Source of the DNA: Escherichia coli
GTDB taxonomy: Bacteria > Pseudomonadota > Gammaproteobacteria > Enterobacterales > Enterobacteriaceae
Strand: one strand, 5' to 3'
DNA length: 64,000 nt
Assembly (NCBI RefSeq): GCF_011045215.1
Contig: NZ_CP049201.1
Part shown: in pieces, positions 1-64,000 of the stretch
Layout of the letters: the number at the start of each line of letters is the position of its first letter
Position numbering within the stretch: position 1 is the first letter of the stretch
Position numbers and translations under genes: made by a program
Notes under the pieces: generated by a model
What the model was told of the DNA's origin: nothing
Database searches by the model: none
What the model saw: the letters and a program-made list of their open reading frames with translations, nothing else

Positions 1-2410
1 TGCGCATTTTCATCTCCGCCCAGAGGCGATTCTGTCACCTCTTCCTGCGCCAGTTGCACTTCAATTAATTGTAAGACCGCTTCCTGCATAGCGTTGCTCA
101 TATTGAAGTTGACGCACAATTGACCAGGCCCAATTTCCCGTACGCCAGACTCATCATCGCTTAAAAGCAAGCCAGAGGCAGTAAGATTAGACGGATTATC
201 CGTTAAAAAGATATCATAATCTTGACTAATTAATCTTTCATCGGGTGTGATACAGGTTGCACCCCAATTTTCTAACTGGCGAGTGACAATATTCCGAATT
301 TCTGCCGAAGTAACATCCACCATTACGCAGACATCATCCAGTAAACGCTCTTCTTCCTCTTCAACTTCCGGGTCAGCTGCGAGCATTTTGATATGCACAG
401 AGTAGCGTGTACCAAGCCCATCCCGCGTTTTGATGTTTAAATGACCGCCCAGTTTACGTGCCAGTTGATCGCTCAGCCAGAATGCCAGCGGGTCCGCCTT
501 GCCATAGCGATCGTTTTGGGTCTGGTTGATAAACGGGAAGTGCAAATTATCCATTTCATGAATGCTTACGCCTTCTCCGGTGTCCAGAATGCGGAACGTC
601 AGGCGGTCTTCGGAGGACTCATCCTGATCAACCTCAAGGGTGATTTTTCCCAATTGCGTTGAGGTCACGGCATATTGCATCAGTAGCAGCAAAATACGTC
701 GTAAGGCATCGCGATCGCCGCGGCGCATATCGTGTGCTTTCAGATGATTGTTAATCAGCAGTTGCAGACCTTTACGCTTGATGGCAGGCAACACTGAAGG
801 CACAACTTCATCAATTAAATCCTGCACGGAGAACAGCACCGTCTCACTTTTCCAGCTATCGTCCGCAAGCATGTTCGCTAACTGTATTTCATCGACCAGC
901 CGCACCAGCACATCTGCCTGATTCGCCAGTTGTTTGCTTTCCGGGGCATTGAGTTTAGCCGCGCTCTCCGCCAGGGACTGTGCGGGTTCTTTCAGCGCAT
1001 CGCCAATGTTTTTCATAAAGGTCATCCGCCCCTGCTGGTTTTTCTCATACAGACGCTGCGCCTGCTTGAGTTTCTTGTTTACCAGCACTTCGCGATCCTG
1101 ATCGCGAATAATGAAAATTTGTGTGCGCGGCGCGACCTGGCTGCGGAACATGCGGATCTCATACAGCTCGTTATTGATCGTCGCCTGAATAATCCCCTGA
1201 TGCTGTTCCGCCATGGTGGTGATGTTTTGCAGATTCAAATGCGGCAGCAAATGATCGGCAATTTTGTTACTTATGACAGTGCGGTTCGATTCCTGATCGT
1301 GAACCAGCAGGCCGAGCGGCAGCAGTGAGACTATCTCTTCATTGATTGCCCGTAAAATGCGCAATTCGTTATTGACCGCCGTGTTGGGTAGACTTTCTGT
1401 ACTGCGACTGGAGAAATGGCGGAATGTGGTATAGCCAAATAACGCCAGCGCCAGCAAACCGATGTTCAGCAGCAGTGGCAGCAGAATGTTTTGCAACGTA
1501 TCCAGCAATAAGGTGCCATAAGGAACCTGCCAGACCAGGCGCATATCGGTAGAGTTGAGTGCCGAGGAGATTTCAATCTTCGTACTGTTAAAGTGGATAC
1601 TGACGCTATCCGTTCCTTCTTTCTCATTATCATTGTTTCCCGTTGCCGTCGCGTCTGGCTCAAGGCGGAAACTGTCCAGCGGCATACCCGGTGGGATCAA
1701 ATCATTAATCGGCAGATCAAAAGCCACGACCGTTGCCAGATGTCCCGGCTGGTTGAACGTGGTACGCAAGGTAAAGTAATGACCGTTCTGCCAGGCCAGG
1801 CGGCGCATGTTAGAAAAGCTTTCGCGTTCATCGAGGGCGTTGGCCTGTTGCAACATCTCTGCACGACGTGAATCAACAATGTCACTGACGGTCGATTCTT
1901 TAAATCCGGAGGTGAGATCTTTGAGGGGCAGGGTTGAGATCAGCACCAGACTGTTATCCTGACCATTCAGGTAATACATTGACCACGGTACATTTTCTGC
2001 GCCCCACAATGTGTCCAGATAGGTGGACATCCGTTGAGTCATCTCAAGCGTTGAGTTGTCGTGAGAGCCAAAGATTAACGCTTCCGTTTTGCGGCGCGGT
2101 TTTTCCAGATAGTAGACATCCTGTTTCAGGCGCGTCTCTTGTAAACCTTCGCCGGAGGAGGGGGAGGTCGTCGCGGCAATGTTGTCGTAGATCTGCCAGG
2201 TCACGTAACGCCAGGTATCGACGCGCTTTTGGATAGCGTGGGTAATGTCGACAATCTGGTAACTTTTATCTTTCAACCAGGCGTTAACGGCGCTTTGTAC
2301 CATTACACCCATCGTCACCAGTAACACAATGATCAACAGTAAAAAGAAGCGGGTAATGCTCCCCGGTAGGAGTGAAAAGCGGGTCGTGGCCGTTGTCTCT
2401 TTCTGACGCA
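1..2410 (-). CDS. rcsD: Rcs phosphorelay phosphotransfer protein RcsD, N-terminal ~803 codons; 3' end runs off the window start
   Basis: Minus-strand translation from the ATG at 2408-2410 begins MRQKETTATTRFSLLPGSI..., matching RcsD; divergent from ompC with micF between them, as in E. coli. Confidence 0.85.
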
Positions 2411-2722
2411 TTTGTGTTTATGACCTGTTAAAACTTCGCGAAGTGATAGGGCAGTATAAAGGGTACAGTGTGAAATTCCAGACTCTTACCTGATTGATGA
2501 TTCTCTATTCTCCTGTGATATTTATCATCCTGTATGGGGGGAAATAGATGTACAAGCGCCATTTTGCTGTACAAATAACCTACGAAAAGCCCAACGAAAT
2601 TAATTGCAAATAAACGAAAATTGCTGGAAATTATGCTGATGTTAATTATTTGTGAAATAGTTAACAAGCGTTATAGTTTTTCTCTGGTAGCACAGAATAA
2701 TGAAAAGTGTGTAAAGAAGGGT

Positions 2723-2815
2723 AAAAAAAACCGGATGCGAGGCATCCGGTTGAAATAGGGGTAAACAGACATTCAGAAATGAATGACGGTAATAAATAAA
2801 GTTAATGATGATAGC
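2723..2815 (-). ncRNA. micF: MicF antisense sRNA (represses ompF mRNA)
   Basis: Minus strand reads GCTATCATCATTAACTTTATTTATTACCGTCATTCATTTCTGAATGTCTGTTTACCCCTATTTCAACCGGATGCCTCGCATCCGGTTTTTTTT, the MicF sequence with its intrinsic terminator; divergent from ompC. Confidence 0.9.
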
Positions 2816-2960
2816 GGGAGTTATTCTAGTTGCGAGTGAAGGTTTTGTTTTGACATTCAGTGCTGTCAAATACTTAAGAATAAGTTATTGATTTTAACCT
2901 TGAATTATTATTGCTTGATGTTAGGTGCTTATTTCGCCATTCCGCAATAATCTTAAAAAG

Positions 2961-3030
2961 TTCCCTTGAATTTACATTTTGAAACATCTATAGCGATAAA
3001 TGAAACATCTTAAAAGTTTTAGTATCATAT
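2961..3030 (+). promoter_or_regulatory. ompC promoter, OmpR-P binding region (C1-C3 boxes)
   Basis: TTTACATTTTGAAACATCTA at 2971-2990 followed by further GAAACATCT-like repeats, 120-180 bp upstream of ompC. Confidence 0.75.
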
Positions 3031-3134
3031 TCGTGTTGGATTATTCTGCATTTTTGGGGAGAATGGACTTGCCGACTGATTAATGAGGGTTAATCAGTAT
3101 GCAGTGGCATAAAAAAGCAAATAAAGGCATATAA

Positions 3135-4277
<1,143 letters not shown>

Positions 4278-4295
4278 TCTCGATTGATATCGAAC

Positions 4296-4319
4296 AAAGG
4301 GCCTGCGGGCCCTTTTTTC
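4296..4319 (+). terminator. intrinsic terminator downstream of ompC
   Basis: GC hairpin GGGCCTGCGGGCCC followed by TTTTTT. Confidence 0.8.
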
Positions 4320-4388
4320 ATTGTTTTCAGCGTACAAACACAGTTTTTTGGTGTACTCTTGCGACCGTTCGCATGAGGATAATCACGT

Positions 4389-5444
4389 ATGGAAATAAGC
4401 TTTACCCGCGTGGCACTGCTGGCTGCCGCGCTCTTCTTTGTTGGTTGCGATCAAAAACCACAACCCGCCAAAACCCACGCTACTGAAGTTACCGTTCTTG
4501 AAGGCAAAACCATGGGTACCTTCTGGCGTGCCAGCATCCCGGGCATTGATGCCAAACGCAGTGCCGAACTTAAAGAAAAGATTCAGACCCAGCTGGACGC
4601 CGACGATCAGCTGCTTTCGACCTATAAAAAAGATTCCGCGCTGATGCGCTTTAACGACTCGCAAAGTTTGTCGCCGTGGCCGGTAAGTGAAGCGATGGCC
4701 GATATCGTCACCACCTCGCTGCGCATTGGCGCGAAGACCGATGGCGCGATGGATATAACCGTCGGGCCGCTGGTGAATCTGTGGGGCTTTGGCCCGGAAC
4801 AACAGCCGGTTCAAATTCCGAGCCAGGAACAGATCGATGCGATGAAAGCCAAAACCGGCTTACAGCACCTGACGGTCATTAATCAGTCGCATCAGCAATA
4901 TCTGCAAAAAGACCTGCCGGATTTATATGTCGATCTCTCTACCGTCGGCGAAGGTTATGCGGCGGATCACCTGGCACGCTTGATGGAGCAGGAAGGGATT
5001 TCCCGCTATCTGGTGTCGGTGGGCGGCGCGCTGAACAGCCGTGGTATGAACGGTGAAGGCCTGCCGTGGCGGGTAGCGATTCAAAAACCAACCGATAAAG
5101 AAAACGCGGTTCAGGCTGTGGTGGATATCAACGGTCATGGGATTAGCACCTCTGGCAGCTACCGTAACTATTACGAACTGGACGGCAAACGTCTTTCCCA
5201 TGTTATCGATCCGCAAACCGGGCGTCCCATCGAACACAATCTGGTATCCGTGACGGTGATTGCTCCGACGGCGCTGGAAGCCGATGCCTGGGATACTGGC
5301 TTGATGGTACTCGGGCCGGAGAAAGCCAAAGAGGTTGTTCGCCGGGAAGGGCTGGCGGTTTATATGATCACCAAAGAAGGCGATAGCTTTAAAACCTGGA
5401 TGTCACCACAGTTTAAAAGCTTCCTTGTCAGCGAAAAAAATTAA
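4389..5444 (+). CDS. apbE: FAD:protein FMN transferase lipoprotein ApbE
   Basis: 351-aa ORF with lipoprotein signal (…LFFVGC) and ApbE-like sequence. Confidence 0.9.
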   Translation: MEISFTRVALLAAALFFVGCDQKPQPAKTHATEVTVLEGKTMGTFWRASIPGIDAKRSAELKEKIQTQLDADDQLLSTYKKDSALMRFNDSQSLSPWPVSEAMADIVTTSLRIGAKTDGAMDITVGPLVNLWGFGPEQQPVQIPSQEQIDAMKAKTGLQHLTVINQSHQQYLQKDLPDLYVDLSTVGEGYAADHLARLMEQEGISRYLVSVGGALNSRGMNGEGLPWRVAIQKPTDKENAVQAVVDINGHGISTSGSYRNYYELDGKRLSHVIDPQTGRPIEHNLVSVTVIAPTALEADAWDTGLMVLGPEKAKEVVRREGLAVYMITKEGDSFKTWMSPQFKSFLVSEKN

Positions 5445-5450
5445 AGCGCA
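5434..5450 (+). promoter_or_regulatory. Ada box of the ada-alkB promoter
   Basis: AAAAATTAAAGCGCA matches the Ada regulon box AAANNAAAGCGCA, ~70 bp upstream of the ada ATG. Confidence 0.7.
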
Positions 5451-5517
5451 AGATTGTTGGTTTTTGCGTGATGGTGACCGGGCAGACTAAAGGCTATCCT
5501 TAACCAGGGAGCTGATT

Positions 5518-6582
5518 ATGAAAAACGCCACATGCTTAACTGACGATCAACGCTGGCAATCTGTCTTAGCCCGCGACCCGAATGCCGACGGCGAATTCGT
5601 TTTCGCCGTGCGCACCACGGGTATCTTTTGCCGTCCGTCTTGCCGCGCCAGACATGCTTTGCGGGAAAACGTCTCCTTCTACGCAAATGCCAGCGAGGCA
5701 CTCGCCGCCGGATTTCGCCCCTGCAAACGTTGTCAGTCAGACAAAGCCAATCCCCGGCAACATCGGTTGGATAAAATCACCCACGCGTGTCGACTGCTGG
5801 AACAGGAAACGCCTGTAACGCTGGAAGTCTTAGCCGACCAGGTGGCGATGAGTCCGTTCCATCTGCATCGGTTGTTTAAAGCGACTACCGGAATGACGCC
5901 TAAAGCCTGGCAACAGGCCTGGCGCGCTCGCCGTTTGCGCGAATCGCTGGCGAAAGGGGAGAGCGTGACGACGTCTATTCTTAACGCCGGATTCCCCGAC
6001 AGCAGCAGTTACTACCGCAAAGCTGACGAAACGCTGGGCATGACGGCTAAACAATTCCGTCACGGTGGCGAAAATCTGGCGGTGCGTTACGCGCTGGCTG
6101 ATTGTGCGCTGGGTCGTTGCCTGGTGGCAGAAAGCGAGCGGGGGATTTGCGCGATATTGCTGGGCGATGATGACGCGACATTAATCAGCGAGTTGCAGCA
6201 GATGTTTCCCGCTGCCGACAACGCGCCTGCCGATCTGACGTTTCAGCAACATGTGCGTGAAGTGATCGCCAGCCTCAATCAACGCGATACGCCGCTGACG
6301 TTACCGCTGGATATTCGCGGCACTGCTTTTCAGCAACAAGTCTGGCAGGCACTGCGCACGATACCTTGCGGTGAAACCGTCAGTTATCAGCAACTGGCTA
6401 ACGCCATCGGCAAACCGAAAGCGGTACGGGCCGTTGCCAGCGCCTGTGCCGCCAACAAGCTGGCTATCGTAATACCCTGTCATCGAGTGGTCCGTGGTGA
6501 TGGCACACTTTCCGGTTACCGCTGGGGCGTGTCGCGTAAAGCGCAACTGCTGCGCCGCGAAGCTGAAAATGAGGAGAGGTAA
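5518..6582 (+). CDS. ada: methylated-DNA-protein-cysteine methyltransferase / transcriptional activator Ada
   Basis: 354-aa ORF; N-terminal Cys cluster (FCRPSCRARH…CKRC), AraC-type HTH, C-terminal PCHRV active site. Confidence 0.95.
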   Translation: MKNATCLTDDQRWQSVLARDPNADGEFVFAVRTTGIFCRPSCRARHALRENVSFYANASEALAAGFRPCKRCQSDKANPRQHRLDKITHACRLLEQETPVTLEVLADQVAMSPFHLHRLFKATTGMTPKAWQQAWRARRLRESLAKGESVTTSILNAGFPDSSSYYRKADETLGMTAKQFRHGGENLAVRYALADCALGRCLVAESERGICAILLGDDDATLISELQQMFPAADNAPADLTFQQHVREVIASLNQRDTPLTLPLDIRGTAFQQQVWQALRTIPCGETVSYQQLANAIGKPKAVRAVASACAANKLAIVIPCHRVVRGDGTLSGYRWGVSRKAQLLRREAENEER

Positions 6583-7232
6583 TGTTGGATCTGTTTGCCG
6601 ATGCTGAACCGTGGCAAGAGCCACTGGCGGCTGGTGCGGTAATTTTACGGCGTTTTGCTTTTAATGCTGCGGAGCAACTAATCCGCGATATTAATGACGT
6701 TGCCAGCCAGTCGCCGTTTCGCCAGATGGTCACCCCCGGGGGATATACCATGTCGGTGGCGATGACCAACTGTGGGCATCTGGGCTGGACGACCCATCGG
6801 CAAGGTTATCTCTATTCGCCCATTGATCTGCAAACAAATAAACCGTGGCCCGCCATGCCGCAGAGTTTTCATAATTTATGTCAACGTGCGGCTACGGCGG
6901 CGGGCTATCCAGATTTCCAGCCAGATGCTTGTCTTATCAACCGCTACGCTCCTGGCGCGAAACTGTCGCTGCATCAGGATAAAGACGAACCGGATCTGCG
7001 CGCGCCAATTGTTTCTGTTTCTCTGGGCTTACCCGCGATTTTTCAATTTGGTGGCCTGAAACGTAATGATCCGCTCAAACGTTTGTTGTTGGAACATGGC
7101 GATGTGGTGGTATGGGGCGGTGAATCGCGGCTGTTTTATCACGGTATTCAACCGTTGAAAGCGGGGTTTCATCCACTCACCACCGACTGCCGCTACAACC
7201 TGACATTCCGTCAGGCAGGTAAAAAAGAATAA
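6582..7232 (+). CDS. alkB: alpha-ketoglutarate/Fe(II)-dependent DNA dioxygenase AlkB
   Basis: 216-aa ORF overlapping the ada stop by 1 nt (TAATG); sequence MLDLFADAEPWQEPLAAGAVILRRFA…. Confidence 0.95.
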   Translation: MLDLFADAEPWQEPLAAGAVILRRFAFNAAEQLIRDINDVASQSPFRQMVTPGGYTMSVAMTNCGHLGWTTHRQGYLYSPIDLQTNKPWPAMPQSFHNLCQRAATAAGYPDFQPDACLINRYAPGAKLSLHQDKDEPDLRAPIVSVSLGLPAIFQFGGLKRNDPLKRLLLEHGDVVVWGGESRLFYHGIQPLKAGFHPLTTDCRYNLTFRQAGKKE

Positions 7233-7307
7233 AAATAAGAATTATTATTGCTGTGCGCGCGAAGATGTTTAAACTGCGGGCTGTAATTCATTGTCCGGGT
7301 TTTCTGC

Positions 7308-8951
7308 ATGGAACTTCTTGTACTTGTCTGGCGGCAGTATCGCTGGCCATTTATCAGTGTGATGGCGCTAAGCCTCGCCAGTGCGGCTTTAGGCATTGGC
7401 TTAATTGCTTTTATCAATCAGCGCCTTATCGAAACGGCGGATACCAGTCTGCTGGTGTTGCCGGAGTTTCTGGGATTATTGCTGCTGTTGATGGCAGTCA
7501 CTCTCGGATCGCAACTGGCGCTCACCACTTTGGGGCATCACTTCGTTTACCGACTGCGTAGTGAATTTATCAAGCGGATTCTGGATACCCACGTCGAGCG
7601 CATTGAACAACTCGGTAGCGCCTCGTTGCTGGCGGGATTAACCAGCGATGTGCGCAATATCACCATTGCTTTTGTGCGTCTGCCGGAACTGGTGCAGGGG
7701 ATCATTCTCACTATCGGTTCAGCGGCGTATCTGTGGATGCTGTCGGGCAAAATGTTGCTGGTAACGGCTATCTGGATGGCGATCACCATCTGGGGCGGTT
7801 TTGTGCTGGTGGCGCGGGTGTACAAACATATGGCGACCCTGCGTGAAACCGAAGACAAGCTGTACACGGATTTTCAAACTGTACTTGAAGGGCGCAAAGA
7901 GCTGACTCTGAACCGGGAACGCGCCGAGTATGTGTTTAACAACCTCTACATTCCTGATGCGCAAGAGTATCGCCATCATATTATCCGCGCAGACACCTTC
8001 CATCTTAGTGCCGTGAACTGGTCAAACATCATGATGCTGGGCGCTATCGGCCTGGTGTTCTGGATGGCGAACAGTCTCGGTTGGGCTGATACCAACGTTG
8101 CCGCGACCTATTCGTTGACGCTTTTATTCCTGCGTACGCCGCTGCTTTCGGCGGTTGGCGCATTGCCGACGCTGCTGACGGCGCAGGTGGCGTTTAACAA
8201 GCTGAACAAATTCGCGCTCGCGCCTTTCAAAGCAGAGTTTCCGCGCCCGCAGGCGTTTCCCAACTGGCAAACGCTGGAGCTGCGTAACGTGACGTTTGCT
8301 TATCAGGATAACGCGTTTTCCGTTGGTCCGATTAATCTCACCATCAAACGTGGCGAGCTGCTGTTTCTGATTGGCGGCAACGGTAGCGGAAAATCGACGC
8401 TGGCGATGTTGTTGACGGGCTTGTATCAGCCACAAAGCGGCGAAATCTTGCTGGATGGCAAACCTGTCAGCGGCGAACAACCGGAAGATTATCGCAAACT
8501 GTTTTCGGCAGTGTTTACCGATGTCTGGCTGTTTGATCAACTGCTGGGGCCGGAGGGTAAACCCGCTAACCCGCAACTGGTTGAGAAGTGGCTGGCGCAG
8601 CTGAAAATGGCTCATAAGCTTGAGTTAAGCAACGGGCGTATTGTTAACCTGAAGTTATCAAAAGGGCAGAAAAAACGCGTGGCGCTGTTGCTGGCGCTGG
8701 CAGAAGAACGCGATATTATCCTGCTGGATGAATGGGCGGCGGATCAGGATCCACACTTCCGTCGTGAGTTTTATCAGGTGTTGCTGCCGCTGATGCAGGA
8801 GATGGGTAAAACTATTTTCGCCATCAGTCATGATGATCATTACTTTATCCACGCCGACCGCCTGCTGGAAATGCGCAACGGGCAACTTAGCGAGCTGACG
8901 GGCGAAGAGCGCGATGCTGCTTCGCGTGATGCCGTTGCCCGGACGGCATAA
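7308..8951 (+). CDS. yojI: ABC transporter ATP-binding/permease protein YojI (microcin J25 efflux)
   Basis: 547-aa ORF with N-terminal TM domain and C-terminal ABC ATPase (Walker [10 protein letters not shown], signature LSKGQKKR). Confidence 0.9.
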
Positions 8952-8963
8952 TATTACGACGCT

Positions 8964-8990
8964 GACCTGGCGGACTGCTGCCGCCAGGTC
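8964..8990 (+). terminator. hairpin downstream of yojI (putative terminator)
   Basis: Perfect inverted repeat GACCTGGCGG…CCGCCAGGTC; weak U-tract. Confidence 0.4.
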
Positions 8991-9156
8991 AATATGCTAA
9001 AAATCCCTTCATTTCTAATAACCCTATAATTAATCAACGAAATTATAATGTTTCTAAAATTAGAATATAATTTATAAACATTATTTAAATGTTGTTACTT
9101 AAGTGTTACCGTTGATGCCGCGCAAATCTCACCTGCAATAAAGCGACTAAAAGTAA

Positions 9157-10815
<1,659 letters not shown>

Positions 10816-11195
10816 TGATGTGCCACATCCGGCATGGTATGCCGGATGTGGCGTATGCTGATAAGACGCGCCAGCGTCGCATCAGGCAACCGGCTTGGGT
10901 GTTAGATGTCGGATGCGGCATAACCGACTTATTCGACCTACGGGGTGGAGCACTTCACAGCGGTGTAGGCCTGATAAGACGCGTCAGCGTCGCATCAGGC
11001 AACCGGCTCGGACGTTGGATGTCGGATGCGGCGTAACCGCCTTATCCGACCTACGGGGTGGAGCACTTCACAGCGGTGTAGGCCTGATAACACGCGTCAG
11101 CGTCGCATCAGGCAACCGGCTCGGGCGTTAGATGTCGGATGCGGCGTGACCGCTTTATCCAACCTACGGGGTGCCGCACTTCACGGCAGTTTAGC
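10816..11195. repeat. REP/BIME cluster, about three tandem ~116-bp units
   Basis: Repeated GCCGGATGCGGCG…CTTATCCGACCTACGGGG…CTGATAAGACGCG…CATCAGGCA palindromic units; the overlapping small ORFs in the track are repeat artefacts. Confidence 0.9.
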
Positions 11196-11679
11196 GAACT
11201 ACCGCGTTGTCAATTTTCTCTTCCGCCTTCCAGACGCGGTACTTCACATCTACATTGTCTGGCGTATACACCACGATCGGCAGCTTGCTGTTGTAACGCA
11301 GCATTCCAGTATCGCCCAGATACGCGGTGACAAATTTCTTCTCTTTCTTGCCATCCGGGCAGGCCATCATCGTGGAAACCGGCGAGCTAACTTTATCAAA
11401 GACATAATAATCATAGCCCCAGCCTTCCAGCGTTTTGCTTTCCAGCTTCCCGCCGAGACGATGCAAATTGCAATCGCCTTCCAGCGTCTGACCGATTAAC
11501 AGTTCTACTTTCAGGGTAGATTCATCTTCTTGCGGGGTTAACTGAATCACCTGACGCTTCATGCCTTTTTCAGCTTGTGGATAAGGCGCGATTTTTTCCA
11601 GTGGCTGGACGCTCTCTGCCGCCCAGGCGGAAGTGGTGGCGAAAGCGGCAAACAATACTGCAGGTAGAATGGTCTTCAT
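11191..11679 (-). CDS. eco: ecotin (periplasmic serine protease inhibitor)
   Basis: 162-aa [46 protein letters not shown]… matches ecotin. Confidence 0.95.
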
Positions 11680-11863
11680 TTTTTGCTTTCCTTCTTCATT
11701 TATAGGTTTGCACCGATGATGTCGCTGAAGGTTAACATATTCATCAGATTTATTAATTTGCTTTATGAATAACTTAAAGAATATTCAGACAATTTTACCT
11801 GCTCTTTTAGTGTTAAATTCTGATGAGAGAGCAAACCAGCAGAAATATCTCTGGTGAATTAAT

Positions 11864-11887
11864 CGCTATATAAATATATTTATAACC
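11864..11887 (+). promoter_or_regulatory. putative ModE operator in the napF control region
   Basis: CGCTATATAaatatatTTATAACC resembles the ModE inverted-repeat operator. Confidence 0.45.
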
Positions 11888-11937
11888 ATTTGAAATGTGA
11901 GCAAAAGCCCGTTTTTGCCACGCTTCCCGCCACTCTT

Positions 11938-11972
11938 TTGATCCTGCTACAGGTTTTACCTCGATCGGGGTA
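11938..11972 (+). promoter_or_regulatory. napF promoter: putative Fnr half-site region and NarP/NarL 7-2-7 site
   Basis: TACCTCG-AT-CGGGGTA palindromic heptamer pair at 11957-11972; TTGAT-containing Fnr-like site centred about 20 bp upstream. Confidence 0.5.
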
Positions 11973-12085
11973 TGCATCTTTGACACATCCTTTAATATCT
12001 TAGCGGCTATAAAAATGGCTTATTAATTATGCGGTTTATTTGGTCGCTCTCAATTTTCAGAGCGCGTTAATGATGGAAGGTCAAT

Positions 12086-12580
12086 GTGAAGATTGATGCA
12101 TCCCGTCGGGGCATACTCACTGGTCGCTGGCGCAAAGCCAGTAACGGTATCCGTCCGCCCTGGTCCGGTGATGAATCTCATTTTCTGACCCATTGCACCC
12201 GCTGCGACGCCTGTATTAATGCTTGTGAAAACAACATTCTGCAACGCGGCGCGGGCGGCTATCCGAGCGTTAATTTCAAAAATAACGAGTGCAGCTTCTG
12301 TTACGCCTGCGCGCAGGCTTGCCCCGAATCGCTATTTTCTCCGCGCCACACCAGGGCCTGGGATTTGCAGTTCACCATTGGGGACGCGTGCCTGGCGTAT
12401 CAGTCAGTTGAATGCCGCCGCTGTCAGGATAGCTGTGAGCCAATGGCAATTATCTTTCGCCCGACGCTCTCCGGGATCTACCAGCCGCAACTTAATAGCC
12501 AACTTTGCAACGGATGTGGAGCATGTGCAGCCAGCTGTCCGGTATCAGCCATAACTGCGGAGTATCTCCATGCACACTAA
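12086..12580 (+). CDS. napF: ferredoxin-type protein NapF
   Basis: 164-aa ORF (GTG start) with multiple CxxCxxCxxxCP iron-sulfur motifs; first gene of the nap operon. Confidence 0.9.
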   Translation: MKIDASRRGILTGRWRKASNGIRPPWSGDESHFLTHCTRCDACINACENNILQRGAGGYPSVNFKNNECSFCYACAQACPESLFSPRHTRAWDLQFTIGDACLAYQSVECRRCQDSCEPMAIIFRPTLSGIYQPQLNSQLCNGCGACAASCPVSAITAEYLHAH

Positions 12581-12833
12581 CTGGCAAGTTTGCAGCCTGG
12601 TCGTGCAGGCCAAAAGCGAACGAATTTCAGACATCAGCACCCAACTGAACGCCTTTCCCGGCTGTGAAGTTGCTGTCAGCGACGCGCCGAGCGGTCAGTT
12701 GATTGTGGTGGTGGAAGCAGAAGACAGCGAAACGCTGATCCAAACCATTGAGTCAGTACGCAACGTAGAGGGCGTGCTGGCGGTGTCGCTGGTTTATCAC
12801 CAGCAGGAAGAGCAAGGTGAGGAAACACCATGA
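12570..12833 (+). CDS. napD: NapA chaperone NapD
   Basis: 87-aa ORF overlapping napF and napA; conserved operon position. Confidence 0.9.
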
Positions 12834-15316
12834 AACTCAGTCGTCGTAGCTTTATGAAAGCTAACGCCGTTGCGGCCGCTGCGGCGGCTGCCGGTCTCAG
12901 CGTGCCGGGCGTTGCCCGCGCCGTTGTTGGTCAGCAGGAAGCCATTAAATGGGATAAAGCGCCGTGCCGTTTCTGCGGTACTGGTTGCGGCGTTCTGGTC
13001 GGAACGCAGCAGGGGCGTGTGGTGGCCTGTCAGGGCGACCCGGACGCACCGGTTAACCGTGGCCTGAACTGCATTAAGGGCTATTTCCTGCCCAAGATCA
13101 TGTACGGTAAAGACCGTTTGACGCAGCCGCTGCTGCGTATGAAAAACGGTAAATATGACAAAGAAGGCGAATTTACCCCAATCACCTGGGATCAAGCCTT
13201 TGATGTGATGGAAGAGAAATTCAAAACCGCCCTGAAAGAAAAAGGGCCGGAATCGATCGGTATGTTCGGTTCTGGTCAGTGGACTATCTGGGAAGGTTAT
13301 GCCGCGTCCAAGCTGTTTAAAGCGGGCTTCCGTTCGAACAACATCGACCCGAACGCGCGTCACTGTATGGCGTCGGCAGTAGTTGGCTTTATGCGTACCT
13401 TTGGTATGGATGAGCCGATGGGCTGCTATGACGACATCGAGCAGGCTGACGCGTTTGTGCTGTGGGGCGCAAACATGGCGGAGATGCACCCGATCCTCTG
13501 GTCACGCATCACTAACCGTCGTCTCTCTAACCAGGACGTCACCGTGGCGGTGCTTTCAACCTACCAGCATCGTAGCTTCGAGCTGGCGGATAACGGCATC
13601 ATCTTTACGCCGCAATCTGACCTGGTGATCCTGAACTACATCGCCAACTATATCATTCAAAACAATGCGATAAATCAGGACTTCTTTAGCAAACACGTTA
13701 ACCTGCGCAAAGGGGCGACGGACATCGGCTACGGTTTACGTCCGACCCATCCGCTGGAAAAAGCAGCGAAGAATCCGGGTTCTGACGCCTCCGAACCGAT
13801 GAGCTTTGAAGATTACAAAGCCTTCGTTGCCGAGTATACGCTGGAAAAAACCGCCGAAATGACTGGCGTACCAAAAGATCAGCTGGAACAACTGGCGCAG
13901 CTGTATGCCGATCCGAACAAGAAAGTCATCTCCTACTGGACGATGGGCTTCAACCAGCATACTCGTGGCGTGTGGGCCAACAACCTGGTCTACAACCTGC
14001 ACCTGCTGACCGGCAAAATTTCCCAGCCGGGTTGCGGTCCGTTCTCCCTGACCGGGCAGCCTTCCGCGTGTGGTACTGCGCGTGAAGTGGGCACCTTTGC
14101 TCACCGTCTGCCTGCGGACATGGTGGTGACTAACGAGAAACATCGTGATATCTGCGAGAAGAAGTGGAATATCCCGAGCGGCACCATTCCGGCGAAAATC
14201 GGTCTGCATGCGGTAGCACAAGACCGTGCGCTGAAAGACGGCAAGCTGAATGTTTACTGGACCATGTGTACCAACAACATGCAGGCCGGGCCGAACATTA
14301 ATGAAGAGCGTATGCCGGGCTGGCGCGATCCGCGCAACTTCATCATCGTCTCCGATCCGTATCCGACAGTCAGTGCGCTGGCCGCCGACTTGATCCTGCC
14401 GACCGCAATGTGGGTAGAAAAAGAGGGCGCTTACGGTAACGCCGAACGCCGTACTCAGTTCTGGCGTCAGCAGGTACAGGCACCGGGCGAAGCGAAATCG
14501 GATCTCTGGCAGTTAGTCCAGTTCTCCCGCCGCTTCAAAACTGAAGAAGTATGGCCGGAAGAGCTGCTGGCGAAGAAACCGGAACTGCGTGGCAAAACGC
14601 TGTACGAAGTTCTGTATGCCACCCCCGAAGTGAGCAAATTCCCGGTATCCGAACTGGCGGAAGATCAGCTGAACGATGAATCCCGCGAGCTGGGCTTCTA
14701 TCTGCAAAAAGGGCTGTTCGAAGAGTACGCATGGTTTGGTCGCGGTCACGGTCACGATCTGGCACCGTTCGATGACTACCACAAAGCGCGCGGTCTGCGC
14801 TGGCCGGTGGTGAACGGTAAAGAAACGCAGTGGCGTTACAGCGAAGGTAACGACCCGTACGTGAAAGCGGGCGAAGGCTATAAGTTCTACGGTAAACCGG
14901 ATGGTAAAGCGGTGATCTTCGCGCTGCCGTTCGAACCGGCGGCGGAAGCACCGGATGAAGAGTACGACCTGTGGCTCTCTACCGGACGCGTCCTGGAGCA
15001 CTGGCACACCGGCAGTATGACTCGCCGTGTGCCGGAACTGCACCGCGCCTTCCCGGAAGCGGTCTTGTTTATTCACCCGCTGGATGCGAAAGCGCGCGAT
15101 CTGCGCCGTGGCGACAAAGTGAAAGTGGTTTCTCGCCGTGGCGAAGTGATCTCGATTGTTGAAACGCGCGGTCGTAACCGTCCGCCACAGGGCCTGGTGT
15201 ACATGCCGTTCTTCGACGCCGCACAGCTGGTTAACAAACTGACGCTGGACGCGACCGATCCGCTCTCGAAAGAGACGGACTTCAAGAAGTGCGCGGTCAA
15301 ACTGGAGAAGGTGTAA
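12830..15316 (+). CDS. napA: periplasmic nitrate reductase catalytic subunit NapA
   Basis: 828-aa ORF with Tat signal (SRRSFMK), N-terminal Cys cluster (CRFCGTGCG) and molybdopterin oxidoreductase sequence. Confidence 0.97.
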
Positions 15317-15322
15317 GCCATT

Positions 15323-16018
15323 ATGTCCCGGTCAGCGAAACCTCAAAATGGTCGCCGCCGCTTTCTGCGCGATGTCGTTCGCACAGCAGGCGGGCTGGCT
15401 GCCGTGGGTGTGGCGCTGGGGTTACAACAGCAAACCGCACGCGCATCTGGCGTGCGGTTGCGCCCGCCCGGAGCCATAAACGAGAACGCCTTTGCCAGTG
15501 CCTGTGTGCGTTGCGGTCAGTGTGTTCAGGCTTGCCCTTACGACACCTTAAAACTGGCGACGCTGGCCTCTGGTCTGTCGGCAGGCACGCCATATTTTGT
15601 CGCACGGGATATTCCTTGCGAAATGTGTGAGGACATTCCGTGCGCCAAAGTGTGCCCGAGCGGTGCGCTGGATCGTGAGATCGAATCGATCGACGACGCG
15701 CGGATGGGGCTGGCGGTGCTGGTGGACCAGGAAAACTGTCTCAACTTTCAGGGGCTGCGCTGCGATGTTTGTTATCGCGAATGCCCGAAAATTGATGAGG
15801 CCATCACCCTGGAGCTGGAGCGCAACACGCGTACCGGTAAGCACGCCCGCTTTCTGCCGACGGTTCACAGCGACGCCTGTACCGGTTGCGGTAAGTGCGA
15901 AAAAGTATGCGTGCTGGAACAACCGGCAATCAAGGTGTTACCGCTGTCACTGGCGAAAGGGGAGTTAGGTCACCATTACCGCTTCGGCTGGCTGGAGGGG
16001 AACAATGGCAAATCGTAA
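15323..16018 (+). CDS. napG: ferredoxin-type protein NapG
   Basis: 231-aa ORF with Tat-like signal and 4Fe-4S Cys clusters. Confidence 0.93.
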
Positions 16019-16868
16019 ACGTGACGCCGGGCGCGAGGCGCTGGAGAAAAAAGGCTGGTGGCGCAGTCACCGTTGGCTGGTGTTACGTCGCCTTTGTCAG
16101 TTCTTCGTGCTGGGGATGTTTTTGAGCGGTCCGTGGTTTGGTGTGTGGATCTTGCACGGCAACTACAGCAGTAGCCTGTTATTCGACACCGTTCCGCTGA
16201 CCGATCCGCTGATGACGCTGCAAAGTCTTGCCAGTGGTCATCTGCCTGCCACGGTGGCGTTGACCGGTGCGGTGATTATCACCGTGCTCTACGCCCTGGC
16301 AGGAAAGCGATTATTTTGCAGCTGGGTCTGCCCGCTGAACCCGATTACCGACTTAGCGAACTGGTTACGCAGGCGCTTTGACCTCAATCAGTCTGCGACG
16401 ATCCCTCGCCACATTCGCTACGTGCTGTTGGTGGTCATTCTGGTGGGATCAGCCTTAACTGGCACGCTCATCTGGGAATGGATCAACCCCGTTTCCCTGA
16501 TGGGGCGTAGCCTGGTAATGGGCTTCGGCAGCGGCGCGCTGCTTATTCTCGCGCTGTTTTTATTTGATCTACTGGTCGTTGAACACGGCTGGTGCGGGCA
16601 CATTTGTCCGGTTGGCGCGCTGTATGGCGTGCTGGGTAGCAAAGGTGTGATTACCGTTGCGGCCAGCGATCGGCAGAAATGTAACCGCTGTATGGATTGT
16701 TTTCATGTTTGCCCGGAACCGCATGTGCTACGTGCCCCGGTGCTGGATGAACAAAGCCCGGTGCAGGTCACCAGCCGCGATTGCATGACGTGCGGTCGCT
16801 GCGTGGATGTCTGTTCTGAGGATGTATTTACAATAACTACACGATGGAGTTCGGGAGCGAAATCATGA
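16005..16868 (+). CDS. napH: membrane ferredoxin-type protein NapH
   Basis: 287-aa ORF with TM segments and C-terminal Cys clusters. Confidence 0.93.
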
Positions 16869-17314
16869 AAAGCCATGACCTGAAGAAAGCGCTGTGTCAA
16901 TGGACGGCGATGCTGGCCCTGGTGGTAAGCGGCGCGGTTTGGGCGGCTAATGGCGTCGATTTTAGCCAGTCGCCGGAAGTATCCGGGACGCAGGAAGGGG
17001 CCATTCGGATGCCAAAAGAGCAGGATCGGATGCCGCTGAACTATGTGAATCAGCCGCCAATGATCCCGCATAGCGTTGAAGGTTATCAGGTAACGACCAA
17101 TACCAACCGCTGCTTGCAGTGCCACGGTGTCGAAAGCTATCGCACCACTGGCGCGCCGCGTATCAGTCCTACTCACTTTATGGACAGCGACGGCAAAGTG
17201 GGCGCGGAAGTGGCTCCGCGTCGTTATTTCTGTCTGCAATGTCACGTACCGCAGGCCGATACCGCGCCAATCGTGGGGAATACCTTTACCCCATCAAAAG
17301 GTTACGGGAAATAA
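16865..17314 (+). CDS. napB: periplasmic nitrate reductase dihaem cytochrome c subunit NapB
   Basis: 149-aa ORF from the ATG at 16865 (ATGA overlap with napH); two CxxCH haem motifs (CLQCH). Confidence 0.93.
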   Translation: MKSHDLKKALCQWTAMLALVVSGAVWAANGVDFSQSPEVSGTQEGAIRMPKEQDRMPLNYVNQPPMIPHSVEGYQVTTNTNRCLQCHGVESYRTTGAPRISPTHFMDSDGKVGAEVAPRRYFCLQCHVPQADTAPIVGNTFTPSKGYGK

Positions 17315-17323
17315 GAGGTTATT

Positions 17324-17926
17324 ATGGGAAATTCTGACCGTAAGCCTGGTCTGATTAAGCGCCTGTGGAAATGGTGGCGTACCCCCAGCCGTCTGGCGCT
17401 GGGGACGCTGCTGTTGATCGGTTTTGTCGGCGGCATCGTCTTCTGGGGCGGCTTTAACACTGGGATGGAAAAAGCCAATACCGAAGAGTTCTGCATTAGC
17501 TGCCACGAAATGCGTAACACGGTGTATCAGGAATACATGGATTCCGTGCACTACAACAACCGTAGCGGCGTCCGTGCGACCTGTCCGGATTGTCACGTTC
17601 CGCACGAGTTTGTGCCGAAGATGATACGCAAGCTCAAAGCAAGTAAAGAGCTGTATGGTAAAATTTTTGGCGTTATTGACACGCCGCAGAAATTTGAAGC
17701 TCATCGTCTGACGATGGCACAGAATGAGTGGCGGCGCATGAAGGACAATAACTCGCAGGAGTGCCGTAACTGTCACAACTTCGAGTATATGGATACAACC
17801 GCCCAGAAATCGGTTGCCGCGAAGATGCATGACCAGGCGGTGAAAGATGGGCAAACCTGTATTGATTGCCATAAAGGGATAGCGCACAAGCTGCCCGATA
17901 TGCGTGAAGTCGAGCCAGGTTTTTAA
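17324..17926 (+). CDS. napC: membrane tetrahaem cytochrome c NapC
   Basis: 200-aa ORF with four CxxCH motifs, NapC/NirT family. Confidence 0.95.
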   Translation: MGNSDRKPGLIKRLWKWWRTPSRLALGTLLLIGFVGGIVFWGGFNTGMEKANTEEFCISCHEMRNTVYQEYMDSVHYNNRSGVRATCPDCHVPHEFVPKMIRKLKASKELYGKIFGVIDTPQKFEAHRLTMAQNEWRRMKDNNSQECRNCHNFEYMDTTAQKSVAAKMHDQAVKDGQTCIDCHKGIAHKLPDMREVEPGF

Positions 17927-17938
17927 CAGGGTTATTGC

Positions 17939-18562
17939 GTGGGTATGCTTGAAGCCAGAGAGTTACTTTGTGAGCGGGATGAACGAACCTTATTTAGTGG
18001 CTTGTCATTTACGCTGAACGCAGGAGAGTGGGTACAAATCACCGGTAGCAACGGCGCGGGGAAGACAACGCTTCTCCGTTTGCTGACGGGGTTGTCTCGC
18101 CCTGACGCAGGCGAGGTTCTCTGGCAAGGGCAGCCCTTGCATCAGGTACGCGACAGCTACCATCAAAACCTGTTATGGATAGGCCATCAGCCGGGGATCA
18201 AAACCCGGCTGACGGCGTTAGAAAATCTGCACTTTTATCATCGCGATGGCGATACCGCACAATGTCTGGAAGCCCTGGCGCAGGCCGGGCTTGCCGGATT
18301 CGAAGATATTCCGGTAAATCAACTTTCTGCCGGGCAACAACGCCGCGTCGCTTTAGCGCGTCTGTGGCTGACCCGTGCCACGTTATGGATCCTCGACGAG
18401 CCTTTTACCGCGATTGACGTCAACGGCGTCGATCGTCTGACCCAGCGTATGGCGCAGCATACGGAGCAGGGGGGGATTGTGATTCTGACTACCCACCAGC
18501 CGCTCAACGTTGCTGAAAGTAAAATTCGCCGCATTTCACTGACGCAAACGAGGGCCGCATGA
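17939..18562 (+). CDS. ccmA: haem exporter ATP-binding protein CcmA
   Basis: 207-aa ORF (GTG start), Walker [13 protein letters not shown] signature LSAGQQRR. Confidence 0.93.
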
Positions 18563-19221
18563 TGTTCTGGCGCATTTTCCGTCTTGAGCTGCGCGTAGCG
18601 TTTCGCCATAGCGCCGAAATCGCCAACCCGCTGTGGTTCTTCCTGATTGTAATTACCCTTTTTCCGCTCAGTATCGGTCCGGAGCCGCAACTGCTGGCGC
18701 GTATTGCACCGGGCATTATCTGGGTTGCTGCGCTGCTTTCATCCTTGCTGGCGCTGGAACGACTGTTCCGTGACGATTTGCAGGACGGCAGTCTTGAACA
18801 ATTGATGTTGTTGCCGTTACCCTTGCCCGCCGTTGTGCTGGCGAAGGTGATGGCGCACTGGATGGTAACCGGTCTGCCGTTACTCATCCTTTCGCCCCTG
18901 GTAGCAATGCTACTGGGAATGGATGTTTATGGCTGGCAAGTGATGGCGTTAACGCTACTGCTGGGAACCCCTACGCTTGGCTTTCTTGGTGCGCCGGGCG
19001 TGGCGCTGACAGTGGGACTTAAGCGCGGTGGTGTGCTGCTCAGCATACTGGTGTTACCGCTGACTATCCCATTACTCATCTTTGCCACCGCCGCGATGGA
19101 CGCGGCTTCTATGCATTTGCCCGTTGACGGGTATCTGGCAATTTTAGGCGCGTTGCTGGCAGGCACCGCGACATTAAGTCCTTTTGCGACGGCGGCAGCG
19201 TTACGAATCAGCATTCAATAA
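18559..19221 (+). CDS. ccmB: haem exporter membrane protein CcmB
   Basis: 220-aa hydrophobic ORF, translationally coupled to ccmA. Confidence 0.93.
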
Positions 19222-19262
19222 CGCTGGATTACTGATTTTTGTTCGAGTCTGGTATCGAAACT

Positions 19263-20000
19263 ATGTGGAAAACACTGCATCAACTGGCGATCCCACCACG
19301 GCTGTATCAAATCTGTGGCTGGTTTATACCGTGGCTGGCAATTGCCAGTGTGGTCGTGCTTACCGTCGGCTGGATCTGGGGATTCGGCTTTGCTCCGGCT
19401 GATTATCAGCAGGGAAATAGCTACCGCATTATCTACCTGCATGTGCCTGCGGCGATCTGGTCGATGGGCATTTATGCATCAATGGCAGTGGCAGCGTTTA
19501 TTGGCCTTGTCTGGCAGATGAAAATGGCCAACCTGGCGGTGGCGGCGATGGCCCCCATTGGTGCCGTGTTTACCTTTATTGCCCTGGTTACCGGCTCTGC
19601 ATGGGGAAAACCGATGTGGGGCACCTGGTGGGTATGGGATGCACGTCTGACTTCTGAACTGGTGCTGCTGTTTTTGTATGTGGGTGTGATTGCCCTGTGG
19701 CACGCCTTCGATGACCGCCGTCTGGCGGGCCGTGCGGCAGGTATCCTGGTGCTGATTGGCGTGGTGAATCTGCCGATTATTCATTACTCCGTGGAGTGGT
19801 GGAACACCCTGCATCAGGGATCAACGCGGATGCAGCAAAGTATCGATCCAGCGATGCGTTCGCCGCTGCGCTGGTCGATTTTTGGCTTCCTGCTCCTGTC
19901 TGCCACGCTGACGCTGATGCGGATGCGTAATTTGATTTTGCTGATGGAAAAACGCCGTCCGTGGGTGAGTGAACTGATACTGAAAAGAGGCCGTAAATGA
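19263..20000 (+). CDS. ccmC: haem exporter/haem lyase component CcmC
   Basis: Begins MWKTLHQLAIPPRLYQ… at the ATG at 19263 (track ORF starts 8 codons upstream); WGxxWxWD tryptophan-rich motif. Confidence 0.93.
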   Translation: MWKTLHQLAIPPRLYQICGWFIPWLAIASVVVLTVGWIWGFGFAPADYQQGNSYRIIYLHVPAAIWSMGIYASMAVAAFIGLVWQMKMANLAVAAMAPIGAVFTFIALVTGSAWGKPMWGTWWVWDARLTSELVLLFLYVGVIALWHAFDDRRLAGRAAGILVLIGVVNLPIIHYSVEWWNTLHQGSTRMQQSIDPAMRSPLRWSIFGFLLLSATLTLMRMRNLILLMEKRRPWVSELILKRGRK

Positions 20001-20206
20001 CCCCTGCATTTGCTTCCTGGAATGAATTTTTCGCAATGGGCGGTTACGCCTTTTTTGTCTGGCTGGCGGTGGTGATGACCGTTATTCCGCTGGTGGTTTT
20101 GGTCGTGCACTCGGTGATGCAACATCGCGCAATTCTGCGTGGCGTGGCGCAACAGCGGGCGCGTGAGGCGCGTTTACGTGCTGCGCAACAGCAGGAGGCT
20201 GCATGA
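19997..20206 (+). CDS. ccmD: CcmD
   Basis: 69-aa single-TM ORF overlapping ccmC and ccmE. Confidence 0.9.
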
Positions 20207-20682
20207 ATATTCGCCGTAAAAACCGCTTGTGGATTGCCTGTGCCGTGTTGGCAGGGCTGGCGCTGACTATCGGTCTGGTGCTATATGCGCTGCGCTCGAA
20301 TATCGATCTCTTTTATACGCCGGGGGAAATTCTCTACGGCAAGCGTGAAACTCAGCAAATGCCGGAAGTCGGTCAGCGTCTGCGCGTTGGCGGGATGGTG
20401 ATGCCGGGTAGTGTGCAGCGCGATCCCAATTCGCTGAAAGTGACCTTCACCATTTACGACGCTGAAGGCTCAGTGGATGTCTCTTACGAAGGCATTTTGC
20501 CGGATCTGTTCCGTGAAGGGCAGGGCGTTGTGGTGCAGGGCGAGCTGGAAAAAGGCAATCATATCCTCGCGAAAGAAGTGCTGGCGAAACACGACGAAAA
20601 CTACACGCCGCCAGAAGTTGAGAAAGCGATGGAAGCTAACCACCGTCGCCCGGCGAGTGTTTATAAGGACCCAGCATCATGA
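20203..20682 (+). CDS. ccmE: haem chaperone CcmE
   Basis: 159-aa ORF with membrane anchor and conserved haem-binding region. Confidence 0.93.
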
Positions 20683-22622
20683 TGCCGGAAATTGGAAACG
20701 GGCTGCTGTGCCTGGCGTTAGGGATTGCGCTGCTGCTGTCCGTGTATCCGCTATGGGGCGTGGCGCGCGGAGATGCGCGCATGATGGCGTCTTCCCGCTT
20801 GTTTGCCTGGCTGCTGTTTATGTCTGTGGCTGGCGCATTTCTGGTGCTGGTCAATGCTTTCGTGGTCAACGACTTTACCGTCACCTATGTTGCCAGCAAC
20901 TCCAATACCCAGCTTCCGGTGTGGTATCGCGTGGCGGCTACCTGGGGCGCACATGAAGGCTCACTGCTGCTGTGGGTGCTGCTGATGAGCGGCTGGACCT
21001 TTGCGGTGGCGATTTTTAGTCAGCGTATTCCGCTGGATATTGTGGCCCGCGTACTGGCGATAATGGGGATGGTCAGCGTCGGCTTTTTGCTGTTCATTCT
21101 CTTTACCTCTAACCCATTCTCACGCACGCTGCCGAACTTCCCGATTGAAGGGCGCGATCTTAACCCGCTGTTACAGGATCCGGGGCTGATCTTCCATCCG
21201 CCTCTGCTCTATATGGGGTACGTGGGTTTCTCGGTGGCGTTTGCTTTTGCCATTGCTTCTTTGCTGAGCGGGCGTCTGGACAGCACTTATGCGCGTTTTA
21301 CTCGTCCGTGGACACTGGCAGCGTGGATCTTCCTGACGCTCGGCATCGTGCTCGGTTCCGCATGGGCCTATTACGAACTCGGCTGGGGTGGCTGGTGGTT
21401 CTGGGATCCGGTAGAAAACGCCTCGTTTATGCCGTGGCTGGTGGGGACTGCGCTGATGCACTCACTGGCGGTCACTGAACAACGCGCCAGCTTCAAAGCG
21501 TGGACATTACTGCTGGCAATCAGTGCCTTCTCGTTGTGTCTGTTGGGGACTTTCCTCGTGCGTTCCGGCGTGCTGGTATCGGTACACGCGTTTGCGTCTG
21601 ATCCGGCGCGCGGTATGTTTATCCTCGCCTTTATGGTGCTGGTGATTGGCGGTTCGCTGCTGCTGTTTGCCGCGCGTGGACACAAAGTTCGCTCACGCGT
21701 AAACAATGCGCTGTGGTCGCGGGAATCTTTGCTGTTAGCGAACAACGTTTTGCTGGTCGCCGCGATGCTGGTGGTGTTGCTGGGGACGCTGCTGCCGCTG
21801 GTGCACAAGCAACTGGGACTGGGCAGTATTTCGATTGGCGAACCGTTCTTCAACACCATGTTTACGTGGCTGATGGTGCCGTTTGCGCTACTGCTTGGTG
21901 TCGGTCCTCTGGTGCGCTGGGGGCGCGATCGCCCACGTAAGATCCGCAATTTATTGATTTTCGCCTTTATCTCTACGCTGGTGCTGTCTCTGCTGTTGCC
22001 GTGGCTGTTCGAAAGCAAAGTGGTGGCGATGACGGTGCTCGGCCTGGCAATGGCCTGCTGGATTGCGGTGCTGGCAATTGCGGAAGCTGCGCTACGTATT
22101 TCACGCGGCACGAAAACCACCTTCAGTTATTGGGGGATGGTGGCGGCTCACCTGGGGCTGGCAGTGACAATTGTTGGCATTGCCTTTAGCCAGAATTATA
22201 GCGTTGAGCGTGATGTGCGCATGAAGTCCGGCGATAGCGTCGATATTCATGAATATCGCTTCACCTTCCGTGACGTCAAAGAGGTGACTGGCCCGAACTG
22301 GCGCGGCGGTGTGGCGACTATCGGCGTAACGCGAGAGGGTAAACCGGAAACGGTGCTGTATGCGGAAAAACGTTATTACAACACTGCCGGGTCGATGATG
22401 ACCGAAGCGGCAATTGACGGCGGCATCACGCGTGACCTGTACGCCGCGCTCGGTGAAGAGCTGGAAAACGGCGCGTGGGCTGTGCGTCTTTACTACAAAC
22501 CATTTGTTCGCTGGATTTGGGCGGGCGGGCTGATGATGGCGTTGGGCGGACTGCTGTGTCTGTTTGATCCTCGCTATCGTAAGCGCGTGAGCCCGCAAAA
22601 AACTGCGCCGGAGGCTGTATGA
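20679..22622 (+). CDS. ccmF: cytochrome c haem lyase subunit CcmF
   Basis: 647-aa polytopic membrane ORF with WGGWWFWD motif. Confidence 0.95.
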
Positions 22623-23176
22623 AGCGCAAAGTATTGTTAATTCCGTTGATTATCTTCCTGGCGATTGCCGCGGCGCTGCTGTGGCAGCTGGCGCGTAATG
22701 CCGAAGGGGATGATCCGACCAATCTGGAATCGGCGCTCATTGGCAAGCCGGTGCCGAAGTTTCGCCTCGAATCACTGGACAATCCGGGGCAGTTTTATCA
22801 GGCGGATGTGCTGACTCAGGGCAAACCGGTGCTGCTTAACGTCTGGGCGACCTGGTGTCCGACCTGCCGTGCGGAACATCAATATCTGAATCAGCTTTCT
22901 GCGCAGGGTATCCGCGTGGTTGGCATGAACTATAAAGACGATCGCCAGAAGGCAATCAGCTGGCTGAAAGAGCTGGGCAATCCTTACGCGCTAAGCCTGT
23001 TTGATGGCGACGGCATGTTAGGGCTGGATCTCGGTGTCTATGGCGCGCCGGAAACGTTCCTTATTGACGGCAACGGCATCATTCGCTATCGCCATGCGGG
23101 CGATCTGAATCCTCGCGTCTGGGAAGAAGAGATCAAGCCGCTGTGGGAGAAATACAGTAAGGAGGCCGCGCAATGA
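22619..23176 (+). CDS. ccmG: thiol:disulfide interchange protein CcmG/DsbE
   Basis: 185-aa ORF with thioredoxin motif WCPTC. Confidence 0.95.
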   Translation: MKRKVLLIPLIIFLAIAAALLWQLARNAEGDDPTNLESALIGKPVPKFRLESLDNPGQFYQADVLTQGKPVLLNVWATWCPTCRAEHQYLNQLSAQGIRVVGMNYKDDRQKAISWLKELGNPYALSLFDGDGMLGLDLGVYGAPETFLIDGNGIIRYRHAGDLNPRVWEEEIKPLWEKYSKEAAQ

Positions 23177-24225
23177 GGTTTTTATTGGGCGTGCTGATGC
23201 TGATGATCTCCGGCTCAGCGCTGGCGACCATCGATGTGTTGCAGTTTAAAGATGAAGCACAGGAACAACAGTTCCGTCAGCTCACTGAAGAACTGCGTTG
23301 CCCGAAATGCCAGAACAACAGCATTGCCGATTCCAACTCGATGATTGCCACCGACCTGCGCCAGAAAGTGTATGAACTGATGCAGGAAGGTAAAAGTAAA
23401 AAAGAGATTGTCGATTATATGGTGGCGCGTTACGGCAACTTCGTCACTTACGATCCGCCGTTAACGCCGCTGACCGTGCTGCTGTGGGTGCTTCCGGTAG
23501 TGGCTATTGGCATTGGCGGTTGGGTCATATACGCCCGCTCGCGGCGTCGGGTACGCGTGGTACCGGAAGCGTTTCCTGAACAAAGCGTGCCGGAAGGTAA
23601 GCGTGCCGGATATGTTGTTTATCTGCCGGGTATTTTGGTGGCGTTAATTGTAGCTGGCGTCAGCTACTACCAGACTGGCAATTATCAGCAGGTGAAAATC
23701 TGGCAGCAGGCCACGGCACAGGCTCCGGTGTTACTGGACAGGGCGCTGGATCCGAAAGCCGATCCGCTCAACGAAGAAGAGATGTCGCGCCTTGCGCTGG
23801 GGATGCGTACTCAACTGCAAAAAAATCCGGGAGATATAGAAGGTTGGATTATGTTGGGCCGCGTTGGCATGGCGCTGGGTAACGCCAGTATCGCCACCGA
23901 TGCATACGCTACTGCGTATCGCCTCGATCCGAAAAACAGCGATGCCGCACTGGGTTATGCTGAAGCGTTGACACGTTCATCTGATCCCAACGACAACCGC
24001 CTCGGCGGCGAACTGCTGCGCCAGTTGGTGAGAACGGACCATAGCAATATTCGTGTGTTAAGCATGTATGCGTTTAATGCCTTTGAGCAGCAGCGATTTG
24101 GCGAAGCCGTTGCCGCGTGGGAGATGATGTTGAAACTCTTACCTGCCAACGATACTCGCCGTGCGGTGATTGAACGTAGTATCGCGCAGGCGATGCAACA
24201 TTTGTCGCCGCAGGAGAGTAAATAA
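23173..24225 (+). CDS. ccmH: cytochrome c maturation protein CcmH (fused CcmH/CcmI type)
   Basis: 350-aa ORF with LRCPKC motif and C-terminal TPR-like region. Confidence 0.93.
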   Translation: MRFLLGVLMLMISGSALATIDVLQFKDEAQEQQFRQLTEELRCPKCQNNSIADSNSMIATDLRQKVYELMQEGKSKKEIVDYMVARYGNFVTYDPPLTPLTVLLWVLPVVAIGIGGWVIYARSRRRVRVVPEAFPEQSVPEGKRAGYVVYLPGILVALIVAGVSYYQTGNYQQVKIWQQATAQAPVLLDRALDPKADPLNEEEMSRLALGMRTQLQKNPGDIEGWIMLGRVGMALGNASIATDAYATAYRLDPKNSDAALGYAEALTRSSDPNDNRLGGELLRQLVRTDHSNIRVLSMYAFNAFEQQRFGEAVAAWEMMLKLLPANDTRRAVIERSIAQAMQHLSPQESK

Positions 24226-24262
24226 AAAGAGGCCCGATGGTGATGCCATCGGGCTATTTTTA
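24226..24262. terminator. bidirectional intrinsic terminator between ccmH and narP
   Basis: AAAAAGA-GGCCCGATGG-tgatg-CCATCGGGC-TATTTTTATT. Confidence 0.8.
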
Positions 24263-24907
24263 TTGTGCCCCGCGTTGTTGCAGGAACAGAATGGTGGCTG
24301 CCACGCGTGAGCGGACATTGAGTTTGCGCAGCAGATTGCGAATATGTACTTTTACTGTCTGCTCGGAAATATTCAACACCGAGGCAATCTGTTTATTTGA
24401 CAGCCCCTGTGCCAGCTCGTGCAGAACATCCAGCTCGCGCTCCGTCAGCACGCTGAAGGGATCTTCTTCCGCGCCAAACATTTCACGTTCATGTAAGTAC
24501 TGATTGACGCGTTCGCTAAAGACTTTGCTGCCTTTCGCTCCGGCACGAATCGCTTCCAGCAACACTTCCGGGTCGCTGTCTTTCAACAGATAACCGTCTG
24601 CGCCTGCGTCTATCAGCGCAAAGACATCGCTGGAGGCATCTGATACGGTCAGGATAATAATTTGCGCGGTAACGCCATCCCTGCGCAAGGCATTGAGGGT
24701 ATCCAGGCCACTCATACCTTTCATATTGAGATCCAGCAAGATCACGTCGATATCCAGTCTATTAGCCAGATCGATAGCACTCGCGCCGTCGCCTGCTTCG
24801 GCGACCACTTCAAAGCCAGGATCAAGCTCCAGTAACTGACGAACACCGCGTCGCATAAGTGGATGATCATCCACAATCATCACCTGAAAAGGCGTTGCTT
24901 CAGGCAT
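24260..24907 (-). CDS. narP: nitrate/nitrite response regulator NarP
   Basis: Begins MPEATPFQVMIVDDHPLMRRG… at the ATG at 24905-24907; receiver domain plus LuxR-type HTH. Confidence 0.95.
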   Translation of the reverse strand: MPEATPFQVMIVDDHPLMRRGVRQLLELDPGFEVVAEAGDGASAIDLANRLDIDVILLDLNMKGMSGLDTLNALRRDGVTAQIIILTVSDASSDVFALIDAGADGYLLKDSDPEVLLEAIRAGAKGSKVFSERVNQYLHEREMFGAEEDPFSVLTERELDVLHELAQGLSNKQIASVLNISEQTVKVHIRNLLRKLNVRSRVAATILFLQQRGAQ

Positions 24908-25226
24908 AGTAGTCTCCTGAGGTTTTATTAGAATCATTATGTTTGAGCGTAGCGTTGGTATCGCTACCAGGCGCGTGAATGTTACCCCATTTTATGTATG
25001 GACATGTAGTGAAAACTACAACCTTGTCGTTCGCTTTGGCATCATTTTCATTATAAAGACGGAATTTTGCATCAGCTTCTCATCAAGAAAAACAACTAAA
25101 AAATCAATCACAATACTTGTGCATTTCTTTAAACAGTTTTTAAAAACTGACTCCGGGTATGGAGCTATGGGTATTTTCTGTACCCAATGCTTTTAACTGC
25201 AATTAATTTCATAGGATGAAAGCTCA

Positions 25227-27818
25227 ATGCATCAATCTGGTTCTGTTTCTCTTTGTCGTTCCGCAATATCTGTTCTGGTAGCTACAGCGTTATATTCACC
25301 CATAGCATTGGCATCAACAGTTGAGTATGGTGAGACAGTTGATGGTGTTGTCCTGGAAAAAGATATCCAGCTGGTTTATGGGACCGCCAATAATACGAAA
25401 ATCAATCCTGGCGGAGAACAGCATATTAAAGAATTTGGTATAAGTAGTAATACTGAAATTAACGGCGGGTATCAGTACATTGAAATGAATGGCACCGCAG
25501 AATACTCCGTATTAAATGATGGTTATCAAATTGTTCAAATGGGTGGCGCGGCAAACCAGACTACCCTCAATAATGGTGTGCTACAGGTTTATGGCGCAGC
25601 GAATGATCCCACGATTAAAGGCGGGCGCTTAATCGTTGAAAAAGATGGGATTACCGTCCTTGCCGCTATCGAAAAGGGAGGATTACTGGAGGTTAAAGAG
25701 GGGGGATTAGCGATTGCGGTAGATCAGAAAGCAGGCGGTGCTATTAAAGCAACCACGCGGGTCATGGAGGTATTCGGAACAAACCGTCTCGGTCAGTTCG
25801 AAATCAAGAATGGTATTGCTAACAATATGCTGTTGGAAAACGGCGGAAGTTTGCGAGTTGAAGAAAATGACTTCGCTTATAATACTACTGTAGATAGTGG
25901 CGGCTTACTGGAGGTTATGGATGGCGGGACTGCAACTGGCGTTGATAAAAAAGCAGGCGGAAAATTAATTGTCTCAACGAATGCGCTGGAAGTGAGTGGT
26001 ACAAACAGTAAAGGCCAATTTAGTATAAAAGATGGTGTGTCAAAAAATTATGAACTGGATGATGGTTCCGGGCTTATTGTTATGGAGGACACGCAGGCCA
26101 TTGACACTATCCTCGATGAGCATGCCACTATGCAATCGCTGGGAAAGGATACTGGTACGAGAGTGCAGGCAAATGCGGTATATGATCTCGGTCGATCAGA
26201 TCAGAATGGAAGTATAACGTATTCCTCTAAAGCCATCTCTGAAAATATGGTTATCAACAATGGCCGCGCTAACGTCTGGGCTGGCACAATGGTTAACGTG
26301 TCAGTCAGAGGAAATGATGGCATTCTTGAGGTTATGAAGCCGCAAATAAATTATGCACCCGCAATGTTGGTGGGTAAGGTAGTGGTTTCTGAGGGCGCTT
26401 CTTTAAGAACGCATGGTGCCGTGGATACCAGCAAAGCGGATGTTTCGCTCGAAAATAGCGCATGGACCATCATTGCCGATATCACTACGGCGAACCAAAA
26501 CACCCGCCTTAACTTAGCCAACCTTGCGATGTCTGGCGCAAATGTGATTATGATGGATGAGCCAGTGACTCGTTCATCTGTGACGGCAAGTGCGGAAAAT
26601 TTCACTACGTTGACCACCAATACCCTGTCGGGAAACGGCAATTTTTATATGCGTACCGATATGGCGAATCATCAGAGCGATCAGCTCAACGTCACCGGAC
26701 AGGCAACAGGTGATTTCAAAATATTCGTTACGGACACCGGTGCCAGCCCGGCAGCAGGAGATAGCCTTACACTGGTAACGACGGGCGGCGGTGATGCTGC
26801 ATTTACGTTGGGCAATGCCGGAGGCGTTGTTGATATCGGTACGTATGAATATACCTTGCTGGATAATGGCAACCATAGCTGGAGTCTGGCAGAGAATCGC
26901 GCGCAAATTACCCCTTCAACCACTGATGTGCTGAATATGGCGGCAGCACAACCGCTGGTATTTGATGCAGAGCTGGACACCGTGCGTGAGCGTCTTGGTA
27001 GCGTAAAAGGCGTTAGTTACGATACGGCGATGTGGAGTTCGGCAATTAACACCCGCAACAACGTGACCACTGATGCGGGAGCTGGTTTTGAGCAAACATT
27101 GACGGGCCTGACGCTCGGTATCGATAGCCGTTTCTCCCGTGAAGAAAGCAGTACAATTCGCGGCTTGTTCTTTGGTTACTCTCATTCTGATATTGGTTTT
27201 GATCGCGGCGGCAAAGGCAATGTCGATAGCTACACCCTGGGGGCTTATGCCGGTTGGGAGCATCAGAACGGTGCCTATGTTGATGGAGTGGTGAAAGTTG
27301 ACCGTTTTGCCAACACCATCCATGGCAAGATGAGTAATGGGGCAACAGCGTTTGGCGATTACAATAGTAACGGCGCGGGTGCTCATGTTGAGAGCGGGTT
27401 CCGTTGGGTTGACGGATTGTGGAGTGTTAGACCCTATCTCGCCTTTACCGGCTTTACCACAGATGGTCAGGACTACACGTTATCAAACGGCATGCGCGCT
27501 GATGTGGGAAATACCCGGATATTACGCGCTGAAGCGGGAACGGCGGTAAGCTATCACATGGACCTGCAAAACGGTACGACGCTGGAACCCTGGCTGAAAG
27601 CCGCCGTGCGTCAGGAATACGCCGATTCTAACCAGGTGAAAGTTAATGACGATGGCAAATTTAATAATGATGTGGCTGGAACCCGTGGCGTTTATCTGGC
27701 TGGGATAAGGTCATCGTTTACCCCGACGTTAAGCGGTCATTTGTCAGTCAGCTATGGCAATGGCGCAGGGGTAGAATCGCCGTGGAATACCCAGGCTGGT
27801 GTGGTCTGGACGTTCTGA
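25227..27818 (+). CDS. yejO: autotransporter outer membrane protein YejO, apparently intact (863 aa)
   Basis: Signal peptide, passenger domain with internal ~55-aa repeats (GGLLEV..GG.A..VD.KAGG…), C-terminal beta-barrel ending …AGVVWTF. Confidence 0.85.
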   Translation: MHQSGSVSLCRSAISVLVATALYSPIALASTVEYGETVDGVVLEKDIQLVYGTANNTKINPGGEQHIKEFGISSNTEINGGYQYIEMNGTAEYSVLNDGYQIVQMGGAANQTTLNNGVLQVYGAANDPTIKGGRLIVEKDGITVLAAIEKGGLLEVKEGGLAIAVDQKAGGAIKATTRVMEVFGTNRLGQFEIKNGIANNMLLENGGSLRVEENDFAYNTTVDSGGLLEVMDGGTATGVDKKAGGKLIVSTNALEVSGTNSKGQFSIKDGVSKNYELDDGSGLIVMEDTQAIDTILDEHATMQSLGKDTGTRVQANAVYDLGRSDQNGSITYSSKAISENMVINNGRANVWAGTMVNVSVRGNDGILEVMKPQINYAPAMLVGKVVVSEGASLRTHGAVDTSKADVSLENSAWTIIADITTANQNTRLNLANLAMSGANVIMMDEPVTRSSVTASAENFTTLTTNTLSGNGNFYMRTDMANHQSDQLNVTGQATGDFKIFVTDTGASPAAGDSLTLVTTGGGDAAFTLGNAGGVVDIGTYEYTLLDNGNHSWSLAENRAQITPSTTDVLNMAAAQPLVFDAELDTVRERLGSVKGVSYDTAMWSSAINTRNNVTTDAGAGFEQTLTGLTLGIDSRFSREESSTIRGLFFGYSHSDIGFDRGGKGNVDSYTLGAYAGWEHQNGAYVDGVVKVDRFANTIHGKMSNGATAFGDYNSNGAGAHVESGFRWVDGLWSVRPYLAFTGFTTDGQDYTLSNGMRADVGNTRILRAEAGTAVSYHMDLQNGTTLEPWLKAAVRQEYADSNQVKVNDDGKFNNDVAGTRGVYLAGIRSSFTPTLSGHLSVSYGNGAGVESPWNTQAGVVWTF

Positions 27819-27880
27819 TAACAGACAATAAACAGGCCATGATGTGTCACGGTCTGTTTATCGAATTAAATGCAGATATA

Positions 27881-27913
27881 AAAAAACCAACCTTTACGGT
27901 TGGTTTTTTTTTG
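27881..27913 (+). terminator. intrinsic terminator downstream of yejO
   Basis: AAAAAACCAACC-ttta-CGGTTGGTT-TTTTTTTT. Confidence 0.8.
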
Positions 27914-27920
27914 GGATTTT

Positions 27921-27997
27921 TGGTCGGCACGAGAGGATTTGAACCTCCGACCCCCGACACCCCATGACGGTGCGCTACCAGGCTGCGCTACGTGCCG
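27921..27997 (-). tRNA. proL: tRNA-Pro (anticodon GGG)
   Basis: Minus strand reads CGGCACGTAGCGCAGCCTGGTAGCGCACCGTCATGGGGTGTCGGGGGTCGGAGGTTCAAATCCTCTCGTGCCGACCA, a cloverleaf with encoded CCA. Confidence 0.93.
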
Positions 27998-28071
27998 ACT
28001 CGTGGCTGTTAATACTACCGTTTTCCACACCGATTGCAAGTAAGATATTTCGCTAACTGATTTATAATTAA

Positions 28072-29832
28072 TCAGTTAGCGATAAAACGCTTCTCGTCTG
28101 TCAGCACTTGCAATAACAAACTTAACTGTGGTTTTTCATCTTTCACTCTTTCACCACGTAAGTTGTAAGTGCGGTATTTACCGTTATTGTTCAGCACCAG
28201 CGTCTTTTTCGGGGTGGTAATTGCCAGCGTATCGTTATCCGCTGCGGTAACCCAGTAATGACGGCGTTGAGGGTTGAACAAATCCTGACCTTGCGAATAT
28301 TCGCTGGCAGGTGTGCTGACATGTAGCAGGCGTTGCATCAGCGTCGTCATCAGATCGGTATGATCAGTCAGCGCATTAATACGCTGCGCCGGCGTGCCTG
28401 GCCAGTGAATCACTAATGGCACCTGTAGATGACCGTGGGACCAGTCAAAGGTTTCTTCCTCTTCGCTCAGCGGAATACCCCGACCGGCAGTGATAATCAC
28501 TACCGTATTGTCCAGTTTGCCAGAATCGCGTAGTGCATTGAGCACGCGGGTGATCTGGTCATCGACATTGCCTGCCGCCCGGCTATATTTCCGTGCAAAT
28601 GCCTGCTGATTGCTGTCGTCAATGTTAGTGCCATTGAAAGAGACCCACGAGAACCAGCGGTTATCTTCTTGTGCGTAGCGGCCCAGCCAGTTGATCCACT
28701 GCGTGGCGGTCTGCTCGTCGGATTGGGTGCGTACGCTCGGCATCGAGAAATCTGACAACAATGCCTGGCGATACAGCGGGCTGGTAAAGCCATCTGATGA
28801 GAATAACCCCAGCTGATAGCCTTGCTGATTAAGCGCAGTAATTAATGCCGCAGGCGTACGGGTCGACAGAATGCCGTCCATATAGCTCGGCGAGATGCCA
28901 TAGAACAGGCCAAAGATACCGTTGTCTGTAGTGTTGCCGGAGCTCATATGGCGCGTGAACGAAATATTTTGCTCAGCAAAACCTGCCAGCGCAGGCATCT
29001 GCTTCTCGAAGCGTGAGTAGTTCAGGCCATCGACAGTAATCAACAGCACATTCTGCCCGGTGCCCATATCGCGATAGCGCAGTTCGCTTAACGGATACTG
29101 AACGGAAACGGCGTCTGGATTACCTTGCTCAATAAGACGGCGTTGATACTCCTGCGCATCAAGCAGGCCATGCTTCTCAAGAAAACGTCGCGCCGTCATC
29201 GGGTACGAAAGCGGCAGGTTAGCGCGCTGCATGGTGATCGGGCGATAGAAGTTGGCATCGGCCCAGATATACACCACATGCGAGGCGATAAAGGCGATAA
29301 ATAAGAATGCGGCCAGCGGGCGCGCGAAGCGTCGACGACGCGTCAGGCTGCGCAGCTTTTGCCAGCTCCACGTCGCAAACACCAGTTCAAGCAATAAAAT
29401 AACCGGCACGCTGATGAACATCAGCTGCCAGTCGCGCGCCATCTCATTTTCGTCTGGGTTGATAACCAGTTGCCAGACGATGGGATTAAGATGGAGATGG
29501 AAACGAGTAAAGACTTCGCTATCGATCAGTAATAGCGTCATTCCCGCCGTTGCCAGAATGACGGACAAAAACCTCATCAGCCTCTGGGAGCCGACGATAA
29601 AGGTCAGCGGGAAGAGGATCAGCAAGTAGGTGGCGAACACCAGGAAGCTGAAATGGCCGATAATGCTTACGTAGGAATAAATGCGACCAGCAAGCGTGGT
29701 CGGCCAGTCGGCGATAAACAGGTAACGGCTGCCAATGACGAGCGAAAGCAGAATATTGAACAGTGCAAACCAGTGCCCCCAACTGACCATCTGGGAGACT
29801 TTTTCACGGTAGCGCTGACGATGAGTTACCAT
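28072..29832 (-). CDS. yejM: inner membrane protein YejM/PbgA (LPS/cardiolipin homeostasis)
   Basis: 586-aa ORF with N-terminal TM domain and periplasmic sulfatase-like domain. Confidence 0.95.
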   Translation of the reverse strand: MVTHRQRYREKVSQMVSWGHWFALFNILLSLVIGSRYLFIADWPTTLAGRIYSYVSIIGHFSFLVFATYLLILFPLTFIVGSQRLMRFLSVILATAGMTLLLIDSEVFTRFHLHLNPIVWQLVINPDENEMARDWQLMFISVPVILLLELVFATWSWQKLRSLTRRRRFARPLAAFLFIAFIASHVVYIWADANFYRPITMQRANLPLSYPMTARRFLEKHGLLDAQEYQRRLIEQGNPDAVSVQYPLSELRYRDMGTGQNVLLITVDGLNYSRFEKQMPALAGFAEQNISFTRHMSSGNTTDNGIFGLFYGISPSYMDGILSTRTPAALITALNQQGYQLGLFSSDGFTSPLYRQALLSDFSMPSVRTQSDEQTATQWINWLGRYAQEDNRWFSWVSFNGTNIDDSNQQAFARKYSRAAGNVDDQITRVLNALRDSGKLDNTVVIITAGRGIPLSEEEETFDWSHGHLQVPLVIHWPGTPAQRINALTDHTDLMTTLMQRLLHVSTPASEYSQGQDLFNPQRRHYWVTAADNDTLAITTPKKTLVLNNNGKYRTYNLRGERVKDEKPQLSLLLQVLTDEKRFIAN

Positions 29833-29851
29833 AACCTGTTATCTGTTTCCC

Positions 29852-30079
29852 TTAGTGCGCTTTGTCTTCGTTGATAGAGGACTGTAAGGCGCGGGCAAAA
29901 GAGTTGGCAATTGCCTGGCGTTGGGCCGGGGCAATGCTGGTGTTGATAAGGTTAGTGACCATGTTGCCTAACACCATCAGGGAAAGGTCGGTCGGAGCCT
30001 TATGTTTTTCCAGTACGTTGAGCAGCTCTGCGAGCAATTGTTCAACCTGTTCATCACTGTAGCGGGAAATTTGTGGCAT
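29852..30079 (-). CDS. yejL: UPF0352 protein YejL
   Basis: 75-aa [30 protein letters not shown]…. Confidence 0.9.
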
Positions 30080-30260
30080 AAATCGAAATCAGTTAGTTGA
30101 TGAAAGGGCAACATATTACCGTAGCAACGGTTTTTTTTCTGCTTTTTTATGCGTTAAATCATTCTCGTTACGCTGCCTTCTGTAAAATGACCGCCATCTT
30201 TTATTGCGTCGCTTAACCGGCGGTGGTTGAATACCGCCCGGTCTTAAAGGAGAGTTTATC

Positions 30261-31268
30261 ATGAGTCTGGATATCAACCAGATTGCTCTGCACCAGCTTA
30301 TCAAGCGTGATGAGCAGAACCTTGAGCTGGTGTTGCGCGATTCATTGCTGGAACCGACAGAAACCGTCGTTGAGATGGTGGCAGAACTGCATCGGGTCTA
30401 TAGCGCCAAAAATAAAGCTTACGGCTTGTTTAGCGAAGAGAGTGAACTGGCGCAGACGCTGCGCTTACAGCGTCAGGGCGAAGAGGACTTTCTGGCATTT
30501 AGCCGCGCGGCAACCGGTCGCCTGCGTGACGAATTAGCGAAATATCCTTTTGCTGACGGTGGATTCGTGCTGTTTTGCCACTACCGTTATCTGGCGGTGG
30601 AGTATCTGCTGGTGGCAGTCCTGAGCAACCTGAGCAGTATGCGCGTTAACGAAAATCTCGACATCAACCCAACCCATTATCTTGATATCAATCATGCGGA
30701 TATTGTTGCGCGTATCGATTTAACCGAATGGGAAACCAATCCAGAGTCGACCCGCTATCTCACTTTCCTGAAAGGGAGAGTAGGGCGCAAAGTGGCGGAT
30801 TTCTTTATGGATTTCCTCGGGGCCAGCGAAGGGTTAAACGCGAAAGCGCAAAACCGTGGGCTGTTGCAAGCGGTTGATGATTTCACTGCCGAAGCACAAC
30901 TGGATAAAGCAGAGCGACAGAACGTGCGCCAGCAGGTTTATAGCTACTGTAATGAGCAGCTGCAGGCAGGCGAAGAGATCGAACTGGAATCGCTGTCGAA
31001 AGAGCTGGCAGGCGTAAGCGAAGTGAGCTTCACGGAGTTTGCGGCTGAAAAAGGCTACGAACTGGAAGAGAGCTTCCCGGCAGACCGTAGCACACTGCGT
31101 CAGTTGACGAAGTTTGCCGGTAGCGGCGGTGGCTTGACTATTAACTTTGATGCGATGCTGTTAGGTGAACGCATCTTCTGGGATCCAGCAACCGATACCT
31201 TGACCATTAAAGGCACGCCGCCGAATTTGCGCGACCAATTGCAGCGCCGGACGTCTGGCGGCAATTAA
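30261..31268 (+). CDS. yejK: nucleoid-associated protein YejK/NdpA
   Basis: 335-aa [30 protein letters not shown]…. Confidence 0.93.
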
Positions 31269-31361
31269 TCGGTTTTGTGTTCTGAATGCCAGATGCGGCG
31301 TGAACGCCTTATCTGGCCTGCAAAAAATAGCAATACCGTAATCAGGCATAATCTGCAGATA

Positions 31362-31391
31362 CAAAAAACCCCGCCGGAGCGGGGTTTTTTA
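31362..31391. terminator. bidirectional intrinsic terminator between yejK and rplY
   Basis: AAAAAACCCCGCCGGAGCGGGGTTTTTT. Confidence 0.85.
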
Positions 31392-31406
31392 CAACTTATT
31401 CAGCAA

Positions 31407-31799
<393 letters not shown>

Positions 31800-31815
31800 T
31801 CAATCAAAACTACCA

Positions 31816-33576
31816 TTAACCGCGTAATTCGTGCGCCCGACGAAAACGACCTTCGTAATCGAACACTTTTTCACGCACTTGCCAGTACTGACCTTTCATG
31901 CGGGCGACGACAAAATCCGGATGTCGCAGTAAGGCTTGCTGGGCGAGGATATCGGCGGCGGTGATCCAGCGCAGAGGGATGCCCGGTGTGCGCGTATGCG
32001 GGCGGATAAAAAGCTGCTCGAAAGCAGTTCGCTGGGCGGGCGTTTGCAGACGGAAACGCTCACTCACATCCGCGCCGTCTTCATCGTAATAGGTGATTTT
32101 CAACCATTCGCCTTTCTCGTCGTGCCCATGCTGCAAAGACATGCCGCTACAGCGTAATACCAGCGCATCTTTCAGTCGTAGCGCCGCTTTTAACATATCA
32201 TCCGGATCAACCAGTACCGTGTCACATTCGCGGCAGCGGCGAGCGGCAATATCATTTTCCGCGTTACATTGCGGGCAATTTTTAAAACGGAAACGGAAGT
32301 CACACTGTTCGCGATGACCGTCGTCATCTTCAAACCATCCCTGACAGCGGCGACCAAAGTGTTCAATCAATGTCCCGTCGGCGGTCGTTTTCCCCCAAAA
32401 GGTGTTGGCAAAACCGCAGGCAGGGCAGAAAACCTGTACCGGAACGTTGTCACTTTTGCCTTTCGGTGTACCAACTTCCGGCGCGTAGAGATCGTGAGGA
32501 TTACCCGCATAATCAAGGATTAAACAATCAGTCTTGCCCGGAGCGAGACGCAGACCGCGCCCGACAATCTGTTGGTAAAGACTCACTGATTCGGTAGGGC
32601 GCAGAATGGCGATAAGATCGACGTGCGGGGCGTCAAATCCGGTGGTCAGTACTGCGACGTTGACCAGATAGCGAAAACGCTGGGCTTTAAAATCTTCAAT
32701 TAACACATCGCGCTCAGCGCCGGGGGTGTCGCCAGTAATCAGTGCAGCATCTTCGGCGGGTAGTAATCCCACAATCTCTTTTGCGTGTTCAACGGTGGCG
32801 GCGAAAATCATCACCCCTTTGCGCGTTGCAGCAAACTCCATAATCTGGCTGATGATGTGCGGGGTAATACGTTGTTGTTTTTTTAGCTCGCGGTTGAGAT
32901 CGGCTTCGCTGAACAGCCCATTACTCTGTGCCTGCAAGCGGCTGAAATCGTATTGCACTACTGGCATATCCAGTCGTTCTGGCGGCGTCAGATAGCCGTG
33001 TTTAATCATATAACGCAGCGGCAGCTCATAAATGCAGTCACGGAAAAGGGCTTTCTCATCGCCGCGTACCATGCCGTGATAATGGAACTGGTAGATCCAG
33101 CCTTTGCCCAATCGAAAAGGCGTGGCAGTCAGCCCCAGCAGGCGTAAGTGGGGATTCACTTTTGTCAGGTGAGTGAGGATTTGCTGATACTGGCTCTCTT
33201 CATCGTCACCAATACGGTGACATTCATCGACAATCAACAGCGAAAATTCACCCTGAAAGGCATCAAGATTACGGGCGACCGACTGCACGCTGCCAAATAC
33301 CACTTTACCGTGGCTCTCTTTGCGCTTTAGCCCGGCGGCAAAAATATCGGCTTCCAGCCCCAGCGCCTGATACTTTGCATGGTTTTGCGCCACCAGTTCT
33401 TTAACGTGTGCCAGCACCAGTACGCGACCACGAGCCAGCCGTGCCAGTTCCGCTATCACCAGGCTTTTACCTGCGCCGGTGGGCAGCACGATAACGGCAG
33501 GGGTTTTATGACGACGAAAATGGTTGAGCGTGGCATCCACGGCTTCTTGCTGATATGGGCGAAGTGTAAAAATCAT
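31816..33576 (-). CDS. radD: ATP-dependent DNA helicase-like repair protein RadD (YejH)
   Basis: 586-aa ORF with superfamily-2 helicase motifs (Walker A PTGAGKS, DECH box) and C-terminal zinc-finger cysteines. Confidence 0.93.
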
Positions 33577-33725
33577 GGTCTCGCGTAGGTAGATTATTCT
33601 GCTAATAGTATGCCACGGATCTTTTTCCCTTGAGGGATGTTATTAGACCGCTATACTGGGCAGACAACAGTTCAGATTTTCGGGTCATTACCCGACCTCC
33701 GTTTTTTACAGGCAAAATCACACAC

Positions 33726-34421
33726 ATGCGACTTGATAAATTTATCGCACAGCAACTCGGCGTTAGCCGTGCTATTGCCGGGCGTGAAATCCGCGGCAAT
33801 CGTGTCACCGTCGATGGCGAAATCGTCCGTAATGCAGCGTTCAAACTGCTTCCTGAACATGATGTCGCTTACGATGGCAACCCGCTGGCGCAGCAACACG
33901 GTCCACGTTACTTCATGCTCAATAAGCCTCAGGGCTATGTTTGCTCCACGGACGACCCTGATCACCCAACGGTGCTCTATTTTCTTGATGAACCAGTGGC
34001 GTGGAAACTGCACGCCGCAGGGCGGCTGGATATCGATACCACCGGTCTGGTGCTGATGACTGATGATGGTCAGTGGTCGCACCGCATTACTTCTCCGCGC
34101 CATCATTGCGAGAAGACCTATCTGGTGACGCTGGAATCACCCGTAGCTGACGATACGGCAGAGCAATTTGCTAAAGGCGTGCAGCTGCATAACGAAAAAG
34201 ATCTCACTAAGCCGGCGGTGCTGGAAGTGATTACCCCAACGCAGGTTCGTCTGACCATCAGCGAAGGGCGTTATCATCAGGTGAAACGCATGTTCGCCGC
34301 TGTGGGTAACCATGTGGTTGAGCTGCATCGTGAACGTATTGGCGGCATTACGCTGGATGCTGATTTAGCCCCCGGTGAATATCGTCCGTTAACTGAAGAA
34401 GAAATTGCCAGCGTCGCCTAA
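33726..34421 (+). CDS. rsuA: 16S rRNA pseudouridine516 synthase RsuA
   Basis: 231 aa from the ATG at 33726 ([19 protein letters not shown]…); S4 domain plus pseudouridine synthase core. Confidence 0.93.
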
Positions 34422-34448
34422 CTTTTCAATGACTTTCAGGAGCCCGTT

Positions 34449-35639
34449 GTGACCACCCGACAGCATTCGTCGTTTGCTATTGTTTTTATCCTTGGCCTGC
34501 TGGCCATGTTGATGCCGCTGTCGATTGATATGTATCTGCCCGCGCTACCGGTAATTTCAGCGCAGTTTGGCGTACCGGCGGGCAGTACGCAGATGACCCT
34601 CAGTACTTATATTCTGGGCTTTGCGTTGGGGCAGTTAATCTACGGGCCGATGGCAGACAGCTTCGGGCGTAAGCCGGTGGTTCTTGGCGGTACGCTGGTG
34701 TTTGCCGCCGCCGCGGTGGCGTGTGCGTTGGCACAAACCATCGATCAGCTGATTGTGATGCGTTTCTTCCACGGGCTGGCTGCGGCTGCGGCCAGCGTGG
34801 TTATCAACGCTTTGATGCGTGATATCTACCCGAAAGAAGAGTTCTCGCGGATGATGTCGTTTGTCATGCTGGTGACGACCATTGCACCGCTGATGGCACC
34901 GATAGTTGGCGGCTGGGTGCTGGTGTGGCTGAGCTGGCATTACATCTTCTGGATCCTCGCCGTGGCGGCGATTCTGGCTTCGGCAATGATCTTCTTTCTG
35001 ATCAAAGAAACCTTACCACCGGAGCGTCGCCAGCCTTTTCACATTCGTACCACTATTGGTAACTTTGCGGCGCTGTTCCGTCATAAGCGTGTCCTGAGTT
35101 ATATGCTGGCCAGCGGTTTCAGCTTTGCCGGGATGTTCTCGTTCTTAAGCGCCGGACCGTTTGTCTACATTGAAATTAACCACGTCGCGCCGGAAAACTT
35201 TGGTTATTACTTTGCACTAAACATTGTTTTCCTGTTCGTGATGACCATCTTTAATAGCCGCTTCGTCCGCCGTATTGGCGCGTTAAATATGTTCCGCTCG
35301 GGGTTGTGGATACAATTTATTATGGCAGCATGGATGGTCATCAGTGCGCTGCTGGGGCTGGGATTTTGGTCGCTGGTGGTTGGCGTTGCGGCGTTTGTGG
35401 GCTGCGTGTCGATGGTGTCATCCAATGCGATGGCGGTCATTCTTGATGAGTTTCCCCATATGGCGGGAACGGCATCTTCGCTGGCAGGAACCTTCCGTTT
35501 TGGCATAGGGGCAATTGTTGGCGCATTGCTTTCTCTTGCGACCTTTAACTCTGCATGGCCGATGATTTGGTCAATTGCATTCTGCGCAACCAGCTCCATT
35601 CTCTTCTGTCTGTACGCCAGTCGGCCGAAAAAACGGTGA
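34449..35639 (+). CDS. bcr: MFS efflux transporter Bcr (bicyclomycin/sulfonamide resistance)
   Basis: 396-aa 12-[39 protein letters not shown]…. Confidence 0.93.
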
Positions 35640-35650
35640 TCTATTGCACA

Positions 35651-35682
35651 ACGAGGAAGCTAAAAGGCTTCCTTTGTTGATG
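35651..35682 (+). terminator. putative intrinsic terminator downstream of bcr
   Basis: GAGGAAGC-taaaa-GGCTTCCT followed by TTGTTG. Confidence 0.55.
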
Positions 35683-35971
35683 CATGTCAACCACAAATCT
35701 ATCATTCCCCCGATATATGTTTATTTTATGTAAAATCAATTTATGTAAAAAGTCACATCATTGTAGTTAAAAAGGTTGAGTTAGATCGCAGAAACGGGTA
35801 CATATAGCCCCGCAAACGTGACCACGCCCGCAGATATTACTTAAATCAGAGCCATAGAGGCCACGCAGGCGAGGCATCAATCTTTACGATCTGTATAAAG
35901 ACGGATTGTTGATGATGTGTTAAAATTGATGTAAACAAATTGTGAAGTAAATGTGCTTCCGGGGAAAATAA

Positions 35972-36316
35972 GTGACTTCATTACAACTCTCAATCGTCCA
36001 TCGACTGCCGCAGAACTATCGCTGGTCTGCTGGTTTCGCAGGTTCGAAGGTTGAACCGATTCCGCAAAATGGACCGTGCGGTGACAACAGCCTGGTGGCG
36101 CTTAAATTGCTTAGCCCGGATGGTGATAATGCATGGTCGGTGATGTACAAACTAAGCCAGGCGTTAAGCGACATCGAAGTTCCATGTTCGGTGCTGGAGT
36201 GTGAAGGTGAGCCGTGCCTGTTTGTAAATCGCCAGGACGAGTTTGCTGCAACATGCCGATTGAAAAATTTTGGTGTGGCAATTGCCGAACCCTTTTCAAA
36301 CTACAATCCTTTTTAA
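35972..36316 (+). CDS. yejG: uncharacterised protein YejG
   Basis: 114-aa [29 protein letters not shown]…. Confidence 0.85.
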
Positions 36317-36319
36317 GCG

Positions 36320-37909
36320 TCAGCTCAACGCCAGTAGCTGACGCGTATACTCCTGCTGCGGTGTGGCAAACACGCGCGCGCACGGTCCTTGTTCCACTAC
36401 TTCCCCTTGTCGCAGTACGATAACCTGATGACATAACGCGCGGACAACGTGCAAATCGTGGCTGATAAACAAATAGGCCAGTTGATGCTTTTGTTGCAAT
36501 GATTTCAATAGCGTCAATATTTGCGCCTGTACCGTTTTGTCGAGTGATGATGTCGGTTCATCAAGTATGATCAGCGAGGGCTTAAGAATTAATGCCCTGG
36601 CAATCGCAATACGTTGTCGCTGACCACCAGAGAACTCCGCCGGATAACGGTGGCGTGTTTCAGGATCTAATCCCACTTCATGCATCACGGCTATCACTTG
36701 TTGTTCGCGTTGTGCGGCAGAAAGCGTCGGCTGGTGAACCCGTAAGCCTTCCTCAATAATCTGCAAAACGTTGAGTCGTGGGTTGAGCGAGGAGTTTGGA
36801 TCCTGAAATACCACCTGAATGCGATGACGAATAGGTAACAGCTGGCGGCGATTTAAATTTTGCAGTGGCTGACCGTCAAAGATGATGCTGCCCTGAGAAT
36901 TAATCAGTCGCAGCAGCGCCAGTCCCGTCGTGCTTTTCCCGGAACCGGACTCGCCCACTAAACCCAGTGTTTCACCCGCTCGTAGCGTAAAACTGATGTT
37001 TTTCACCACCACATTATGATCCACAATGCGTTTCAAAATCCCTTTGCGAATGGGGAAGGCAACCTGAAGCTGTTCAACATCCAGCAACGTTGAGGCAGGT
37101 TCTGGCAACGGCACTGGATCGCCTGACGGTTCACTGTTGAGTAGCTTTTGTGTGTAAGGATGAGTGGGTGAGGCAAATAGCGTAGCGGCGTAATTTTGCT
37201 CGACACAGCGACCGTTTTGCATTACCGCCACGCGGTGGGCCAGTTTTCTGACAATGCTGAGGTTATGAGTAATAAACAGCATGCCCATATTCAACTCGCC
37301 TTGCAGTTCGCGCAACAGCTGTAAAATCTGCGCCTGGACAGAGACGTCCAGTGCGGTGGTCGGTTCATCGGCAATTAATAATTCCGGTCGCGTTAACAGC
37401 GCCATCGCAATCATCACCCGCTGGCGTTCGCCGCCGGAGAGCTGATGCGGATAATCTGTCAGCCGTTTTGCCGCCTGGCGGATACCAACGCGATCAAGGC
37501 AGTTAAGAATTTCGCCACGAGCCGCTTCCCGACGCATCCCGCGGTGGAGTGAAAGCACTTCATAAAGCTGTTTTTCCAGGGTATGCAATGGATTTAACGA
37601 CACCATCGGCTCTTGAAAAATCATGGCGATCTTATTACCGCGTACACCGCGCAACGTTTGGTCGCTGGCATGAAGCAGCGATTCGCCATGAAAACGAATA
37701 TCGCCGGAGAGATATTCAACCGGCGGGGAAGGGAGCAGGCGTAAAATTGACAGCGCGGTAACGCTTTTGCCTGAACCTGACTCACCCACCAGCGCCAGCG
37801 TTTCGCCAGCCTCAATCTGTAGTGAAACATCATTGACTACTGTACGTACGGTTTGCTGATGGCGAAAACCCACCGACAAATCTTCAATCGCTAACAGAGT
37901 TTGCGTCAT
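36320..37909 (-). CDS. yejF: ABC transporter ATP-binding protein YejF (duplicated ATPase domains)
   Basis: 529 aa from MTQTLLAIEDLSVGF…; two Walker A motifs (GESGSGKS) and two LSGG signatures. Confidence 0.93.
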   Translation of the reverse strand: MTQTLLAIEDLSVGFRHQQTVRTVVNDVSLQIEAGETLALVGESGSGKSVTALSILRLLPSPPVEYLSGDIRFHGESLLHASDQTLRGVRGNKIAMIFQEPMVSLNPLHTLEKQLYEVLSLHRGMRREAARGEILNCLDRVGIRQAAKRLTDYPHQLSGGERQRVMIAMALLTRPELLIADEPTTALDVSVQAQILQLLRELQGELNMGMLFITHNLSIVRKLAHRVAVMQNGRCVEQNYAATLFASPTHPYTQKLLNSEPSGDPVPLPEPASTLLDVEQLQVAFPIRKGILKRIVDHNVVVKNISFTLRAGETLGLVGESGSGKSTTGLALLRLINSQGSIIFDGQPLQNLNRRQLLPIRHRIQVVFQDPNSSLNPRLNVLQIIEEGLRVHQPTLSAAQREQQVIAVMHEVGLDPETRHRYPAEFSGGQRQRIAIARALILKPSLIILDEPTSSLDKTVQAQILTLLKSLQQKHQLAYLFISHDLHVVRALCHQVIVLRQGEVVEQGPCARVFATPQQEYTRQLLALS

Positions 37910-37910
37910 G

Positions 37911-38411
37911 CTACACCGCCTTATTAGGATCAAATGCGTCGCGGACGGCTTCACCAATAAAGATCAGCAAAGACAATAATATCGCCACCGACAAGAAGGC
38001 GGTGATCCCAAGCCACGGAGCCTGAAGGTTATTTTTCCCTTGTAACAGCAGTTCACCGAGTGACGGTGAACCGAGCGGCAGACCGAAGCCGAGGAAATCG
38101 AGTGAGGTCAGGGTGGTGATCGAACTACATAAAATAAACGGTAAAAAAGTGAGGGTAGCGACCATGGCATTTGGCAACATATGACGCAGGATGATACTGC
38201 GATCGCTGACGCCAAGCGCCTGCGCCGCACGAATGTAGTCGAAATTACGGGTACGTAAAAACTCCGCCCGCACCACGCCGACCAGACTCATCCAGCCAAA
38301 CAAGACAGTAATTGCCAGCAGCCACCAGAAGTTAGGCTGTACGACGCTGGAAAGTAAAATAATCAAAAACAGCGTCGGCATCCCCGACCATACTTCAATA
38401 AAGCGTTGCCC
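37911..38411 (-). pseudogene. yejE: yejE remnant: C-terminal ~166 codons of the OppC-like permease YejE; N-terminal ~175 codons absent
   Basis: Minus-strand frame reads …[22 protein letters not shown]…AAQALGVSDRSIILRHMLPNAM…DAFDPNKAV, ending 1 nt before the yejF start; a full OppC-type permease is ~340 aa. Confidence 0.8.
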
Positions 38412-39031
38412 AGGCCGCGTAGAGGGAACAGGTCGAAATAGCTGCCGCCCGCGAAGAAGACAATCAGCAGGATGGCAAACAAAAAGGCCGGAATGGCGTA
38501 GCCGATGATGATAAATGCGCTACTCCAGACGTCAAAGCGGCTCCCATTATAAACAGCTTTGCGAATGCCTAACGGAATCGACACCAGATAGATAATCAGC
38601 GTGCTCCACAATCCGAGGGTGATGGAAACCGGCAGGCTGTCTTTAATCAGCGTCAGCACCGAGGCGCTGCGAAACAGGCTGTCACCAAAATCAAAGCGAA
38701 TGTAGTCCCAAAGCATTTTGAAGTAACGTTCGTGGATCGGCTTATCGAAACCGTAGCGATGGGTGATCTCAGCGATCACTTCTGGATCTAACCCGCGTCC
38801 GCCACGGTAATTACTGTCGCTGATATTGCCGACGCCTGTTTGCGCATGGCTGGCACGAACGCCTTCACCGCCTGCGCCGGGTAATACTCCGGCATTACCA
38901 AACTCAATGGCGGCGATGGCCTGGTCGACCGGACCGCCAGGCGCAATTTGCACGATGAAAAAGTTGATAGTGATAATCGCCCATAACGTTGGGATCACCA
39001 GCAACAGACGGCGAATCAGATAAGCGCCCAT
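38363..39031 (-). pseudogene. yejB: yejB remnant: N-terminal ~207 codons of the OppB-like permease YejB, then a 15-codon out-of-frame tail (…[15 protein letters not shown])
   Basis: ORF starts immediately after the yejA stop ([34 protein letters not shown]…) but stops after 222 codons; a full YejB is ~364 aa. Confidence 0.8.
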
Positions 39032-40852
39032 CTACTCTCCCTGTTGTCTGGCTGACGGCAGTTTGGCCGCTTTATTAACATCATACCACCAGGTATCGAT
39101 ACCCAGACTGTAAACAGGGCGCACAGCGGGTTGGGAGAATTTATCCCACCAGGCGAGACGGTCTTCCGCCATGTACCACATTGGCAGCATGTAATAATTC
39201 CACGTTAATACGCGATCCAGTGCTCGCCCTAACGGCAGTAATTTTTCTTTATTTCCCTGCGCGGCAATAATTTGGTTGATCAGCGAGTCGATAACCGGGC
39301 TTTGCACGCCGGGGGCATTATAAGTGGAATTGATATATTCCGATGACCAGGAAATCTGTAAATCGGAACTGGGCCACGGCATCGCCCGCCATACGCGCGG
39401 CATCATATCATAGTCGCGACTGCGCATGCGGTTGGTGATTTGCGAGTTATCCACCTTGCGAATGTCCATGTTGATACCCAGCCGTTGCAGGCTGTGCTGG
39501 AACGGCAATACCCACTGACTATTGCTGCTTGCAGGAAGCAATAATTCAAAGCTGAGCGGCTGACCCGTAGTGGCATTAACGCGTTGCTGACCTTTCAGCA
39601 CCCAGCCCGCTTCGTTGAGAAGTTTGTCGGCTTTTAACAGGTTGTCACGATCGTAGCCATCGCCTTTCGATACCGGCGGCTGGTAGATTTGTGTGAAGAC
39701 TTCTGACGGTAGATCTTTTTTCATTGGTGCCAGAAGCACCAGCTCCGCGGCGTCAGGGTAATTTCTGGCCGCGTATTCGGTATTCTGAAAATAACTGTTC
39801 GTGCGACTCCAGGCATTGTAAAACAACGCCTTGTTCATCCATTCAAAGTCAAAGGCGAGGGTGATTGCTTCCCGGACCCGGCGATCGCTGAATACCGGAC
39901 GTTGGATATTAAACGCCAGCCAGCGCGTATCCTGGGCTGATTCGTTCTTTTGCTCATCTTTGATGATGTATCTTTTATCGAAATTTTTACCGGTATAACG
40001 CGTGGCCCAGTTTTTAGCGTCGTTTTCCATACGCAAATCAAAGGCACCTGCTTTAAACGCTTCAAAGGCGACATTATCATCGAGGTAATAATCGTAGCGA
40101 ATGGTGTCGAAATTCCAGCGTCCACGGTTTACCGGTAAGTTTGCTGCCCAGTAATCTTTCACGCGGGAATAGACAATATTTTGCCCCATTTTCCAGGACG
40201 TAATGCGGTACGGACCACTGGCAAGCGGAGGCGTGGCGAGCGGATCGCTAAGTTTCTGATCCTTCCAGTACTTTTCTGGAAATACCGGCAGCGAAAACAG
40301 ACTCAACATATCTTCTTTGCCGGGTTTAGCTAACTCAATGCGCACGGTTAACGGCGCAATGGCTTTGACGGTGGTGCCTTTGTAGACCAGACGAAATTGC
40401 GGCACGCCTTCGGTCATAAATTTTTGAAAAGTAAACTCTACATCGCGGGCAGTAATGGGCGAACCATCATGAAAACGGGCGCGCGGATTAATAGCGACCT
40501 CCACCCAGGAATAATCGTCAGCATAGCGTGCACTTTCAGCAATCAGCGGGTAATAACTGCCTGGTTCGTCATCGGAAGTCGTAAATAGCGTGTCGTACAG
40601 CTGCTCGGTGCGTGCGCCCGGGTTGCCGCGCAGTGCATAGCGGTTGAAATTATCGAAGGTACCGAGGGCTGACAACGTTATCTGCCCACCTTTTGGCGCG
40701 GCGGGGTTCACATAATCAAAATGGTTGAAATTAAACGCGTACCGGGGTTCGCCCAGCACGGCAAAGGCATAGCTTTCCTTGATAGCCTGCGCCTGCGCAC
40801 CAAAGGTGAACAGAGCGATAAACAGCAGCAGTATGCGCACAATCATCTGCAA
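39032..40852 (-). CDS. yejA: periplasmic oligopeptide/microcin C-binding protein YejA
   Basis: ~604-606-aa ORF with signal peptide and family-5 solute-binding protein sequence; start may be the ATG two codons downstream (MIVRILLLF…). Confidence 0.93.
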   Translation of the reverse strand: MQMIVRILLLFIALFTFGAQAQAIKESYAFAVLGEPRYAFNFNHFDYVNPAAPKGGQITLSALGTFDNFNRYALRGNPGARTEQLYDTLFTTSDDEPGSYYPLIAESARYADDYSWVEVAINPRARFHDGSPITARDVEFTFQKFMTEGVPQFRLVYKGTTVKAIAPLTVRIELAKPGKEDMLSLFSLPVFPEKYWKDQKLSDPLATPPLASGPYRITSWKMGQNIVYSRVKDYWAANLPVNRGRWNFDTIRYDYYLDDNVAFEAFKAGAFDLRMENDAKNWATRYTGKNFDKRYIIKDEQKNESAQDTRWLAFNIQRPVFSDRRVREAITLAFDFEWMNKALFYNAWSRTNSYFQNTEYAARNYPDAAELVLLAPMKKDLPSEVFTQIYQPPVSKGDGYDRDNLLKADKLLNEAGWVLKGQQRVNATTGQPLSFELLLPASSNSQWVLPFQHSLQRLGINMDIRKVDNSQITNRMRSRDYDMMPRVWRAMPWPSSDLQISWSSEYINSTYNAPGVQSPVIDSLINQIIAAQGNKEKLLPLGRALDRVLTWNYYMLPMWYMAEDRLAWWDKFSQPAVRPVYSLGIDTWWYDVNKAAKLPSARQQGE

Positions 40853-40927
40853 CGGATTTCCTTTTACTCATCATTAGCCGCAATCCGGCATGCTTTCACT
40901 ATGAATAATAAGGGACGTAAGCACACC

Positions 40928-42484
40928 TTACCACTGCGGCGTATACGGTTTCTTCAGCCAGCGGACAAAATCGTCCAGCGGTAACGGGCGACTAATCCAG
41001 TAGCCTTGCATGAAATTAACGCCGCGTTCGCTTAGCCATCGCGCCTGTTCCGGCGTTTCGACCCCTTCAGCAACCGTCAGCATATTGAGGCGTTTCGCCA
41101 GCGTCAGCACCGCGTCAAGTACGGGTGAAGTGATCGTTTCCGTACCGATGGCGTTGATAAATCCACGGTCAATTTTCAGATAATCGAGCGTAAAACGCTC
41201 AAGATAGATAAGCGCGCTGTGCCCGGTGCCGAAGTCATCAATAGCAATTTCTACGCCGACCGAGTGCAGCCAGGCGAAGAGTTGTGTGGCTTCTTGCTCT
41301 TTCAGCATATCGCGCTCGGTAATTTCCAGCACAATCTGGAAATGGTGTGCGGGTAGGGAAGTGAGCAGTTTCTGGATATCTGCTTTAAAGCTTTCGCTGT
41401 GCAGATGGTCCGGCGCAATGTTAATACCAAATTTGACGCCTACCGGCAGCACTTTTTCTAATTCTGCGGCATCGCGGGCAATTAACTCAAACAGGTGCTG
41501 AGTCAGCGGCACAATCATCTTTTGCGATTCGGCAAAGTTAATGAAGGCATCCGGGGGAATTTCTCCCGCGACAGGATGCCGCCAGCGTAGCAGTACTTCC
41601 AGGCCCGTTACTCGCAAAGCTTGTGTATCCACCACCGGTTGATACGCCACGTAAAATTGTTCGCGCTTGATGGCGGTCATAATTTCTCTGCCGGGGCGCA
41701 TACGTACGCTCATCAGGTAATAGCAGAGCAGGCCAACGACAGTTCCACTCATGCCGCCCAGTAAAAATGCGTACCACACATCGTTCCATGTCCAGTCATC
41801 TGCATAAAGCCGAACGGTCAGAGGAATGCCCGCAATTTTAGTTTCACGGACTGGCATGTCGGTTAATTCATTAACGTTCATCAAACGTGAAGAAAAGGTA
41901 GATAGCGCAGTATTGCCAATAATGAGGGCGACGCCATCGTAATCTTCCTGCCGTGAACTATAAAAGAGTGAAGGCGTCAGGTTGAGATTCAGAGCGGCAA
42001 AGACGCCGCTATTTTTCAGCAAAGGGTTGCGATACCAGATGACGATTGCGGGTTTGTTCGGCACCATCGGCGTGCCGGGTAAGATCGCCATATCGACATT
42101 TTTATTAATGTCGAGCGCAGGAATCAATTCATTGAGTGGAATGTCCATCTCACCGGTCGCAGATGAACAGAATGTTTTTTTATCTTTCACCAGCACAAAC
42201 GTACGGACATTCATGCTAAACGCCGCGCGGGCGGTCAGTTCGGGGTTAGCCTGCTGGCAGGTATCTAAGGTCAGCGGCTGAAGCCGGTCAGTAGTGGATT
42301 TCAGGTCGGCAAAATAGGTATCGAGATACTTTTGTACGTCGGTAATCAGTGTGTCGTATTTGACTTCGTGCTTATGCCAGGCCACCAAAAACTGAAGGCA
42401 GCTCACCAGTATCGCAATCATTACGCCTGCAACAATGCAGGTAAGCAGGAGCTTACGTCCAGAATTGGGAGCGCGTATGAACAT
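40928..42484 (-). CDS. pdeN: c-di-GMP phosphodiesterase PdeN (Rtn)
   Basis: 518-aa ORF with N-terminal TM/periplasmic region and C-terminal EAL domain (…EVLLRWRHP…DDFGTGHS…). Confidence 0.93.
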   Translation of the reverse strand: MFIRAPNSGRKLLLTCIVAGVMIAILVSCLQFLVAWHKHEVKYDTLITDVQKYLDTYFADLKSTTDRLQPLTLDTCQQANPELTARAAFSMNVRTFVLVKDKKTFCSSATGEMDIPLNELIPALDINKNVDMAILPGTPMVPNKPAIVIWYRNPLLKNSGVFAALNLNLTPSLFYSSRQEDYDGVALIIGNTALSTFSSRLMNVNELTDMPVRETKIAGIPLTVRLYADDWTWNDVWYAFLLGGMSGTVVGLLCYYLMSVRMRPGREIMTAIKREQFYVAYQPVVDTQALRVTGLEVLLRWRHPVAGEIPPDAFINFAESQKMIVPLTQHLFELIARDAAELEKVLPVGVKFGINIAPDHLHSESFKADIQKLLTSLPAHHFQIVLEITERDMLKEQEATQLFAWLHSVGVEIAIDDFGTGHSALIYLERFTLDYLKIDRGFINAIGTETITSPVLDAVLTLAKRLNMLTVAEGVETPEQARWLSERGVNFMQGYWISRPLPLDDFVRWLKKPYTPQW

Positions 42485-42589
42485 GATTCCGTTAATTTCC
42501 TGAAATTACGACAACATTTAAAAGATAACAATGACCGGACTATAGCCTGGATCAAGACGCGGAAACATCATTTTCTCTGATGAATGAAA

Positions 42590-42622
42590 ACAAAAAAGCA
42601 CTGCCTAAGCAGTGCTTTCAGT
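42590..42622 (-). terminator. intrinsic terminator downstream of mepS
   Basis: Minus strand: GAAAGCACTGCTTAGGCAGTGCTTTTTTG. Confidence 0.8.
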
Positions 42623-42664
42623 TAACTCGTCAGGATAGCCAAGGGATTGCATCCAAACGGTTTA

Positions 42665-43231
42665 TTAGCTGCGGCTGAGAACCCGGCGTGCTTCGTTGTA
42701 ACGCTTCTTCCAGTACGGTTCATTCATGCTGGAAATAATAACACCACTGCTGGTGGAAGCATGGACAAACTGATTGTTGCCGATATAAATACCGACATGG
42801 CGTCCCGTTGAACCGGCACGGAACAGAACTAAATCACCCGTACGCAAATTACTGCGAGAAACAGATTTACCCATTTCCTGCTGTTCGTAAGTCGAACGCG
42901 GAAGTTCTAAGCCAAATTGCTCACGGAATGTACGTTGTACAAAACCAGAACAATCGATACCTTTTTTAGTGCTACCGCCCAGACGATAACGTACGCCTTT
43001 CCAGTCAGCATACTGATCCATAATTCGCGATTTTACGTCGACATTACGAACCAGGTTTTCAAATTCATCCTGAGAAGCTTGCAGTGATGATGTTTCACTA
43101 CCCACTGCACGTGTCTCAGGATGCATATTCTTTGCGGTGTTATTTGCACTACATGCAGAAAGCAGAACCGCTACTGCAATCGCGGGGATCCCGCGCAAGA
43201 TATATCTCAAAATCGGTTGAGATTTGACCAT
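42665..43231 (-). CDS. mepS: peptidoglycan DD-endopeptidase/LD-carboxypeptidase MepS (Spr), NlpC/P60 lipoprotein
   Basis: 188-aa ORF with lipobox (LLSAC) and NlpC/P60 catalytic Cys (…[10 protein letters not shown]…). Confidence 0.95.
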
Positions 43232-43642
43232 GTTGTTTGTTTTCCCTTGAAGTCCTTAACGACAAATATCGTTATAAAAAAATGCCAAGCGACACGAGAC
43301 TAATTACCTGGGCATGTTGAAACAATTCCTTAAGGCCAAATCTGTGGACTAACGCACAAAATTATATGCTGTGAGGATAATCTACCGCCGAGGCAAAACG
43401 AGTTCGAGATTACCCGATTGGTGCGGTCTTGGCGAGCGGTTTTACATGATTTTTTATAAGAAAAAGTGATACAGAAAGTTAATAAGCGGGATTGGTCAAT
43501 TAAAGTACGATTGAGTGAAATGCATGCAATCCATTCATTTACTTAGAGAATGATTTTTGCGTTCGATGGATGAAAGCACGGTGCGCATCATCAGGATTAT
43601 CCTCACTATAAAAATAAACCTGATGATGTTAATTACTGTGAG

Positions 43643-44356
43643 TTATTTGTTTTGGAAATGTTTGTTTTTTCCCGGTAGTGATTTGTCAAAAAAGGTGATT
43701 AATCGATCACTTAATGGCGTCAGCAACACCCAGGGCAAACCGATCAATATCACGGTCATCGAACCGACAATGATGTCAGTAAACCAGTGTGCGCCAATCA
43801 TTACTCTGGGAAACGCAAAAACCACAAAAATAATAAGGGCGATAAGACCTGCAACTTTGCCGAAATAACGCCACATGAATGCCGAAAAAATAAGCAGCAT
43901 CATGCCGTGATCGCCGGGAAAGCTATCTCGTGAGGCATCTTTCGTGGGGACAGAGAGCAGTTCGCTGACGCGGTTAATATCGGCAAAAGTCAATGTTGGG
44001 CTGGCCCGTTTTACAGGAATTAATGCCTGACCCAGCTGGTTTAATACCACTGCAGTTAATAGCATGACCAGACCAATAATCACGATACGTCGTCTGCCTG
44101 GGGCGTTTTCTTTCAGCCAGAAACTCAGCATCAACATACCCATCGCCAGCAGTGAACAACCGTCGAAGGCGCGATTGTTGGTCAATGCAACCAGCCACAA
44201 AAAGGCCTTACTTTCGACCAGTTTCTGATTAAAGAAATAAAAAATATCCGCATCAATCGGCAACCAGAATCCATGATTAACGGGAATATACCAGGAAAGA
44301 AACAGCGCGAGGCCGACAATATTCAACAACACTATTTGCGGCAAATTTTTAATCAT
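43643..44356 (-). CDS. lpxT: lipid A 1-diphosphate synthase LpxT (YeiU)
   Basis: 237 aa from the ATG at 44354-44356 (MIKNLPQIVLLNIVGLALF…); PAP2 membrane phosphatase family. Confidence 0.9.
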   Translation of the reverse strand: MIKNLPQIVLLNIVGLALFLSWYIPVNHGFWLPIDADIFYFFNQKLVESKAFLWLVALTNNRAFDGCSLLAMGMLMLSFWLKENAPGRRRIVIIGLVMLLTAVVLNQLGQALIPVKRASPTLTFADINRVSELLSVPTKDASRDSFPGDHGMMLLIFSAFMWRYFGKVAGLIALIIFVVFAFPRVMIGAHWFTDIIVGSMTVILIGLPWVLLTPLSDRLITFFDKSLPGKNKHFQNK

Positions 44357-44394
44357 ATTTTCTCTAATTATCTTACTGAAAAACGCAGGCAACC

Positions 44395-45381
44395 TTACGC
44401 GGTAGTCGCTAAACGAAGCTTCAACAGCGCGCTCTGCAAAGCATTCCAGTCAGCTTCGCTGCTGGAAATCAGCTCAATACGACTGTCCGGTGGCGCAACG
44501 TTTTGCGTTTCAATGTGCAGGTCATCGCCCTGACGGTTGATTCGCACCAGCCCTTCGGGAATACGCAGCACGCCTTTGACGCGCTCCACCGGTGCAAGTC
44601 GCGCCCATTCCAGAATGCCAATGGTGTCGAATACCGTATCAGCGTCGAATATCCAGCCGCAGGCCTGATGTCCTTGTCCACTGTTCAGACTGCGACGCCA
44701 GCGTTGATGCTCTGGCAGGCTTAACGCTGCTAACCCTTTTTTCACGACATGCTGATGAGAATGCGCGGCGCTGGCGGGCAACTCGGCTAAATTGCGACGC
44801 GGCAAATCCAGAAGATGACCGTCAACTTTCCCATGCTCACTGTGAATTAATTGCCGATCGCCACCATTTTGCTGCCACCAGCGCTGTAGCGCTTGCTCGC
44901 TTTCAGGTGTCGCACGGTCGGATTTATTGGCGACAATGATGTCTGCGGCAGCCAGCTGGTCACGGAAGTTTTCATTGCTGGCGCTTTTTTCGTCCAGCAG
45001 CAGGCGTGGATCGAGAATGCACAACGTGGCGCGTAGATCTATCCACGGTTCATAGACTGGTGCGGTTAAGAGATCGAGGATCTGTTTCGGATGGCCCAGC
45101 CCGGTCGGCTCTATCAACAAGCGGTCTGGTTTTCCCTGACGCAGTAAGGTATTCAACCCTACCTGCATGGGTAAACCATTAACGCAGCACATGCAGCCGC
45201 CGGGGATCTCTTTCAGCAGTGCGCCGCTATCGGCGAGCAAAGCACCATCAATTCCGACTTCCCCAAATTCATTAACCAGTACCGCCCATTTTTCGTTGGG
45301 ATCTTTATGGGCTAACAGATGAAGAATCGACGTGGTTTTCCCGCTGCCGAGAAAACCGGTGATGAGGTTGGTCCTGGTCAC
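44395..45381 (-). CDS. yeiR: zinc-binding GTPase YeiR (CobW/COG0523 family)
   Basis: 328-aa ORF with P-loop GFLGSGKTT and CxCC motif (GGCMCCV). Confidence 0.9.
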   Translation of the reverse strand: MTRTNLITGFLGSGKTTSILHLLAHKDPNEKWAVLVNEFGEVGIDGALLADSGALLKEIPGGCMCCVNGLPMQVGLNTLLRQGKPDRLLIEPTGLGHPKQILDLLTAPVYEPWIDLRATLCILDPRLLLDEKSASNENFRDQLAAADIIVANKSDRATPESEQALQRWWQQNGGDRQLIHSEHGKVDGHLLDLPRRNLAELPASAAHSHQHVVKKGLAALSLPEHQRWRRSLNSGQGHQACGWIFDADTVFDTIGILEWARLAPVERVKGVLRIPEGLVRINRQGDDLHIETQNVAPPDSRIELISSSEADWNALQSALLKLRLATTA

Positions 45382-45498
45382 AACGGCTCCGCAATACTCT
45401 GGTAAGTTAACTGAGCGTTAATCCTGGCTAAAAACGGCAGAAAAGAGAAGAGGAGAGCGGACGAAGGCGAGCTTCATCCGCTTTAACCGCAGAAATCG

Positions 45499-46974
45499 TT
45501 AAATTTTGAGGGTATTTAATAGCGCCTGATGCGCGCCGAATTGTGCGATTTGTTGCCAGGCTTGTTCGATGGCCTGCACAAAATGCGGGTTATCTGGCAG
45601 ATCATCACCGAAAACTTCACGCAGGGAAAGCAGGGCGGTGACGCGTTGCTCACTGCTGCTGCCCGCAACAAGATCGCGAATTTTATCGCTAAGCGGATCG
45701 CGAACATCAATGGCATTTCCGGCATCATCAACGCCGCTGACGTAACGCATCCAGCCTGCAACGCCTAATGCCAGCAACGACCAGTCCGTTTCGCGCCCCA
45801 GATGTATGCGAATACCTGCCAGCATGCGTTGCGGTAATTTCTGGCTGCCATCCATCGCGATTTGCCAGGTCTTATGTTTCAGCGCCGGATTAGCAAAACG
45901 TGCAATTAACTTATCCGCATATTGTGTTAAATCGACATCTTTAATCCGCAGTGTCGGCGCTTGCTCATCCAGCATTAATGTTCTGGCGGCATGGCGAAAT
46001 GCGCGATCCTGCATGCAATCACTGATATGGGCGAATCCTGAGAGGTAACCCAGATAAGCGAGAAAAGAGTGGCTGCCATTAAGCATCCGCAGTTTCATCT
46101 CTTCCCATGGCAGGACATCATTCACCATTTGTACACCTGCGACTTCCCAGGCAGGACGCCCAGCGACGAAGTTATCTTCCACCACCCACTGGATAAACGG
46201 TTCGCAGCTAATCGCGCAGGGATCATTCACCCCCAGATGCTGGCTGATTTCCGCCAGTGATTCGTTGGTTGCTGCCGGAACAATGCGGTCGACCATAGTT
46301 CCCGGAAAACTGACGTGCTCTTTTATCCACCCGGCGAGTTCTGGCGAACGTTTTTCTGCCATTCCCAGCACCGCGTTTTTCACCACATGGCCATTGTCGG
46401 GAATATTGTCACAGGAGAGCACGGTAAACGGTGTAAGGCCGCGCTCACGGCGGCGTTTCAGTGCTTCGACGAGAATACCCGGTGCGGAGTGAGGTTCTTC
46501 AGGGGTTTGTAGATCGTGAATAATCCGCGGATTGCTGGTGTCGAGTGCACCGGTGGCCGGGTCAATACAATAGCCTTTTTCGGTAATCGTCAGGGAAACA
46601 ATTGCCACCTGTGGCTCGCAAAATTTCTCAATAATTGCCGCTAAGGAATCCAGTTTTGCATTCAGGCATTCGTGAACGGCACCGACAATTATCGCCTGAT
46701 TGCCGTCCGCCCCTTTCTCCAGCACGGTGTATAAATGGTTCTGTGCGCGGAGCTGGCTCATCAGTTGATCACCGCTGAACAAGCTGATTTCACAGATCCC
46801 CCAGTCGCCGCCCTGGGCATTCAGCACACGATCGGTCAGTAACGCCTGATGAGCGCGGTGAAAGGCTCCAAAGCCAAAATGAACGATACGTGATTGCAAC
46901 TGCTGGCGATCGTAGCGTGGAGCGTGTACATGATGCGGGAGCGTAACGGAGGCGATTGTATTCATAGGAGTCAC
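45499..46974 (-). CDS. yeiQ: mannitol dehydrogenase-family oxidoreductase YeiQ
   Basis: ~488-491-aa ORF of the long-chain mannitol/fructuronate dehydrogenase family; start may be the ATG at 46965. Confidence 0.88.
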   Translation of the reverse strand: MTPMNTIASVTLPHHVHAPRYDRQQLQSRIVHFGFGAFHRAHQALLTDRVLNAQGGDWGICEISLFSGDQLMSQLRAQNHLYTVLEKGADGNQAIIVGAVHECLNAKLDSLAAIIEKFCEPQVAIVSLTITEKGYCIDPATGALDTSNPRIIHDLQTPEEPHSAPGILVEALKRRRERGLTPFTVLSCDNIPDNGHVVKNAVLGMAEKRSPELAGWIKEHVSFPGTMVDRIVPAATNESLAEISQHLGVNDPCAISCEPFIQWVVEDNFVAGRPAWEVAGVQMVNDVLPWEEMKLRMLNGSHSFLAYLGYLSGFAHISDCMQDRAFRHAARTLMLDEQAPTLRIKDVDLTQYADKLIARFANPALKHKTWQIAMDGSQKLPQRMLAGIRIHLGRETDWSLLALGVAGWMRYVSGVDDAGNAIDVRDPLSDKIRDLVAGSSSEQRVTALLSLREVFGDDLPDNPHFVQAIEQAWQQIAQFGAHQALLNTLKI

Positions 46975-47141
46975 GTCTTAGTAACGATTAATTAACAACG
47001 ACAGTGTAAAGTTATATGACAGCAATTGAAATTGGTCTGGATTGTTAATGCGATGAAGTGTGAGGACGATCAATCAACGAGTGAATATTGCGGGCGTAAG
47101 GTGTTCAGGAAGCGCAAAATAGAAGATTGGTATAATAAATC

Positions 47142-47172
47142 AAAAAAGGGACAGCCTGAGCTATCCCTTTTC
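47142..47172 (-). terminator. intrinsic terminator downstream of yeiP
   Basis: Minus strand: GGCAGAAAAGGGATAGCTCAGGCTGTCCCTTTTTTG. Confidence 0.7.
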
Positions 47173-47187
47173 TGCCTGCGGCTGAAG

Positions 47188-47760
47188 TTAGTCAGCACGC
47201 CCCATATAACGGCGTTCTTCGATATGGATACGAATTTTTTCGCCCGGGCTTAAGTATTCTGGTACCTGAATCACCAGACCAGTGCTCAATGTCGCCGGTT
47301 TGTTACGGGCGCTGGCAGATGCCCCTTTGATGCCTGGTGCGGTTTCAACGATTTCCAGATCAACGGTCTGCGGCAGCTCAAGCGCCAGCAGTTGACCGTC
47401 CCAGGTCAGCACCTGCATGTCCGGCATGCCGCCTTCTGGCATAAACAGCAACTCTTCTTCAATCTGATCTTTGGTGAAGGTATACGGGGTATAGTCTTCT
47501 TTATCCATAAAGACATATTCGTTACCATCGACATAGGAGAAGTCAACGTAACGGCGGGTCAGCGTCACGGTGTCAACGATATCATCACCTTTGAAACGCT
47601 CTTCTACTTTCAGCCCGGTACGGACATCAGAAAAACGCATTTTGTACAGCGTAGCGGCACCGCGGGCAGTGGGCGACTGAATATCAATGTCCTTAACCAG
47701 TAGCAGTTTGCCGTTGTAATTCAGTACCATACCTTTTTTAATTTCGTTCGCTCTTGGCAT
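47188..47760 (-). CDS. yeiP: elongation factor P-like protein YeiP
   Basis: 190 aa from the ATG at 47758-47760 ([22 protein letters not shown]…); the track ORF extends upstream in frame. Confidence 0.92.
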
Positions 47761-47914
47761 CGAAAAATTCCTGTAGTCGAAAATGTCAAAAATATCGCGA
47801 CAAAGTACTCGCGACGGGCCTTTCGGGCAAGTGGTATTCGCACTTTTGCTGGTGCAAAAAAGGTGGTACTGTGCGCGCACATCAATCCGGTGGTTAACCT
47901 TAAGAGAATAACGT

Positions 47915-48169
47915 ATGGAATGCCGTCCGGGTTGCGGGGCGTGTTGCACTGCCCCTTCAATTTCCAGCCCTATTCCCGGTATGCCAGATGGCAAGCCCGC
48001 CAATACGCCCTGCATTCAGCTTGATGAACAGCAACGCTGTAAAATTTTCACCTCGCCACTGCGGCCGAAAGTCTGTGCAGGCTTACAAGCCAGCGCTGAA
48101 ATGTGCGGTAACTCGCGTCAGCAGGCAATGACCTGGCTTATCGATCTGGAAATGCTGACCGCGCCTTAA
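47915..48169 (+). CDS. yeiW: UPF0153 cysteine-cluster protein YeiW
   Basis: 84-aa Cys-rich [48 protein letters not shown]…. Confidence 0.8.
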
Positions 48170-49347
48170 ACATCTTTAATCCGCAGTAAGCAAAACAGAG
48201 TGGCGATAATCATCACCATCGCAAACCAGAACACAGCGTGATAATTCCAGATCTCGGCGACGATGCCCGCCACTGATCCTGCGATGATCCAGCCCACGCG
48301 CGACGTGTTGGTATAGAGCGTGGTGGCTGAACCTGCCTGACCGGGCATCAAATCCTGAAAATAGAGCATCCCGATGCCGCCCAGAATGCCAATAAAAATA
48401 GCATTTAGCAGCTGCAAGCCCAACAGAATGGCAGGTGAATGCGCCATCAGCATTCCTGCGTAAAAACAGACGCCACCCACGGCGGCAACGCGCATTAAGA
48501 AGCGCTTACCCAGACGTTTGGCAAAATATCCGGCAATCAACATGGTCGGGATTTCCAGCCCGGCGGCGGTCCCCATCATCACACCGGCCAGTTTCTCGGG
48601 AAGATGCAGTTCGTTGATAATAAATAGCGGCATGTTGATGATGTACAGGCTGTTCGAGCCCCACATCAATGTACAAATGACAAACAGCAGCAGCGTATCG
48701 CGACGGTTACGGCGCGGCGCTTCAACCGTGCCGGTCGCCAGCGGAAGCTCTTTTTGCATCGACGGTAAAAACAGCCACACCATCACGCCGCAAACAATAA
48801 ATGCTACCGCTGCGCTCAGATACATTACCGTAAAGCTGAAACCCATCGCTAAGGCATAAGCCAGCGGTGGGCCAATGACCCATGCCAGTGAAACCTGAGC
48901 GCGTAAAAAAGAGCTGAACATCACCGCCTCACGTCCGGTTTTGTCGGCATGTTCACGGGCAAGGGCAAACATTTGCGGGTTAGCGGTCGAGCCAAAGCTG
49001 CTAAGAAAGACGCCAACGAATAGCAAAACAAAGTAGTTGCGATTCCAGGCAAAAAGGGTGCAGGCCAGCACGCTTAACAGGCAGCAAAAGACAATCAGCG
49101 ATTTGCGATCGCCGCGCTTATCAGAGCGCCCGGCGAGAAACTGACTCACCAGAATCCCAATGACAGCGCTGCCGGTAAAGAAGAATCCCACCATCGCCGG
49201 ACGGGCATGTACTTCATCGGTAAGAAAAATACTGAGTGTCGGGGTTTGCAGAGCGCCCGCAATACCGGTGAGAAAGGCAACGATTAAAAACGCCGTCGAG
49301 GTCAGGTCAAACGATTTCGCGCTGGAGACTGCGGGGGAGTTATGCAT
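48166..49347 (-). CDS. setB: sugar efflux MFS transporter SetB
   Basis: 393-aa 12-[33 protein letters not shown]…. Confidence 0.92.
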
Positions 49348-49612
49348 GCTGGTCGATCACTGGAAGAGGAAGACGCGGAGTTTACGCTGCTTGTCAGAAA
49401 ATAAACAGACAGCGAAATCAAAAGCGCCACGAATAATCAAAATGCCATTTCACTGTTGCTGATTGGCTGCTGACGCTGCTGAAATGAAATTGCTGATAAC
49501 GGATTTTCCCATCAGCAATTCGGAAAAATGACAAAAAATTGTGCAGCACATCAAACTTTTGCTCATAACTTTACGGCTTTCCTTGCGTGCTGAAACAGAA
49601 GTATTATGCTTT

Positions 49613-49629
49613 CTTGAAACGTTTCAGCG
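49613..49629 (+). promoter_or_regulatory. Cra (FruR) operator, distal, fruBKA promoter
   Basis: CTTGAAACGTTTCAGCG, palindromic TGAAAC-GTTTCA. Confidence 0.75.
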
Positions 49630-49679
49630 CGATCTTGTCTTTAACCCTAAGCCAGGTTGGCGCTTTTTTTCTCATAGAA

Positions 49680-49699
49680 GCTGAATCGTTTCAATTCAG
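49680..49699 (+). promoter_or_regulatory. Cra (FruR) operator, proximal, fruBKA promoter
   Basis: GCTGAATCGTTTCAATTCAG, ~20 bp upstream of the fruB ATG. Confidence 0.75.
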
Positions 49700-49714
49700 C
49701 AAGAGAGGAGAACT

Positions 49715-50845
49715 ATGTTCCAGTTATCCGTACAGGACATCCATCCGGGCGAAAAGGCCGGAGACAAAGAAGAGGCGATTCGCCAGGTCGCTGCGGCGCT
49801 GGTGCAGGCCGGTAATGTAGCAGAAGGCTACGTCAATGGCATGCTGGCGCGCGAACAGCAAACCTCAACGTTCCTCGGCAATGGTATTGCTATTCCACAC
49901 GGCACTACCGACACCCGCGATCAGGTGCTGAAAACCGGCGTTCAGGTATTTCAGTTCCCGGAAGGCGTCACTTGGGGTGACGGTCAGGTAGCGTACGTAG
50001 CGATCGGTATTGCTGCCAGCTCGGATGAGCATCTGGGCCTGCTACGCCAGCTGACCCACGTACTGAGCGATGATTCCGTTGCTGAACAACTGAAGTCAGC
50101 AACAACAGCAGAAGAACTTCGCGCATTGCTGATGGGCGAAAAGCAGAGTGAGCAGCTGAAGCTCGACAACGAAATGCTGACGCTGGATATCGTCGCCAGC
50201 GATCTGCTGACTCTTCAGGCGCTGAACGCTGCGCGTCTGAAAGAAGCGGGGGCAGTTGACGCCACTTTCGTCACCAAAGCCATCAATGAACAACCGCTGA
50301 ACCTCGGACAGGGCATCTGGCTGAGCGATAGCGCCGAAGGCAATTTGCGTAGCGCGATTGCTGTAAGCCGTGCGGCAAATGCTTTTGATGTGGACGGCGA
50401 AACGGCAGCCATGCTGGTGAGTGTGGCGATGAATGACGATCAGCCCATTGCGGTTCTTAAGCGTCTCGCTGATTTGCTGCTCGACAATAAAGCTGACCGC
50501 TTGCTGAAAGCGGATGCGGCAACGTTGTTGGCGCTGCTGACCAGCGATGATGCGCCGACCGACGACGTGTTAAGCGCGGAGTTTGTGGTGCGCAATGAAC
50601 ACGGCCTGCATGCTCGTCCAGGTACCATGCTGGTCAACACCATTAAACAATTTAACAGTGATATTACCGTGACAAACCTTGATGGCACCGGCAAACCGGC
50701 AAACGGACGTAGTCTGATGAAAGTTGTGGCACTTGGCGTTAAGAAAGGTCATCGCCTACGCTTTACCGCCCAGGGTGCAGATGCTGAACAGGCGCTGAAA
50801 GCAATCGGCGACGCTATCGCTGCTGGTCTTGGGGAGGGCGCATAA
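49715..50845 (+). CDS. fruB: fructose PTS multiphosphoryl transfer protein FruB (EIIA-M-HPr-like FPr)
   Basis: 376-aa [27 protein letters not shown]… with C-terminal HPr-like domain (…[11 protein letters not shown]…). Confidence 0.95.
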
Positions 50846-51783
50846 TGAGCAGACGTGTTGCTACTATCACCCTTAATCCGGCTTATGACCTTGTTGGTTT
50901 CTGCCCGGAAATTGAACGCGGCGAAGTGAACCTGGTGAAAACCACCGGTCTGCATGCGGCGGGTAAAGGCATCAACGTGGCCAAAGTATTAAAAGACCTG
51001 GGAATTGATGTCACCGTTGGCGGCTTCCTCGGTAAAGACAATCAGGATGGTTTTCAGCAACTGTTCAGCGAGCTGGGCATTGCCAACCGTTTCCAGGTTG
51101 TACAGGGGCGCACCCGAATTAACGTTAAGCTGACGGAAAAAGACGGCGAAGTGACCGACTTCAACTTCTCGGGTTTTGAAGTCACTCCCGCCGACTGGGA
51201 ACGCTTTGTGACTGATTCTCTGAGCTGGCTCGGTCAGTTCGATATGGTCTGTGTCAGCGGAAGCTTACCGTCAGGCGTCAGCCCGGAAGCGTTCACCGAC
51301 TGGATGACTCGCCTGCGTAGTCAGTGCCCTTGCATTATCTTTGATAGTAGCCGTGAAGCGTTAGTAGCAGGTTTGAAAGCGGCACCGTGGCTGGTGAAAC
51401 CTAACCGCCGCGAGCTGGAAATCTGGGCAGGCCGTAAACTGCCTGAAATGAAAGATGTGATTGAAGCTGCGCATGCGCTGCGTGAACAAGGTATTGCGCA
51501 TGTCGTTATTTCACTGGGTGCCGAAGGCGCGCTTTGGGTTAATGCCTCCGGCGAATGGATCGCCAAACCACCGTCAGTCGATGTCGTAAGCACCGTTGGC
51601 GCAGGGGATTCTATGGTTGGTGGCCTGATTTATGGCTTGCTAATGCGTGAATCCAGTGAACACACACTGCGTCTGGCGACTGCTGTTGCAGCCCTGGCGG
51701 TAAGTCAAAGCAATGTGGGTATTACCGATCGTCCGCAGTTGGCCGCAATGATGGCGCGCGTCGACTTACAACCTTTTAACTGA
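50845..51783 (+). CDS. fruK: 1-phosphofructokinase
   Basis: 312-aa PfkB-family ORF with GAGDS motif; start overlaps the fruB stop. Confidence 0.95.
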   Translation: MSRRVATITLNPAYDLVGFCPEIERGEVNLVKTTGLHAAGKGINVAKVLKDLGIDVTVGGFLGKDNQDGFQQLFSELGIANRFQVVQGRTRINVKLTEKDGEVTDFNFSGFEVTPADWERFVTDSLSWLGQFDMVCVSGSLPSGVSPEAFTDWMTRLRSQCPCIIFDSSREALVAGLKAAPWLVKPNRRELEIWAGRKLPEMKDVIEAAHALREQGIAHVVISLGAEGALWVNASGEWIAKPPSVDVVSTVGAGDSMVGGLIYGLLMRESSEHTLRLATAVAALAVSQSNVGITDRPQLAAMMARVDLQPFN

Positions 51784-51799
51784 CAGCAGGAGAGGCATA

Positions 51800-53491
51800 A
51801 TGAAAACGCTGCTGATTATTGACGCTAATCTCGGTCAGGCACGCGCCTATATGGCGAAGACCCTGCTGGGCGCGGCGGCGCGAAAAGCAAAACTGGAAAT
51901 CATCGACAATCCGAATGACGCAGAAATGGCGATTGTTCTCGGTGATTCCATCCCGAATGACCGCGCGCTGAACGGTAAAAATGTCTGGCTGGGCGATATT
52001 TCCCGGGCAGTTGCGCACCCTGAGCTGTTCCTGAGTGAAGCCAAAGGCCATGCGAAACCTTACACTGCGCCGGTCGCTGCGACAGCACCGGTTGCCGCCA
52101 GCGGTCCGAAACGCGTAGTTGCGGTGACTGCTTGCCCGACTGGCGTAGCACACACCTTTATGGCGGCTGAAGCCATTGAAACCGAAGCGAAAAAACGTGG
52201 CTGGTGGGTGAAAGTTGAAACCCGTGGTTCTGTTGGTGCGGGTAATGCAATCACTCCCGAAGAAGTAGCCGCAGCGGATCTGGTGATTGTGGCGGCAGAT
52301 ATCGAAGTGGATCTGGCGAAATTTGCTGGTAAACCGATGTATCGTACCTCTACCGGTCTGGCGCTGAAGAAAACCGCGCAGGAACTGGATAAAGCGGTTG
52401 CTGAAGCAACGCCGTATGAACCGGCGGGCAAAGCTCAAACGGCGACCTCTGAAGGTAAGAAAGAGAGTGCAGGCGCATACCGTCACTTGCTGACGGGCGT
52501 CTCTTACATGCTGCCGATGGTCGTTGCAGGTGGTCTGTGTATCGCGCTTTCTTTTGCTTTTGGTATCGAAGCGTTTAAAGAGCCGGGTACGTTGGCAGCG
52601 GCGCTGATGCAGATTGGTGGTGGTTCAGCCTTTGCGCTGATGGTGCCGGTACTGGCAGGTTACATTGCCTTCTCCATTGCCGATCGTCCGGGTCTCACGC
52701 CGGGTCTGATTGGCGGTATGCTGGCGGTCAGCACCGGTTCTGGCTTCATTGGTGGTATTATTGCGGGCTTCCTGGCTGGTTACATTGCGAAGTTAATCAG
52801 TACGCAACTGAAACTGCCACAGAGTATGGAGGCGCTGAAACCGATCCTGATCATTCCGCTAATTTCCAGTCTGGTGGTCGGTCTGGCGATGATCTACCTG
52901 ATCGGTAAACCGGTTGCTGGCATTCTCGAAGGGTTGACTCACTGGCTGCAGACCATGGGGACTGCGAATGCGGTTCTGCTGGGGGCGATCCTCGGTGGCA
53001 TGATGTGTACTGACATGGGCGGTCCGGTAAATAAAGCAGCGTACGCATTCGGTGTGGGTCTGCTGAGTACTCAAACCTATGGCCCGATGGCGGCGATTAT
53101 GGCGGCAGGTATGGTGCCACCGCTGGCAATGGGTCTGGCAACAATGGTGGCGCGTCGCAAATTTGACAAAGCGCAGCAGGAAGGTGGCAAAGCCGCTCTG
53201 GTTCTTGGTCTGTGCTTTATTTCGGAAGGTGCAATTCCGTTTGCTGCTCGTGATCCGATGCGTGTGCTGCCGTGCTGTATCGTGGGTGGGGCGCTGACTG
53301 GCGCAATCTCAATGGCGATTGGTGCGAAACTGATGGCACCGCACGGTGGTCTGTTTGTTCTGCTGATCCCTGGCGCTATTACGCCGGTACTGGGTTACCT
53401 GGTAGCAATTATTGCCGGTACGCTGGTGGCGGGTTTGGCCTATGCCTTCCTGAAACGTCCGGAAGTGGACGCAGTAGCGAAAGCCGCGTAA
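51800..53491 (+). CDS. fruA: fructose PTS EIIB'BC component FruA
   Basis: 563-aa ORF with duplicated IIB domains (…VTACPTGVAHTFMAAE…) and IIC membrane domain. Confidence 0.95.
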   Translation: MKTLLIIDANLGQARAYMAKTLLGAAARKAKLEIIDNPNDAEMAIVLGDSIPNDRALNGKNVWLGDISRAVAHPELFLSEAKGHAKPYTAPVAATAPVAASGPKRVVAVTACPTGVAHTFMAAEAIETEAKKRGWWVKVETRGSVGAGNAITPEEVAAADLVIVAADIEVDLAKFAGKPMYRTSTGLALKKTAQELDKAVAEATPYEPAGKAQTATSEGKKESAGAYRHLLTGVSYMLPMVVAGGLCIALSFAFGIEAFKEPGTLAAALMQIGGGSAFALMVPVLAGYIAFSIADRPGLTPGLIGGMLAVSTGSGFIGGIIAGFLAGYIAKLISTQLKLPQSMEALKPILIIPLISSLVVGLAMIYLIGKPVAGILEGLTHWLQTMGTANAVLLGAILGGMMCTDMGGPVNKAAYAFGVGLLSTQTYGPMAAIMAAGMVPPLAMGLATMVARRKFDKAQQEGGKAALVLGLCFISEGAIPFAARDPMRVLPCCIVGGALTGAISMAIGAKLMAPHGGLFVLLIPGAITPVLGYLVAIIAGTLVAGLAYAFLKRPEVDAVAKAA

Positions 53492-53504
53492 TAAAAGGTG
53501 TGTT

Positions 53505-53529
53505 ACAGGGCAGAAATTTACTGCCCTGT
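53505..53529 (+). terminator. hairpin immediately downstream of fruA (weak terminator)
   Basis: ACAGGGCAG-aaattta-CTGCCCTGT; poor U-tract. Confidence 0.45.
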
Positions 53530-53647
53530 ATCATTGGATGAGCGCAAAGAGAATGACCGGTTTGTGAATGTAATTTTATGAATTTAAATGGTTTTATCTT
53601 TCAGTAGAAACCTGAAACGTTCATCAAACACTAAGGTTATTTCCTCA

Positions 53648-53674
53648 AGGGCAGATTCTTTTCTGCCCTTTTTT
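53648..53674 (+). terminator. intrinsic terminator downstream of fruA
   Basis: AGGGCAGA-ttctttt-CTGCCCT-TTTTT. Confidence 0.75.
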
Positions 53675-53914
53675 AGTGTTCATGTTCTGTGCATCCCGTC
53701 ACAAATTCCTCGCTTTTGTAATTCAGGCATTTAATCGCATTTTGTGAGCCTGCTCAAATCTGCCCGCTTTGCCTCTCTGGCGGCAATTTACTTTACGTAA
53801 AACATGCATACTATGAGCACATGTTTAAATATGAACACATGTTTAAACCGTCTTTGCAGTATCTATATCCTTGTGGATTGACAGGGTTGGTAATTTTTTA
53901 CCAGAGGACGTGCT

Positions 53915-54856
53915 ATGCGCGAAAAGGATTATGTCGTAATTATAGGTTCGGCGAATATTGATGTCGCCGGATATTCACATGAATCATTAAATTATGCGGA
54001 TTCAAATCCAGGTAAAATAAAATTTACGCCTGGTGGAGTAGGGCGAAATATTGCACAAAATCTGGCGTTGCTGGGTAACAAAGCCTGGCTACTGAGCGCA
54101 GTAGGCAGTGATTTTTATGGCCAATCGCTGCTAACGCAAACCAATCAATCTGGCGTTTATGTCGATAAATGCCTGATTATGCCGGGAGAAAATACGTCGA
54201 GCTATTTATCATTACTCGATAATACCGGTGAAATGCTGGTTGCTATAAATGACATGAATATTAGCAACGCTATTACAGCTGAATATCTCGCACAGCACCG
54301 TGAATTTATTCAGAGGGCAAAGGTCATTGTCGCGGACTGTAATATCAGTGAAGAGGCACTGGCATGGATTCTGGATAATGCCGCCAACGTACCCGTATTT
54401 GTCGATCCGGTTTCAGCGTGGAAATGTGTCAAAGTGCGCGACCGTCTAAATCAGATCCACACTCTGAAGCCAAACCGCCTTGAAGCGGAAACCCTGAGTG
54501 GGATAGCGCTGTCAGGGCGTGAAGATGTGGCAAAGGTTGCCGCCTGGTTCCATCAACATGGCCTGAACCGACTGGTATTGAGCATGGGCGGCGACGGCGT
54601 TTATTACAGTGATATCAGCGGTGAAAGTGGTTGGTCTGCGCCGATCAAAACCAATGTTATTAATGTTACCGGAGCGGGCGATGCCATGATGGCGGGACTT
54701 GCTTCGTGTTGGGTAGACGGAATGCCGTTTGCCGAATCTGTTCGTTTCGCACAGGGATGTTCGTCAATGGCGCTCTCCTGTGAATACACCAATAACCCCG
54801 ATTTATCGATTGCCAACGTTATATCGTTAGTGGAGAACGCAGAATGTCTGAATTAA
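53915..54856 (+). CDS. psuK: pseudouridine kinase PsuK (YeiC)
   Basis: 313-aa PfkB-family ORF (…TPGGVGRNIAQNLALLG…GAGDAMMAG…). Confidence 0.9.
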   Translation: MREKDYVVIIGSANIDVAGYSHESLNYADSNPGKIKFTPGGVGRNIAQNLALLGNKAWLLSAVGSDFYGQSLLTQTNQSGVYVDKCLIMPGENTSSYLSLLDNTGEMLVAINDMNISNAITAEYLAQHREFIQRAKVIVADCNISEEALAWILDNAANVPVFVDPVSAWKCVKVRDRLNQIHTLKPNRLEAETLSGIALSGREDVAKVAAWFHQHGLNRLVLSMGGDGVYYSDISGESGWSAPIKTNVINVTGAGDAMMAGLASCWVDGMPFAESVRFAQGCSSMALSCEYTNNPDLSIANVISLVENAECLN

Positions 54857-55782
54857 AAATTTCCCCTGAATTATTACAAATTTCCCCGGAAGTGCAGGAC
54901 GCTTTAAAAAACAAAAAACCGGTTGTGGCGCTGGAATCGACCATTATTTCTCACGGGATGCCGTTCCCACAAAATGCCCAGACCGCAATTGAAGTTGAAG
55001 AAACTATTCGTAAACAGGGCGCTGTACCTGCCACTATCGCCATTATTGGCGGCGTGATGAAAGTTGGTTTAAGCAAAGAAGAAATTGAATTACTGGGTCG
55101 TGAAGGGCATAACGTGACCAAAGTTAGTCGTCGCGATTTACCTTTTGTTGTTGCCGCCGGAAAAAATGGCGCAACCACTGTGGCTTCAACGATGATTATT
55201 GCGGCGCTTGCCGGAATTAAAGTATTTGCCACCGGGGGAATTGGTGGTGTGCATCGCGGGGCGGAACATACCTTCGATATTTCTGCCGATTTGCAAGAAC
55301 TGGCAAATACTAATGTCACCGTTGTTTGTGCCGGGGCGAAATCTATTCTCGATTTAGGATTAACCACTGAGTATTTAGAAACCTTCGGTGTGCCGTTAAT
55401 TGGCTATCAGACTAAAGCGCTGCCTGCGTTTTTCTGCCGTACCAGCCCGTTTGACGTCAGCATTCGTCTCGACAGCGCCAGTGAAATTGCCCGTGCAATG
55501 GCGGTGAAATGGCAAAGCGGGCTGAACGGTGGCCTCGTGGTAGCGAACCCGATCCCGGAACAGTTTGCGATGCCAGAACACACTATCAATGCGGCGATCG
55601 ATCAGGCGGTAGCTGAAGCTGAAGCGCAGGGTGTTATTGGTAAAGAAAGTACGCCATTCCTGCTGGCGCGCGTTGCTGAACTGACCGGCGGTGACAGCCT
55701 GAAATCCAACATTCAACTGGTGTTCAACAACGCCATTCTGGCGAGTGAAATTGCCAAAGAATACCAGCGTCTCGCGGGTTAA
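54844..55782 (+). CDS. psuG: pseudouridine-5'-phosphate glycosidase PsuG (YeiN)
   Basis: 312-aa ORF overlapping the psuK 3' end; indigoidine-synthase-A-like family. Confidence 0.9.
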   Translation: MSELKISPELLQISPEVQDALKNKKPVVALESTIISHGMPFPQNAQTAIEVEETIRKQGAVPATIAIIGGVMKVGLSKEEIELLGREGHNVTKVSRRDLPFVVAAGKNGATTVASTMIIAALAGIKVFATGGIGGVHRGAEHTFDISADLQELANTNVTVVCAGAKSILDLGLTTEYLETFGVPLIGYQTKALPAFFCRTSPFDVSIRLDSASEIARAMAVKWQSGLNGGLVVANPIPEQFAMPEHTINAAIDQAVAEAEAQGVIGKESTPFLLARVAELTGGDSLKSNIQLVFNNAILASEIAKEYQRLAG

Positions 55783-55875
55783 TTTCTGACGGGCAGAAAG
55801 CCGTCGCCCGTACTCATCAAACATACCAAAACCTGGCGCTGACGCCGGGTTTACTGGCATGAAGGGAAAATCATT

Positions 55876-57126
55876 ATGGACATAATGAGAAGTGTTGTGG
55901 GGATGGTGGTGTTACTGGCAATAGCATTTCTGTTGTCGGTAAATAAAAAGAGCATCAGTTTGCGCACGGTTGGAGCCGCACTGCTGCTGCAAATCGCTAT
56001 TGGTGGCATCATGCTCTATTTTCCGCCGGGAAAATGGGCTGTAGAACAGGCGGCATTAGGCGTTCATAAAGTGATGTCTTACAGTGATGCCGGTAGCGCC
56101 TTCATTTTTGGTTCGCTGGTCGGGCCGAAAATGGATGTCCTCTTTGACGGTGCGGGTTTTATCTTCGCCTTTCGCGTACTCCCGGCGATTATCTTCGCCA
56201 CTGCGCTCATTAGTCTGCTGTACTACATTGGCGTGATGGGGCTGCTGATTCGCATCCTTGGCAGCATTTTCCAGAAAGCCCTCAACATCAGCAAAATCGA
56301 ATCTTTTGTTGCGGTTACCACTATTTTCCTCGGGCAAAATGAGATCCCGGCGATCGTTAAACCGTTTATCGATCGCATGAATCGCAACGAGTTGTTTACC
56401 GCAATTTGTAGCGGGATGGCGTCCATTGCGGGTTCGATGATGATTGGTTATGCCGGAATGGGCGTACCAATTGACTACCTGTTGGCGGCATCGCTGATGG
56501 CGATCCCCGGCGGTATTTTGTTTGCACGTATTCTTAGTCCGGCAACCGAGCCTTCGCAGGTCACATTTGAAAATCTGTCGTTCAGTGAAACGCCGCCAAA
56601 AAGCTTTATCGAAGCGGCGGCGAGCGGTGCGATGACCGGGTTGAAAATCGCCGCCGGTGTGGCGACGGTGGTAATGGCGTTTGTCGCAATTATTGCGCTG
56701 ATTAATGGCATTATCGGCGGAATTGGCGGCTGGTTTGGTTTTACCAATGCTTCTCTGGAAAGTATTTTTGGCTATGTGCTGGCACCGCTGGCGTGGATCA
56801 TGGGTGTGGACTGGAGTGATGCCAACCTTGCGGGTAGCCTGATTGGGCAGAAACTGGCGATTAACGAATTCGTCGCTTACCTGAGTTTCTCCCCATACCT
56901 GCAAACGGGCGGTACGCTGGAAGTGAAAACCATTGCGATTATCTCCTTTGCGCTTTGTGGTTTTGCTAACTTTGGTTCTATCGGTGTTGTCGTTGGGGCA
57001 TTTTCGGCTATTTCGCCAAAACGTGCACCGGAAATCGCTCAGCTTGGTTTACGGGCGCTGGCAGCAGCAACGCTTTCCAACCTGATGAGCGCGACCATTG
57101 CCGGGTTCTTTATTGGTTTAGCTTGA
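55876..57126 (+). CDS. psuT: NupC-family nucleoside transporter PsuT (YeiM)
   Basis: 416-aa polytopic ORF; paralogue of nupX at 59063. Confidence 0.9.
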   Translation: MDIMRSVVGMVVLLAIAFLLSVNKKSISLRTVGAALLLQIAIGGIMLYFPPGKWAVEQAALGVHKVMSYSDAGSAFIFGSLVGPKMDVLFDGAGFIFAFRVLPAIIFATALISLLYYIGVMGLLIRILGSIFQKALNISKIESFVAVTTIFLGQNEIPAIVKPFIDRMNRNELFTAICSGMASIAGSMMIGYAGMGVPIDYLLAASLMAIPGGILFARILSPATEPSQVTFENLSFSETPPKSFIEAAASGAMTGLKIAAGVATVVMAFVAIIALINGIIGGIGGWFGFTNASLESIFGYVLAPLAWIMGVDWSDANLAGSLIGQKLAINEFVAYLSFSPYLQTGGTLEVKTIAIISFALCGFANFGSIGVVVGAFSAISPKRAPEIAQLGLRALAAATLSNLMSATIAGFFIGLA

Positions 57127-57193
57127 GTTTCATTGCCGGATGTACTCGCTTATTAAGCGTTGCATCCGGCAATCGCGCTATTGCAAATAATTT

Positions 57194-57853
57194 TTACTGC
57201 ATCATCCCGGAGAATTTATTCTCCGGGTCCATCTCCAGCGCCAGCCCTGACAACTGCTTTCTGTTTTTAATTAGATATCCTTTCTTGCTTTTAATTAATA
57301 AACCGTCGTGAATGAATTGCGCAAGAACATATAAAAGATGTCGATAAGAAACGCCTAAATACTCTGCCGCTTGCGTATGCTTTTCGTGATAAAGATCACC
57401 TTCTTGTGAGAGTAATATAAATGCTGCCAGGCGATTCACTAACGGAAATGATTGATTCTGAGTTAAAGAAACAATATTACGATAATTTTTATGACTTAAG
57501 GTGACGCAAAGTTTTCGTAAAAATAGGGTATCGTTTAATAACAGCGGACGGTAATGTTTCATAGGGAGCGCAAGGCACCAACACTCTTCAATCGCCTGTA
57601 CTGCACGTGGTTCATGGTCTTTATCGATTAACTCAATCTCGCCAATAAAACAGGGGGCGGCAAAGAAATCGATCAGCGACACGCGACCATTAGCTAGCGT
57701 GGCGTAAAGCCTGGCGCGGCCTCGCGTCAGGTAAAACAGCCAGGACGGCTGTTGCCCTTCCTGCACAATGTAGTCACGCGCTAAAAAATGAAACAGCCGC
57801 GTATCGGCTGAAACATCCGTTAAAAAGCAATCCTTAAACGCGGATTCACTCAT
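57194..57853 (-). CDS. yeiL: CRP/FNR-family transcriptional regulator YeiL
   Basis: 219 aa from the ATG at 57851-57853 ([24 protein letters not shown]…); cNMP-binding-like domain and C-terminal HTH. Confidence 0.88.
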
Positions 57854-58021
57854 CAATTGCAGCTTAAGATCATTATTGTGGATTTCTTTCACGATGTTTA
57901 TCCGCTATGAGATTTCTCATATTTAGCATACGTACGCTGTTGTTAAGATTCAATCATCGGCCCGGTCGAATTTTCTTTGCTGTAGAAAAAATAACGCAAC
58001 TGGAAACAGAGGAAATAAACA

Positions 58022-58963
58022 ATGGAAAAGAGAAAAATTATTCTGGATTGTGATCCGGGTCATGATGATGCTATTGCAATGATGATGGCAGCGAAACATC
58101 CGGCAATAGATTTATTAGGCATCACTATTGTAGCGGGTAATCAGACGCTTGATAAAACATTAATTAATGGCCTGAATGTTTGCCAGAAACTGGAGATTAA
58201 TGTTCCGGTTTATGCGGGGATGCCGCAGCCCATTATGCGTCAACAAATCGTTGCCGATAATATTCACGGTGAAACCGGACTGGATGGCCCGGTATTCGAG
58301 CCGCTGACCCGCCAGGCAGAAAGCACTCATGCGGTGAAATACATCATTGATACCCTGATGGCAAGCGATGGCGATATCACTCTGGTGCCGGTTGGTCCGC
58401 TTTCAAATATCGCGGTGGCAATGCGTATGCAACCCGCGATCCTGCCCAAAATCCGTGAAATTGTGCTAATGGGCGGCGCTTACGGTACAGGCAACTTCAC
58501 GCCATCTGCCGAGTTCAACATCTTTGCTGACCCGGAAGCCGCACGCGTGGTGTTCACCTCTGGCGTTCCATTAGTGATGATGGGCCTCGATCTTACCAAC
58601 CAGACCGTTTGCACCCCGGACGTAATTGCTCGGATGGAAAGGGCAGGCGGCCCTGCCGGAGAGCTGTTCAGCGACATCATGAACTTCACTCTCAAAACGC
58701 AGTTCGAAAACTACGGCCTGGCTGGCGGCCCGGTGCACGACGCCACCTGCATCGGTTATCTGATTAACCCTGATGGCATTAAAACCCAGGAGATGTACGT
58801 CGAAGTGGACGTCAACAGTGGCCCTTGTTATGGGCGTACCGTCTGCGACGAGCTGGGCGTTCTTGGCAAGCCCGCTAATACCAAAGTCGGCATCACTATT
58901 GATACCGACTGGTTCTGGGGCTTAGTCGAAGAGTGCGTGCGCGGCTACATCAAAACCCATTAA
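58022..58963 (+). CDS. rihB: pyrimidine-specific ribonucleoside hydrolase RihB (YeiK)
   Basis: 313-aa ORF with nucleoside hydrolase N-terminal DCDPGHDD motif. Confidence 0.93.
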
Positions 58964-59062
58964 GTGTTGATAACAAGCCGGGCCGGTATCGCAAGATGCA
59001 GGCCTGGCTATTTCTGATGGGCAGAAAGCCGTCGCCCAATATGACATGAAGAGATAATCACT

Positions 59063-60313
59063 ATGGATGTCATGAGAAGTGTTCTGGGAATGGTGGTATT
59101 GCTGACGATTGCGTTTTTACTGTCAGTAAACAAGAAGAAGATCAGCCTGCGTACCGTTGGCGCGGCGTTAGTGTTACAGGTCGTGATTGGCGGCATTATG
59201 CTTTGGTTACCGCCAGGGCGTTGGGTCGCTGAAAAAGTCGCTTTTGGCGTGCATAAAGTGATGGCGTACAGCGACGCGGGTAGCGCATTTATCTTCGGTT
59301 CTCTGGTCGGACCGAAAATGGACACCTTATTTGATGGCGCAGGATTTATCTTTGGTTTCAGAGTATTACCGGCAATTATCTTCGTCACCGCGCTGGTGAG
59401 TATTCTCTATTACATCGGTGTGATGGGGATCTTAATTCGCATTCTCGGCGGTATCTTCCAGAAAGCATTAAATATCAGCAAGATCGAGTCATTCGTCGCG
59501 GTCACTACCATTTTCCTCGGGCAAAACGAAATTCCGGCAATCGTCAAACCCTTTATCGATCGGCTGAATCGCAATGAATTATTTACAGCGATTTGTAGTG
59601 GCATGGCCTCAATTGCCGGTTCGACAATGATTGGTTACGCCGCACTGGGCGTACCTGTGGAATATTTGCTGGCGGCATCGTTAATGGCGATCCCAGGCGG
59701 GATCTTGTTTGCCCGCCTGTTAAGCCCGGCTACGGAATCTTCGCAGGTTTCTTTTAATAACCTCTCTTTCACCGAAACACCGCCAAAAAGCATTATTGAA
59801 GCCGCCGCGACAGGGGCAATGACCGGGCTGAAAATCGCTGCGGGTGTGGCAACAGTGGTGATGGCATTTGTTGCCATCATTGCGTTAATTAACGGTATTA
59901 TCGGCGGCGTTGGCGGCTGGTTTGGTTTTGAACATGCCTCGCTGGAGTCCATTTTAGGTTATCTGCTGGCCCCACTGGCGTGGGTAATGGGTGTTGACTG
60001 GACTGATGCGAATCTTGCCGGGAGTTTGATTGGACAGAAACTGGCAATAAATGAATTTGTCGCTTATCTCAATTTCTCACCCTATCTGCAAACGGCTGGC
60101 ACTCTGGATGCTAAAACCGTGGCGATTATTTCCTTCGCGTTGTGCGGTTTCGCTAACTTTGGTTCTATCGGGGTGGTGGTGGGGGCGTTTTCTGCGGTTG
60201 CGCCACACCGTGCGCCGGAAATCGCCCAGCTTGGTTTACGCGCGCTGGCGGCGGCGACACTTTCTAACCTGATGAGTGCCACCATTGCCGGGTTCTTTAT
60301 TGGTTTAGCGTAG
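59063..60313 (+). CDS. nupX: NupC-family nucleoside transporter NupX (YeiJ)
   Basis: 416-aa ORF, highly similar along its length to psuT. Confidence 0.9.
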   Translation: MDVMRSVLGMVVLLTIAFLLSVNKKKISLRTVGAALVLQVVIGGIMLWLPPGRWVAEKVAFGVHKVMAYSDAGSAFIFGSLVGPKMDTLFDGAGFIFGFRVLPAIIFVTALVSILYYIGVMGILIRILGGIFQKALNISKIESFVAVTTIFLGQNEIPAIVKPFIDRLNRNELFTAICSGMASIAGSTMIGYAALGVPVEYLLAASLMAIPGGILFARLLSPATESSQVSFNNLSFTETPPKSIIEAAATGAMTGLKIAAGVATVVMAFVAIIALINGIIGGVGGWFGFEHASLESILGYLLAPLAWVMGVDWTDANLAGSLIGQKLAINEFVAYLNFSPYLQTAGTLDAKTVAIISFALCGFANFGSIGVVVGAFSAVAPHRAPEIAQLGLRALAAATLSNLMSATIAGFFIGLA

Positions 60314-60368
60314 TGTGCGATTTATGAGCCGGATAAGATGCGGTCAAGCGTCGAATCCGGCAACATTG

Positions 60369-61457
60369 TTACACCATTGGCACTAATGAAAGCGCGTTAT
60401 CGGCAGACAGGGTAGGGTTGTTTAAGCTGCCGCTGGCGCGTGAAATTGCCGCGCAGGCCATCGCAAAACGGGCGCTGTCACGGAAATTGTTTCCTTCCAG
60501 AAAGCTATATACCAGGCCCGCCATAAAACCATCGTCAGCACCAAAACTGTCTACTGTCGTATGCGCTGGTGCGGTCAGCAAAAATTGTTCTCCATCCTTT
60601 TCGCTGCAATAAACTGACTCATCGGGCAAATAAACAAACAGTTGCTGAACACCTTGCTGATGCAACGCATTCACTGCAGCATTACGGTCAGCATCGCTGG
60701 TGATCGCCTGTCCCCATAAAATTTCCAGCTCCGGTAAAGTGGGTTTCAGGGTGTGAATATGCGCCAGCCAGTGTTTGATTTTGCCCGCTTTGAATTCTGA
60801 AACGGTATCGACAAACACCGGGATCTCACCAGCGAGGGTAAAGACCCATTCCAGCGCCTCGGCTGTCAGGTTGCAATCAGCCAGTACCACGCCCGCATGA
60901 CGAAGTAAATCGCGCGACCCGTTCAATAATTGCGGCGATAACTGTTCCAGCAGATGGGTATCGTTAATCGCCAACACGGTTTCATCGTCTCGATTGGCAA
61001 TTGCCAGATACGTCGATGTGCTTTGGCCATGTAAACGAACGCAGCCGGAGACATTCACGCCGGCGCGGCGCGTTTCTTCCAGGAGCATTTCGCCATAAAA
61101 GTCATCGCCAATCACTGAAAGCAAATGGACGTCACGGCCTAACAGCGCCAGATTGTGGGCGATGTTGCGTCCCACGCCGCCCGCTGAGCAATGAATTGTA
61201 CCGGGATGAGAAGCCGATTGCGGGTAACGGATATCCGCCATCCCGCGAATATCCATATTGATTGTCCCCACCACTACGCAGTATTCCTGCTCGGTGAGAA
61301 TGTAACCTTTGCCTTTAATCCGGCCTTTGCGCATTAAATCCATAATATGCGCCGCAACGCGCGAACGGCTGATTTGCAGCATGTCCGCAATTTCGTTCTG
61401 CTGAATCAGCGGGTTACGCCGTAAAATTGCAAGGATCTCCTTTTCCCGGTTATTCAT
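60369..61457 (-). CDS. yeiI: HTH-fused PfkB-family sugar/nucleoside kinase YeiI
   Basis: 362-aa ORF: N-terminal winged-HTH-like region (MNNREKEILAILRRNPLIQQNEIADMLQISRSRVAAHI…) fused to a ribokinase-like domain (…GGVGRNIAHNLALLG…). Confidence 0.88.
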   Translation of the reverse strand: MNNREKEILAILRRNPLIQQNEIADMLQISRSRVAAHIMDLMRKGRIKGKGYILTEQEYCVVVGTINMDIRGMADIRYPQSASHPGTIHCSAGGVGRNIAHNLALLGRDVHLLSVIGDDFYGEMLLEETRRAGVNVSGCVRLHGQSTSTYLAIANRDDETVLAINDTHLLEQLSPQLLNGSRDLLRHAGVVLADCNLTAEALEWVFTLAGEIPVFVDTVSEFKAGKIKHWLAHIHTLKPTLPELEILWGQAITSDADRNAAVNALHQQGVQQLFVYLPDESVYCSEKDGEQFLLTAPAHTTVDSFGADDGFMAGLVYSFLEGNNFRDSARFAMACAAISRASGSLNNPTLSADNALSLVPMV

Positions 61458-61459
61458 CT

Positions 61460-62317
61460 TCAGGCTACCGCTTTTTCAGTTTGTTGCGCTTTCAGCCAGG
61501 CGATCTCTTCTGCCCAGATATCCGGGTTGATGGTTTCGAGGATCAGCGGAATGCCGTCGAAACGGTCGTCCTGCATGATCCAGCGGAACGCATCATGACC
61601 GATATTGCCTTCACCGAGGCTATGATGGCGGTCAACGCGGCTGCCAAAGGTGCTTTTCGCATCGTTAAGGTGCATCCCGCGCAGATACTTAAAGCCGACA
61701 GTACGGGCAAAATCCGCGAATGTTTTCTCGCATTCGGCTGGAGTACGCAAATCATACCCGGCAGCGAAAGCATGGCAGGTATCAATGCAGACGCCGACGC
61801 GGGATTTATCTTCCACGCCGTCGATAATCGCCGCGAGATGTTCGAATTTAAACCCTAAGTTACTGCCCTGACCGGCGGTGTTTTCTATCACCGCTGTCAC
61901 ACCTTGAGTTTTATCCAGCGCAATGTTGATGGATTCGGCAATACGCGCAAGGCAATCCTCTTCTGAAATCTGCATCAGATGGCTGCCAGGGTGGAAGTTG
62001 AGCAAAGAAAGCCCCAGCTGTTCGCAACGCTGCATTTCATCTATAAAGGCATCGCGCGATTTTTCCAGAGCTTCAGTGACCGGATGTCCGAGGTTAATCA
62101 GATAACTGTCGTGGGGAAGAATTTGCGCCGATGTGTAGTGATATTTTTCACAGGCGGCTTTGAATTCATCGATGGTTTGCGTCGTGAGCGGTGCGGCACG
62201 CCACTGACGTTGGTTTTTGGTGAACAAGGCAAACGCGGTTGCGTCGATTTCGGCGGCGCGAATTGCGGCATTTGCCAGACCGCCAGCAGCACTAACGTGC
62301 GCTCCAATGTATTTCAT
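61460..62317 (-). CDS. nfo: endonuclease IV (AP endonuclease)
   Basis: 285-aa [42 protein letters not shown]…. Confidence 0.95.
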
Positions 62318-62390
62318 GCGAGGACTCCTGTTAAACCCGCTGGAGGAAAACGGTAATGATAGCGGGTTAACAGGAGCAAGATGTAGTGGT

Positions 62391-63440
62391 TTATGCGATG
62401 ACGCTTTGAATCACATAGTTAATCGCACCACCACCAACAATCAGCCAGGCAAACAGTACCAGTGCCATCAGCAGAGGTTTCGCCCCAGCTTTTTTCAGCG
62501 CGCTGACGTGAGTGGTCAGACCCAGCGCCGCCATCGCCATTGCCAGCAGGAAGGTATCCAGCGTTACCAGCATGTTCACCACGCTCTGCGGTAACAGGTG
62601 GAACGAGTTAAAGATGGCAACTACGATGAACAAGATGGCAAACCACGGAATAGTGATTTTGCTTTTCTCGCCGCTGTTCGCCCCAGACAGCTGTTTAACA
62701 CGCGCCGCCTGCAGGATGAGGAACGGAGCCAGCATCATCACGCGCAGCATTTTGGAAATAACTGCTGCGTTTTCCGCATCCGGGCTGATGGCATGACCTG
62801 CCGCCACCACCTGCGCCACTTCGTGCACAGTAGAACCAATGTAGATACCGAAAGTTTCCGGACTAAACCATTGAGACATCAGCGGATATATCGCCGGGTA
62901 GAGGAAAATCGCGACGGTCCCGAAGATAACAACGGTTGCAACAGCCACGGTTACTTTACTGGCTTCCGCTTTCACTACCGGCTCAGTCGCCAGTACCGCG
63001 GCAGCACCACAGATACTGCTACCGGCACCGATCAACCAGCTGGTGTGCTTATCCAGACCAAACACTTTCTGCCCCAGGAAGCAAGCCAGCAGGAAGGTAC
63101 TGGACAGCGTCAGCACGTCAATGATGATCCCACTGATACCGACATCGGCAATTTGCGAGAACGTCAGACGGAAGCCATAAAGAATGATACCCAGACGTAA
63201 TAAATATTGCTTGGCAAACAGCACACCACCGTCACAGCTTTTCCAGATGTGCGGATAGATGGTGTTGCCTAAAACCATCCCCAACAAGATTGCGAGGGTG
63301 AGGGCACTAAACCCGGCACCCGCAACCGCGGGAATGGAACCACCCCACAGGGCGACCCCGGTGATAACTGCACTCAGGGCTAACCCCGGAATAAAATGCC
63401 ACAGTGTACGATGTTGTTTCTGTAAGGTGATATTCGTCAT
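62391..63440 (-). CDS. yeiH: UPF0324 inner membrane protein YeiH
   Basis: 349-aa polytopic membrane ORF; divergent from the LysR-type gene yeiE. Confidence 0.88.
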
Positions 63441-63538
63441 AACCCTCTCCTTTAACCGGGCATAAGGTTACGACTAACTGGTTTAAAAATAAAATTGATT
63501 ATATATTTATAATTAATCTTTATAAGTGGTAAGCGACT

Positions 63539-64000
63539 ATGCACATCACCCTCCGGCAGTTGGAAGTTTTTGCAGAAGTATTGAAAAGTGGATCAACCAC
63601 CCAGGCGTCGGTGATGCTGGCGTTGTCGCAATCAGCAGTGAGCGCAGCCTTGACCGACCTGGAAGGGCAGCTTGGCGTGCAACTGTTTGATCGCGTGGGG
63701 AAAAGACTGGTTGTTAATGAACACGGGCGGCTGCTCTATCCGCGTGCGTTGGCATTGCTTGAACAGGCGGTTGAAATCGAACAACTGTTTCGCGAAGACA
63801 ACGGCGCGATTCGTATCTATGCTAGTAGTACCATCGGTAACTACATTCTGCCTGCAGTTATCGCCCGTTATCGCCATGATTATCCGCAGTTGCCGATTGA
63901 ACTTAGCGTTGGGAATAGCCAGGACGTGATGCAAGCGGTGCTGGATTTCCGCGTTGATATTGGCTTTATTGAAGGACCGTGCCACAGCACTGAAATCATT
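63539..64000 (+). CDS. yeiE: LysR-family transcriptional regulator YeiE, N-terminal part; runs off the window end
   Basis: ATG at 63539; [52 protein letters not shown]… LysR-type HTH. Confidence 0.85.

Follow-up and report, generated by a model that had tools for sequence, protein, structure and literature searches.

The spacer between mqo and eco in the analysed window, a 64,000-nucleotide stretch of Escherichia coli DNA, is, judged by its sequence, a three-unit allele of an already known element, the BIME-2 cluster designated REP161 in strain K-12 by EcoCyc. It is identified as such because K-12 has a leader and like units at the orthologous site. The explanation that best accounts jointly for the data, and that we consider very probable, is that of a three-unit REP161 BIME-2 whose units act as modular gyrase sites, whose leader serves as a shared transcript end, and whose copy number changes by whole units, with neither IHF binding of the BIME-1 type nor a protein product.

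The mqo and eco genes are convergent, and are so annotated by RefSeq under the matches in thousands of E. coli genomes, practically all of the 5,426 complete ones. Their spacer is 375 bp long (10816-11190), with a G+C content of 60%. Every base of it can be assigned to two initial nucleotides, a palindrome (the "leader"), or one of three units (Table 1), the final 23-nt linker reaching the base that precedes the eco stop codon. Tandem Repeats Finder (TRF) delineates an array at 10858-11184, with a period of 113, 2.9 copies, 92% matches, and a score of 556, and detects no other tandem repeat scoring >=80 within the 64-kb window. A repeat search places the in-register copies at 10858-10970, 10971-11083, and 11084-11196 (100, 93, and 85% versus the reference copy, respectively). 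The pairwise identities of the units are 105/113, 100/113, and 96/113; they differ from each other at 8-17 of 113 positions, and each harbors diagnostic substitutions. The RNA of the spacer is far more stable than its shuffles on both strands (z = -4.6 on the plus strand and -4.8 on the minus strand). A promoter/terminator scan of the spacer reveals neither a sigma-70-like promoter nor a terminator of the hairpin-plus-T-tract type.

A preliminary description of this DNA had placed a REP/BIME array in the convergent mqo/eco gap, which is borne out by TRF, by the REP cores, and by the flanking ORFs. The unit of ~116 bp given there is corrected by TRF to a period of 113 bp, and the units, described as "near-identical", share only 85-93% pairwise identity. 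Repeat units had also been said to fill the whole spacer: three 113-bp units are indeed present, but the first 42 nt belong to a different, single-copy palindrome.

Table 1. Features of the mqo/eco spacer and of its flanking genes (window coordinates; free energies in kcal/mol).
Feature	Positions	Strand	Remarks
mqo (malate:quinone oxidoreductase) CDS	9169..10815	+	ORF of 548 aa; stop TAA 10813-10815; RefSeq annotation in E. coli genomes
Leader palindrome	10818..10856		Perfect 14-bp arms 10822-10835 and 10839-10852, 100% complementary; loop GGT
Unit 1 Y REP	10853..10887	+	Degenerate foot GTATG vs GTAGG, 1-nt deletion; GCCTGATGCGACGC with 0 mismatches, - strand at 10887; hairpin -15.8/-15.9
Unit 1 inner 20-nt linker	10888..10907		AACCGGCTTGGGTGTTAGAT
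Unit 1 Z2 REP	10908..10941	-	Inverted on + strand, CCTAC end; Z core with 2 mismatches; degraded stem, -10.1/-6.9
Unit 1/2 junction, outer 23-nt linker	10942..10964		GGGGTGGAGCACTTCACAGCGGT
Unit 2 Y REP	10965..11000	+	Canonical 5' GTAGG foot; core with 0 mismatches; -21.9/-21.4
Rfam naRNA4 (RF02564) match	10968..11051	-	Z2-linker-Y of unit 2, eco sense; 75.3 bits vs gathering 59.5; model 1-77/77
Unit 2 inner linker	11001..11020		Variant CGGACGTTGGAT, unit-specific marker
Unit 2 Z2 REP	11021..11054	-	Inverted on + strand, CTAC 11051-11054; GTCGGATGCGGCG with 0 mismatches to variant core; -19.1/-20.2
Unit 2/3 junction, outer 23-nt linker	11055..11077		
Unit 3 Y REP	11078..11113	+	GTAGG foot; AAG>AAC weakens stem; 79% complementary; -17.1/-18.5
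Unit 3 inner linker	11114..11133		
Unit 3 Z2 REP	11134..11167	-	Inverted on + strand, CTAC 11164-11167; -11.0/-15.1
Terminal outer linker variant	11168..11190		GGGGTGCCGCACTTCACGGCAGT; small 5-6-bp hairpin, -7.7/-8.5; abuts eco stop codon
eco (ecotin) CDS	11191..11679	-	ORF of 162 aa; stop TAA = complement of 11191-11193; RefSeq annotation

Read on the plus strand, each unit is composed of a Y REP, a 20-nt inner linker (AACCGGCTCGGGCGTTAGAT), an inverted Z2 REP, and a 23-nt outer linker (GGGGTGGAGCACTTCACAGCGGT). The Y core GCCTGATGCGACGC is found without mismatch in all three units. The six palindromes have 12-14-bp arms with 79-86% complementarity, bubble included, as expected for REPs, which are imperfect palindromes of 30-40 nt with an internal bubble of mismatches, and all six fold on both strands into hairpins with an internal loop. 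A GTAG tetranucleotide located 5' of the palindrome foot is conserved in REPs and reads CTAC on an inverted copy (Ton-Hoang 2012). It is observed here as GTAGG at 10965 and 11078 and as CCTAC ends at 10941, 11054, and 11167, the exception being the Y REP of unit 1 (GTATG). Unit 2 is the most canonical, with hairpins of roughly -20 to -22 kcal/mol each, and its Z-type copy agrees with the published consensus GCCGGATGCGGCGTGAACGCCTTATCCGGCCTACGA at 30 of 36 positions by count, including one compensated stem pair. Substitutions have weakened the Z2 REP of unit 1 and both REPs of unit 3. The inner linker variant of unit 2 (CGGACGTTGGAT), a unit-specific marker, occurs in 1,671 genomes, once in each. 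The terminal variant (GGGGTGCCGCACTTCACGGCAGT) is found in 10 of 12 fetched loci, the terminal linker being divergent in the 1-unit alleles of AVS0285 and CFT073.

The pairing within the REPs was evaluated across 10 alleles, which together supply 17 distinct Y/Z2 cores. In a pair-count test, 93.4% of the stem cells are paired, versus 27-44% for slid controls. Covariation among these cores is not above that of shuffles (172/500), and a two-sided change is limited to one pair of the Z2 stem, where C-G is replaced by U-A. The palindromes are real; selection for pairing is not demonstrated by these within-locus data.

Two classes of BIMEs are distinguished. A BIME-1 is present once and joins a z1 and a y REP through a long L linker, which often contains an IHF site. 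A BIME-2 is instead made of z2 and y REPs separated by a short linker and repeated in tandem, in numbers that differ between loci and strains (Ton-Hoang 2012); Nunvar 2010 agrees with this division. In the mqo/eco spacer, palindrome and core searches reveal that Y REPs alternate with Z-type REPs across the units. The copies are in tandem, three here and other numbers at the same locus in other strains, and the linkers are short (20 nt for the inner and 23 nt for the outer one), without any match to the IHF consensus at <=1 mismatch. The Z-type REPs are tentatively assigned to Z2, as opposed to Z1, through orthology to the published K-12 BIME-2 and because the naRNA4 model, built on Y/Z2 units, is matched over its full length.

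In the gyrase data of Sutormin 2019, the K-12 version of this array appears in Table DS3 as "BIMEs2 2308874-2309528, 654 bp, eco>-<mqo". The cleavage sites recorded for this K-12 array amount to 11 with ciprofloxacin (Cfx), 7 with rifampicin plus ciprofloxacin (RifCfx), 2 with microcin B17 (Micro), and 5 with oxolinic acid (Oxo), and the accompanying remark, "Espeli, Boccard 1997: 6 cuts", corresponds to one cut per unit. In the same study, Y REPs are preferred for cutting, and BIME-2 signals are kept or raised under rifampicin, BIME-2 behaving as strong gyrase sites independent of transcription. Gyrase had already been named as a ligand in the preliminary description, and this now holds for the class at large and for the K-12 allele of the eco/mqo locus itself. 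Extrapolating from the six-unit K-12 allele, about three gyrase cleavage clusters would be predicted in the three-unit allele. The number of functional gyrase or RNA modules may even be lower than three, because the stems of units 1 and 3 are weakened.

The leader palindrome begins 2 nt past the mqo stop codon. On the mqo-sense RNA, its stem is lengthened to 18 bp by two G.U pairs (-29.2 kcal/mol), while on the eco-sense RNA it remains 14 bp long (-27.8 kcal/mol). Unlike the REPs, the leader is a single-copy element, each of 4,083 genomes having it at just one place. The K-12 leader folds at -34.0 and -33.4 kcal/mol on the two strands. Table 16 of Harris 2026 reports, under serial number 365, a 46-nt bidirectional-terminator overlap at K-12 positions 2305063-2305108, assigned to eco:mqo, convergent, and to REP161. 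For that entry, the table gives a stem of 18 bp, a loop of 3 nt, and an energy of -33.4 kcal/mol, the flanks providing 2 A and 2 U only (Harris 2026). It is identified as the leader palindrome because refolding the K-12 leader yields exactly the value of -33.4 of entry 365. The list of 306 terminators behind that table is presumably the one of Ju, Li & Liu 2019.

The combination of a G+C-rich hairpin and a U-tract that defines intrinsic terminators is found on neither strand of the spacer, the leader hairpin being followed by GCUGAUAAG on the plus strand and by CAUCAUUAC on the minus strand. In K-12, the ends of the convergent transcripts overlap at the leader palindrome, outside the REP units (Harris 2026). 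Because the overlap corresponds to the leader and not to the REP units, the array is probably an eco 3'UTR, and the mqo mRNA probably ends at the leader hairpin, as transposed from the K-12 mapping. The stabilisation of upstream mRNA that had been attributed to the array thus needs refinement, the mapped K-12 mqo and eco ends overlapping at the leader rather than at the REP units. REPs located within ~15 nt of a stop codon are said to provoke ribosome stalling and trans-translation. A lead along this line is that the leader hairpin, 2 nt past the mqo stop, may lower the yield of Mqo.

Taken together, these elements suggest the following mechanism. Each Y/Z2 module would constitute a strong, transcription-independent site of gyrase binding and cleavage, as reported for the six-unit K-12 allele and as expected by extension for the three-unit one. 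The array would be located where the positive supercoils generated by the convergent transcription of mqo and eco are expected to meet. The leader palindrome would be the end point common to both transcripts, according to the K-12 end mapping. The mqo mRNA would then terminate at a hairpin of great stability, located 2 nt beyond its stop codon, and the eco transcripts would cross the whole array, acquiring a structured 3'UTR of 375 nt in the naRNA4 orientation. By analogy with REP325 and with general work on REPs, the REP hairpins in this eco 3'UTR may attenuate transcription and block 3' exonucleases. Finally, the comparison of alleles shows that the number of units shifts in whole 113-bp steps, through slippage or unequal recombination between units.

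The variation in unit number was documented on 5,426 complete E. coli genomes, the spacer length being obtained in each genome from a query limited to the flanks, with the array removed. Among 59 evenly spaced genomes, 36 (~61%) have 1 unit, 1 has 3, 5 have 5, 14 have 6, and 3 have 7. The unit counts known at the locus are 1, 3, 4, 5, 6, and 7, and the spacer lengths of 149, 375, 601, 714, and 829 bp all differ from each other by whole units. This comparison with other E. coli genomes confirms that copy number varies between strains, as the preliminary description had proposed. Of the 5,426 genomes, 1,985 (37%) contain the 37-nt junction between units, at a median of 4 places and a maximum of 11, the latter suggesting that arrays of 12 or more units may exist.

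Several alleles illustrate how these counts are reached. Strains DH1 and MG1655, with 5 and 6 units, respectively, differ by one of two identical terminal units, which means that the array either changed in the course of the K-12 pedigree or collapsed in an assembly. The three-unit layout of the window is shared by A30 and GF3-3, two independent complete genomes, and the cores of units 2 and 3 of A30 are identical to those of the window. QEC11-421 harbors a different three-unit allele, built of K-12 units 1, 2, and 6; three-unit alleles therefore arose more than once. The 5-unit allele of CX12 is a mosaic of window-type units. An allele interrupted by IS621 also occurs at this locus.

The strongest alternative is that the extra units are a neutral expansion of selfish DNA, by slippage or through the RAYT (TnpA-REP), the leader and one Y/Z2 pair being sufficient; we regard it as possible, if somewhat unlikely. 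The distribution of alleles speaks for it, since the 1-unit allele is the commonest in the sample: the extra units are dispensable, as ~61% of the sampled genomes have a single unit, and they may be neutral. About 63% of the genomes lack the junction, the units show decay in the weakened Z2 of unit 1 and Y of unit 3, alleles are mosaic, and three-unit arrays originated independently in QEC11-421 and in the window and A30. Two features required by TnpA-REP, the GTAG foot and a bubble in the stem, have also been retained by the REPs. Against neutrality, K-12 gyrase cuts once per unit (6/6), so that the number of units has at least a biochemical consequence, and REPs between convergent genes correlate with a higher expression of both genes.

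A further idea is that of a heritable dial set by 1 to 7 or more units: with every further module, the eco 3'UTR would gain a Z2/Y hairpin pair and the region between the two convergent genes a strong gyrase site, with perhaps naRNA-like two-hairpin RNAs arising from this 3'UTR. This broader proposal is speculative and, in our estimate, unlikely. If it were true, ecotin and Mqo expression and local supercoiling would differ between strains without any change in coding sequences or promoters.

The naRNA aspect deserves separate treatment. With cmscan, every unit yields one naRNA4 match, the minus (eco-sense) strand scoring best, and the matches of unit 3 (56.2 bits) and unit 1 (45.3 bits) score below the gathering threshold of 59.5. 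This RNA family was originally defined on REP325, a (Y-l-Z2)x6 cluster located between yjdM and yjdN, and the function first proposed for it was HU-mediated nucleoid condensation. A nucleoid role of naRNA4 is contradicted by a recent preprint from a group including the original senior author (Harris 2026). Deletion or overexpression of REP325 leaves the nucleoid volume unaltered, REP-REP contacts are absent from Hi-C maps, and no stable HU-cruciform-naRNA4 ternary complex is found. REP325 is shown instead to terminate transcription, in part through Rho, and to stabilise the mRNA upstream of it. REP-terminated mRNAs exhibit no genome-wide difference in half-life, and the correlation of REPs between convergent genes with a higher expression of both genes comes from the same work (Harris 2026).

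It could be argued that the array is a cluster of naRNA4-like RNAs, in which read-through from eco would yield ~80-nt two-hairpin RNAs that bind HU, bridge cruciforms, and condense the nucleoid. RF02564 does match every unit, best in the eco sense and above threshold in unit 2 (75.3 vs 59.5 bits), the architecture resembles that of REP325, where naRNAs were defined, and the K-12 end mapping implies that the array is transcribed in that orientation. However, Harris 2026 provides no nucleoid-volume, Hi-C, or ternary-complex support, units 1 and 3 remain under the Rfam gathering score, and the linkers are of 20/23 nt, vs 13/17 nt in REP325. We therefore consider this reading decidedly unlikely.

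It is very unlikely that the count of three units is itself an assembly artefact, the repeat having collapsed or expanded. DH1 (5 units) and MG1655 (6 units) do differ by one of two identical units, perhaps through such a collapse, and the exact sequence of the window is found in 0 of the 5,426 complete genomes, the best match being 99.0%. However, with 8-17 differences per 113 positions between units, spanning reads would be unique, the same layout recurs in A30 and GF3-3, the former with identical unit 2 and 3 cores, and QEC11-421 testifies to the existence of another three-unit allele. The risk of misassembly raised in the preliminary description is thus conceivable in general, as DH1 and MG1655 illustrate, and improbable here, where three distinguishable units are present in a layout shared with A30 and GF3-3.

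A BIME-1/RIP-type element binding IHF, as the same description implied, appears highly improbable. The REPs do alternate in orientation, as in BIME-1. Nevertheless, the array lacks the hallmarks of BIME-1 (RIP/RIB): its copies are in tandem, and the IHF consensus WATCAANNNNTTR, searched with <=1 mismatch, is absent from both strands of the spacer, whose 60% G+C is unfavourable to an A/T-rich IHF site. The K-12 ortholog is listed as a BIME-2, and, among the rows of Table DS3 that we consulted, nearly all BIME-1 have 0 gyrase sites (one has 1) vs 11 for this locus. The IHF site belongs to the L linker of BIME-1, and with the negative consensus scan the IHF-binding reading was dropped.

Four ORFs are open on the plus strand (10815-11036, 10895-11131, 11026-11499, and 11139-11330), and none has a Pfam match at threshold, the sub-threshold hits having E = 0.04 and 0.19. 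That the first three encode real small proteins is next to impossible, even if they are open over 73-157 codons: the annotations of the 12 fetched loci (PGAP for 11, curated for NC_000913.3) place no CDS in the spacer, the ORFs vanish with the 149-bp, 1-unit allele carried by most strains, their peptides are similar only because 113 = 3n+2 reopens the same unit-relative frame in successive units, and the longest continues antisense through eco. They had been taken for artefacts from the outset, and rightly so.

The three-unit REP161 BIME-2 retained here belongs to a class of elements known since the 1980s-90s, and its K-12 locus already possesses published gyrase-cleavage and transcript-end data; a literature text search found no paper treating mqo/ecotin jointly with BIME. 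For annotation, the spacer can be labelled as a BIME-2/REP161 allele, the plus-strand ORFs suppressed, and the IHF attribution dropped. The leader palindrome deserves recognition as a separate and functionally important part, being the end point of the convergent transcripts in K-12. Furthermore, the natural allelic series at this locus (1, 3, 4, 5, 6, and 7 units, and the IS621-interrupted allele) is well suited to probing the recent proposal that REPs serve as tunable 3'UTR dials, as well as the idea of BIME-2 units as modular gyrase sites.

Among known systems, REP161 of K-12 (MG1655 2304394-2305107) shares with the window the flanking genes, the leader, the 113-bp unit, and the terminal linker variant. 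The K-12 allele, in MG1655 and J53, comprises 6 units in a 714-bp spacer, compared with 3 units in 375 bp in the window. Its leader stem is a perfect 18 bp, whereas an AC>GT change leaves the window with a weaker stem of 14 perfect pairs and 2 G.U pairs, the latter in the mqo-sense RNA only. Unit-specific substitutions differ as well, and units 1 (weak Z2 stem) and 3 (AAG>AAC in Y) of the window have no identical K-12 counterpart. BIME-1/RIP/RIB elements resemble the array in being located at gene 3' ends and in combining Y and Z-type REPs inverted relative to each other. They are, however, single-copy elements with z1 and an L linker carrying an IHF site, in contrast to a tandem array devoid of the IHF consensus, whose K-12 ortholog is classed as BIME-2.

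REP325 of K-12 (naRNA1-6) is likewise an alternating tandem Z2/Y cluster, transcribed within a 3'UTR. In the MG1655 extract, its period is 100 bp, composed of Z2, 13 nt, Y, and 17 nt, compared with 113 bp and 20- and 23-nt linkers in the window. REP325 is located between tandem genes and the eco/mqo array between convergent ones, and one compensated pair distinguishes their Z2 stems (GCCGG/CCGGC vs GTCGG/CCGAC). Finally, the sucB-sucC and tldD-yhdP elements are also BIME-2 clusters with multiple in vivo gyrase cleavage sites. These belong to other loci and are shorter than the eco/mqo array; that of sucB-sucC, with 166 bp and 6 Cfx sites, lies between co-oriented genes, whereas eco and mqo are convergent.

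The exact sequence of window 10600-11400 is absent from all complete RefSeq E. coli genomes in the collection searched. Its best match is found in strain A30, from a baboon, with 99.0% identity over 801 bp. The array-free flanks, for their part, are 99.5% identical in GF3-3 and in O157:H7 strains, the latter possessing a single unit only.

The number of units is not constant even within the K-12 pedigree: DH1 (L006:1001-1601, its mqo/eco locus) harbors five units and MG1655/J53 (loci L004/L001) six. The difference between DH1 and MG1655 amounts to one of two identical terminal units, and thus reflects either a real slippage event in the laboratory lineage or the collapse of a repeat during assembly. 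In the same sample of flank-query rows, PSJ-07 and TUM22764 (a strain labelled 'laboratory developed') display a spacer of the same length as that of DH1, and their arrays probably also comprise five units. The 37-mer spanning the unit-to-unit junction (window 11050-11086) reaches a maximum of 11 matches in one genome of the collection, which implies that some strains would carry at least 12 units in tandem, amounting to about 1.4 kb of array.

At its eco side, the array of the window is followed by TTAGCG (plus strand, window 11191-11196), which corresponds to the stop codon and the last codon of eco. In the unit register, this hexamer lies where a fourth Y REP would have its GTAGGC foot, and it shares three of six bases with that foot. 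Since the end of eco occupies this foot position, the array abuts the end of the gene, which it may have overwritten or by which it may have been truncated, as judged from this register.

An insertion sequence has also been observed at this locus. IS621, an IS110-family element mobilized by a bridge-RNA recombinase, interrupts the mqo/eco array of E. coli 2017-02-2CC (NZ_AP027764.1); the insertion point, GTAG|GC, falls within the Y REP located at the junction of units 3 and 4. REPs have been documented in the literature as IS621 targets. With the array-free flank query, the mqo and eco flanks are not joined in 49 of the 5,421 genomes; these may harbor further IS621-type insertions or very long arrays.

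Beyond the array, the 64-kb window holds three Rfam matches at gathering level, a set that fits the ompC-micF ... nap region in a chromosome of the E. coli type. Three further REP-like palindromes are dispersed in the window, none of them in tandem arrangement.

Coordinates of the IS621-interrupted allele and of the other RNA and REP features (window positions unless a locus is named)
Feature	Position	Strand	Remarks
IS621-interrupted allele	L009:2233-4000 (E. coli 2017-02-2CC, NZ_AP027764.1)		4-unit allele
MicF sRNA	2723-2816	-	Rfam, 116.8 bits, at gathering level
tRNA	27924-27997	-	Rfam, at gathering level
L25 ribosomal-protein leader	31713-31738	-	Rfam, at gathering level
Near-consensus Z-type REP, GCCAGATGCGGCGTGAACGCCTTATCTGGCC	~31288	+	REP-like palindrome, isolated
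REP-like palindrome, isolated	~57170	-	not in tandem
REP-like palindrome, isolated	~60361	-	not in tandem

Only 2 nt separate the mqo stop codon from the 5' arm of the leader palindrome, and a terminating ribosome must therefore melt this arm. The K-12 leader possesses AC where the window has GT (10820-10821). In the mqo-sense RNA, the GT variant keeps the 18-bp stem through two G.U pairs, whereas in the eco-sense RNA the stem is reduced to 14 bp; owing to this predicted strand asymmetry, eco transcripts that read through in antisense to mqo could be terminated less efficiently.

Follow-up and report, generated by a model that had tools for sequence, protein, structure and literature searches.

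The autotransporter gene yejO in an Escherichia coli chromosome: an intact allele compared with its relatives

Described relatives of YejO

Among solved structures, the best match to the passenger of YejO is antigen 43 (Ag43; Flu/Cah), both by sequence (phmmer, E 1.3e-36) and by structure (Foldseek, E 2.8e-22). The two proteins share a beta-helix built of rungs of about 19 aa, and the same plan of passenger, autochaperone, linker, and barrel; they differ in that the YejO passenger is shorter and that no phase-variation apparatus is evident. YejO is not an orthologue of Ag43, because the Ag43/Cah equivalog model (NF033177) scores it at 128.6 bits against a cut-off of 1200. Orthology with AIDA-I was rejected similarly (NF033176, 67.9 bits against a cut-off of 1200). 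As both models fall far below their cut-offs, any transfer of function to YejO is by analogy only.

With AIDA-I and TibA, the second of which is a PDB match to YejO at E 1.3e-25, YejO shares the AIDA-type repeat PF16168 and the strand-loop-strand repeat TIGR04415. The latter repeat is the target of O-heptosylation in AIDA-I and TibA. The genes aidA and tibA adjoin a heptosyltransferase gene (aah and tibC), whereas yejO is flanked by narP on one side and by tRNA-Pro and yejM on the other, with no such gene beside it.

Three Bordetella proteins resemble the other end of the molecule. The Pfam Pertactin family matches the YejO autochaperone region (E 7e-45), the beta-domain of BrkA superposes on the YejO barrel (TM 0.91), and Vag8 aligns with aa 460-860 (E 1.3e-35). 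The likeness to pertactin, BrkA, and Vag8 is limited to the C-terminal transport unit, and the N-terminal passenger of YejO is of the AIDA/Ag43 type.

In K-12, the gene itself is broken. In the K-12 derivative RR1, yejO (b2190 in K-12) carries a 1,195-bp IS5 after codon 22-23, and an IS5K near the start codon of K-12 yejO is on record in the literature (PMC11005336; PMC11677980). In an RNA-seq compendium, the IS5-broken K-12 gene shows near-zero expression and is among the least expressed genes. Most of the searchable literature that names yejO either uses a K-12 delta-yejO strain as a proxy for the wild type or concerns IS5.

The yejO gene and its surroundings

The stretch of DNA that we analysed, hereafter the window, comprises 64,000 nucleotides of E. 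coli contig NZ_CP049201.1 (assembly GCF_011045215.1). The gene order at the locus is that of K-12, namely narP, yejO, tRNA-Pro, and yejM. At the level of the gene and its flanks, the following features were placed:

24908..25226, no strand assigned: narP-yejO intergenic region, 319 bp, AT-rich and divergent (narP lies on the minus strand)
25227..27818, plus strand: yejO coding sequence, intact, 863 codons plus stop (list of open reading frames; match to WP_164475603.1)
25290..25293, no strand assigned: insertion site of IS5 in K-12, empty here (window aligned to the K-12 derivative RR1)
27591..27593, plus strand: codon 789, here TGG (Trp) (translation of sampled loci; allele-specific megablast)
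27880..27912, no strand assigned: hairpin with an A-run on one side and a T-run on the other, in the gap where yejO and tRNA-Pro converge (read from the sequence)
27921..27997, minus strand: tRNA-Pro (anticodon GGG), convergent with yejO (ARAGORN; Rfam tRNA, 54.9 bits)

The reading frame at 25227-27818 contains no internal stops, and its translation gives a product of 863 aa with the C-terminus VVWTF, which is an exact match to RefSeq WP_164475603.1, “autotransporter YejO.” The DNA is 99.6% identical to the annotated yejO of strain OkiPb01695, and the protein differs by 3-4 aa from the alleles of that strain and of O157:H7 strain Z852. Agreement with proteins named YejO, together with the position relative to narP, tRNA-Pro, and yejM, places the gene in the YejO orthologous group. 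Three lesions known elsewhere are absent here: there is no IS5, in contrast to K-12 YejO (b2190); codon 789 encodes Trp, in contrast to the stop (W789*) of 1,158 other genomes; and there is no deletion. Taken together, the feature is very probably an intact chromosomal allele of yejO, encoding a classical (type Va) autotransporter of E. coli.

The initial annotation, made from the letters of the window, had named the gene yejO and described it as one uninterrupted 863-codon frame ending in VVWTF, next to a tRNA-Pro and preceded by an AT-rich region. It had also stated that IS5 splits the K-12 copy. These points are all borne out, the first by the exact protein match and by a synteny like that of K-12, the second by the window frame and its translation, the tRNA by ARAGORN and Rfam, and the last by the insert seen in the RR1 alignment and in the literature, with none in the window. 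The upstream region has a G+C content of 36.4% over its 319 bp, against 51.5% across the window. A whole gene is not unusual: as many as 2,970 of the 5,426 complete genomes retain it at full length.

The intergenic region presumably holds the yejO promoter. The end of narP lies at the equivalent position in annotated genomes, and an AGGA is found 10 nt 5' of the yejO ATG. A consensus promoter scan of 24908..25226 gave no sigma-70 match on the plus strand, and an Rfam scan of 24000-29000 returned the tRNA as its sole match, with neither a riboswitch nor an sRNA 5' of yejO. Downstream, the stop codon is 102 nt from tRNA-Pro. The 66-nt stretch at 27860-27925, in which the hairpin at 27880..27912 lies, folds into a 13-bp stem (-16.9 kcal/mol, z = -3.2), and the hairpin is likely a bidirectional intrinsic terminator; “terminator-like” scan matches within the yejO frame were set aside as noise.

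In standard culture, this allele is probably poorly expressed, and silencing has in our view an even chance of being the case. H-NS, which the initial annotation proposed, may be the silencer, as the AT-richness upstream and the near-silent, IS5-broken K-12 allele would suggest.

Architecture of the product

The domains were delimited by profile searches, by an AlphaFold2 (AF2) model with a pLDDT of 86.4, which comprises a beta-helix, a helix at 563-592, and a 12-strand barrel, and by comparison of YejO with itself:

25227..25313, plus strand: predicted Sec signal peptide, aa 1-29, cleavage after ALA
25314..26906, plus strand: passenger domain, aa 30-560, right-handed beta-helix of the AIDA-I/Ag43 type
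25677..25898, plus strand: 74-aa module, copy 1, aa 151-224 (local alignment to copy 2)
25899..26120, plus strand: 74-aa module, copy 2, aa 225-298 (local alignment to copy 1)
26517..26891, plus strand: pertactin-like autochaperone region, aa 431-555 (Pfam Pertactin PF03212, E 7e-45; pertactin and Vag8 in the PDB)
26913..27002, plus strand: alpha-helical linker, aa 563-592 (AF2 helix, pLDDT >90)
27024..27815, plus strand: 12-stranded outer-membrane beta-barrel, aa 600-863, last residue F863 (Pfam, TIGR01414, AF2)

The N-terminus has R11 in its n-region, a hydrophobic core at aa 12-26 with the hydropathy maximum at aa 12-22, and A-L-A at positions -3 to -1 before S30, so that the predicted junction reads ALA/ST (aa 27-31). 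This call is rule-based, made from hydropathy and the -3/-1 rule alone; in the AF2 model, aa 1-28 have a pLDDT <50. At the other end, the barrel is recognized by Pfam PF03797 (aa 602-841, E 1.6e-44) and by TIGR01414 (370.6 bits against a cut-off of 16, E 1.2e-110). AF2 gives it 12 long strands, which Foldseek superposes on the beta-domain of BrkA (TM 0.91, rmsd 2.4-2.9 A) and on EspP (TM 0.82-0.85). Both the signal peptide and the C-terminal autotransporter barrel proposed at the outset are thus upheld, the first by a basic R11, hydrophobic core, and cleavage motif that fit the Sec type, and the second by the profiles and a predicted structure consisting of beta-helix and barrel.

Between these ends, the passenger is modelled as regular short strands with a period of 18-19 aa, and Foldseek matches it to Ag43 (E 2.8e-22) and also to pertactin. 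Sequence matches to YejO in the PDB are Ag43 (E 1e-36), TibA, Vag8, BrkA, and pertactin. The AIDA family PF16168 occurs at aa 184-245 (E 4e-24) and aa 257-315 (E 1.5e-21), with further weak partial matches, and the TIGR04415 repeat scores 62.5 bits against a cut-off of 30. The two PF16168 matches, TIGR04415, and the autocorrelation all point to imperfect beta-helix repeats of about 19 aa, as in AIDA-I, Ag43, and TibA. A match of the NCBIfam ccmA model (22 bits against a cut-off of 131.6) is noise.

Where the passenger had been described as having at least three tandem repeats of about 55 aa, we find instead two modules of 74 aa, superimposed on the 18-19-aa periodicity of the rungs. The two copies are identical at 36 of 74 aa (49%; Smith-Waterman score 175, z = 26 against shuffles), and the next best match within YejO has z = 2.3, so that a third copy was rejected. 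Both motifs of the earlier description occur exactly twice each, at aa 151/183 and 225/257. Under shift autocorrelation, the strongest peak is at 74 aa (z 12), followed by those at 18-19 aa (z 5) and 55 aa (z 4); because 55 = 74 - 19, the last of these comes from beta-helix rungs that cross-match. The DNA of the two copies is only 53% identical. Tandem Repeats Finder reported no tandem repeats in 25000-28000, a DNA repeat search at yejO yielded short two-copy chance matches and nothing more, and a self-BLASTP of YejO gave no off-diagonal match. The duplication is detectable at the protein level only, and it is old, rather than an array prone to slippage. In natural alleles of 789/790 aa, exactly one module is missing, in register.

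In short, the protein combines a signal peptide, a beta-helix with autochaperone, a linker, and a 12-strand barrel with a terminal aromatic residue, the features by which a type Va autotransporter is recognized in sequence and model. This architecture, read in the light of what is established for the family, suggests a route to the surface. YejO would pass the inner membrane by way of Sec, using its 29-residue signal peptide, and BAM would insert the C-terminal 12-strand barrel (aa 600-863, with its terminal Phe) into the outer membrane. The linker helix (aa 563-592) is predicted to sit in, and so to fill, the barrel pore. The passenger would be threaded outward, C-terminus first, and, folding on its pertactin-like autochaperone (aa 431-555), would form a beta-helix with rungs of 18-19 residues, in which the old internal duplication of the 74-aa block would be contained. 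Export of the passenger to the cell surface is predicted on this model. By analogy with Ag43, TibA, and AIDA-I, the closest solved relatives, adhesion or self-association between cells is the likeliest role of the exposed helix, at about even odds.

Distribution, inactivation, and competing readings

Of 5,426 complete E. coli genomes, 5,425 have the yejO locus; its place is in every case the one between narP and tRNA-Pro, and its DNA identity to the window gene is 95-99.6%. The initial annotation had called such adhesins variably present; here it is intactness that varies, at one site. Allele-specific 36-nt megablast searches, used to count the W789 and W789* alleles, put the full-length gene with TGG at codon 789 in up to 2,970 of the 5,426 complete genomes (at most about 55%) and W789* (TGA) in 1,158 (about 21%). 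Internal deletions of the B2 type account for about 21% of complete genomes and a one-module variant for about 5%. In B2/ST131, yejO has a double internal deletion plus a frameshift, and in strain USMARC-50748 it has an IS3 insertion. At least 45% of complete genomes have an inactivated gene, through several independent lesions, and lineages differ in how the inactivation came about. Wells et al. 2010, as cited in PMC3426408, reported that commensal and diarrhoeagenic strains have YejO, whose uropathogenic form is truncated.

Conservation along the protein is uneven. Compared with a 76%-identical relative of 862 aa, deposited under an Escherichia name, the barrel is 92%, the linker 88%, and the mid passenger 43% identical. 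Pfam assigns no family to this mid passenger (aa 299-430), which varies more than any other part of YejO. By sequence comparison, the transport unit appears to be under purifying selection.

Independent lesions in at least 45% of genomes show that E. coli can do without yejO, and the copy in the window may likewise be silent or in decay. The frame in the window could then be open by chance or recent history, in a cryptic gene that is being lost and has neither useful expression nor a selected function. The lesions (IS5 in K-12, IS3 in USMARC-50748, W789* in 1,158 genomes, and the B2/ST131 deletions and frameshift) agree with this, as do the place of the K-12 allele among the least expressed genes and the empty promoter scan. 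We nevertheless consider it unlikely. The 863-codon frame is open in thousands of genomes (the 90%-identity protein cluster has 16,859 members, mostly of 863 aa), and that of the 862-aa relative is open too; a barrel that is 92-99% identical beside a variable exposed passenger speaks for a working surface protein and not for neutral decay; and the low expression in K-12 comes from an allele that IS5 has severed from its promoter.

A second reading, which we think quite improbable, makes yejO a core-locus surface protein under antagonistic selection. Repeated, independent knockouts (IS5, IS3, W789*, B2 deletions; at least 45% of genomes) would go with a cost, for example if phages or colicins used YejO as a receptor or the immune system targeted it. 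Elsewhere, purifying selection with a hypervariable mid passenger and one- and two-module length variants would go with a niche benefit of the intact form, for instance in gut or bovine colonization or in aggregation.

It is very improbable that yejO belongs to an H-NS-silenced island at tRNA-Pro that was gained by horizontal transfer and is variably present. Such an origin would fit the low G+C content, which is 36% upstream and 43-45% in the 5' half of yejO (GC3 of 21-40%), compared with 52% in the 3' half, and tRNA-Pro does serve a phage-like element as an integration site in strain 2013C_3963. Against it stand the constant position of the locus in 5,425 of 5,426 complete genomes; the 76%-identical relative, which by its deposited name would also be of Escherichia; flanks in the window that show no integrase, no direct repeats of the tRNA end, and no further hallmark of an island; and a searchable literature that holds no paper connecting H-NS and yejO.

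An enzymatic or toxic passenger (protease, esterase, or cytotoxin) is scarcely credible, even granting that autotransporter passengers are functionally diverse and that the variable aa 299-430 lack a Pfam assignment, because Pfam and NCBIfam profile searches find no catalytic domain, whether peptidase S6/S8, GDSL, or another kind, and moreover the entire passenger models as an unbroken beta-helix without a globular head, and its neighbours in structure and sequence (Ag43, TibA, AIDA-I, and pertactin) are all adhesins.

We return, then, to an intact type Va autotransporter. The yejO of the window is an ordinary intact copy, annotated before, of a gene that is broken in K-12 and whole in about half of sequenced strains. 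Public annotation and the literature already cover the gene with its name and family and the K-12 disruption by IS5, and an intact yejO is common, so this is not a new finding. The searchable literature holds no study of YejO function, surface display, or regulation, and a strain with the intact allele is therefore a suitable one in which to begin functional work. The population figures given above for the nonsense allele (~21%), the B2-type deletions (~21%), and the one-module form (~5%) are a mildly useful by-product.

YejO is an intact autotransporter

The ORF under study is an already named and annotated gene, and the observation made in the initial annotation is real except for its repeat arithmetic. 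The translated product, which begins MHQSGSVSLCRS... and ends ...AGVVWTF, matches RefSeq WP_164475603.1 (QIF12994.1, "autotransporter YejO [Escherichia coli]") at every residue, and falls in a cluster of 16,859 sequences defined at 90% identity. The features at the locus are as follows.

25227..27818, + strand: yejO, 863 aa, a single open frame in the ORF list
27880-27912: hairpin with a 13-bp stem bordered by an A7 run and a T9 run, in the gap that separates yejO from the convergent tRNA-Pro
27921-27997, - strand: tRNA-Pro(GGG), 3' of yejO

Upstream lie dsbE/ccmG and ccmH (+ strand) and then narP (- strand), whereas yejM (- strand) is found beyond the tRNA gene. The hairpin resembles a bidirectional intrinsic terminator; a consensus terminator scan did not pick it up.

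Domain matches show the architecture.

Domain matches in YejO
aa 184-245: Pfam AIDA, E 4e-24
aa 257-315: Pfam AIDA, E 1.5e-21
aa 431-555: Pfam Pertactin, E 7e-45
aa 602-841: Pfam Autotransporter beta-domain, E 1.6e-44

NCBIfam adds TIGR01414 (E 1e-110) and the TIGR04415 repeat (62.5 bits, cut-off 30), with scores of 128.6 bits for the Ag43 equivalog NF033177 and 67.9 bits for the AIDA-I model NF033176, each against a cut-off of 1200. The neighbours returned by a PDB sequence search were Ag43, Vag8, TibA, BrkA, and pertactin.

An AlphaFold2 model built from an alignment of 64 diverse homologues (mean pLDDT 86.4) places a disordered signal peptide at aa 1-28, a continuous beta-helix up to approximately residue 560, a helix at aa 563-592, and 12 long strands at aa 600-862. 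Foldseek matched the passenger to Ag43 (E 2.8e-22) and the barrel to the BrkA beta-domain (TM 0.91, rmsd 2.4-2.9 A) and EspP (TM 0.82-0.85), so the autotransporter barrel proposed from sequence is upheld by both model and structural search.

Passenger repeats and divergence

The passenger had been described as carrying at least three tandem repeats of ~55 aa. Repeats are indeed present, although their number and length need correcting to two of 74 aa. Each of the two motifs proposed occurs exactly twice, and Smith-Waterman comparison with shuffled controls gave a single highly significant internal match, aa 151-223 versus 225-297 (score 175, z = 26), with no further internal repeat above z = 2.3. 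The two copies share 36 of 74 residues; being only 53% identical in DNA, they escape DNA repeat tools, which gave no sign of the duplication. In a shift autocorrelation of aa 30-330 the peaks fall at 74, 18-19, and 55 residues, and the earlier figure is explained by 55 being 74 minus one 19-residue rung. The basic period is this 18-19-aa rung of an AIDA-type beta-helix, with an older unit of some four rungs having undergone one duplication.

Where exactly one module has been lost in register, the resulting YejO has 789/790 aa, as in WP_000554212.1 from strain N780 (intact, 789 aa). The deletion removes 222 bp between the two modules, window 25728-25949. This segment is covered to at least 80% in 4,005 genomes, compared with 4,281 that have a near-full locus, leaving ~276 one-module genomes by subtraction. 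Three YejO variants differ elsewhere: P0001 (935 aa, ENA metagenome) has a 72-aa tandem duplication in the pertactin-like autochaperone (against window aa 474-545), whereas the barrel is 34 aa short in P0016 and carries a 10-aa duplication in P0020. Each is a single sequence and could be an assembly artefact.

An 862-aa relative, whose database entry bears an Escherichia name, is 76% identical overall, with 92% identity in the barrel, 88% in the linker, 78% in the autochaperone, and 43% in the mid passenger (aa 299-430), which is also the most variable part among E. coli alleles (77-79%). Such a gradient from conserved barrel to variable passenger is as expected for a functional surface-exposed protein. 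G+C climbs from 43% in the 5' part of the gene to 52% in the 3' part; GC3 rises from 21-40% in the first 300 codons to 52-54% across the barrel and autochaperone, a change that runs alongside the mid-passenger hypervariability.

Secretion, function, and regulation

The type Va secretion route is well established and serves as our basis for the YejO pathway. YejO would be exported by Sec, followed by BAM-dependent insertion of the barrel; the passenger would then cross C-to-N, either inside the barrel or beside it, leaving the linker helix in the pore, and fold vectorially from a nucleus formed by the autochaperone.

By analogy with Ag43, TibA, and AIDA-I, an adhesive or self-associating role may be envisaged; we found no experimental work on YejO function in the literature. 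Unlike aidA and tibA, which are adjoined by a heptosyltransferase gene, yejO has none beside it in the ORF list. Judged by base composition, the suggested H-NS silencing is plausible, the 319-bp narP-yejO spacer being AT-rich as claimed (36.4% G+C versus 51.5% window-wide); a literature search returned no supporting paper. Expression evidence for yejO comes from K-12 only.

The state of yejO across E. coli

The statement that the K-12 gene is split by IS5 proved correct: in the derivative RR1, where yejO is annotated as a pseudogene, a 1,195-bp IS5 follows codon 22-23 (window 25290-25293), in agreement with the literature (PMC11005336; PMC11677980). The proposal that the gene is variably present does not hold, as the 3.2-kb locus occurs in 5,425 of 5,426 complete E. 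coli genomes, at ≥80% coverage in 4,281. The remaining ~1,144 (~21%) are of the type seen in uk_P46212 (ST131) and DS566-1, with two internal deletions (~aa 158-493 and 645-855) plus frameshifts or stops. They match published reports of a truncated YejO in all uropathogenic genomes (Wells et al. 2010, in the account given by PMC3426408) and of its absence from ST131 (PMC5654935). These B2-type remnants keep ~aa 1-158, 493-645, and 855-863, or slightly less.

Eleven near-full-length loci were sampled. Seven are intact (H1, H2, H10, H14, H16, H19, H21), one carries IS5, and three (L007, L008, L009) share an identical nonsense change, W789* (TGG->TGA), in a frame otherwise open. To count this allele, 36-nt megablast queries were used in which the position of the variable base denies any mismatched sequence a 28-nt seed; codon 789 is TGA in 1,158 and TGG in 2,970 of the 5,426 complete genomes, and TGG in the window (27591-27593). 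W789* should be a null allele, because it takes away barrel strands 9-12 and the C-terminal Phe. Intact yejO is thus found in at most ~55% of complete genomes. It is common and nothing peculiar to the window, and no other single state of the gene is more frequent across the species. We consider it improbable that the recurrent inactivation results from antagonistic selection on a surface protein that carries a cost.

Many 771-aa database entries begin at codon 18, which is GTA in the window (25278-25280) and GTG in K-12-like alleles; these entries are a gene-caller start choice on W789* alleles and no separate protein form. In some strains, 2013C_3963 among them (L007 6387-8824), a phage-like element encoding a major capsid protein and small terminase has integrated at the tRNA-Pro 3' of yejO, a site that is unoccupied by such an element in the window.

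Follow-up and report, generated by a model that had tools for sequence, protein, structure and literature searches.

Can an Escherichia coli isolate still assemble the peptide importer YejABEF when the interval that should hold both of its permease genes is only 1,121 bp long? The transporter combines a binding protein (YejA) with two membrane subunits (YejB and YejE) and an ATPase (YejF). The window (the whole 64-kb stretch of DNA analysed here) retains the gene order pdeN-yejA-yejB-yejE-yejF-yejG-bcr, with the yejABEF operon in its usual order between pdeN and yejG. Both outer genes of the operon are intact, in line with a preliminary description of this DNA. yejA (39032-40846, minus strand, 604 codons), encoding the periplasmic peptide-binding protein, is full-length, gap-free and without internal stops; it has 98.95% nucleotide identity to the allele of genome PapM-32-1, with 4 amino acid differences, and its product has an SBP_bac_5 Pfam match in the Logan gene call. 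yejF (36320-37909, minus strand, 529 codons), encoding the double-NBD ATPase, is likewise full-length and free of stops, with 99.4% identity to the reference and 2 amino acid differences. The short interval between these genes, which the preliminary description had singled out, is real: the yejB start and the yejE stop are 1,121 bp apart in the window and 2,120 bp apart in E. coli FDAARGOS_943.

A single 999-bp gap spans yejB and yejE

The FDAARGOS_943 locus (L001; yejB 1970-3064, yejE 3064-4089) served as the reference for a pairwise BLAST comparison. The query (2,001 bp over the locus) matched in two pieces, with query 1-1091 corresponding to reference 1501-2591 and query 1090-2001 to reference 3589-4500. 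As the preliminary description had expected, there is a single gap; it measures exactly 999 bp, and the two pieces overlap by 2 nt (GG), the sole microhomology found. The missing DNA is L001 2592-3590 (±2). The same query splits into two pieces across 3,000 bp in every complete E. coli genome among the matches listed, and the window is otherwise collinear with both PapM-32-1 and FDAARGOS_943. The junction lies on the minus strand at 38410-38411, with the break at 38410/38411 and the GG common to both breakpoints. A clean deletion near 38409-38414 had been proposed earlier, and its position and cleanness stand, whereas its size, then put at about 996 bp, is 999 bp.

In synteny, and at 98-99.5% nucleotide identity, the locus resembles the known E. 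coli yejABEF, an ABC importer for microcin C and peptides (Novikova et al. 2007, as cited in PMC10924461). What it lacks is a stretch of 999 bp reaching from the 3′ part of yejB into the 5′ part of yejE; in this it departs structurally from 5,422 of 5,426 complete genomes, which is not a chance pattern. We consider it very probable that one E. coli isolate genuinely lost these 999 bp from its chromosome, recently and spontaneously, leaving a Yej-null transporter.

Origin of the junction

Comparison of the junction sequence revealed no extra bases, IS element, scar or foreign DNA, which upholds the earlier description of the junction on this point. No direct or inverted repeats were found at either breakpoint, either in the ancestral sequence or among repeat families, and repeats or hairpins joining the ends were accordingly rejected as a cause. 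At the 999-bp offset the breakpoint ends are 27% identical, which is the random level. Unequal crossover between the paralogous permease genes was discarded on the basis of this value and of the non-equivalent domain positions of the breakpoints, which fall at YejB residue 207, ~56 residues into the domain, and at YejE residue 175, ~18 residues in. A synonymous CAA/CAG difference sits 4 nt from the junction and was considered as a possible repair-made mutation; however, a 60-bp stretch of the right flank is 100% identical to 318 genomes, so the difference is an ordinary polymorphism. Genomes that match both junction flanks at 100% include E. coli RM9872 and E2865.

Microhomology-mediated deletions, that is, illegitimate and repeat-independent ones, were defined by a clean junction, 0-10 bp of shared sequence and the absence of long direct repeats, IS elements or a site-specific scar. 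The window's junction fits this definition, with 2 bp shared and no long repeats, IS or scar. The deletion would have arisen by illegitimate, repeat-independent end-joining or by slippage on the 2-bp GG microhomology, and would have taken YejB codons 208-364 together with YejE codons 1-175.

What remains of YejB and YejE

The chimeric, truncated yejB′ open reading frame in the ORF list (38363-39031, minus strand) encodes 222 amino acids and ends in a TGA stop at 38363-38365. It comprises 207 native codons (38411-39031, minus strand), followed by 15 out-of-frame codons read from yejE sequence and the stop, exactly as the preliminary description had it. The deletion truncates yejB despite being a multiple of three, because yejB and yejE, which overlap by one base, are read in different frames. 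The yejE remnant (37911-38411, minus strand) retains codons 176-341 in another frame and runs to the normal stop at 37911-37913, in agreement with the ~166 terminal codons reported before. Neither remnant reaches the curated score cut-off of its protein family. The YejB remnant scores 430.6 bits against NCBIfam NF011712, below the cut-off of 445 and over profile positions 1-209 of 364 (full-length reference YejB, 793.3 bits over 1-364), and the YejE remnant scores 368.6 bits against NF011596, below the cut-off of 439 and over positions 176-341 of 341 (reference YejE, 778.3 bits over 1-341). The YejB product of the window is a truncated YejB derivative and not a functional member of the family.

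The losses fall in the membrane domains. The Pfam domain BPD_transp_1 lies at YejB 152-359, and 56 of its ~208 residues are left in yejB′; three-quarters of the YejB membrane domain are gone, along with the EAA-like coupling loop at residues 261-282, and residues 1-207 hold three hydrophobic segments (TM1-3). On YejE, Pfam places the OppC_N TM1 at 12-44 and BPD_transp_1 at 158-338. Loss of residues 1-175 removes the former and the beginning of the latter, and the tail keeps its EAA-like loop at residues 235-257. A conserved EAA consensus characterizes binding-protein-dependent ABC permeases, and the EAA loop docks the ATPase. A complete BPD_transp_1 domain (PF00528) with its EAA loop is not found in both subunits here.

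The yejE remnant has no start codon of its own. Its sole in-frame ATG, at 38381, opens a 156-amino-acid ORF, and inspection of the sequence upstream of this ATG found no properly spaced Shine-Dalgarno motif, as GGTCGGGG directly abuts it. The preliminary description had also asked whether functional YejB and YejE might naturally be this short. YejB residues 75-360 can be aligned with OppB and DppB, homologues of solved structure, which makes full length the norm, not short functional forms. Judged from these features of the sequence, yejB and yejE are both pseudogenes in this isolate. They have hardly changed otherwise: relative to the references, the YejB remnant shows 12-13 nucleotide and 0-1 amino acid differences, and the YejE remnant 3-4 nucleotide and 0 amino acid differences. 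This lack of amino acid decay points to a recent event.

Predicted loss of Yej-dependent uptake

Neither transmembrane subunit of YejABEF appears makeable, as YejB′ would consist of TM1-3 without an EAA loop and the YejE tail lacks a start signal. The transporter would consequently be null despite the intact yejA and yejF, a phenotype predicted from the 64-kb window. The last translated codon lies 453 nt from yejF, which is downstream, and this untranslated stretch may exert polarity on yejF. A scan of the junction for newly created terminators or promoters gave counts within the shuffled expectation.

Loss of the transporter would abolish Yej-dependent peptide uptake and thereby protect the strain against microcin C and related Trojan-horse peptide antibiotics. 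According to Novikova et al. (2007), as cited in PMC10924461, removing any single yej gene out of the four leads to microcin C resistance, and by analogy with these single-gene knock-outs the strain is probably microcin C-resistant. Resistance to Trojan-horse inhibitors usually, or almost exclusively, arises through transporter loss; such mutants appear at 1e-4 to 1e-5 under selection with Trojan-horse antibiotics, and loss of YejABEF can lower virulence (PMC8323819). The allele is like the laboratory yejB and yejE knock-outs and the microcin C-selected transposon mutants in that a Yej membrane subunit is lost and the same phenotype is expected. It differs from them in being spontaneous, scarless and natural and in hitting both permease genes at once, and its phenotype is a prediction. 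No inner-membrane route for microcin C other than YejABEF is known in E. coli, and the transporter is also being considered for delivering Trojan-horse peptide conjugates. For this isolate the practical outcome is a predicted resistance and two pseudogenes to annotate, and it raises no new biological question.

Alternative explanations for the allele

The preliminary description had cautioned that an assembly collapse could produce the same picture, the strain in reality carrying full-length yejB and yejE. Mis-joins can occur in short-read draft assemblies, but a collapse requires repeats, and the breakpoints share only GG within sequence that matches at the random level. The Logan assembly of SRR11014969 also contains the exact 222-amino-acid chimeric product, on contig 22 (45,193 bp), the one record of it among 153 billion gene positions. 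On this contig the locus is 100% identical to window 32363-45031, and the contig is unbranched over its 45 kb; had a mixed or alternative path existed, a de Bruijn contig would normally have ended at the junction. The reads behind the Logan contig may be those from which the window was assembled, in which case the agreement speaks to the assembler and not to the biology of the culture. Because there are no repeats to collapse on and a different assembler, working from the raw run, arrived at the identical junction, a collapse is now unlikely, and there is very little chance that the junction is an artefact of any kind. Deliberate construction of a knock-out strain is still harder to credit: the clean junction without foreign DNA is what engineering might leave, but neither an FRT site nor another scar is present, the deletion ends inside both genes without keeping the frame or following any designed boundary, and the background is wild-type-like, with no complete genome above 99.5% identity to it, and not that of a laboratory strain.

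A real deletion could instead have arisen outside a natural population, during laboratory storage or passage or under selection by a Yej-imported compound. A single sequenced isolate carries the allele, the undecayed remnants place the event very recently, and selection with Trojan-horse antibiotics yields transporter-loss mutants at 1e-4 to 1e-5 (PMC8323819). There is no direct counter-evidence to such an origin, and the unbranched contig indicates that the allele was fixed in the sequenced culture; we regard a laboratory origin as rather unlikely. A different objection accepts the deletion and disputes its effect, proposing that YejB′ (TM1-3) and a YejE fragment initiated at ATG 38381 join YejF in a permease that works fully or in part. 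The 156-amino-acid ORF does have a BPD_transp_1 match, TM segments and the YejE EAA-like loop (235-257). Importers of this class, however, use a pair of complete membrane subunits (B together with C/E), the arrangement seen in the solved Opp and Dpp complexes, and the two fragments could build one hybrid domain at most. The internal ATG also lacks a properly spaced Shine-Dalgarno motif, and deleting yejB or yejE alone is enough to abolish microcin C uptake, according to PMC10924461. Residual transport is extremely improbable on these grounds. The reading we retain is a genuine deletion that leaves the isolate Yej-null.

Rarity of the deletion and other natural yej lesions

The missing 999 bp are present (≥80% coverage) in 5,422 of 5,426 complete E. 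coli genomes; this DNA is core, and large losses from it are very rare. Such retention fits a fitness cost of losing it. A 100-bp probe across the junction reached at least 80% coverage in 1 of the 5,426 genomes, razor3, which carries a different event; the window's own junction is absent from all 5,426, and the junction 32-mer has no match in GTDB species representatives or JGI metagenomes. Known from a single sequenced isolate, the allele is an ordinary, strain-private loss of function in a well-studied operon.

The razor3 lesion (NZ_CP176051.1) resembles that of the window in being a clean yejB-yejE deletion, independently acquired, with a right end at L001 3598/3599, 10 bp from the 3589-3591 of the window. 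It differs in removing 640 bp (L001 2959-3598), in having its left end at L001 2958 and in being in frame. The resulting fusion joins YejB 1-329 to YejE from residue 179, for a total of 492 amino acids (L003 2430-3908), and is annotated by PGAP as YejB. A GGGGG run in yejE adjoins the right-breakpoint region shared by the two strains. Their proximity could be a coincidence (roughly 2% by chance) or reflect a weak hot spot.

A third case, E. coli 47258 (NZ_CM135147.1), likewise represents a natural loss of Yej permease function with an intact yejF, but by a larger deletion directly downstream of pdeN in which yejA, yejB and the 5′ part of yejE are gone. What is left is a 612-bp yejE-tail pseudogene (L011 4947-5611) and the intact yejF. 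Natural null alleles show that transporter-loss resistance exists in the wild, very rarely. Because two independent deletions, this one and that of razor3, have ends no more than 10 bp apart, the region of yejE codons 176-179 might be imagined as a deletion hot spot, with the loss itself adaptive under gut or environmental selection by microcin C-like Trojan-horse antibiotics; this combined proposal is distinctly doubtful.

Two recurrent protein products were also considered, and both were set aside. Truncated YejB looked frequent in a 90% cluster (for example P0010, 199 amino acids, 90 contigs), a possible sign of recurrent inactivation, but such entries are mainly contig-end artefacts, as in four of the five places listed. 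The 156-amino-acid YejE-tail protein, found on 442 contigs, fails as a deletion marker, as gene callers yield it from fragmented or frameshifted assemblies. We note that many of the Logan contigs from unrelated runs (L005-L008) stop at about nt 599 of yejB, giving the recurrent 199-amino-acid P0010; this reflects a break in the assembly graph, not a lesion.

The remainder of the 64-kb window

The other 57 genes compared across the window are intact, without an internal stop or frameshift, and no IS element was found within the 64 kb. Shigella-like genome decay and IS activity were rejected on this basis as the setting of the deletion; the yej lesion is isolated and not part of genome-wide decay. 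The nearest complete genome, PapM-32-1, is collinear from rcsD to yeiE at 99.2-99.5% identity. Within this background, the yejB 5′ remnant (97.9%) and yejA (98.95%), together 38410-40846, are more diverged from PapM-32-1 than their neighbours (99.4-100%), and the differences are almost all synonymous. This divergence points to an old patch of recombination with no connection to the deletion.

Several further loci differ from other E. coli or are otherwise distinctive. The autotransporter gene yejO (25227-27818, plus strand) is full-length at 2,592 nt and has no internal stop; in K-12 it is presumably an IS-disrupted pseudogene. ompC (3150-4277, plus strand) is 92% identical to the allele of the nearest genome, with 44 gap positions and an open frame, and this divergence is typical surface-loop hypervariability. 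The mqo-eco intergenic region contains a tandem array (10858-11184; 2.9 copies of a 113-bp unit, 92% matches) that looks like a REP/BIME-type repeat cluster, and its copy number appears to differ from that in PapM-32-1. The nucleoside transporter paralogues psuT and nupX (55876-57126 and 59063-60313), which lie 3 kb apart, share 78.7% DNA identity and are both intact.

Follow-up and report, generated by a model that had tools for sequence, protein, structure and literature searches.

A conserved inverted repeat between lpxT and mepS of Escherichia coli as the probable 3'-terminal stem-loop of the lpxT transcript

What does a perfect inverted repeat do in the spacer that separates the end of lpxT from the start of mepS in Escherichia coli? 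The preliminary description of this locus had offered two answers, namely a protein-binding palindrome or an RNA stability element, of which the second is retained here and the first abandoned. The reading we favour, and hold to be probable, is that the repeat corresponds to a protective stem-loop devoid of U-tract at the 3' terminus of the lpxT transcript, for which we infer the involvement of Rho, a trimming by exonucleases and a stabilisation of the lpxT mRNA.

The window, that is the whole 64-kb stretch of DNA analysed, is the reverse complement of E. coli K-12 near 2.27 Mb, and its coordinates can be converted as K-12 = 2269568 + (43642 - window coordinate). On the minus strand, the gene order is yeiR, lpxT (43643-44356), a spacer of 411 bp, mepS (42665-43231) and pdeN, with the lpxT product being 99.6% identical to the K-12 LpxT. 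Regarding what is already known at this place, the control of lpxT by MicA works on translation and not at the 3' end, and a search of the literature on the lpxT intergenic region, its 3' UTR, sRNA/Hfq and bicyclomycin returned nothing relevant. Along the minus strand, the features considered are the following:

43643-44356, minus strand: lpxT coding sequence, 237 aa (ORF list; K-12 annotation b2174)
43643-43645, minus strand: lpxT stop codon TAA (ORF list)
43627-43633, minus strand: ATTAACA heptamer, located 5' of the hairpin and overlapping its first 2 nt (70-sequence intergenic alignment)
43619-43628, minus strand: 5' arm of the hairpin, lpxT-sense RNA, CAUCAUCAGG
43597-43617, minus strand: inner part of the hairpin, 9 more pairs around a 3-nt loop (RNA fold)
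43586-43595, minus strand: 3' arm of the hairpin, lpxT-sense RNA, CCUGAUGAUG
43583, minus strand: match to the MG1655 RNA 3' end NC_000913.3 2269627 (+) (Term-seq)
43436-43585, minus strand: C-rich, G-poor untranslated stretch past the hairpin, candidate Rho loading region (composition)
43400, minus strand: known distal mepS start P2, at -169 from the ATG and 185 nt downstream of the hairpin (Mendoza-Vargas 2009)

Sequence, copy number and fold of the repeat

As read from the window, the arm CATCATCAGG at 43586-43595 has its exact reverse complement CCTGATGATG at 43619-43628. These are the arms of the perfect 10-bp repeat previously described, the right one having been placed correctly and the left one a single nucleotide too far to the left (43585-43594); the spacer between them, said to be AT-rich and 24 nt long, is indeed AT-rich (4 G+C of 23, i.e. 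83% A+T) but counts 23 nt. The distances to the neighbouring genes hold as well, since, on the minus strand, the repeat (K-12 2269582-2269624) starts 14 nt past the lpxT TAA and its end is 355 nt away from the mepS ATG, as does the absence of U-tract on the lpxT strand, where the 3' flank of the repeat reads CGCACCGTGC. When one mismatch is allowed, the arms grow to 15 nt, and the mismatch position differs between E. coli strains, with a T in the window, a G in K-12 (forming a G.U pair in the RNA) and a C in the strain 20A24; in the E. coli strains read, it is the only position to vary and the arms are unchanged.

Perfect inverted repeats of at least 10 bp with a spacer of 3-40 nt are expected 2.1 +/- 1.5 times per 64-kb window with the composition of the present one, and 14 were found; this class is enriched in the window and, by sequence alone, a single instance is insignificant. 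What makes the present one significant is the z-score of its fold (-6.5), its location directly past a stop codon and the maintenance of its pairing across genera. An expectation of about two perfect 10-bp inverted repeats per window is what speaks for a palindrome due to chance, or belonging to a REP/BIME-like family, without locus-specific role. Like the REP/BIME that stabilise mRNA at the 3' end, the lpxT-mepS repeat is an intergenic palindrome able to block 3' exonucleases; unlike them, it carries no REP consensus and is specific to the lpxT-mepS spacer, where the 81-nt region is single-copy in 5425 of the 5426 complete E. coli genomes and always at this locus, the repeat itself giving one match in the window and one per locus in the other genera. 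The idea of a repeated-element family was rejected on account of this single copy and, as the pairing is kept with covariation and a mapped RNA 3' end stands at the base of the hairpin, an origin by chance or from such a family is extremely improbable. The inverted repeat is a real, conserved and ordinary feature.

In E. coli 20A24 (NZ_CP147044.1; L083 2556-3330), an IS1A has entered the hairpin with the target duplication GGATAATC and parts the arms by ~780 bp, the only case among the complete E. coli genomes sampled; the hairpin is therefore dispensable, at least in that background.

In the lpxT-sense RNA, the repeat folds into a hairpin of 19 bp at -20.0 kcal/mol (z = -6.5), as good a fold being reached by none of 200 shuffles. 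It is made up of a 10-bp outer stem, a 9-bp inner helix and a 3-nt loop (43606-43608). The inner helix pairs 43609-43617 with 43597-43605, includes three G.U pairs and is formed on the lpxT-sense strand only; the antisense RNA folds less well (-14.2 kcal/mol, 14 bp) because the G.U pairs of the sense strand turn into A.C mismatches. In E. albertii, it is the antisense RNA that folds slightly better. The outer stem holds 5 G-C pairs, which is as G+C-rich as is required of the hairpin of an intrinsic terminator, and is followed by the tail CGCACCGUGC, with 1 U in 8 nt; the terminator scan did not call the repeat site. A permissive scan of 43100-43800 against Rfam 15 recovered no family, the best matches reaching 13-21 bits for gathering thresholds of 40-120 and being all rejected as eukaryotic snoRNA or miRNA noise.

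Conservation of the pairing across Enterobacteriaceae

A MepS scan with one genome per species provided 80 Enterobacteriaceae loci, in 79 of which lpxT is upstream of mepS, with a spacer of 400-430 bp in 69. Hairpins of all lengths were taken in by the search of these orthologous loci, and 73 of the 80 have one of -11 kcal/mol or lower no further than 110 nt from the lpxT stop, the median offset being 15 nt. The core motif occurs at equal distance from mepS in four more loci (L038, L043, L056 and L069), whose hairpins were missed because the lpxT frame continues through them, as checked directly in L038. In this last locus, from a Leclercia MAG (2081-2134), the lpxT stop TAA reads TTA and the frame runs 17 more codons through the hairpin, to close at a TGA overlapping the end of the 3' arm; L043 seems similar in this read-on of lpxT.

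The core ATCAGGGATCG-TTTT-CGATCCCTGAT is common to many genera. Citrobacter has CATCATCAGGGA...TCCCTGATGATG, with the same outer arms as E. coli; these are identical in E. coli, E. albertii and Citrobacter, which differ in the interior, larger and fast changing in Escherichia. Between the window and the other genera, the hairpin region is 58-72% identical and the spacer that follows 53-73%, against 75-95% for the mepS promoter and leader. From these alignments, it is the pairing that is conserved, rather than the primary sequence. The ATTAACA heptamer shows ~80% column conservation in 70 loci, even where the hairpin sequences differ; it may be what is left of a terminator A-tract, act as a -35-like element or be recognised by a protein or an RNase.

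Directly 3' of the hairpin, a U-run is present in about 20 of the 80 loci, with Klebsiella, Kluyvera, Siccibacter, Atlantibacter, Cedecea, Dryocola and Trabulsiella among them, and the hairpin is there a canonical intrinsic terminator. An AGGGATC core is clearly common to several of these loci. The U-run is missing in Escherichia, Citrobacter, Salmonella arizonae, Kosakonia and most Enterobacter; no U-tract of 7-8 nt follows the stem in any Escherichia locus, the window and K-12 included. The E. coli hairpin is orthologous to the U-tract-bearing intrinsic terminators of other Enterobacteriaceae. Absence of conservation, together with a repeat that is just the end of the lpxT transcript, had been named beforehand as the outcome that would speak against any special role: a transcript end is essentially what is found, and the hairpin is conserved.

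Covariation was counted on a loop-centred alignment of 53 homologous hairpins, used because the whole-spacer MAFFT alignment misplaced the right arm, the loops differing in length. Double changes were found in all 13 pairs of this alignment, paired cells amounted to 84% vs. 31-51% when the partners were slid by 1-3 columns, and none of 500 shuffles matched any of the observed covariation measures; besides, the core helix was predicted independently by RNAalifold. Over the 9 core pairs, G.U outnumbers A.C by 19 vs. 6 (p = 0.015, shared ancestry ignored), an excess that is gone when the ragged outer pairs are added (24 vs. 26) and that would lend weak support to the sense strand.

The same comparisons bear on the possibility that the repeat acts as DNA, a palindrome to which a dimeric transcription factor controlling mepS or lpxT would bind. 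The perfect symmetry of the arms, the core TCAGGGATCG..CGATCCCTGA common to many genera, the strong conservation of the rest of the intergenic region and the evidently complex regulation of mepS speak for such an operator. Yet the arms are spaced by anything from 3 to 23 nt in the orthologues and the half-sites change by compensatory pairs, the ~20 loci with a plain intrinsic terminator include Kluyvera, Siccibacter and Atlantibacter, where unrelated terminator hairpins occupy the same position, the inner helix forms in the sense RNA only, and the repeat, which comes past the end of lpxT, precedes the distal mepS start by 185 bp. A protein-binding palindrome, as had been suggested at first, is thus highly improbable.

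The mapped RNA 3' end and the termination of the lpxT transcript

An RNA 3' end was mapped by Term-seq in MG1655 at 2269627 (+), with a score of 1323 and the class 'orphan', in the sheet for LB at OD 0.4 (Adams et al., 2021; PMC7815308, Supplementary file 1). Following the K-12 sequence base by base, the hairpin closes with a paired G and 2269627 comes three nucleotides later, and the alignment of the window with K-12 places its counterpart at 43583. The class 'orphan' results from its distance of 60 nt to the lpxT stop, over the limit of 50 nt set for 'primary' ends (PMC7815308). The peak is weak; in the same Term-seq data, it is present in one of the three conditions and absent from the OD 2.0 and M63 sheets. 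In the supplements of SMRT-Cappable-seq, no entry for lpxT or mepS was found. The stable hairpin in the lpxT-sense RNA, the Term-seq end 3 nt past the stem and the compensatory changes across Enterobacteriaceae together support the RNA stability element of the preliminary description.

Elsewhere in the window, mepS has its own intrinsic terminator, the inverted repeat AAAGCACTGC / GCAGTGCTTT with its T-run (42595-42618). Its agreement with the Term-seq end at K-12 2270620 provides the mapping of coordinates with an internal positive control, the 3' end standing inside the U-run, 7-9 nt in (PMC7815308 table).

Could the hairpin itself be a weak intrinsic terminator in E. coli, releasing the transcript directly and perhaps with help from NusA/NusG? 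In common with canonical intrinsic terminators, the lpxT hairpin is located 14 nt past the stop, is strong (-20 kcal/mol), adjoins an RNA 3' end and has U-tract orthologues in other genera, canonical terminators being found in ~20 other loci; moreover, none of the bicyclomycin-defined Rho termination regions is called between 2268000 and 2270099 (PMC7815308, Supplementary file 2), for which the low expression of lpxT could account if this assumption is made. Intrinsic termination in E. coli depends, however, on the U-tract (PMC6061677), which the E. coli hairpin does not have, with 1 U in the 8 nt past the stem and no call in the terminator scan. Besides, the distance from the stem to the 3' end is of 3 nt, against 7-9 nt into the U-run for the mepS terminator. 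Such a direct release at the hairpin is, in our estimation, unlikely.

Stem-loops that protect Rho-terminated ends were reportedly first proposed by Peters et al. in 2012. In E. coli, precise 3' ends were then described directly past stable stem-loops without U-tract and with more C than G downstream, such ends being made by the trimming activity of PNPase/RNase II after Rho termination (Dar & Sorek 2018; PMC6061677). As in this class, the lpxT stem-loop is stable, directly past the coding region, without U-rich tail or clear upstream A-tract, and belongs to a weakly expressed gene, with the 3' end immediately past the stem and C exceeding G downstream: over the first 100 nt past the hairpin, C is found 27 times and G 14 times, the G content drops to 6-9% further on and the C/G ratio is of 1.9-2.1 over 100-150 nt. 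It departs from this class in that Rho dependence and trimming are only inferred for lpxT, which has no Rho region in PMC7815308, and in its unusually long stem (19 bp, with a G.U-rich inner helix) as well as its A+U-rich and Escherichia-specific interior. It was further predicted that, with the hairpin kept and the U content changing, a gene can switch between an intrinsic and a Rho-dependent end (PMC6061677), and the pattern of the lpxT hairpin across genera is the one predicted.

With the repeat as a protective stem-loop, the course of events would be as follows. The repeat would encode the 3'-terminal stem-loop of the lpxT transcript, probably yeiR-lpxT, RNA polymerase transcribing it 14 nt past the lpxT stop and the RNA folding over ~19 bp. 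The polymerase would probably not be released efficiently at the hairpin because the U-tract is missing, and transcription would most likely run on into the 185 nt, untranslated, rich in C and poor in G, that precede the mepS promoters. There, either Rho would end transcription, a C/G ratio of ~2 over the next 150 nt being suited to Rho loading ahead of these promoters, or the read-through RNA would be cut later. The 3'-to-5' exonucleases PNPase and RNase II would then shorten the tail as far as the hairpin, leaving a stable lpxT mRNA with its end 3 nt past the stem.

The mepS side of the spacer and the significance of the hairpin

Two promoters have been described for mepS, both much closer to the gene than the repeat (PMC10798246). 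The only spr start tabulated elsewhere is at -169, with the -10 GGTAATCT (Mendoza-Vargas 2009 supplement); this distal mepS start is at ~43400 and the hairpin precedes it by 185 nt, so that none of the mapped mepS promoters includes the repeat. Two 'terminator-like' matches at 43399-43417 were discarded, as they coincide with the start region of mepS P2 and not with the repeat.

The hairpin also contains a promoter-like TTAACA-16 bp-TATAGT on the lpxT/mepS strand, which would start, near K-12 2269612, a third and very long mepS leader or a small RNA. Its hexamers agree with the consensus at 10 of 12 positions, the -35-like TTAACA is part of the ATTAACA conserved across genera, and a CATAAT occupies the -10 position in Escherichia sp. 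MOD1. Against this hidden promoter, one such match in 600 bp is at the level of chance (1.9 expected), the -10, located in the interior that is peculiar to Escherichia, has decayed in E. albertii and in the divergent E. coli SCPM-O-B-8794, and neither the sole spr start at -169 nor the two promoters of PMC10798246, both nearer to mepS, correspond to it. We give it very little credence.

Several observations were made in passing on the mepS side. The length of the lpxT-mepS spacer is held at ~411-426 bp, and its promoter-proximal two thirds (43232-43478, minus strand; spacer positions ~165-411) are 75-95% identical from Escherichia to Enterobacter, with near-invariant blocks in the spacer of 70 Enterobacteriaceae, e.g. 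CTTTCTGTATCACTTTTTCTTATAAAAAATCATG upstream of the P2 -35. Such a conservation far exceeds the need of two core promoters and, from the alignment, suggests sites for unmapped regulators or a structure of the mepS leader RNA. A Term-seq 3' end occurs 4-6 nt before the mepS start codon (43235-43237; K-12 2269973/2269975, +) in all three conditions and is scored non-Rho-dependent; it adjoins the reported OxyS pairing site and the Shine-Dalgarno region and might stem from an intermediate of decay or one linked to an sRNA. A second perfect 10-bp inverted repeat, CATCCTGAGA / TCTCAGGATG with a 38-nt spacer, is present in the mepS coding region (43066-43123), together with a strong 'internal' Term-seq end (score ~10,000-13,000) at 43074 (K-12 2270136, +), which stands at the start of the 3' arm of this repeat and not past it.

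Hairpin and ATTAACA could be imagined as an active element, either a tunable insulator against yeiR-lpxT read-through into the mepS promoters or a 3'-UTR site for a ProQ-like RNA chaperone, which we consider very unlikely. If the insulator were true, lipid A phosphorylation and undecaprenyl-phosphate recycling would be linked to the expression of a peptidoglycan hydrolase, and under an active element the repeated gain and loss of the U-tract among genera would amount to selection on the level of read-through. With the repeat as a protective 3' stem-loop, the 'orphan' Term-seq 3' end is assigned to lpxT and an lpxT 3' UTR of ~60 nt is defined. Beyond annotation, this is of little importance, the structure being of an ordinary and well-described kind at transcript ends and not a new regulatory site. 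Across Enterobacteriaceae, the same hairpin with and without U-tract nonetheless illustrates in nature the switch that evolution is proposed to make between intrinsic and Rho-dependent ends, and the loci assembled here could be used as a test set for it.

Follow-up and report, generated by a model that had tools for sequence, protein, structure and literature searches.

The window (the whole 64-kb stretch of Escherichia coli DNA analysed here) contains the 3' end of the fruBKA operon and the start of the psuKGT operon. The last gene of fruBKA, fruA, occupies 51800-53491 (+) according to the list of open reading frames and the RefSeq annotation of strain 104 and K-12, and it ends in a tandem stop, TAATAA (53489-53494). 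The first gene of psuKGT, psuK, occupies 53915-54856 (+) according to the same list, RefSeq annotation and its translation. The region from 53400 to 54000 is 100% identical to that of E. coli strain 104.

Two stem-loops lie between the genes on the coding strand. Hairpin 1 begins 9-13 nt past the fruA stop codon; its core (53505-53529) reads ACAGGGCAG-aaattta-CTGCCCTGT, and flanking pairs lengthen the stem to 13 bp (53500-53534). Its folding energy is -19.7 kcal/mol (z -5.0), and none of 200 shuffles was equally stable. Hairpin 2 (dG -15.5, z -4.2) occupies 53647-53670, reads AAGGGCAGA-ttcttt-TCTGCCCTT and is followed by the rest of a T run, the T6 tract at 53669-53674. The two are 141-143 bp apart from start to start and are separated by a 112-nt spacer (53535-53646; 34% GC) that alignments and composition mark as inserted DNA specific to Escherichia. 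The pattern GGGCAG-N3-12-CTGCCC matches the 64-kb window twice, at these two hairpins only, and shuffled sequences average 0.04 matches and never reach two. A first-pass annotation had described paired hairpins with a common stem after fruA, of which only the second had a good U-tract, and both observations proved correct. The T-tract score is 0.9-1.1 for hairpin 1 (tail AUCAUUGG) versus 3.6-4.1 for hairpin 2, and a terminator scan calls hairpin 2 (9 pairs, 5 of them GC, a loop of 6 nt, then T6) and not hairpin 1. ACACTAA (53629-53635) and TTAGTGT (53673-53679) are complementary around hairpin 2 and extend the predicted structure in the window; K-12 lacks this complementarity, which is probably due to chance.

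The DNA further downstream carries candidate regulatory sites of psuKGT. A CRP-like site, TGTGAgcctgcTCAAAT, lies at 53743-53759 (+), ~155 bp upstream of psuK (1 match versus 0.07 expected), and is conserved in the second E. coli allele described below, Enterobacter asburiae and Leclercia, suggesting catabolite control of psuKGT. At ~53801-53850 (+) ACATGTTTAAA occurs twice together with an inverted AAACATG...CATGTTT; these repeats, conserved in both alleles and in the outgroups, are a candidate operator for some regulator. The Cra/FruR-type consensus STGAAWCSNTHHW has 3 matches in the 64 kb versus 1.13 expected. The matches at 49615-49627 (-) and 49681-49693 (+) lie a short distance 5' of fruB, where they presumably represent its known operators. 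The remaining match, CTGAAACGTTCAT at 53612-53624 (+), is inside the spacer between the hairpins; K-12 reads TCAA for TGAA there, the right half-site is poor, and the match is probably weak or fortuitous.

One ancestral terminator and two E. coli alleles

Outgroups were examined by locating the C-terminus of FruA in one genome per species and reading the DNA 3' of the stop codon. Three Citrobacter genomes (L006, L007 and L030), Enterobacter asburiae (L014) and Leclercia adecarboxylata (L023) each have one canonical terminator after fruA. It reads AAAAGGGCAGAGATTTCTCTGCCCTTTTTT or a close variant, lies 15-20 nt past the stop codon, and has the stem found in both E. coli hairpins. psuK is directly 3' of fruA in E. 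asburiae and L. adecarboxylata as well, and the intergenic length is 287 bp and 278 bp, respectively, compared with 423 bp in the window and 455 bp in the B2 allele of E. coli. In a multiple alignment with Enterobacter and Leclercia, Escherichia differs by a clean insertion that comprises one copy of the hairpin and the spacer; the DNA 3' of hairpin 2 aligns with the outgroups, and hairpin 1 is at the ancestral position beside the stop codon. These comparisons show that hairpins 1 and 2 descend from one ancestral terminator.

Within E. coli the fruA-psuK interval exists as two deeply diverged alleles. The window-type (A) allele is present in ~4,200 of 5,426 complete genomes, K-12 included, and the second (B2 or B) allele in ~1,200, among them that of the ST131 strain JJ2434. 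The second allele is present in E. albertii too. The two alleles diverge from the last 27 nt of fruA (window ~53464 onward; L001 4041-4563), which gives FruA the C-termini PEVDAVAKAA and PETQIVEKNA, and they are ~75% identical up to the start of psuK, a divergence far above that usual within the species. This low identity, together with the match between the B2 allele and E. albertii, suggests either that the alleles are ancient or that introgression has occurred.

The second allele retains what appears to be the complete insert. It consists of a first hairpin, 1' (CATCATCGGGG..CCCCGATGATG, without a U-tract), a REP pair, and hairpin 2 with its T-tract. The two hairpins of the B allele have ACATCTCTGCCC in common, loop sequence included, and the two copies in E. 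albertii agree at 19 of 22 positions, again with the loop included. BIME-1 elements (also RIP or RIB) are reportedly made up of a Y REP, an L linker with an IHF site, an inverted Z1 REP, and flanking A and B motifs, a definition due to Gilson, Bachellier and Hofnung, Oppenheim (1993), and Boccard and Prentki (1993). They have been described at the 3' ends of transcription units. These elements are summarised in PMC3333891. A BIME-1 profile HMM built from units at 16 other loci matches the B2 insert over its full length (E=1.6e-41) and the E. albertii insert with E=4.7e-40; this full-length match identifies the insert as a BIME-1/RIP element. In the B allele the repeats GGGCTGAGACATCTCTGCC and GGGCAGAAACATCTCTGCC abut the 152-bp unit at a distance of 0 at both ends, the position of direct repeats in a target-site duplication. 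Profile match and junctions together show, by nucleotide comparison, that the B allele is a full-length BIME-1 abutted by two hairpin copies, in the place typical of such elements, between a gene and its terminator. The bracketing by a duplicated terminator hairpin departs from the described form of BIME-1.

The window allele has no recognisable REPs and so falls outside the definition of BIME-1, and the profile has no match in its spacer (53530-53646). A global alignment of the window spacer with the B-allele BIME gives z=2.3, and 18 of 1000 shuffles align as well. An L-linker-like stretch at 53568-53594 has a score above the 95th but below the 99th percentile of its shuffles, and a stretch resembling the A motif or terminal inverted repeat, TTGGATGAGCGCAAAGA, is found at 53534-53550. 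The spacer is variable within the A allele. It is plausible, at p about 0.02-0.05, that the AT-rich spacer is a decayed BIME-1, and it could instead be unrelated DNA that replaced the element. Elsewhere in the window, three tandem 113-nt repeats with one REP pair each (10858-11196) look like a BIME-2 or an atypical BIME array, and a solitary REP lies at ~31.3 kb (31259-31353).

Hairpin 1 remains a strong stem in every Escherichia allele (dG -19.7 to -27.4). In K-12 one G-C pair has become G.U, in K-12-type strains a T.T mismatch is restored to T-A, and the flanks differ yet remain complementary in all three alleles. Part of this flank complementarity in the B allele is simply the conserved end of BIME-1. 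A palindrome-extending template switch was considered for the CATCATC/GATGATG flanks of the B-allele hairpin and was rejected because GATGA(CAAACGCAAAATT) is the conserved left end of BIME-1 and occurs at many loci. At hairpin 1, K-12-type alleles reach T-tract scores of up to 2.0; the B2 allele, E. albertii and L004 score ~0 there. Hairpin 1 was also considered as a member of a dispersed repeat family, an idea that was abandoned: each of 4230 genomes contains it once, and a search of the window that tolerated 2 mismatches gave no additional copy.

Terminator stem-loops at other BIME-1 sites

Metagenome contigs were scanned for one exact A-motif/Y-REP junction, which yielded 120 loci that reduce to 23 distinct sites, a sample defined by that junction and not a census. 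By inspection, duplication of the flanking stem-loop is clear at 9 of the 23 sites (fruA included), partial at ~5 and absent at 9. The similarity of left and right flanks is at or above the 95th percentile of a mismatched-site null at 12 sites, where ~1 is expected, and above the 99th percentile at 6 of the 23. The BIME-1 unit is 152-153 bp long, and its ends (GAGACTGATGACAAA... on the left, ...TTTGTCAACAATCTGA on the right) are imperfect inverted repeats. Both ends could be identified at 13 sites, at 7 of which the repeats lie 0-5 nt from them (p<=0.02). Besides the B allele of fruA, the distance is 0 at sites 4, 12 and 15 and 1-5 nt at sites 7 and 10. Since about 9 of the 23 sites (~40%) are without a duplication, the rule is not universal.

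Related BIME-1 units found by BLAST at fbaA-mscS and ridA-mgtA are likewise flanked left and right by the local hairpin. The filled fbaA-mscS allele has ...AGGCCCGCTCTGCGGGTCTTTTTTTCGCCAAAAGCAA directly to the left of the BIME-1 and AGCCCCGCTCTGCGGGGATTTTTTTGCCAAAAGCAA... directly to its right, and at ridA-mgtA the element lies between ATCCGGGCTATCATGCCCGGAT and ATCGGGGCTATCGTGCCCAG with further sequence on either side. Both filled and empty alleles occur among complete genomes at fbaA-mscS (~3,700 filled versus ~1,700 empty), yajD-tsx and artJ-rlmC. The empty alleles at these three loci have exactly one terminator hairpin each, uninterrupted as in the fruA outgroups, and the filled alleles have the element plus a second hairpin copy of 17-37 bp. 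Where the duplicated hairpin is a + strand terminator, the T-tract in most cases follows the right copy and is missing from the one at the element's left end, as at fruA. Comparison of these alleles thus shows the same architecture, with single-hairpin empty sites, at loci other than fruA; the direction of change, whether insertion with duplication or deletion between the repeats, is polarised by outgroups for fruA only. At fbaA-mscS (L093) the right copy differs from the left and empty-site copies by a paired change, G.T to C-G, that keeps the stem. Both copies at this locus retain T7, so that two complete terminators flank its BIME-1.

These features resemble those of MITEs in that the BIME-1 unit has a length of 152-153 bp, imperfect inverted ends, a strain-variable presence, and flanking direct repeats of target DNA. 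The likeness does not extend to the duplication, which comprises 17-37 bp at BIME-1 and corresponds to a whole stem-loop, sometimes with its T-tract, whereas DDE transposases typically give a fixed 2-10 bp, and ~40% of the sampled BIME-1 sites have no duplication. We know of no transposition chemistry that yields duplications of 17-37 bp. The IS200/IS605 family and bacterial class C group II introns target hairpins or terminators, and class C introns insert after terminators. These elements are like BIME-1 in inserting beside a terminator stem-loop but do not duplicate the hairpin. In E. coli TB06052 (L090/L092), where psuK is a pseudogene, an IS200C lies between ...CTGCCCTGTATCATT and GGATGAGCG..., exactly 6 nt 3' of hairpin 1 and equivalent to window 53535/53536, indicating that a single-strand transposon has also used the site beside hairpin 1. 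Y1 transposases of the IS200/IS605 type, to which the REP-associated transposase is related, insert without duplicating their target (PMC3333891, PMC2817692). The mechanism by which REPs and BIMEs spread has been described as unknown, and no insertion mechanism for BIMEs is given there (PMC3333891). Target duplication by BIMEs is not mentioned in PMC3333891, PMC2817692, PMC3184786 or PMC2884548, and the older BIME literature may already describe it.

RNA 3' ends and the function of the two hairpins

Evidence on where fruBKA transcripts end comes from K-12. Term-seq by Adams et al. (2021; PMC7815308) in M63 glucose places an RNA 3' end at minus-strand position 2259536 (Supplementary file 1, sheet M63 0.4, read count 28730.8), between ...CAAGGGCAGATTATTTTCTGCCCTTTTTT and ATTG. 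In the alignment of the window with K-12, which is gap-free there, this position falls on the final T of the tract that follows hairpin 2, window 53674, and the evidence therefore belongs to the K-12 orthologue of hairpin 2 and not to the strain of the window. The end is labelled 'orphan', which merely means that it lies >50 nt from any gene (PMC7815308). At hairpin 1 (K-12 22596xx) the same study has no curated 3' end in LB 0.4, LB 2.0 or M63 (PMC7815308); this is one curated K-12 dataset, and hairpin 1 of K-12 differs by a G.U pair. No fruA entries were found in the TERMITe and SMRT-Cappable-seq data, and no literature description of the fruBKA terminator was found. The stem and T-tract of hairpin 2 are invariant in all Escherichia alleles and conserved in the outgroups, while the loop varies. 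With its GC-rich 9-bp stem, 6-nt loop, T6, position at an operon end, and K-12 3' end, hairpin 2 resembles known intrinsic terminators, and these data support it as a strong intrinsic terminator between fruBKA and psuKGT. Hairpin 1, without a U-tract or a mapped 3' end, does not share this likeness.

A contribution of Rho is also conceivable at this position. Adams and coworkers called a Rho-termination region at 2259533 (score 3.54, p 3e-5; Supplementary file 2 of PMC7815308), and reads downstream of it rose from 28 to 97 upon treatment with bicyclomycin (PMC7815308). The call sits 3 nt beyond hairpin 2, in which respect the site is unlike a standard intrinsic terminator, and termination there may thus not be purely intrinsic. 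Rho action on read-through or on transcripts of psuK could account for the call. Over the 125 nt that follow hairpin 2, C is mildly enriched relative to G (C/G 1.43).

The first-pass annotation had taken the two hairpins for a weak terminator followed by a strong one that insulates fruBKA from psuKGT, and had proposed 3'-end mapping as a check. The strong half of this proposal stands, given the conserved stem and T-tract of hairpin 2 and the 3' end at its tract in the curated K-12 lists. The weak half does not, since hairpin 1 has neither a U-tract nor a curated 3' end. An evolved tandem terminator, in which hairpin 1 is weak and hairpin 2 a back-up selected for insulation, would account for two stable coding-strand hairpins between two operons, for the conservation of hairpin 1 structure in all alleles, and for the 4 U among the 8 nt after hairpin 1. 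It sits poorly with a first hairpin that fails the terminator scan, has a T-tract of ~1 versus ~4 for hairpin 2, and gives no curated end in any of the three K-12 growth conditions. A like arrangement is found at BIME-1 insertions in unrelated loci, so that selection for a two-step terminator is unneeded, and we regard this explanation as unlikely.

The interval was also suggested to hold a short transcript, for which no support was found. A small RNA could arise here from a gene of its own ending at hairpin 2 or as an Hfq-bound 3' UTR fragment of the fruA mRNA, because hairpin 2 and its U-tract form the usual Hfq-binding 3' module and the Term-seq end is classed as an orphan. Data derived from RIL-seq moreover contain a node named fruA.psuK.IGR with 42 chimeric fragments and 1 partner, but the RIL-seq-based classifier gives that node a probability of 0.001 (PMC8175672). 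A promoter scan returned no + strand match in the interval, and an Rfam scan of 53300-54100 at E<=10 gave noise only, the best hit being DapZ with 24.8 bits versus a gathering score of 56. A lack of conservation also argues against an RNA gene: Enterobacter and Leclercia do not have the interval, B2 strains and E. albertii have a BIME-1 in its place, and its sequence varies within the A allele. A small RNA is accordingly slightly less likely still than a tandem terminator. Two potential coding sequences were set aside, namely a 48-aa ORF at 53588-53734 (+), which begins in the non-conserved interval and crosses the terminator, and a minus-strand 'hypothetical protein' of 48 aa that appears in the annotation of one genome.

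A regulatory switch is very improbable. In such a switch, the 3' arm of hairpin 1 would pair with the 5' arm of hairpin 2 once a terminating ribosome had opened hairpin 1, forming an antiterminator for psuKGT. The arms can indeed form a 7-bp duplex (1b:2a) of -13.9 kcal/mol versus -14.5 for the terminator stem, hairpin 1 begins within 9-13 nt of the stop codon, and bicyclomycin raises read-through into psuK (PMC7815308). However, when the 5' arm of hairpin 1 is kept from pairing, the terminator hairpin 2 still forms in the minimum-energy structure, and a local 9-bp hairpin should outcompete pairing with an arm 120 nt away. Duplication of a hairpin produces such complementarity automatically, and other BIME-1 sites have it too. 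Least probable of all is a chance resemblance of unrelated GC-rich hairpins sharing a 6-7-nt stem: terminator stems are short with a G-rich 5' arm, and some sharing is expected genome-wide, but the shuffles never give two matches, the copies in the B allele and E. albertii agree in the loop as well, and both hairpins match a single outgroup terminator, so that the outgroup and allele comparisons exclude it.

Hairpin 1 itself may at most be a putative barrier to 3'-to-5' exonucleases, comparable to a REP, or a neutral relic. The REP of malE-malF is said to have been described by Newbury et al. in 1987 as a 3' stem-loop that stabilises mRNA. Like such stabilisers, hairpin 1 is very stable and closely follows the stop codon in the 3' UTR, a position in which it could halt 3'-to-5' exonucleases; unlike them, it has no REP sequence and is single-copy per genome. 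Its maintained stability, with the G.U and complementary flank changes, is compatible with a barrier role guarding the fruA coding region.

Proposed origin of the hairpin pair

The reading that we consider probable is that the fruA hairpin pair is a hairpin-sized target duplication left by a BIME-1 that entered the fruBKA terminator, hairpin 2 being the working terminator. The ancestral fruBKA operon would have ended in a single intrinsic terminator, AAAAGGGCAGAGATTTCTCTGCCCTTTTTT, 15-20 nt past the fruA stop codon. In an ancestor of Escherichia, a BIME-1 of ~152 bp and of the RIP/RIB type (a TIR-like A motif, Y REP, L linker, inverted Z1 REP and B motif) would have inserted immediately 3' of the terminator stem-loop, leaving the stem-loop on both sides of the element as a target duplication of hairpin length. 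We infer that this duplication was made by the insertion event itself. The left copy, hairpin 1, would thereby have been separated from the T-tract, which the right copy, hairpin 2, retained. RNA polymerase would now pass hairpin 1 and the insert and stop at hairpin 2, giving fruBKA a 3' UTR of ~183 nt. In the window allele and most other E. coli the insert would since have lost its recognisable REPs, so that only the paired hairpins are still visible.

A more general proposal is put forward tentatively and has less than an even chance of being right. BIME-1/RIP elements may insert in the manner of MITEs, with terminator stem-loops as their targets and duplication of the whole stem-loop (17-37 bp), the fruA pair being a footprint that has outlived its element. 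If so, their insertion would imply that the DNA is cut in a staggered way on the two sides of an extruded hairpin or cruciform, or that replication brings about an equivalent result. The proposal would also explain the location of these elements at the 3' ends of operons and the many 3' UTRs that consist of a hairpin without a U-tract, a BIME and a terminator.

Terminators and BIME-1 elements were known already; what appears to be new is a BIME-1 bracketed by duplicated terminator stem-loops, and the fruA pair interpreted as such a scar. For the fru locus, the real 3' boundary of the operon is fixed at hairpin 2 (window 53674), and neither a two-step terminator nor a hidden small RNA is any longer needed as an explanation. 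Similar hairpins that occur in pairs in 3' UTRs can be the scars of insertions and not regulatory designs, a reading that bears on terminator prediction, 3' UTR annotation and the discovery of small RNAs. The hairpin-sized duplication at the ends of BIME-1, together with the filled and empty alleles, provides a concrete clue to the mechanism by which REPs and BIMEs spread.

Follow-up and report, generated by a model that had tools for sequence, protein, structure and literature searches.

Two conserved dyads at the predicted promoter of the Escherichia coli pseudouridine operon psuKGT form a candidate operator for the kinase-like protein YeiI

Introduction

Pseudouridine is the most abundant RNA modification, and we know of no bacterial route for its reuse other than the one encoded by psuKGT. 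The psuK promoter is among the most reproducible targets of adaptation, both during colonisation of the mouse gut and during long starvation. This raises the question of how the operon is controlled and by which protein. An initial annotation of the locus held that no regulator had been assigned to psuKGT, and we likewise found none in the searchable literature. It interpreted a direct repeat upstream of psuK as a plausible operator and named two candidates for its binding, the CRP/FNR-like YeiL and the HTH-kinase YeiI. Here we analyse this repeat and its surroundings in a window of 64 kb, which is the whole stretch of E. coli DNA under study, and compare them with psu loci of other bacteria.

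Results

The 12-mer CACATGTTTAAA occurs twice on the plus strand, at 53818-53829 and 53836-53847, exactly as the initial annotation had described. The leader of about 420 bp in which it was placed corresponds to the fruA-psuK spacer of 423 bp (53492-53914; fruA ends at 53491), in which they are found 97-86 and 79-68 nt 5' of the psuK ATG (53915). A third copy is absent from the window, even when one mismatch is allowed. The count of two copies is not significant by itself, as 14 of 100 shuffles contained at least two matches at ≤1 mismatch. Their close spacing is unusual: direct repeats of ≥12 nt at a distance of ≤40 bp were detected just twice in the 64-kb window, the one upstream of psuK included. 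Both copies are part of a head-to-tail tandem (Table 1) with the units TATGAGCACATGTTTAAA and TATGAACACATGTTTAAA, which share the form TATGA[G/A]CACATGTTTAAA. CATG and TTTAAA, which had been taken for the palindromic cores of each copy, turned out not to represent the relevant symmetry. This is GARCA-NN-TGTTY, which occurs twice in a block that starts directly after the predicted -10 hexamer. The symmetry would suit a dimeric DNA-binding protein and is perfect over 12 bp in Buttiauxella, Enterobacter and Shewanella. The proposed operator thus persists as a conserved candidate cis-regulatory site, but two inverted-repeat dyads describe its binding unit better than a direct repeat does.

Table 1. 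Coordinates of the psuK upstream elements, the psuKGT genes and yeiI in the window.
Feature	Position	Strand	Remarks
Distal CRP-like site TGTGC-atcccg-TCACA	53688..53703, centre 53695.5		1 mismatch to TGTGA-N6-TCACA
Proximal CRP-like site TGTGA-gcctgc-TCAAA	53743..53758, centre 53750.5		~-70.5/-71.5 from predicted start; 1 mismatch
Predicted -35 hexamer TTTACT	53787..53792	+	TTTACW invariant in 12 enteric sequences
Predicted -10 hexamer TACTAT	53809..53814	+	16-bp spacer; TAYYAT conserved in 12 enteric sequences
18-nt head-to-tail tandem, two units, holds both 12-mers	53812..53847	+	17/18 identity
Candidate operator dyad 1, GAGCA-CA-TGTTT	53815..53826, centre 53820.5		Over predicted start; columns A.CA..TGTT invariant across genera
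Candidate operator dyad 2, GAACA-CA-TGTTT	53833..53844, centre 53838.5		~+18; GAACA..TG.T invariant across genera
Small hairpin GGTAA-TTTT-TTACC, then SD AGAGGA	53889..53908	+	GGYAA..TTRCC in all enteric sequences
psuK	53915-54856	+	ORF; NCBIfam pseudouridine kinase equivalog, 714 bits
psuG	54844-55782	+	ORF; RefSeq annotation under match
psuT	55876-57126	+	ORF; RefSeq annotation under match
yeiI, candidate regulator, wHTH (HTH_24) + PfkB-like	60369..61457	-	NCBIfam NF007416, 806 bits

When 12 psuK upstream regions from Escherichia spp., E. albertii, Citrobacter spp., Buttiauxella spp. and a Raoultella-labelled MAG are aligned, conserved islands stand out from an otherwise diverged leader. Both promoter hexamers and the array GARCA-YR-TGTTY-N6-GAACA-YR-TGYTY are kept in Escherichia, Citrobacter, Buttiauxella, the Raoultella-labelled MAG and Enterobacter, in contrast to the leader on either side. 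K-12, Escherichia sp. E1V33, E. whittamii and another E. coli all carry the 36-bp tandem unchanged. Since 36 bp are identical within Escherichia and the half-site array is kept in other genera, the repeat cannot be attributed to chance. The fruA-psuK spacer of the window has matches in 4232 of 5426 complete genomes, one of them at 100%. There are two alleles in E. coli, and the perfect 12-mer repeat is limited to this one, with its 4232 genomes. The other allele, found in about 1200 genomes, reads GAACATGTGTTTAAATCTGAACATGTGCTCTAA and combines an E. albertii-like spacer with a block as in Citrobacter. Because the perfect repeat is allele-specific, the alignments identify an array of two GARCA-NN-TGTTY dyads 18 bp apart, and not the direct repeat, as the conserved feature. 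The conservation across psuK upstream regions that the initial annotation had suggested as a check was therefore found in other genera for the half-site array, but not for the perfect 12-mer repeat. Judged by this pattern of conservation, the element is a real cis-regulatory element.

The dyad extends well beyond the enteric genera. Among 12 gammaproteobacterial psu loci that encode a YeiI-like protein with a winged helix-turn-helix (wHTH) and a PfkB domain, 11 contain AAACA-NN-TGTTT with at most one mismatch in the psu upstream region, whereas 1000 dinucleotide shuffles gave 0.67 on average and never more than 4. The Serratia dyad deviates at two positions, and in the psu upstream region of Yersinia the palindrome is perfect over 20 bp (AACCAAACActTGTTTGGTT). 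Pasteurella, Shewanella and Affinibrenneria also have a second dyad, located 18-19 bp further downstream; the N2-spaced dyad stands alone in Yersinia, Photorhabdus and Xenorhabdus. As the bases between the two dyads vary and the Yersinia-type loci carry only the N2 dyad, this dyad is the conserved unit. Four loci served as negative controls and were inspected over ±6 kb (Aeromonas, a Pasteurellaceae MAG, Bartonella sp. and one other): none of these psu operons, which have a PsuK devoid of an HTH and no wHTH-PfkB gene within 6 kb, contains the dyad. The difference between 11/12 loci with and 0/4 loci without a wHTH-PfkB gene corresponds to a one-sided Fisher p of ~0.003 by our own arithmetic. 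Other convincing copies of the motif were not found in the 64-kb window, including the yeiL-rihB spacer and the region upstream of nfo/yeiI, and matches to the IUPAC pattern were confined to coding regions.

The location of the dyads relative to the promoter suggests how they might act. We infer the core promoter, which the dyads would overlap, from the conserved hexamers, a -35 up-mutation described below and the spacing of the CRP-like sites. The wild-type promoter scores 8/12 and was missed by our consensus scan for this reason, because the threshold was 9/12; with T53789>G it reaches 9/12. In Enterobacter, the -10 hexamer at the aligned position is poor. A perfect TTGACA at 53878-83 was considered as -35 and discarded, since it is specific to E. 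coli and has no usable -10 hexamer at a distance of 16-18 bp. Transcription is predicted to start at about 53820-53822, which would place dyad 1 on +1 and dyad 2 at about +18. The promoter, the CRP-like sites and the adaptive SNP that places the site at the predicted start were absent from the initial annotation.

The proximal CRP-like site, TGTGAGCCTGCTCAAA, has a single mismatch to TGTGA-N6-TCACA, and counterparts of the distal site (1-3 mismatches) lie 52-55 bp 5' of the proximal one in the enteric genera. In 12 of 13 regions, a CRP-like site with at most two mismatches is located 70-73 bp 5' of the centre of dyad 1 (60 bp in Pasteurella). Class I CRP sites are centred near -61.5, -71.5, -82.5 or -92.5, and the observed spacing fits -71.5 or -61.5 only if transcription starts at dyad 1, as predicted. 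The psuKGT promoter appears weak and, from its sequence, looks dependent on class I activation by CRP. In a proteomic study, PsuG and PsuK varied together with many CRP-activated proteins, an indirect hint at CRP, and decreased in recA mutants under ciprofloxacin. The recA data prompted us to consider control by LexA as part of the SOS response, but no CTGT-N8-ACAG is present in 53680-53915; as the co-varying proteins are mostly CRP-activated, the CRP sites fit better and LexA was rejected. GAAC-N4-GTTY resembles only the LexA box of Gram-positive bacteria.

Evolution experiments provide an independent view of this promoter. In long-term stationary phase cultures of K-12, the mutation 'psuK/fruA intergenic (-126/+297) A>C' arose in 3 of 4 populations. 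In a mouse-gut study, selection favoured A>C at position 2257444 (numbering of the reference used there) in 5 of 7 mice; its authors assigned this SNP to the psuK promoter region, reported that it changes growth and pointed out that such intergenic changes can alter psuK expression. No indel distinguishes K-12 from the window between the psuK ATG and -126, so that the SNP equals T53789>G on the psuK strand and converts TTTACT to TTGACT. To calibrate the coordinates of the mouse-gut study, we used ten coding changes in srlR and frlR that its tables list as well. An offset of +1978 alone reproduced all ten amino-acid changes and translates 2257444 into position 2259422 of NC_000913.3, which is psuK -126. 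From the matching coordinates it follows that both laboratories found the same -35 up-mutation. It is the only allele upstream of psuK that was selected repeatedly in stationary phase and in the mouse gut.

The co-occurrence with wHTH-PfkB genes directs attention to YeiI, which NCBIfam NF007416 names only 'sugar kinase'. Pfam records HTH_24 (PF13412) and PfkB domains for E. coli proteins with 98% identity to YeiI, and HTH_24 is detected in the orthologues from Citrobacter and Buttiauxella with E-values of 1.7e-11 to 1.8e-11. The best PDB match of YeiI is the pseudouridine kinase 7vkp (E=8e-67), and no structure including the HTH was found in the PDB. Homologues of YeiI are widespread, and in all nine loci that were fetched via these homologues, the wHTH+PfkB gene adjoins psuG or is one gene apart from it. 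It heads a [wHTH-PfkB]-psuG(-psuT) operon in Yersinia, Serratia, Pasteurella, Photorhabdus, Xenorhabdus and Shewanella, and the loci fetched from these genera lack a separate psuK. Directly behind psuKGT, Citrobacter, Buttiauxella and Enterobacter carry a convergent yeiI (HTH_24 + PfkB) and nfo. The E. coli yeiI gene lies 3.2 kb past psuT, and no dyad is present near yeiI in the window. YeiI has 38% identity to PsuK, compared to 57-60% for the fused proteins (45% in Shewanella).

NXXE and the anion-hole motif GAGD are catalytic hallmarks of the ribokinase/PfkB family. In YeiI, they are changed to TXXE and GADD, respectively. This combination was found in 40 of 40 scorable proteins of the YeiI clade, and NXXE together with GAGD in 35 of 35 scorable proteins of a more distant clade, among them every operon-leading protein that was fetched; there were no mixed cases. 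Ser30, Asn143 and Lys170 govern the affinity for pseudouridine and the induced closure of the kinase (PMC9061257), and their equivalents are invariant in 7/7 aligned proteins, YeiI included. A psuK mutant is unable to use pseudouridine, indicating that YeiI does not serve as substitute kinase. By its sequence, YeiI looks like a sensor rather than an enzyme. No paper describing a function of YeiI was found in the searchable literature. Its earlier nomination as binder is nevertheless supported by the comparative data, with a wHTH+PfkB gene next to psuG and the co-occurrence with the dyad, and YeiI is most likely the protein that binds the dyads.

Discussion

The repeat upstream of psuK is best read as the E. 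coli form of a conserved operator with the consensus AAACA-NN-TGTTT and a distance of 18 bp between the dyad centres. We consider it reasonably probable that these two dyads constitute an operator at the weak psuKGT promoter that is bound by YeiI, relieved by pseudouridine and combined with activation by CRP. The operator would cover the predicted start and approximately the first 25 transcribed bases, and one YeiI dimer on each dyad, at +1 and about +18, would block RNA polymerase. The kinase-like C-terminal domain of YeiI, a paralogue of pseudouridine kinase, would let go of the DNA on binding pseudouridine or its 5'-phosphate, whereupon cAMP-CRP at about -71 could make up for the poor -35 hexamer by activating transcription. 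The kind of operator would probably be a classical one, with a candidate regulator from an uncharacterised family of wHTH-PfkB proteins. It is well possible, if somewhat short of probable, that these proteins form a family of unrecognised pseudouridine-responsive regulators that act as kinase and autorepressor in most Gammaproteobacteria and whose two roles were split by duplication in the Escherichia-Citrobacter-Enterobacter lineage. In the split lineage, PsuK would have lost the HTH and stayed an enzyme, whereas YeiI would have kept the HTH and the pseudouridine pocket, lost NXXE and GAGD and become a pseudokinase repressor with its operator at 53812-53847.

The main argument against YeiI as repressor comes from the evolution experiments, in which the repressor genes frlR, dgoR, srlR and glpR acquired many loss-of-function alleles. 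The main text of these papers does not mention yeiI, and for psuK only the single SNP in the -35 hexamer was reported. A simple dedicated repressor would be expected to be a large mutational target. Selection of the -35 mutation only would fit if, in the gut and in starving cultures, repression is already lifted by pseudouridine and promoter strength alone sets the limit to expression, and a more complex role of YeiI would be compatible as well. YeiI may bind the dyads as a dual regulator, as a repressor that depends on a downstream metabolite as co-repressor, or with its main effect elsewhere, which we judge to be quite unlikely. Such a role would agree with the finding that selection for higher psuK expression yielded only the up-mutation and never loss of a regulator. 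The fused-lineage protein would moreover be enzyme and DNA-binder at the same time, so that control may follow flux, as it does in the case of BirA. Conservation of the pseudouridine contacts Ser30, Asn143 and Lys170 argues against such a role, and so does the position of the dyads: operators centred on +1 and +18 are typical of classical steric repression and incompatible with class I or class II activation. Alternatively, the dyads may be a real operator for another protein, such as YeiL, a DeoR/GlpR-type or KdgR-like regulator or yet another one, with YeiI acting elsewhere; we regard this as unlikely. The central TGTTY-N6-GAACA resembles the 5-N6-5 sites of the CRP family, and the centre in C. 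werkmanii reads TGTTCGATATTGAACA, which we take to be close to GlpR half-sites; the lack of reported yeiI mutations in the evolution experiments would agree with another binder, too. However, the six central bases are variable and Yersinia, Photorhabdus and Xenorhabdus have the N2 dyad alone, which led us to reject a single central 5-N6-5 site of the CRP or GlpR type. The KdgR box, AAACA-N-TGTTT, differs from the dyad by one base in spacing, which speaks against a KdgR site. YeiL as binder, the other candidate of the initial annotation, was likewise rejected, because gene order argues against it: Citrobacter, Buttiauxella and Enterobacter keep the site but have no yeiL-rihB-nupX in the interval from psuT to yeiI, even though a copy of yeiL may exist elsewhere in those genomes. 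In the window, yeiL (57194-57892, minus strand) lies 3.3 kb away from the site and converges with psuT; it had been described as divergent. The wHTH of the PfkB protein is the only DNA-binding domain that is consistently linked to dyad-bearing psu operons, and the loci that lack the wHTH-PfkB gene lack the dyad as well.

The conserved sequence might also act at the level of RNA, either as a 5'-terminal stem-loop that affects stability or translation of the psuK mRNA or as a short leader ORF, which we deem very unlikely. The E. coli leader can fold into an 11-bp hairpin from the repeat (53823-53848), the 110-nt leader has a z-score of -3.1, and hairpins of 9-12 bp are possible in most enteric versions. 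The enteric genera also offer an ORF of 8 codons that begins with ATG or GTG; its translation reads MFKYEHMFK... in E. coli and MFxxEH[V/M][L/F]* elsewhere. Nevertheless, any tandem of palindromes is self-complementary, the register of the hairpin varies between alleles, and half of it is located 5' of the predicted start. In Pasteurella, Affinibrenneria and Enterobacter the hairpin is weak (-3 to -5 kcal/mol), and from Shewanella to Escherichia it is the half-site sequence itself that is conserved, not just the pairing. The leader ORF has no SD and would require a leaderless GTG start in many genera; its stop codon is lost in E. coli and the entire ORF is missing in Yersinia. A search of Rfam yielded no match apart from chance matches below the threshold. 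A recent neutral tandem duplication without function would be in line with the restriction of the 17/18 identity of the units to one E. coli allele. This is hardly credible given that a two-unit array with 14/18 identity is shared by the other E. coli allele and no fewer than five further genera, and that the motif is enriched far above shuffled sequences.

The arrangement that we propose for YeiI and the two dyads resembles several known systems in part. The lac promoter has a class I CRP site at -61.5 and the LacI operator O1 at +11. Similar to lac, psuK combines a weak -35 hexamer with a CRP-type site one or more helical turns upstream, at a predicted -70.5/-71.5 or, in Pasteurella, about -60.5, and with dyad operators that are predicted to extend over +1 to +25, so that a lac-like logic of carbon limitation AND presence of the substrate can be predicted. 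In contrast to LacI, the candidate regulator of psuK does not belong to the LacI family, and two 12-bp dyads 18 bp apart would take the place of one 21-bp site with distant auxiliary operators. NagC and Mlc of the ROK family consist of a wHTH and a sensor derived from a sugar kinase and repress catabolic and transport operons from palindromic operators. YeiI likewise has an N-terminal winged helix and a kinase-derived domain that has lost the catalytic motifs and would still bind the ligand of the pathway. However, the sensor fold of YeiI is of the PfkB/ribokinase and not of the ROK/ASKHA type, and its active-kinase relatives share the HTH and head the operon that they would regulate.

In the latter respect, the wHTH-PfkB proteins recall the bifunctional enzyme-repressors BirA, NadR and archaeal RbkR, which is a riboflavin kinase with a wHTH. 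The wHTH-PfkB protein of Yersinia, Serratia, Pasteurella and Shewanella retains the full kinase motifs and is encoded by the only PsuK-like gene of the fetched locus, so that it would be both enzyme and autoregulator. Fold and ligand differ from those of BirA, NadR and RbkR, and in E. coli the two jobs appear to be split between PsuK and YeiI. Nucleoside catabolism in the form of deo, cdd, udp, nupG and tsx is controlled by CytR/CRP and DeoR. The psu operon also serves catabolism and transport of a nucleoside and has tandem CRP-type sites 52-55 bp apart, with TTGCAA between them in Buttiauxella and one Citrobacter. In contrast to CytR/CRP promoters, the psuK repeat is located 3' of the -10 hexamer and not between the CRP sites, which would lie at about -71 and -125 instead of -40.5 and -93.5.

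If this interpretation is true, YeiI would be the first regulator for the pseudouridine operon, and the orphan K-12 gene yeiI would be assigned a function. The adaptive SNP would likewise receive a mechanism, namely a better -35 hexamer in a weak and apparently CRP-dependent promoter. The dyad motif may help to predict which genes belong to pseudouridine regulons elsewhere in the Gammaproteobacteria, and a pseudouridine-responsive pair of repressor and operator might be developed into a biosensor for pseudouridine-producing strains, which are of interest for mRNA manufacture.

The small RNA RprA is a reported partner of the psuK mRNA. The best predicted pairing of RprA was found at the SD and the ATG, where it overlaps the small hairpin in front of the SD (Table 1), and the repeat was rejected as the pairing site for this reason. 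A single compensatory base pair across the enteric sequences lends weak support to the hairpin, which probably represents a separate, post-transcriptional layer of psuK control.

Transcriptional control of psuK

The substitution psuK/fruA -126 A>C, which recurs adaptively in K-12 during both mouse gut colonization and prolonged stationary phase, corresponds to position 53789 in the window and represents an up-mutation of the predicted promoter, changing the -35 element from TTTACT to TTGACT. In the consulted text of the source papers, it is labeled only as an intergenic or promoter-region mutation. The two CRP-type sites upstream of psuK are spaced by 55 bp in the window allele and by 52-54 bp in the other E. 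coli allele and in other genera, and in Buttiauxella and one Citrobacter the motif TTGCAA is found between them. Since this layout is similar to that of nucleoside promoters controlled by CytR and CRP, psuK could conceivably be subject to anti-activation of the CytR type. A proteomic study of several clinical E. coli exposed to ciprofloxacin placed PsuG and PsuK among the proteins most strongly lowered in recA mutants, with log2 fold changes down to -6 (PMC11039860). The psuK promoter contains no LexA box. The decrease of both proteins could be an effect of CRP or of the growth state, or could be linked to pseudouridine freed by RNA turnover.

Features of the fruA-psuK region in window coordinates
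Feature	Position	Remark
Two hairpins downstream of fruA	53505-53529 and 53647-53676	common core GGGCAGA...TCTGCCC
Pair of CRP-type sites upstream of psuK	53688-53703 and 53743-53758	conserved
Small hairpin GGTAA-TTTT-TTACC	within 53889-53919	conserved; abuts the psuK SD

Leader and 3' untranslated regions

The psuK mRNA was reported as a partner of RprA by RIL-seq and TRIC-seq, and the top predicted pairing spans the small hairpin, the SD and the ATG (53889-53919). In other genera, this hairpin reads GGCAA..TTGCC. In Yersinia, Serratia, Photorhabdus, Xenorhabdus and Affinibrenneria (comparison loci L014, L015, L018, L019 and L021), the dyad, a candidate YeiI operator, and its CRP site are located 250-285 bp 5' of the first start codon, which implies an unusually long leader of the psu operons in these genera. 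Of the hairpins downstream of fruA, only the second (53647-53676) is followed by a T-run, so that the fruBKA 3' UTR seems to comprise ~180 nt. Inside this predicted 3' UTR lies a Cra-like half-palindrome, CTGAAACGTTCA, at about 53612-23, where the K-12 sequence differs.

Variation of the locus

The fruA-psuK spacer exists in E. coli as two highly divergent alleles (window 53492-53914 versus 2075-2531 of comparison locus L022), of which the window type is present in ~78% of complete genomes and the E. albertii-like type, which carries REP-like elements 3' of fruA, in ~22%. In NZ_CP148423.1, the genome examined for the latter allele, psuK is annotated as frameshifted. Between psuT and yeiI, E. 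coli contains yeiL-rihB-nupX (57194-60313), which is missing from this position in Citrobacter, Buttiauxella and Enterobacter. This distribution suggests that the block was inserted into an ancestral psuKGT/yeiI-nfo arrangement. Besides the psuK repeat, the window contains only one local direct repeat with a length of 12 nt or more, namely AAGCGTGCCGGA, present twice at 23583-23610 with a start-to-start distance of 16 bp.
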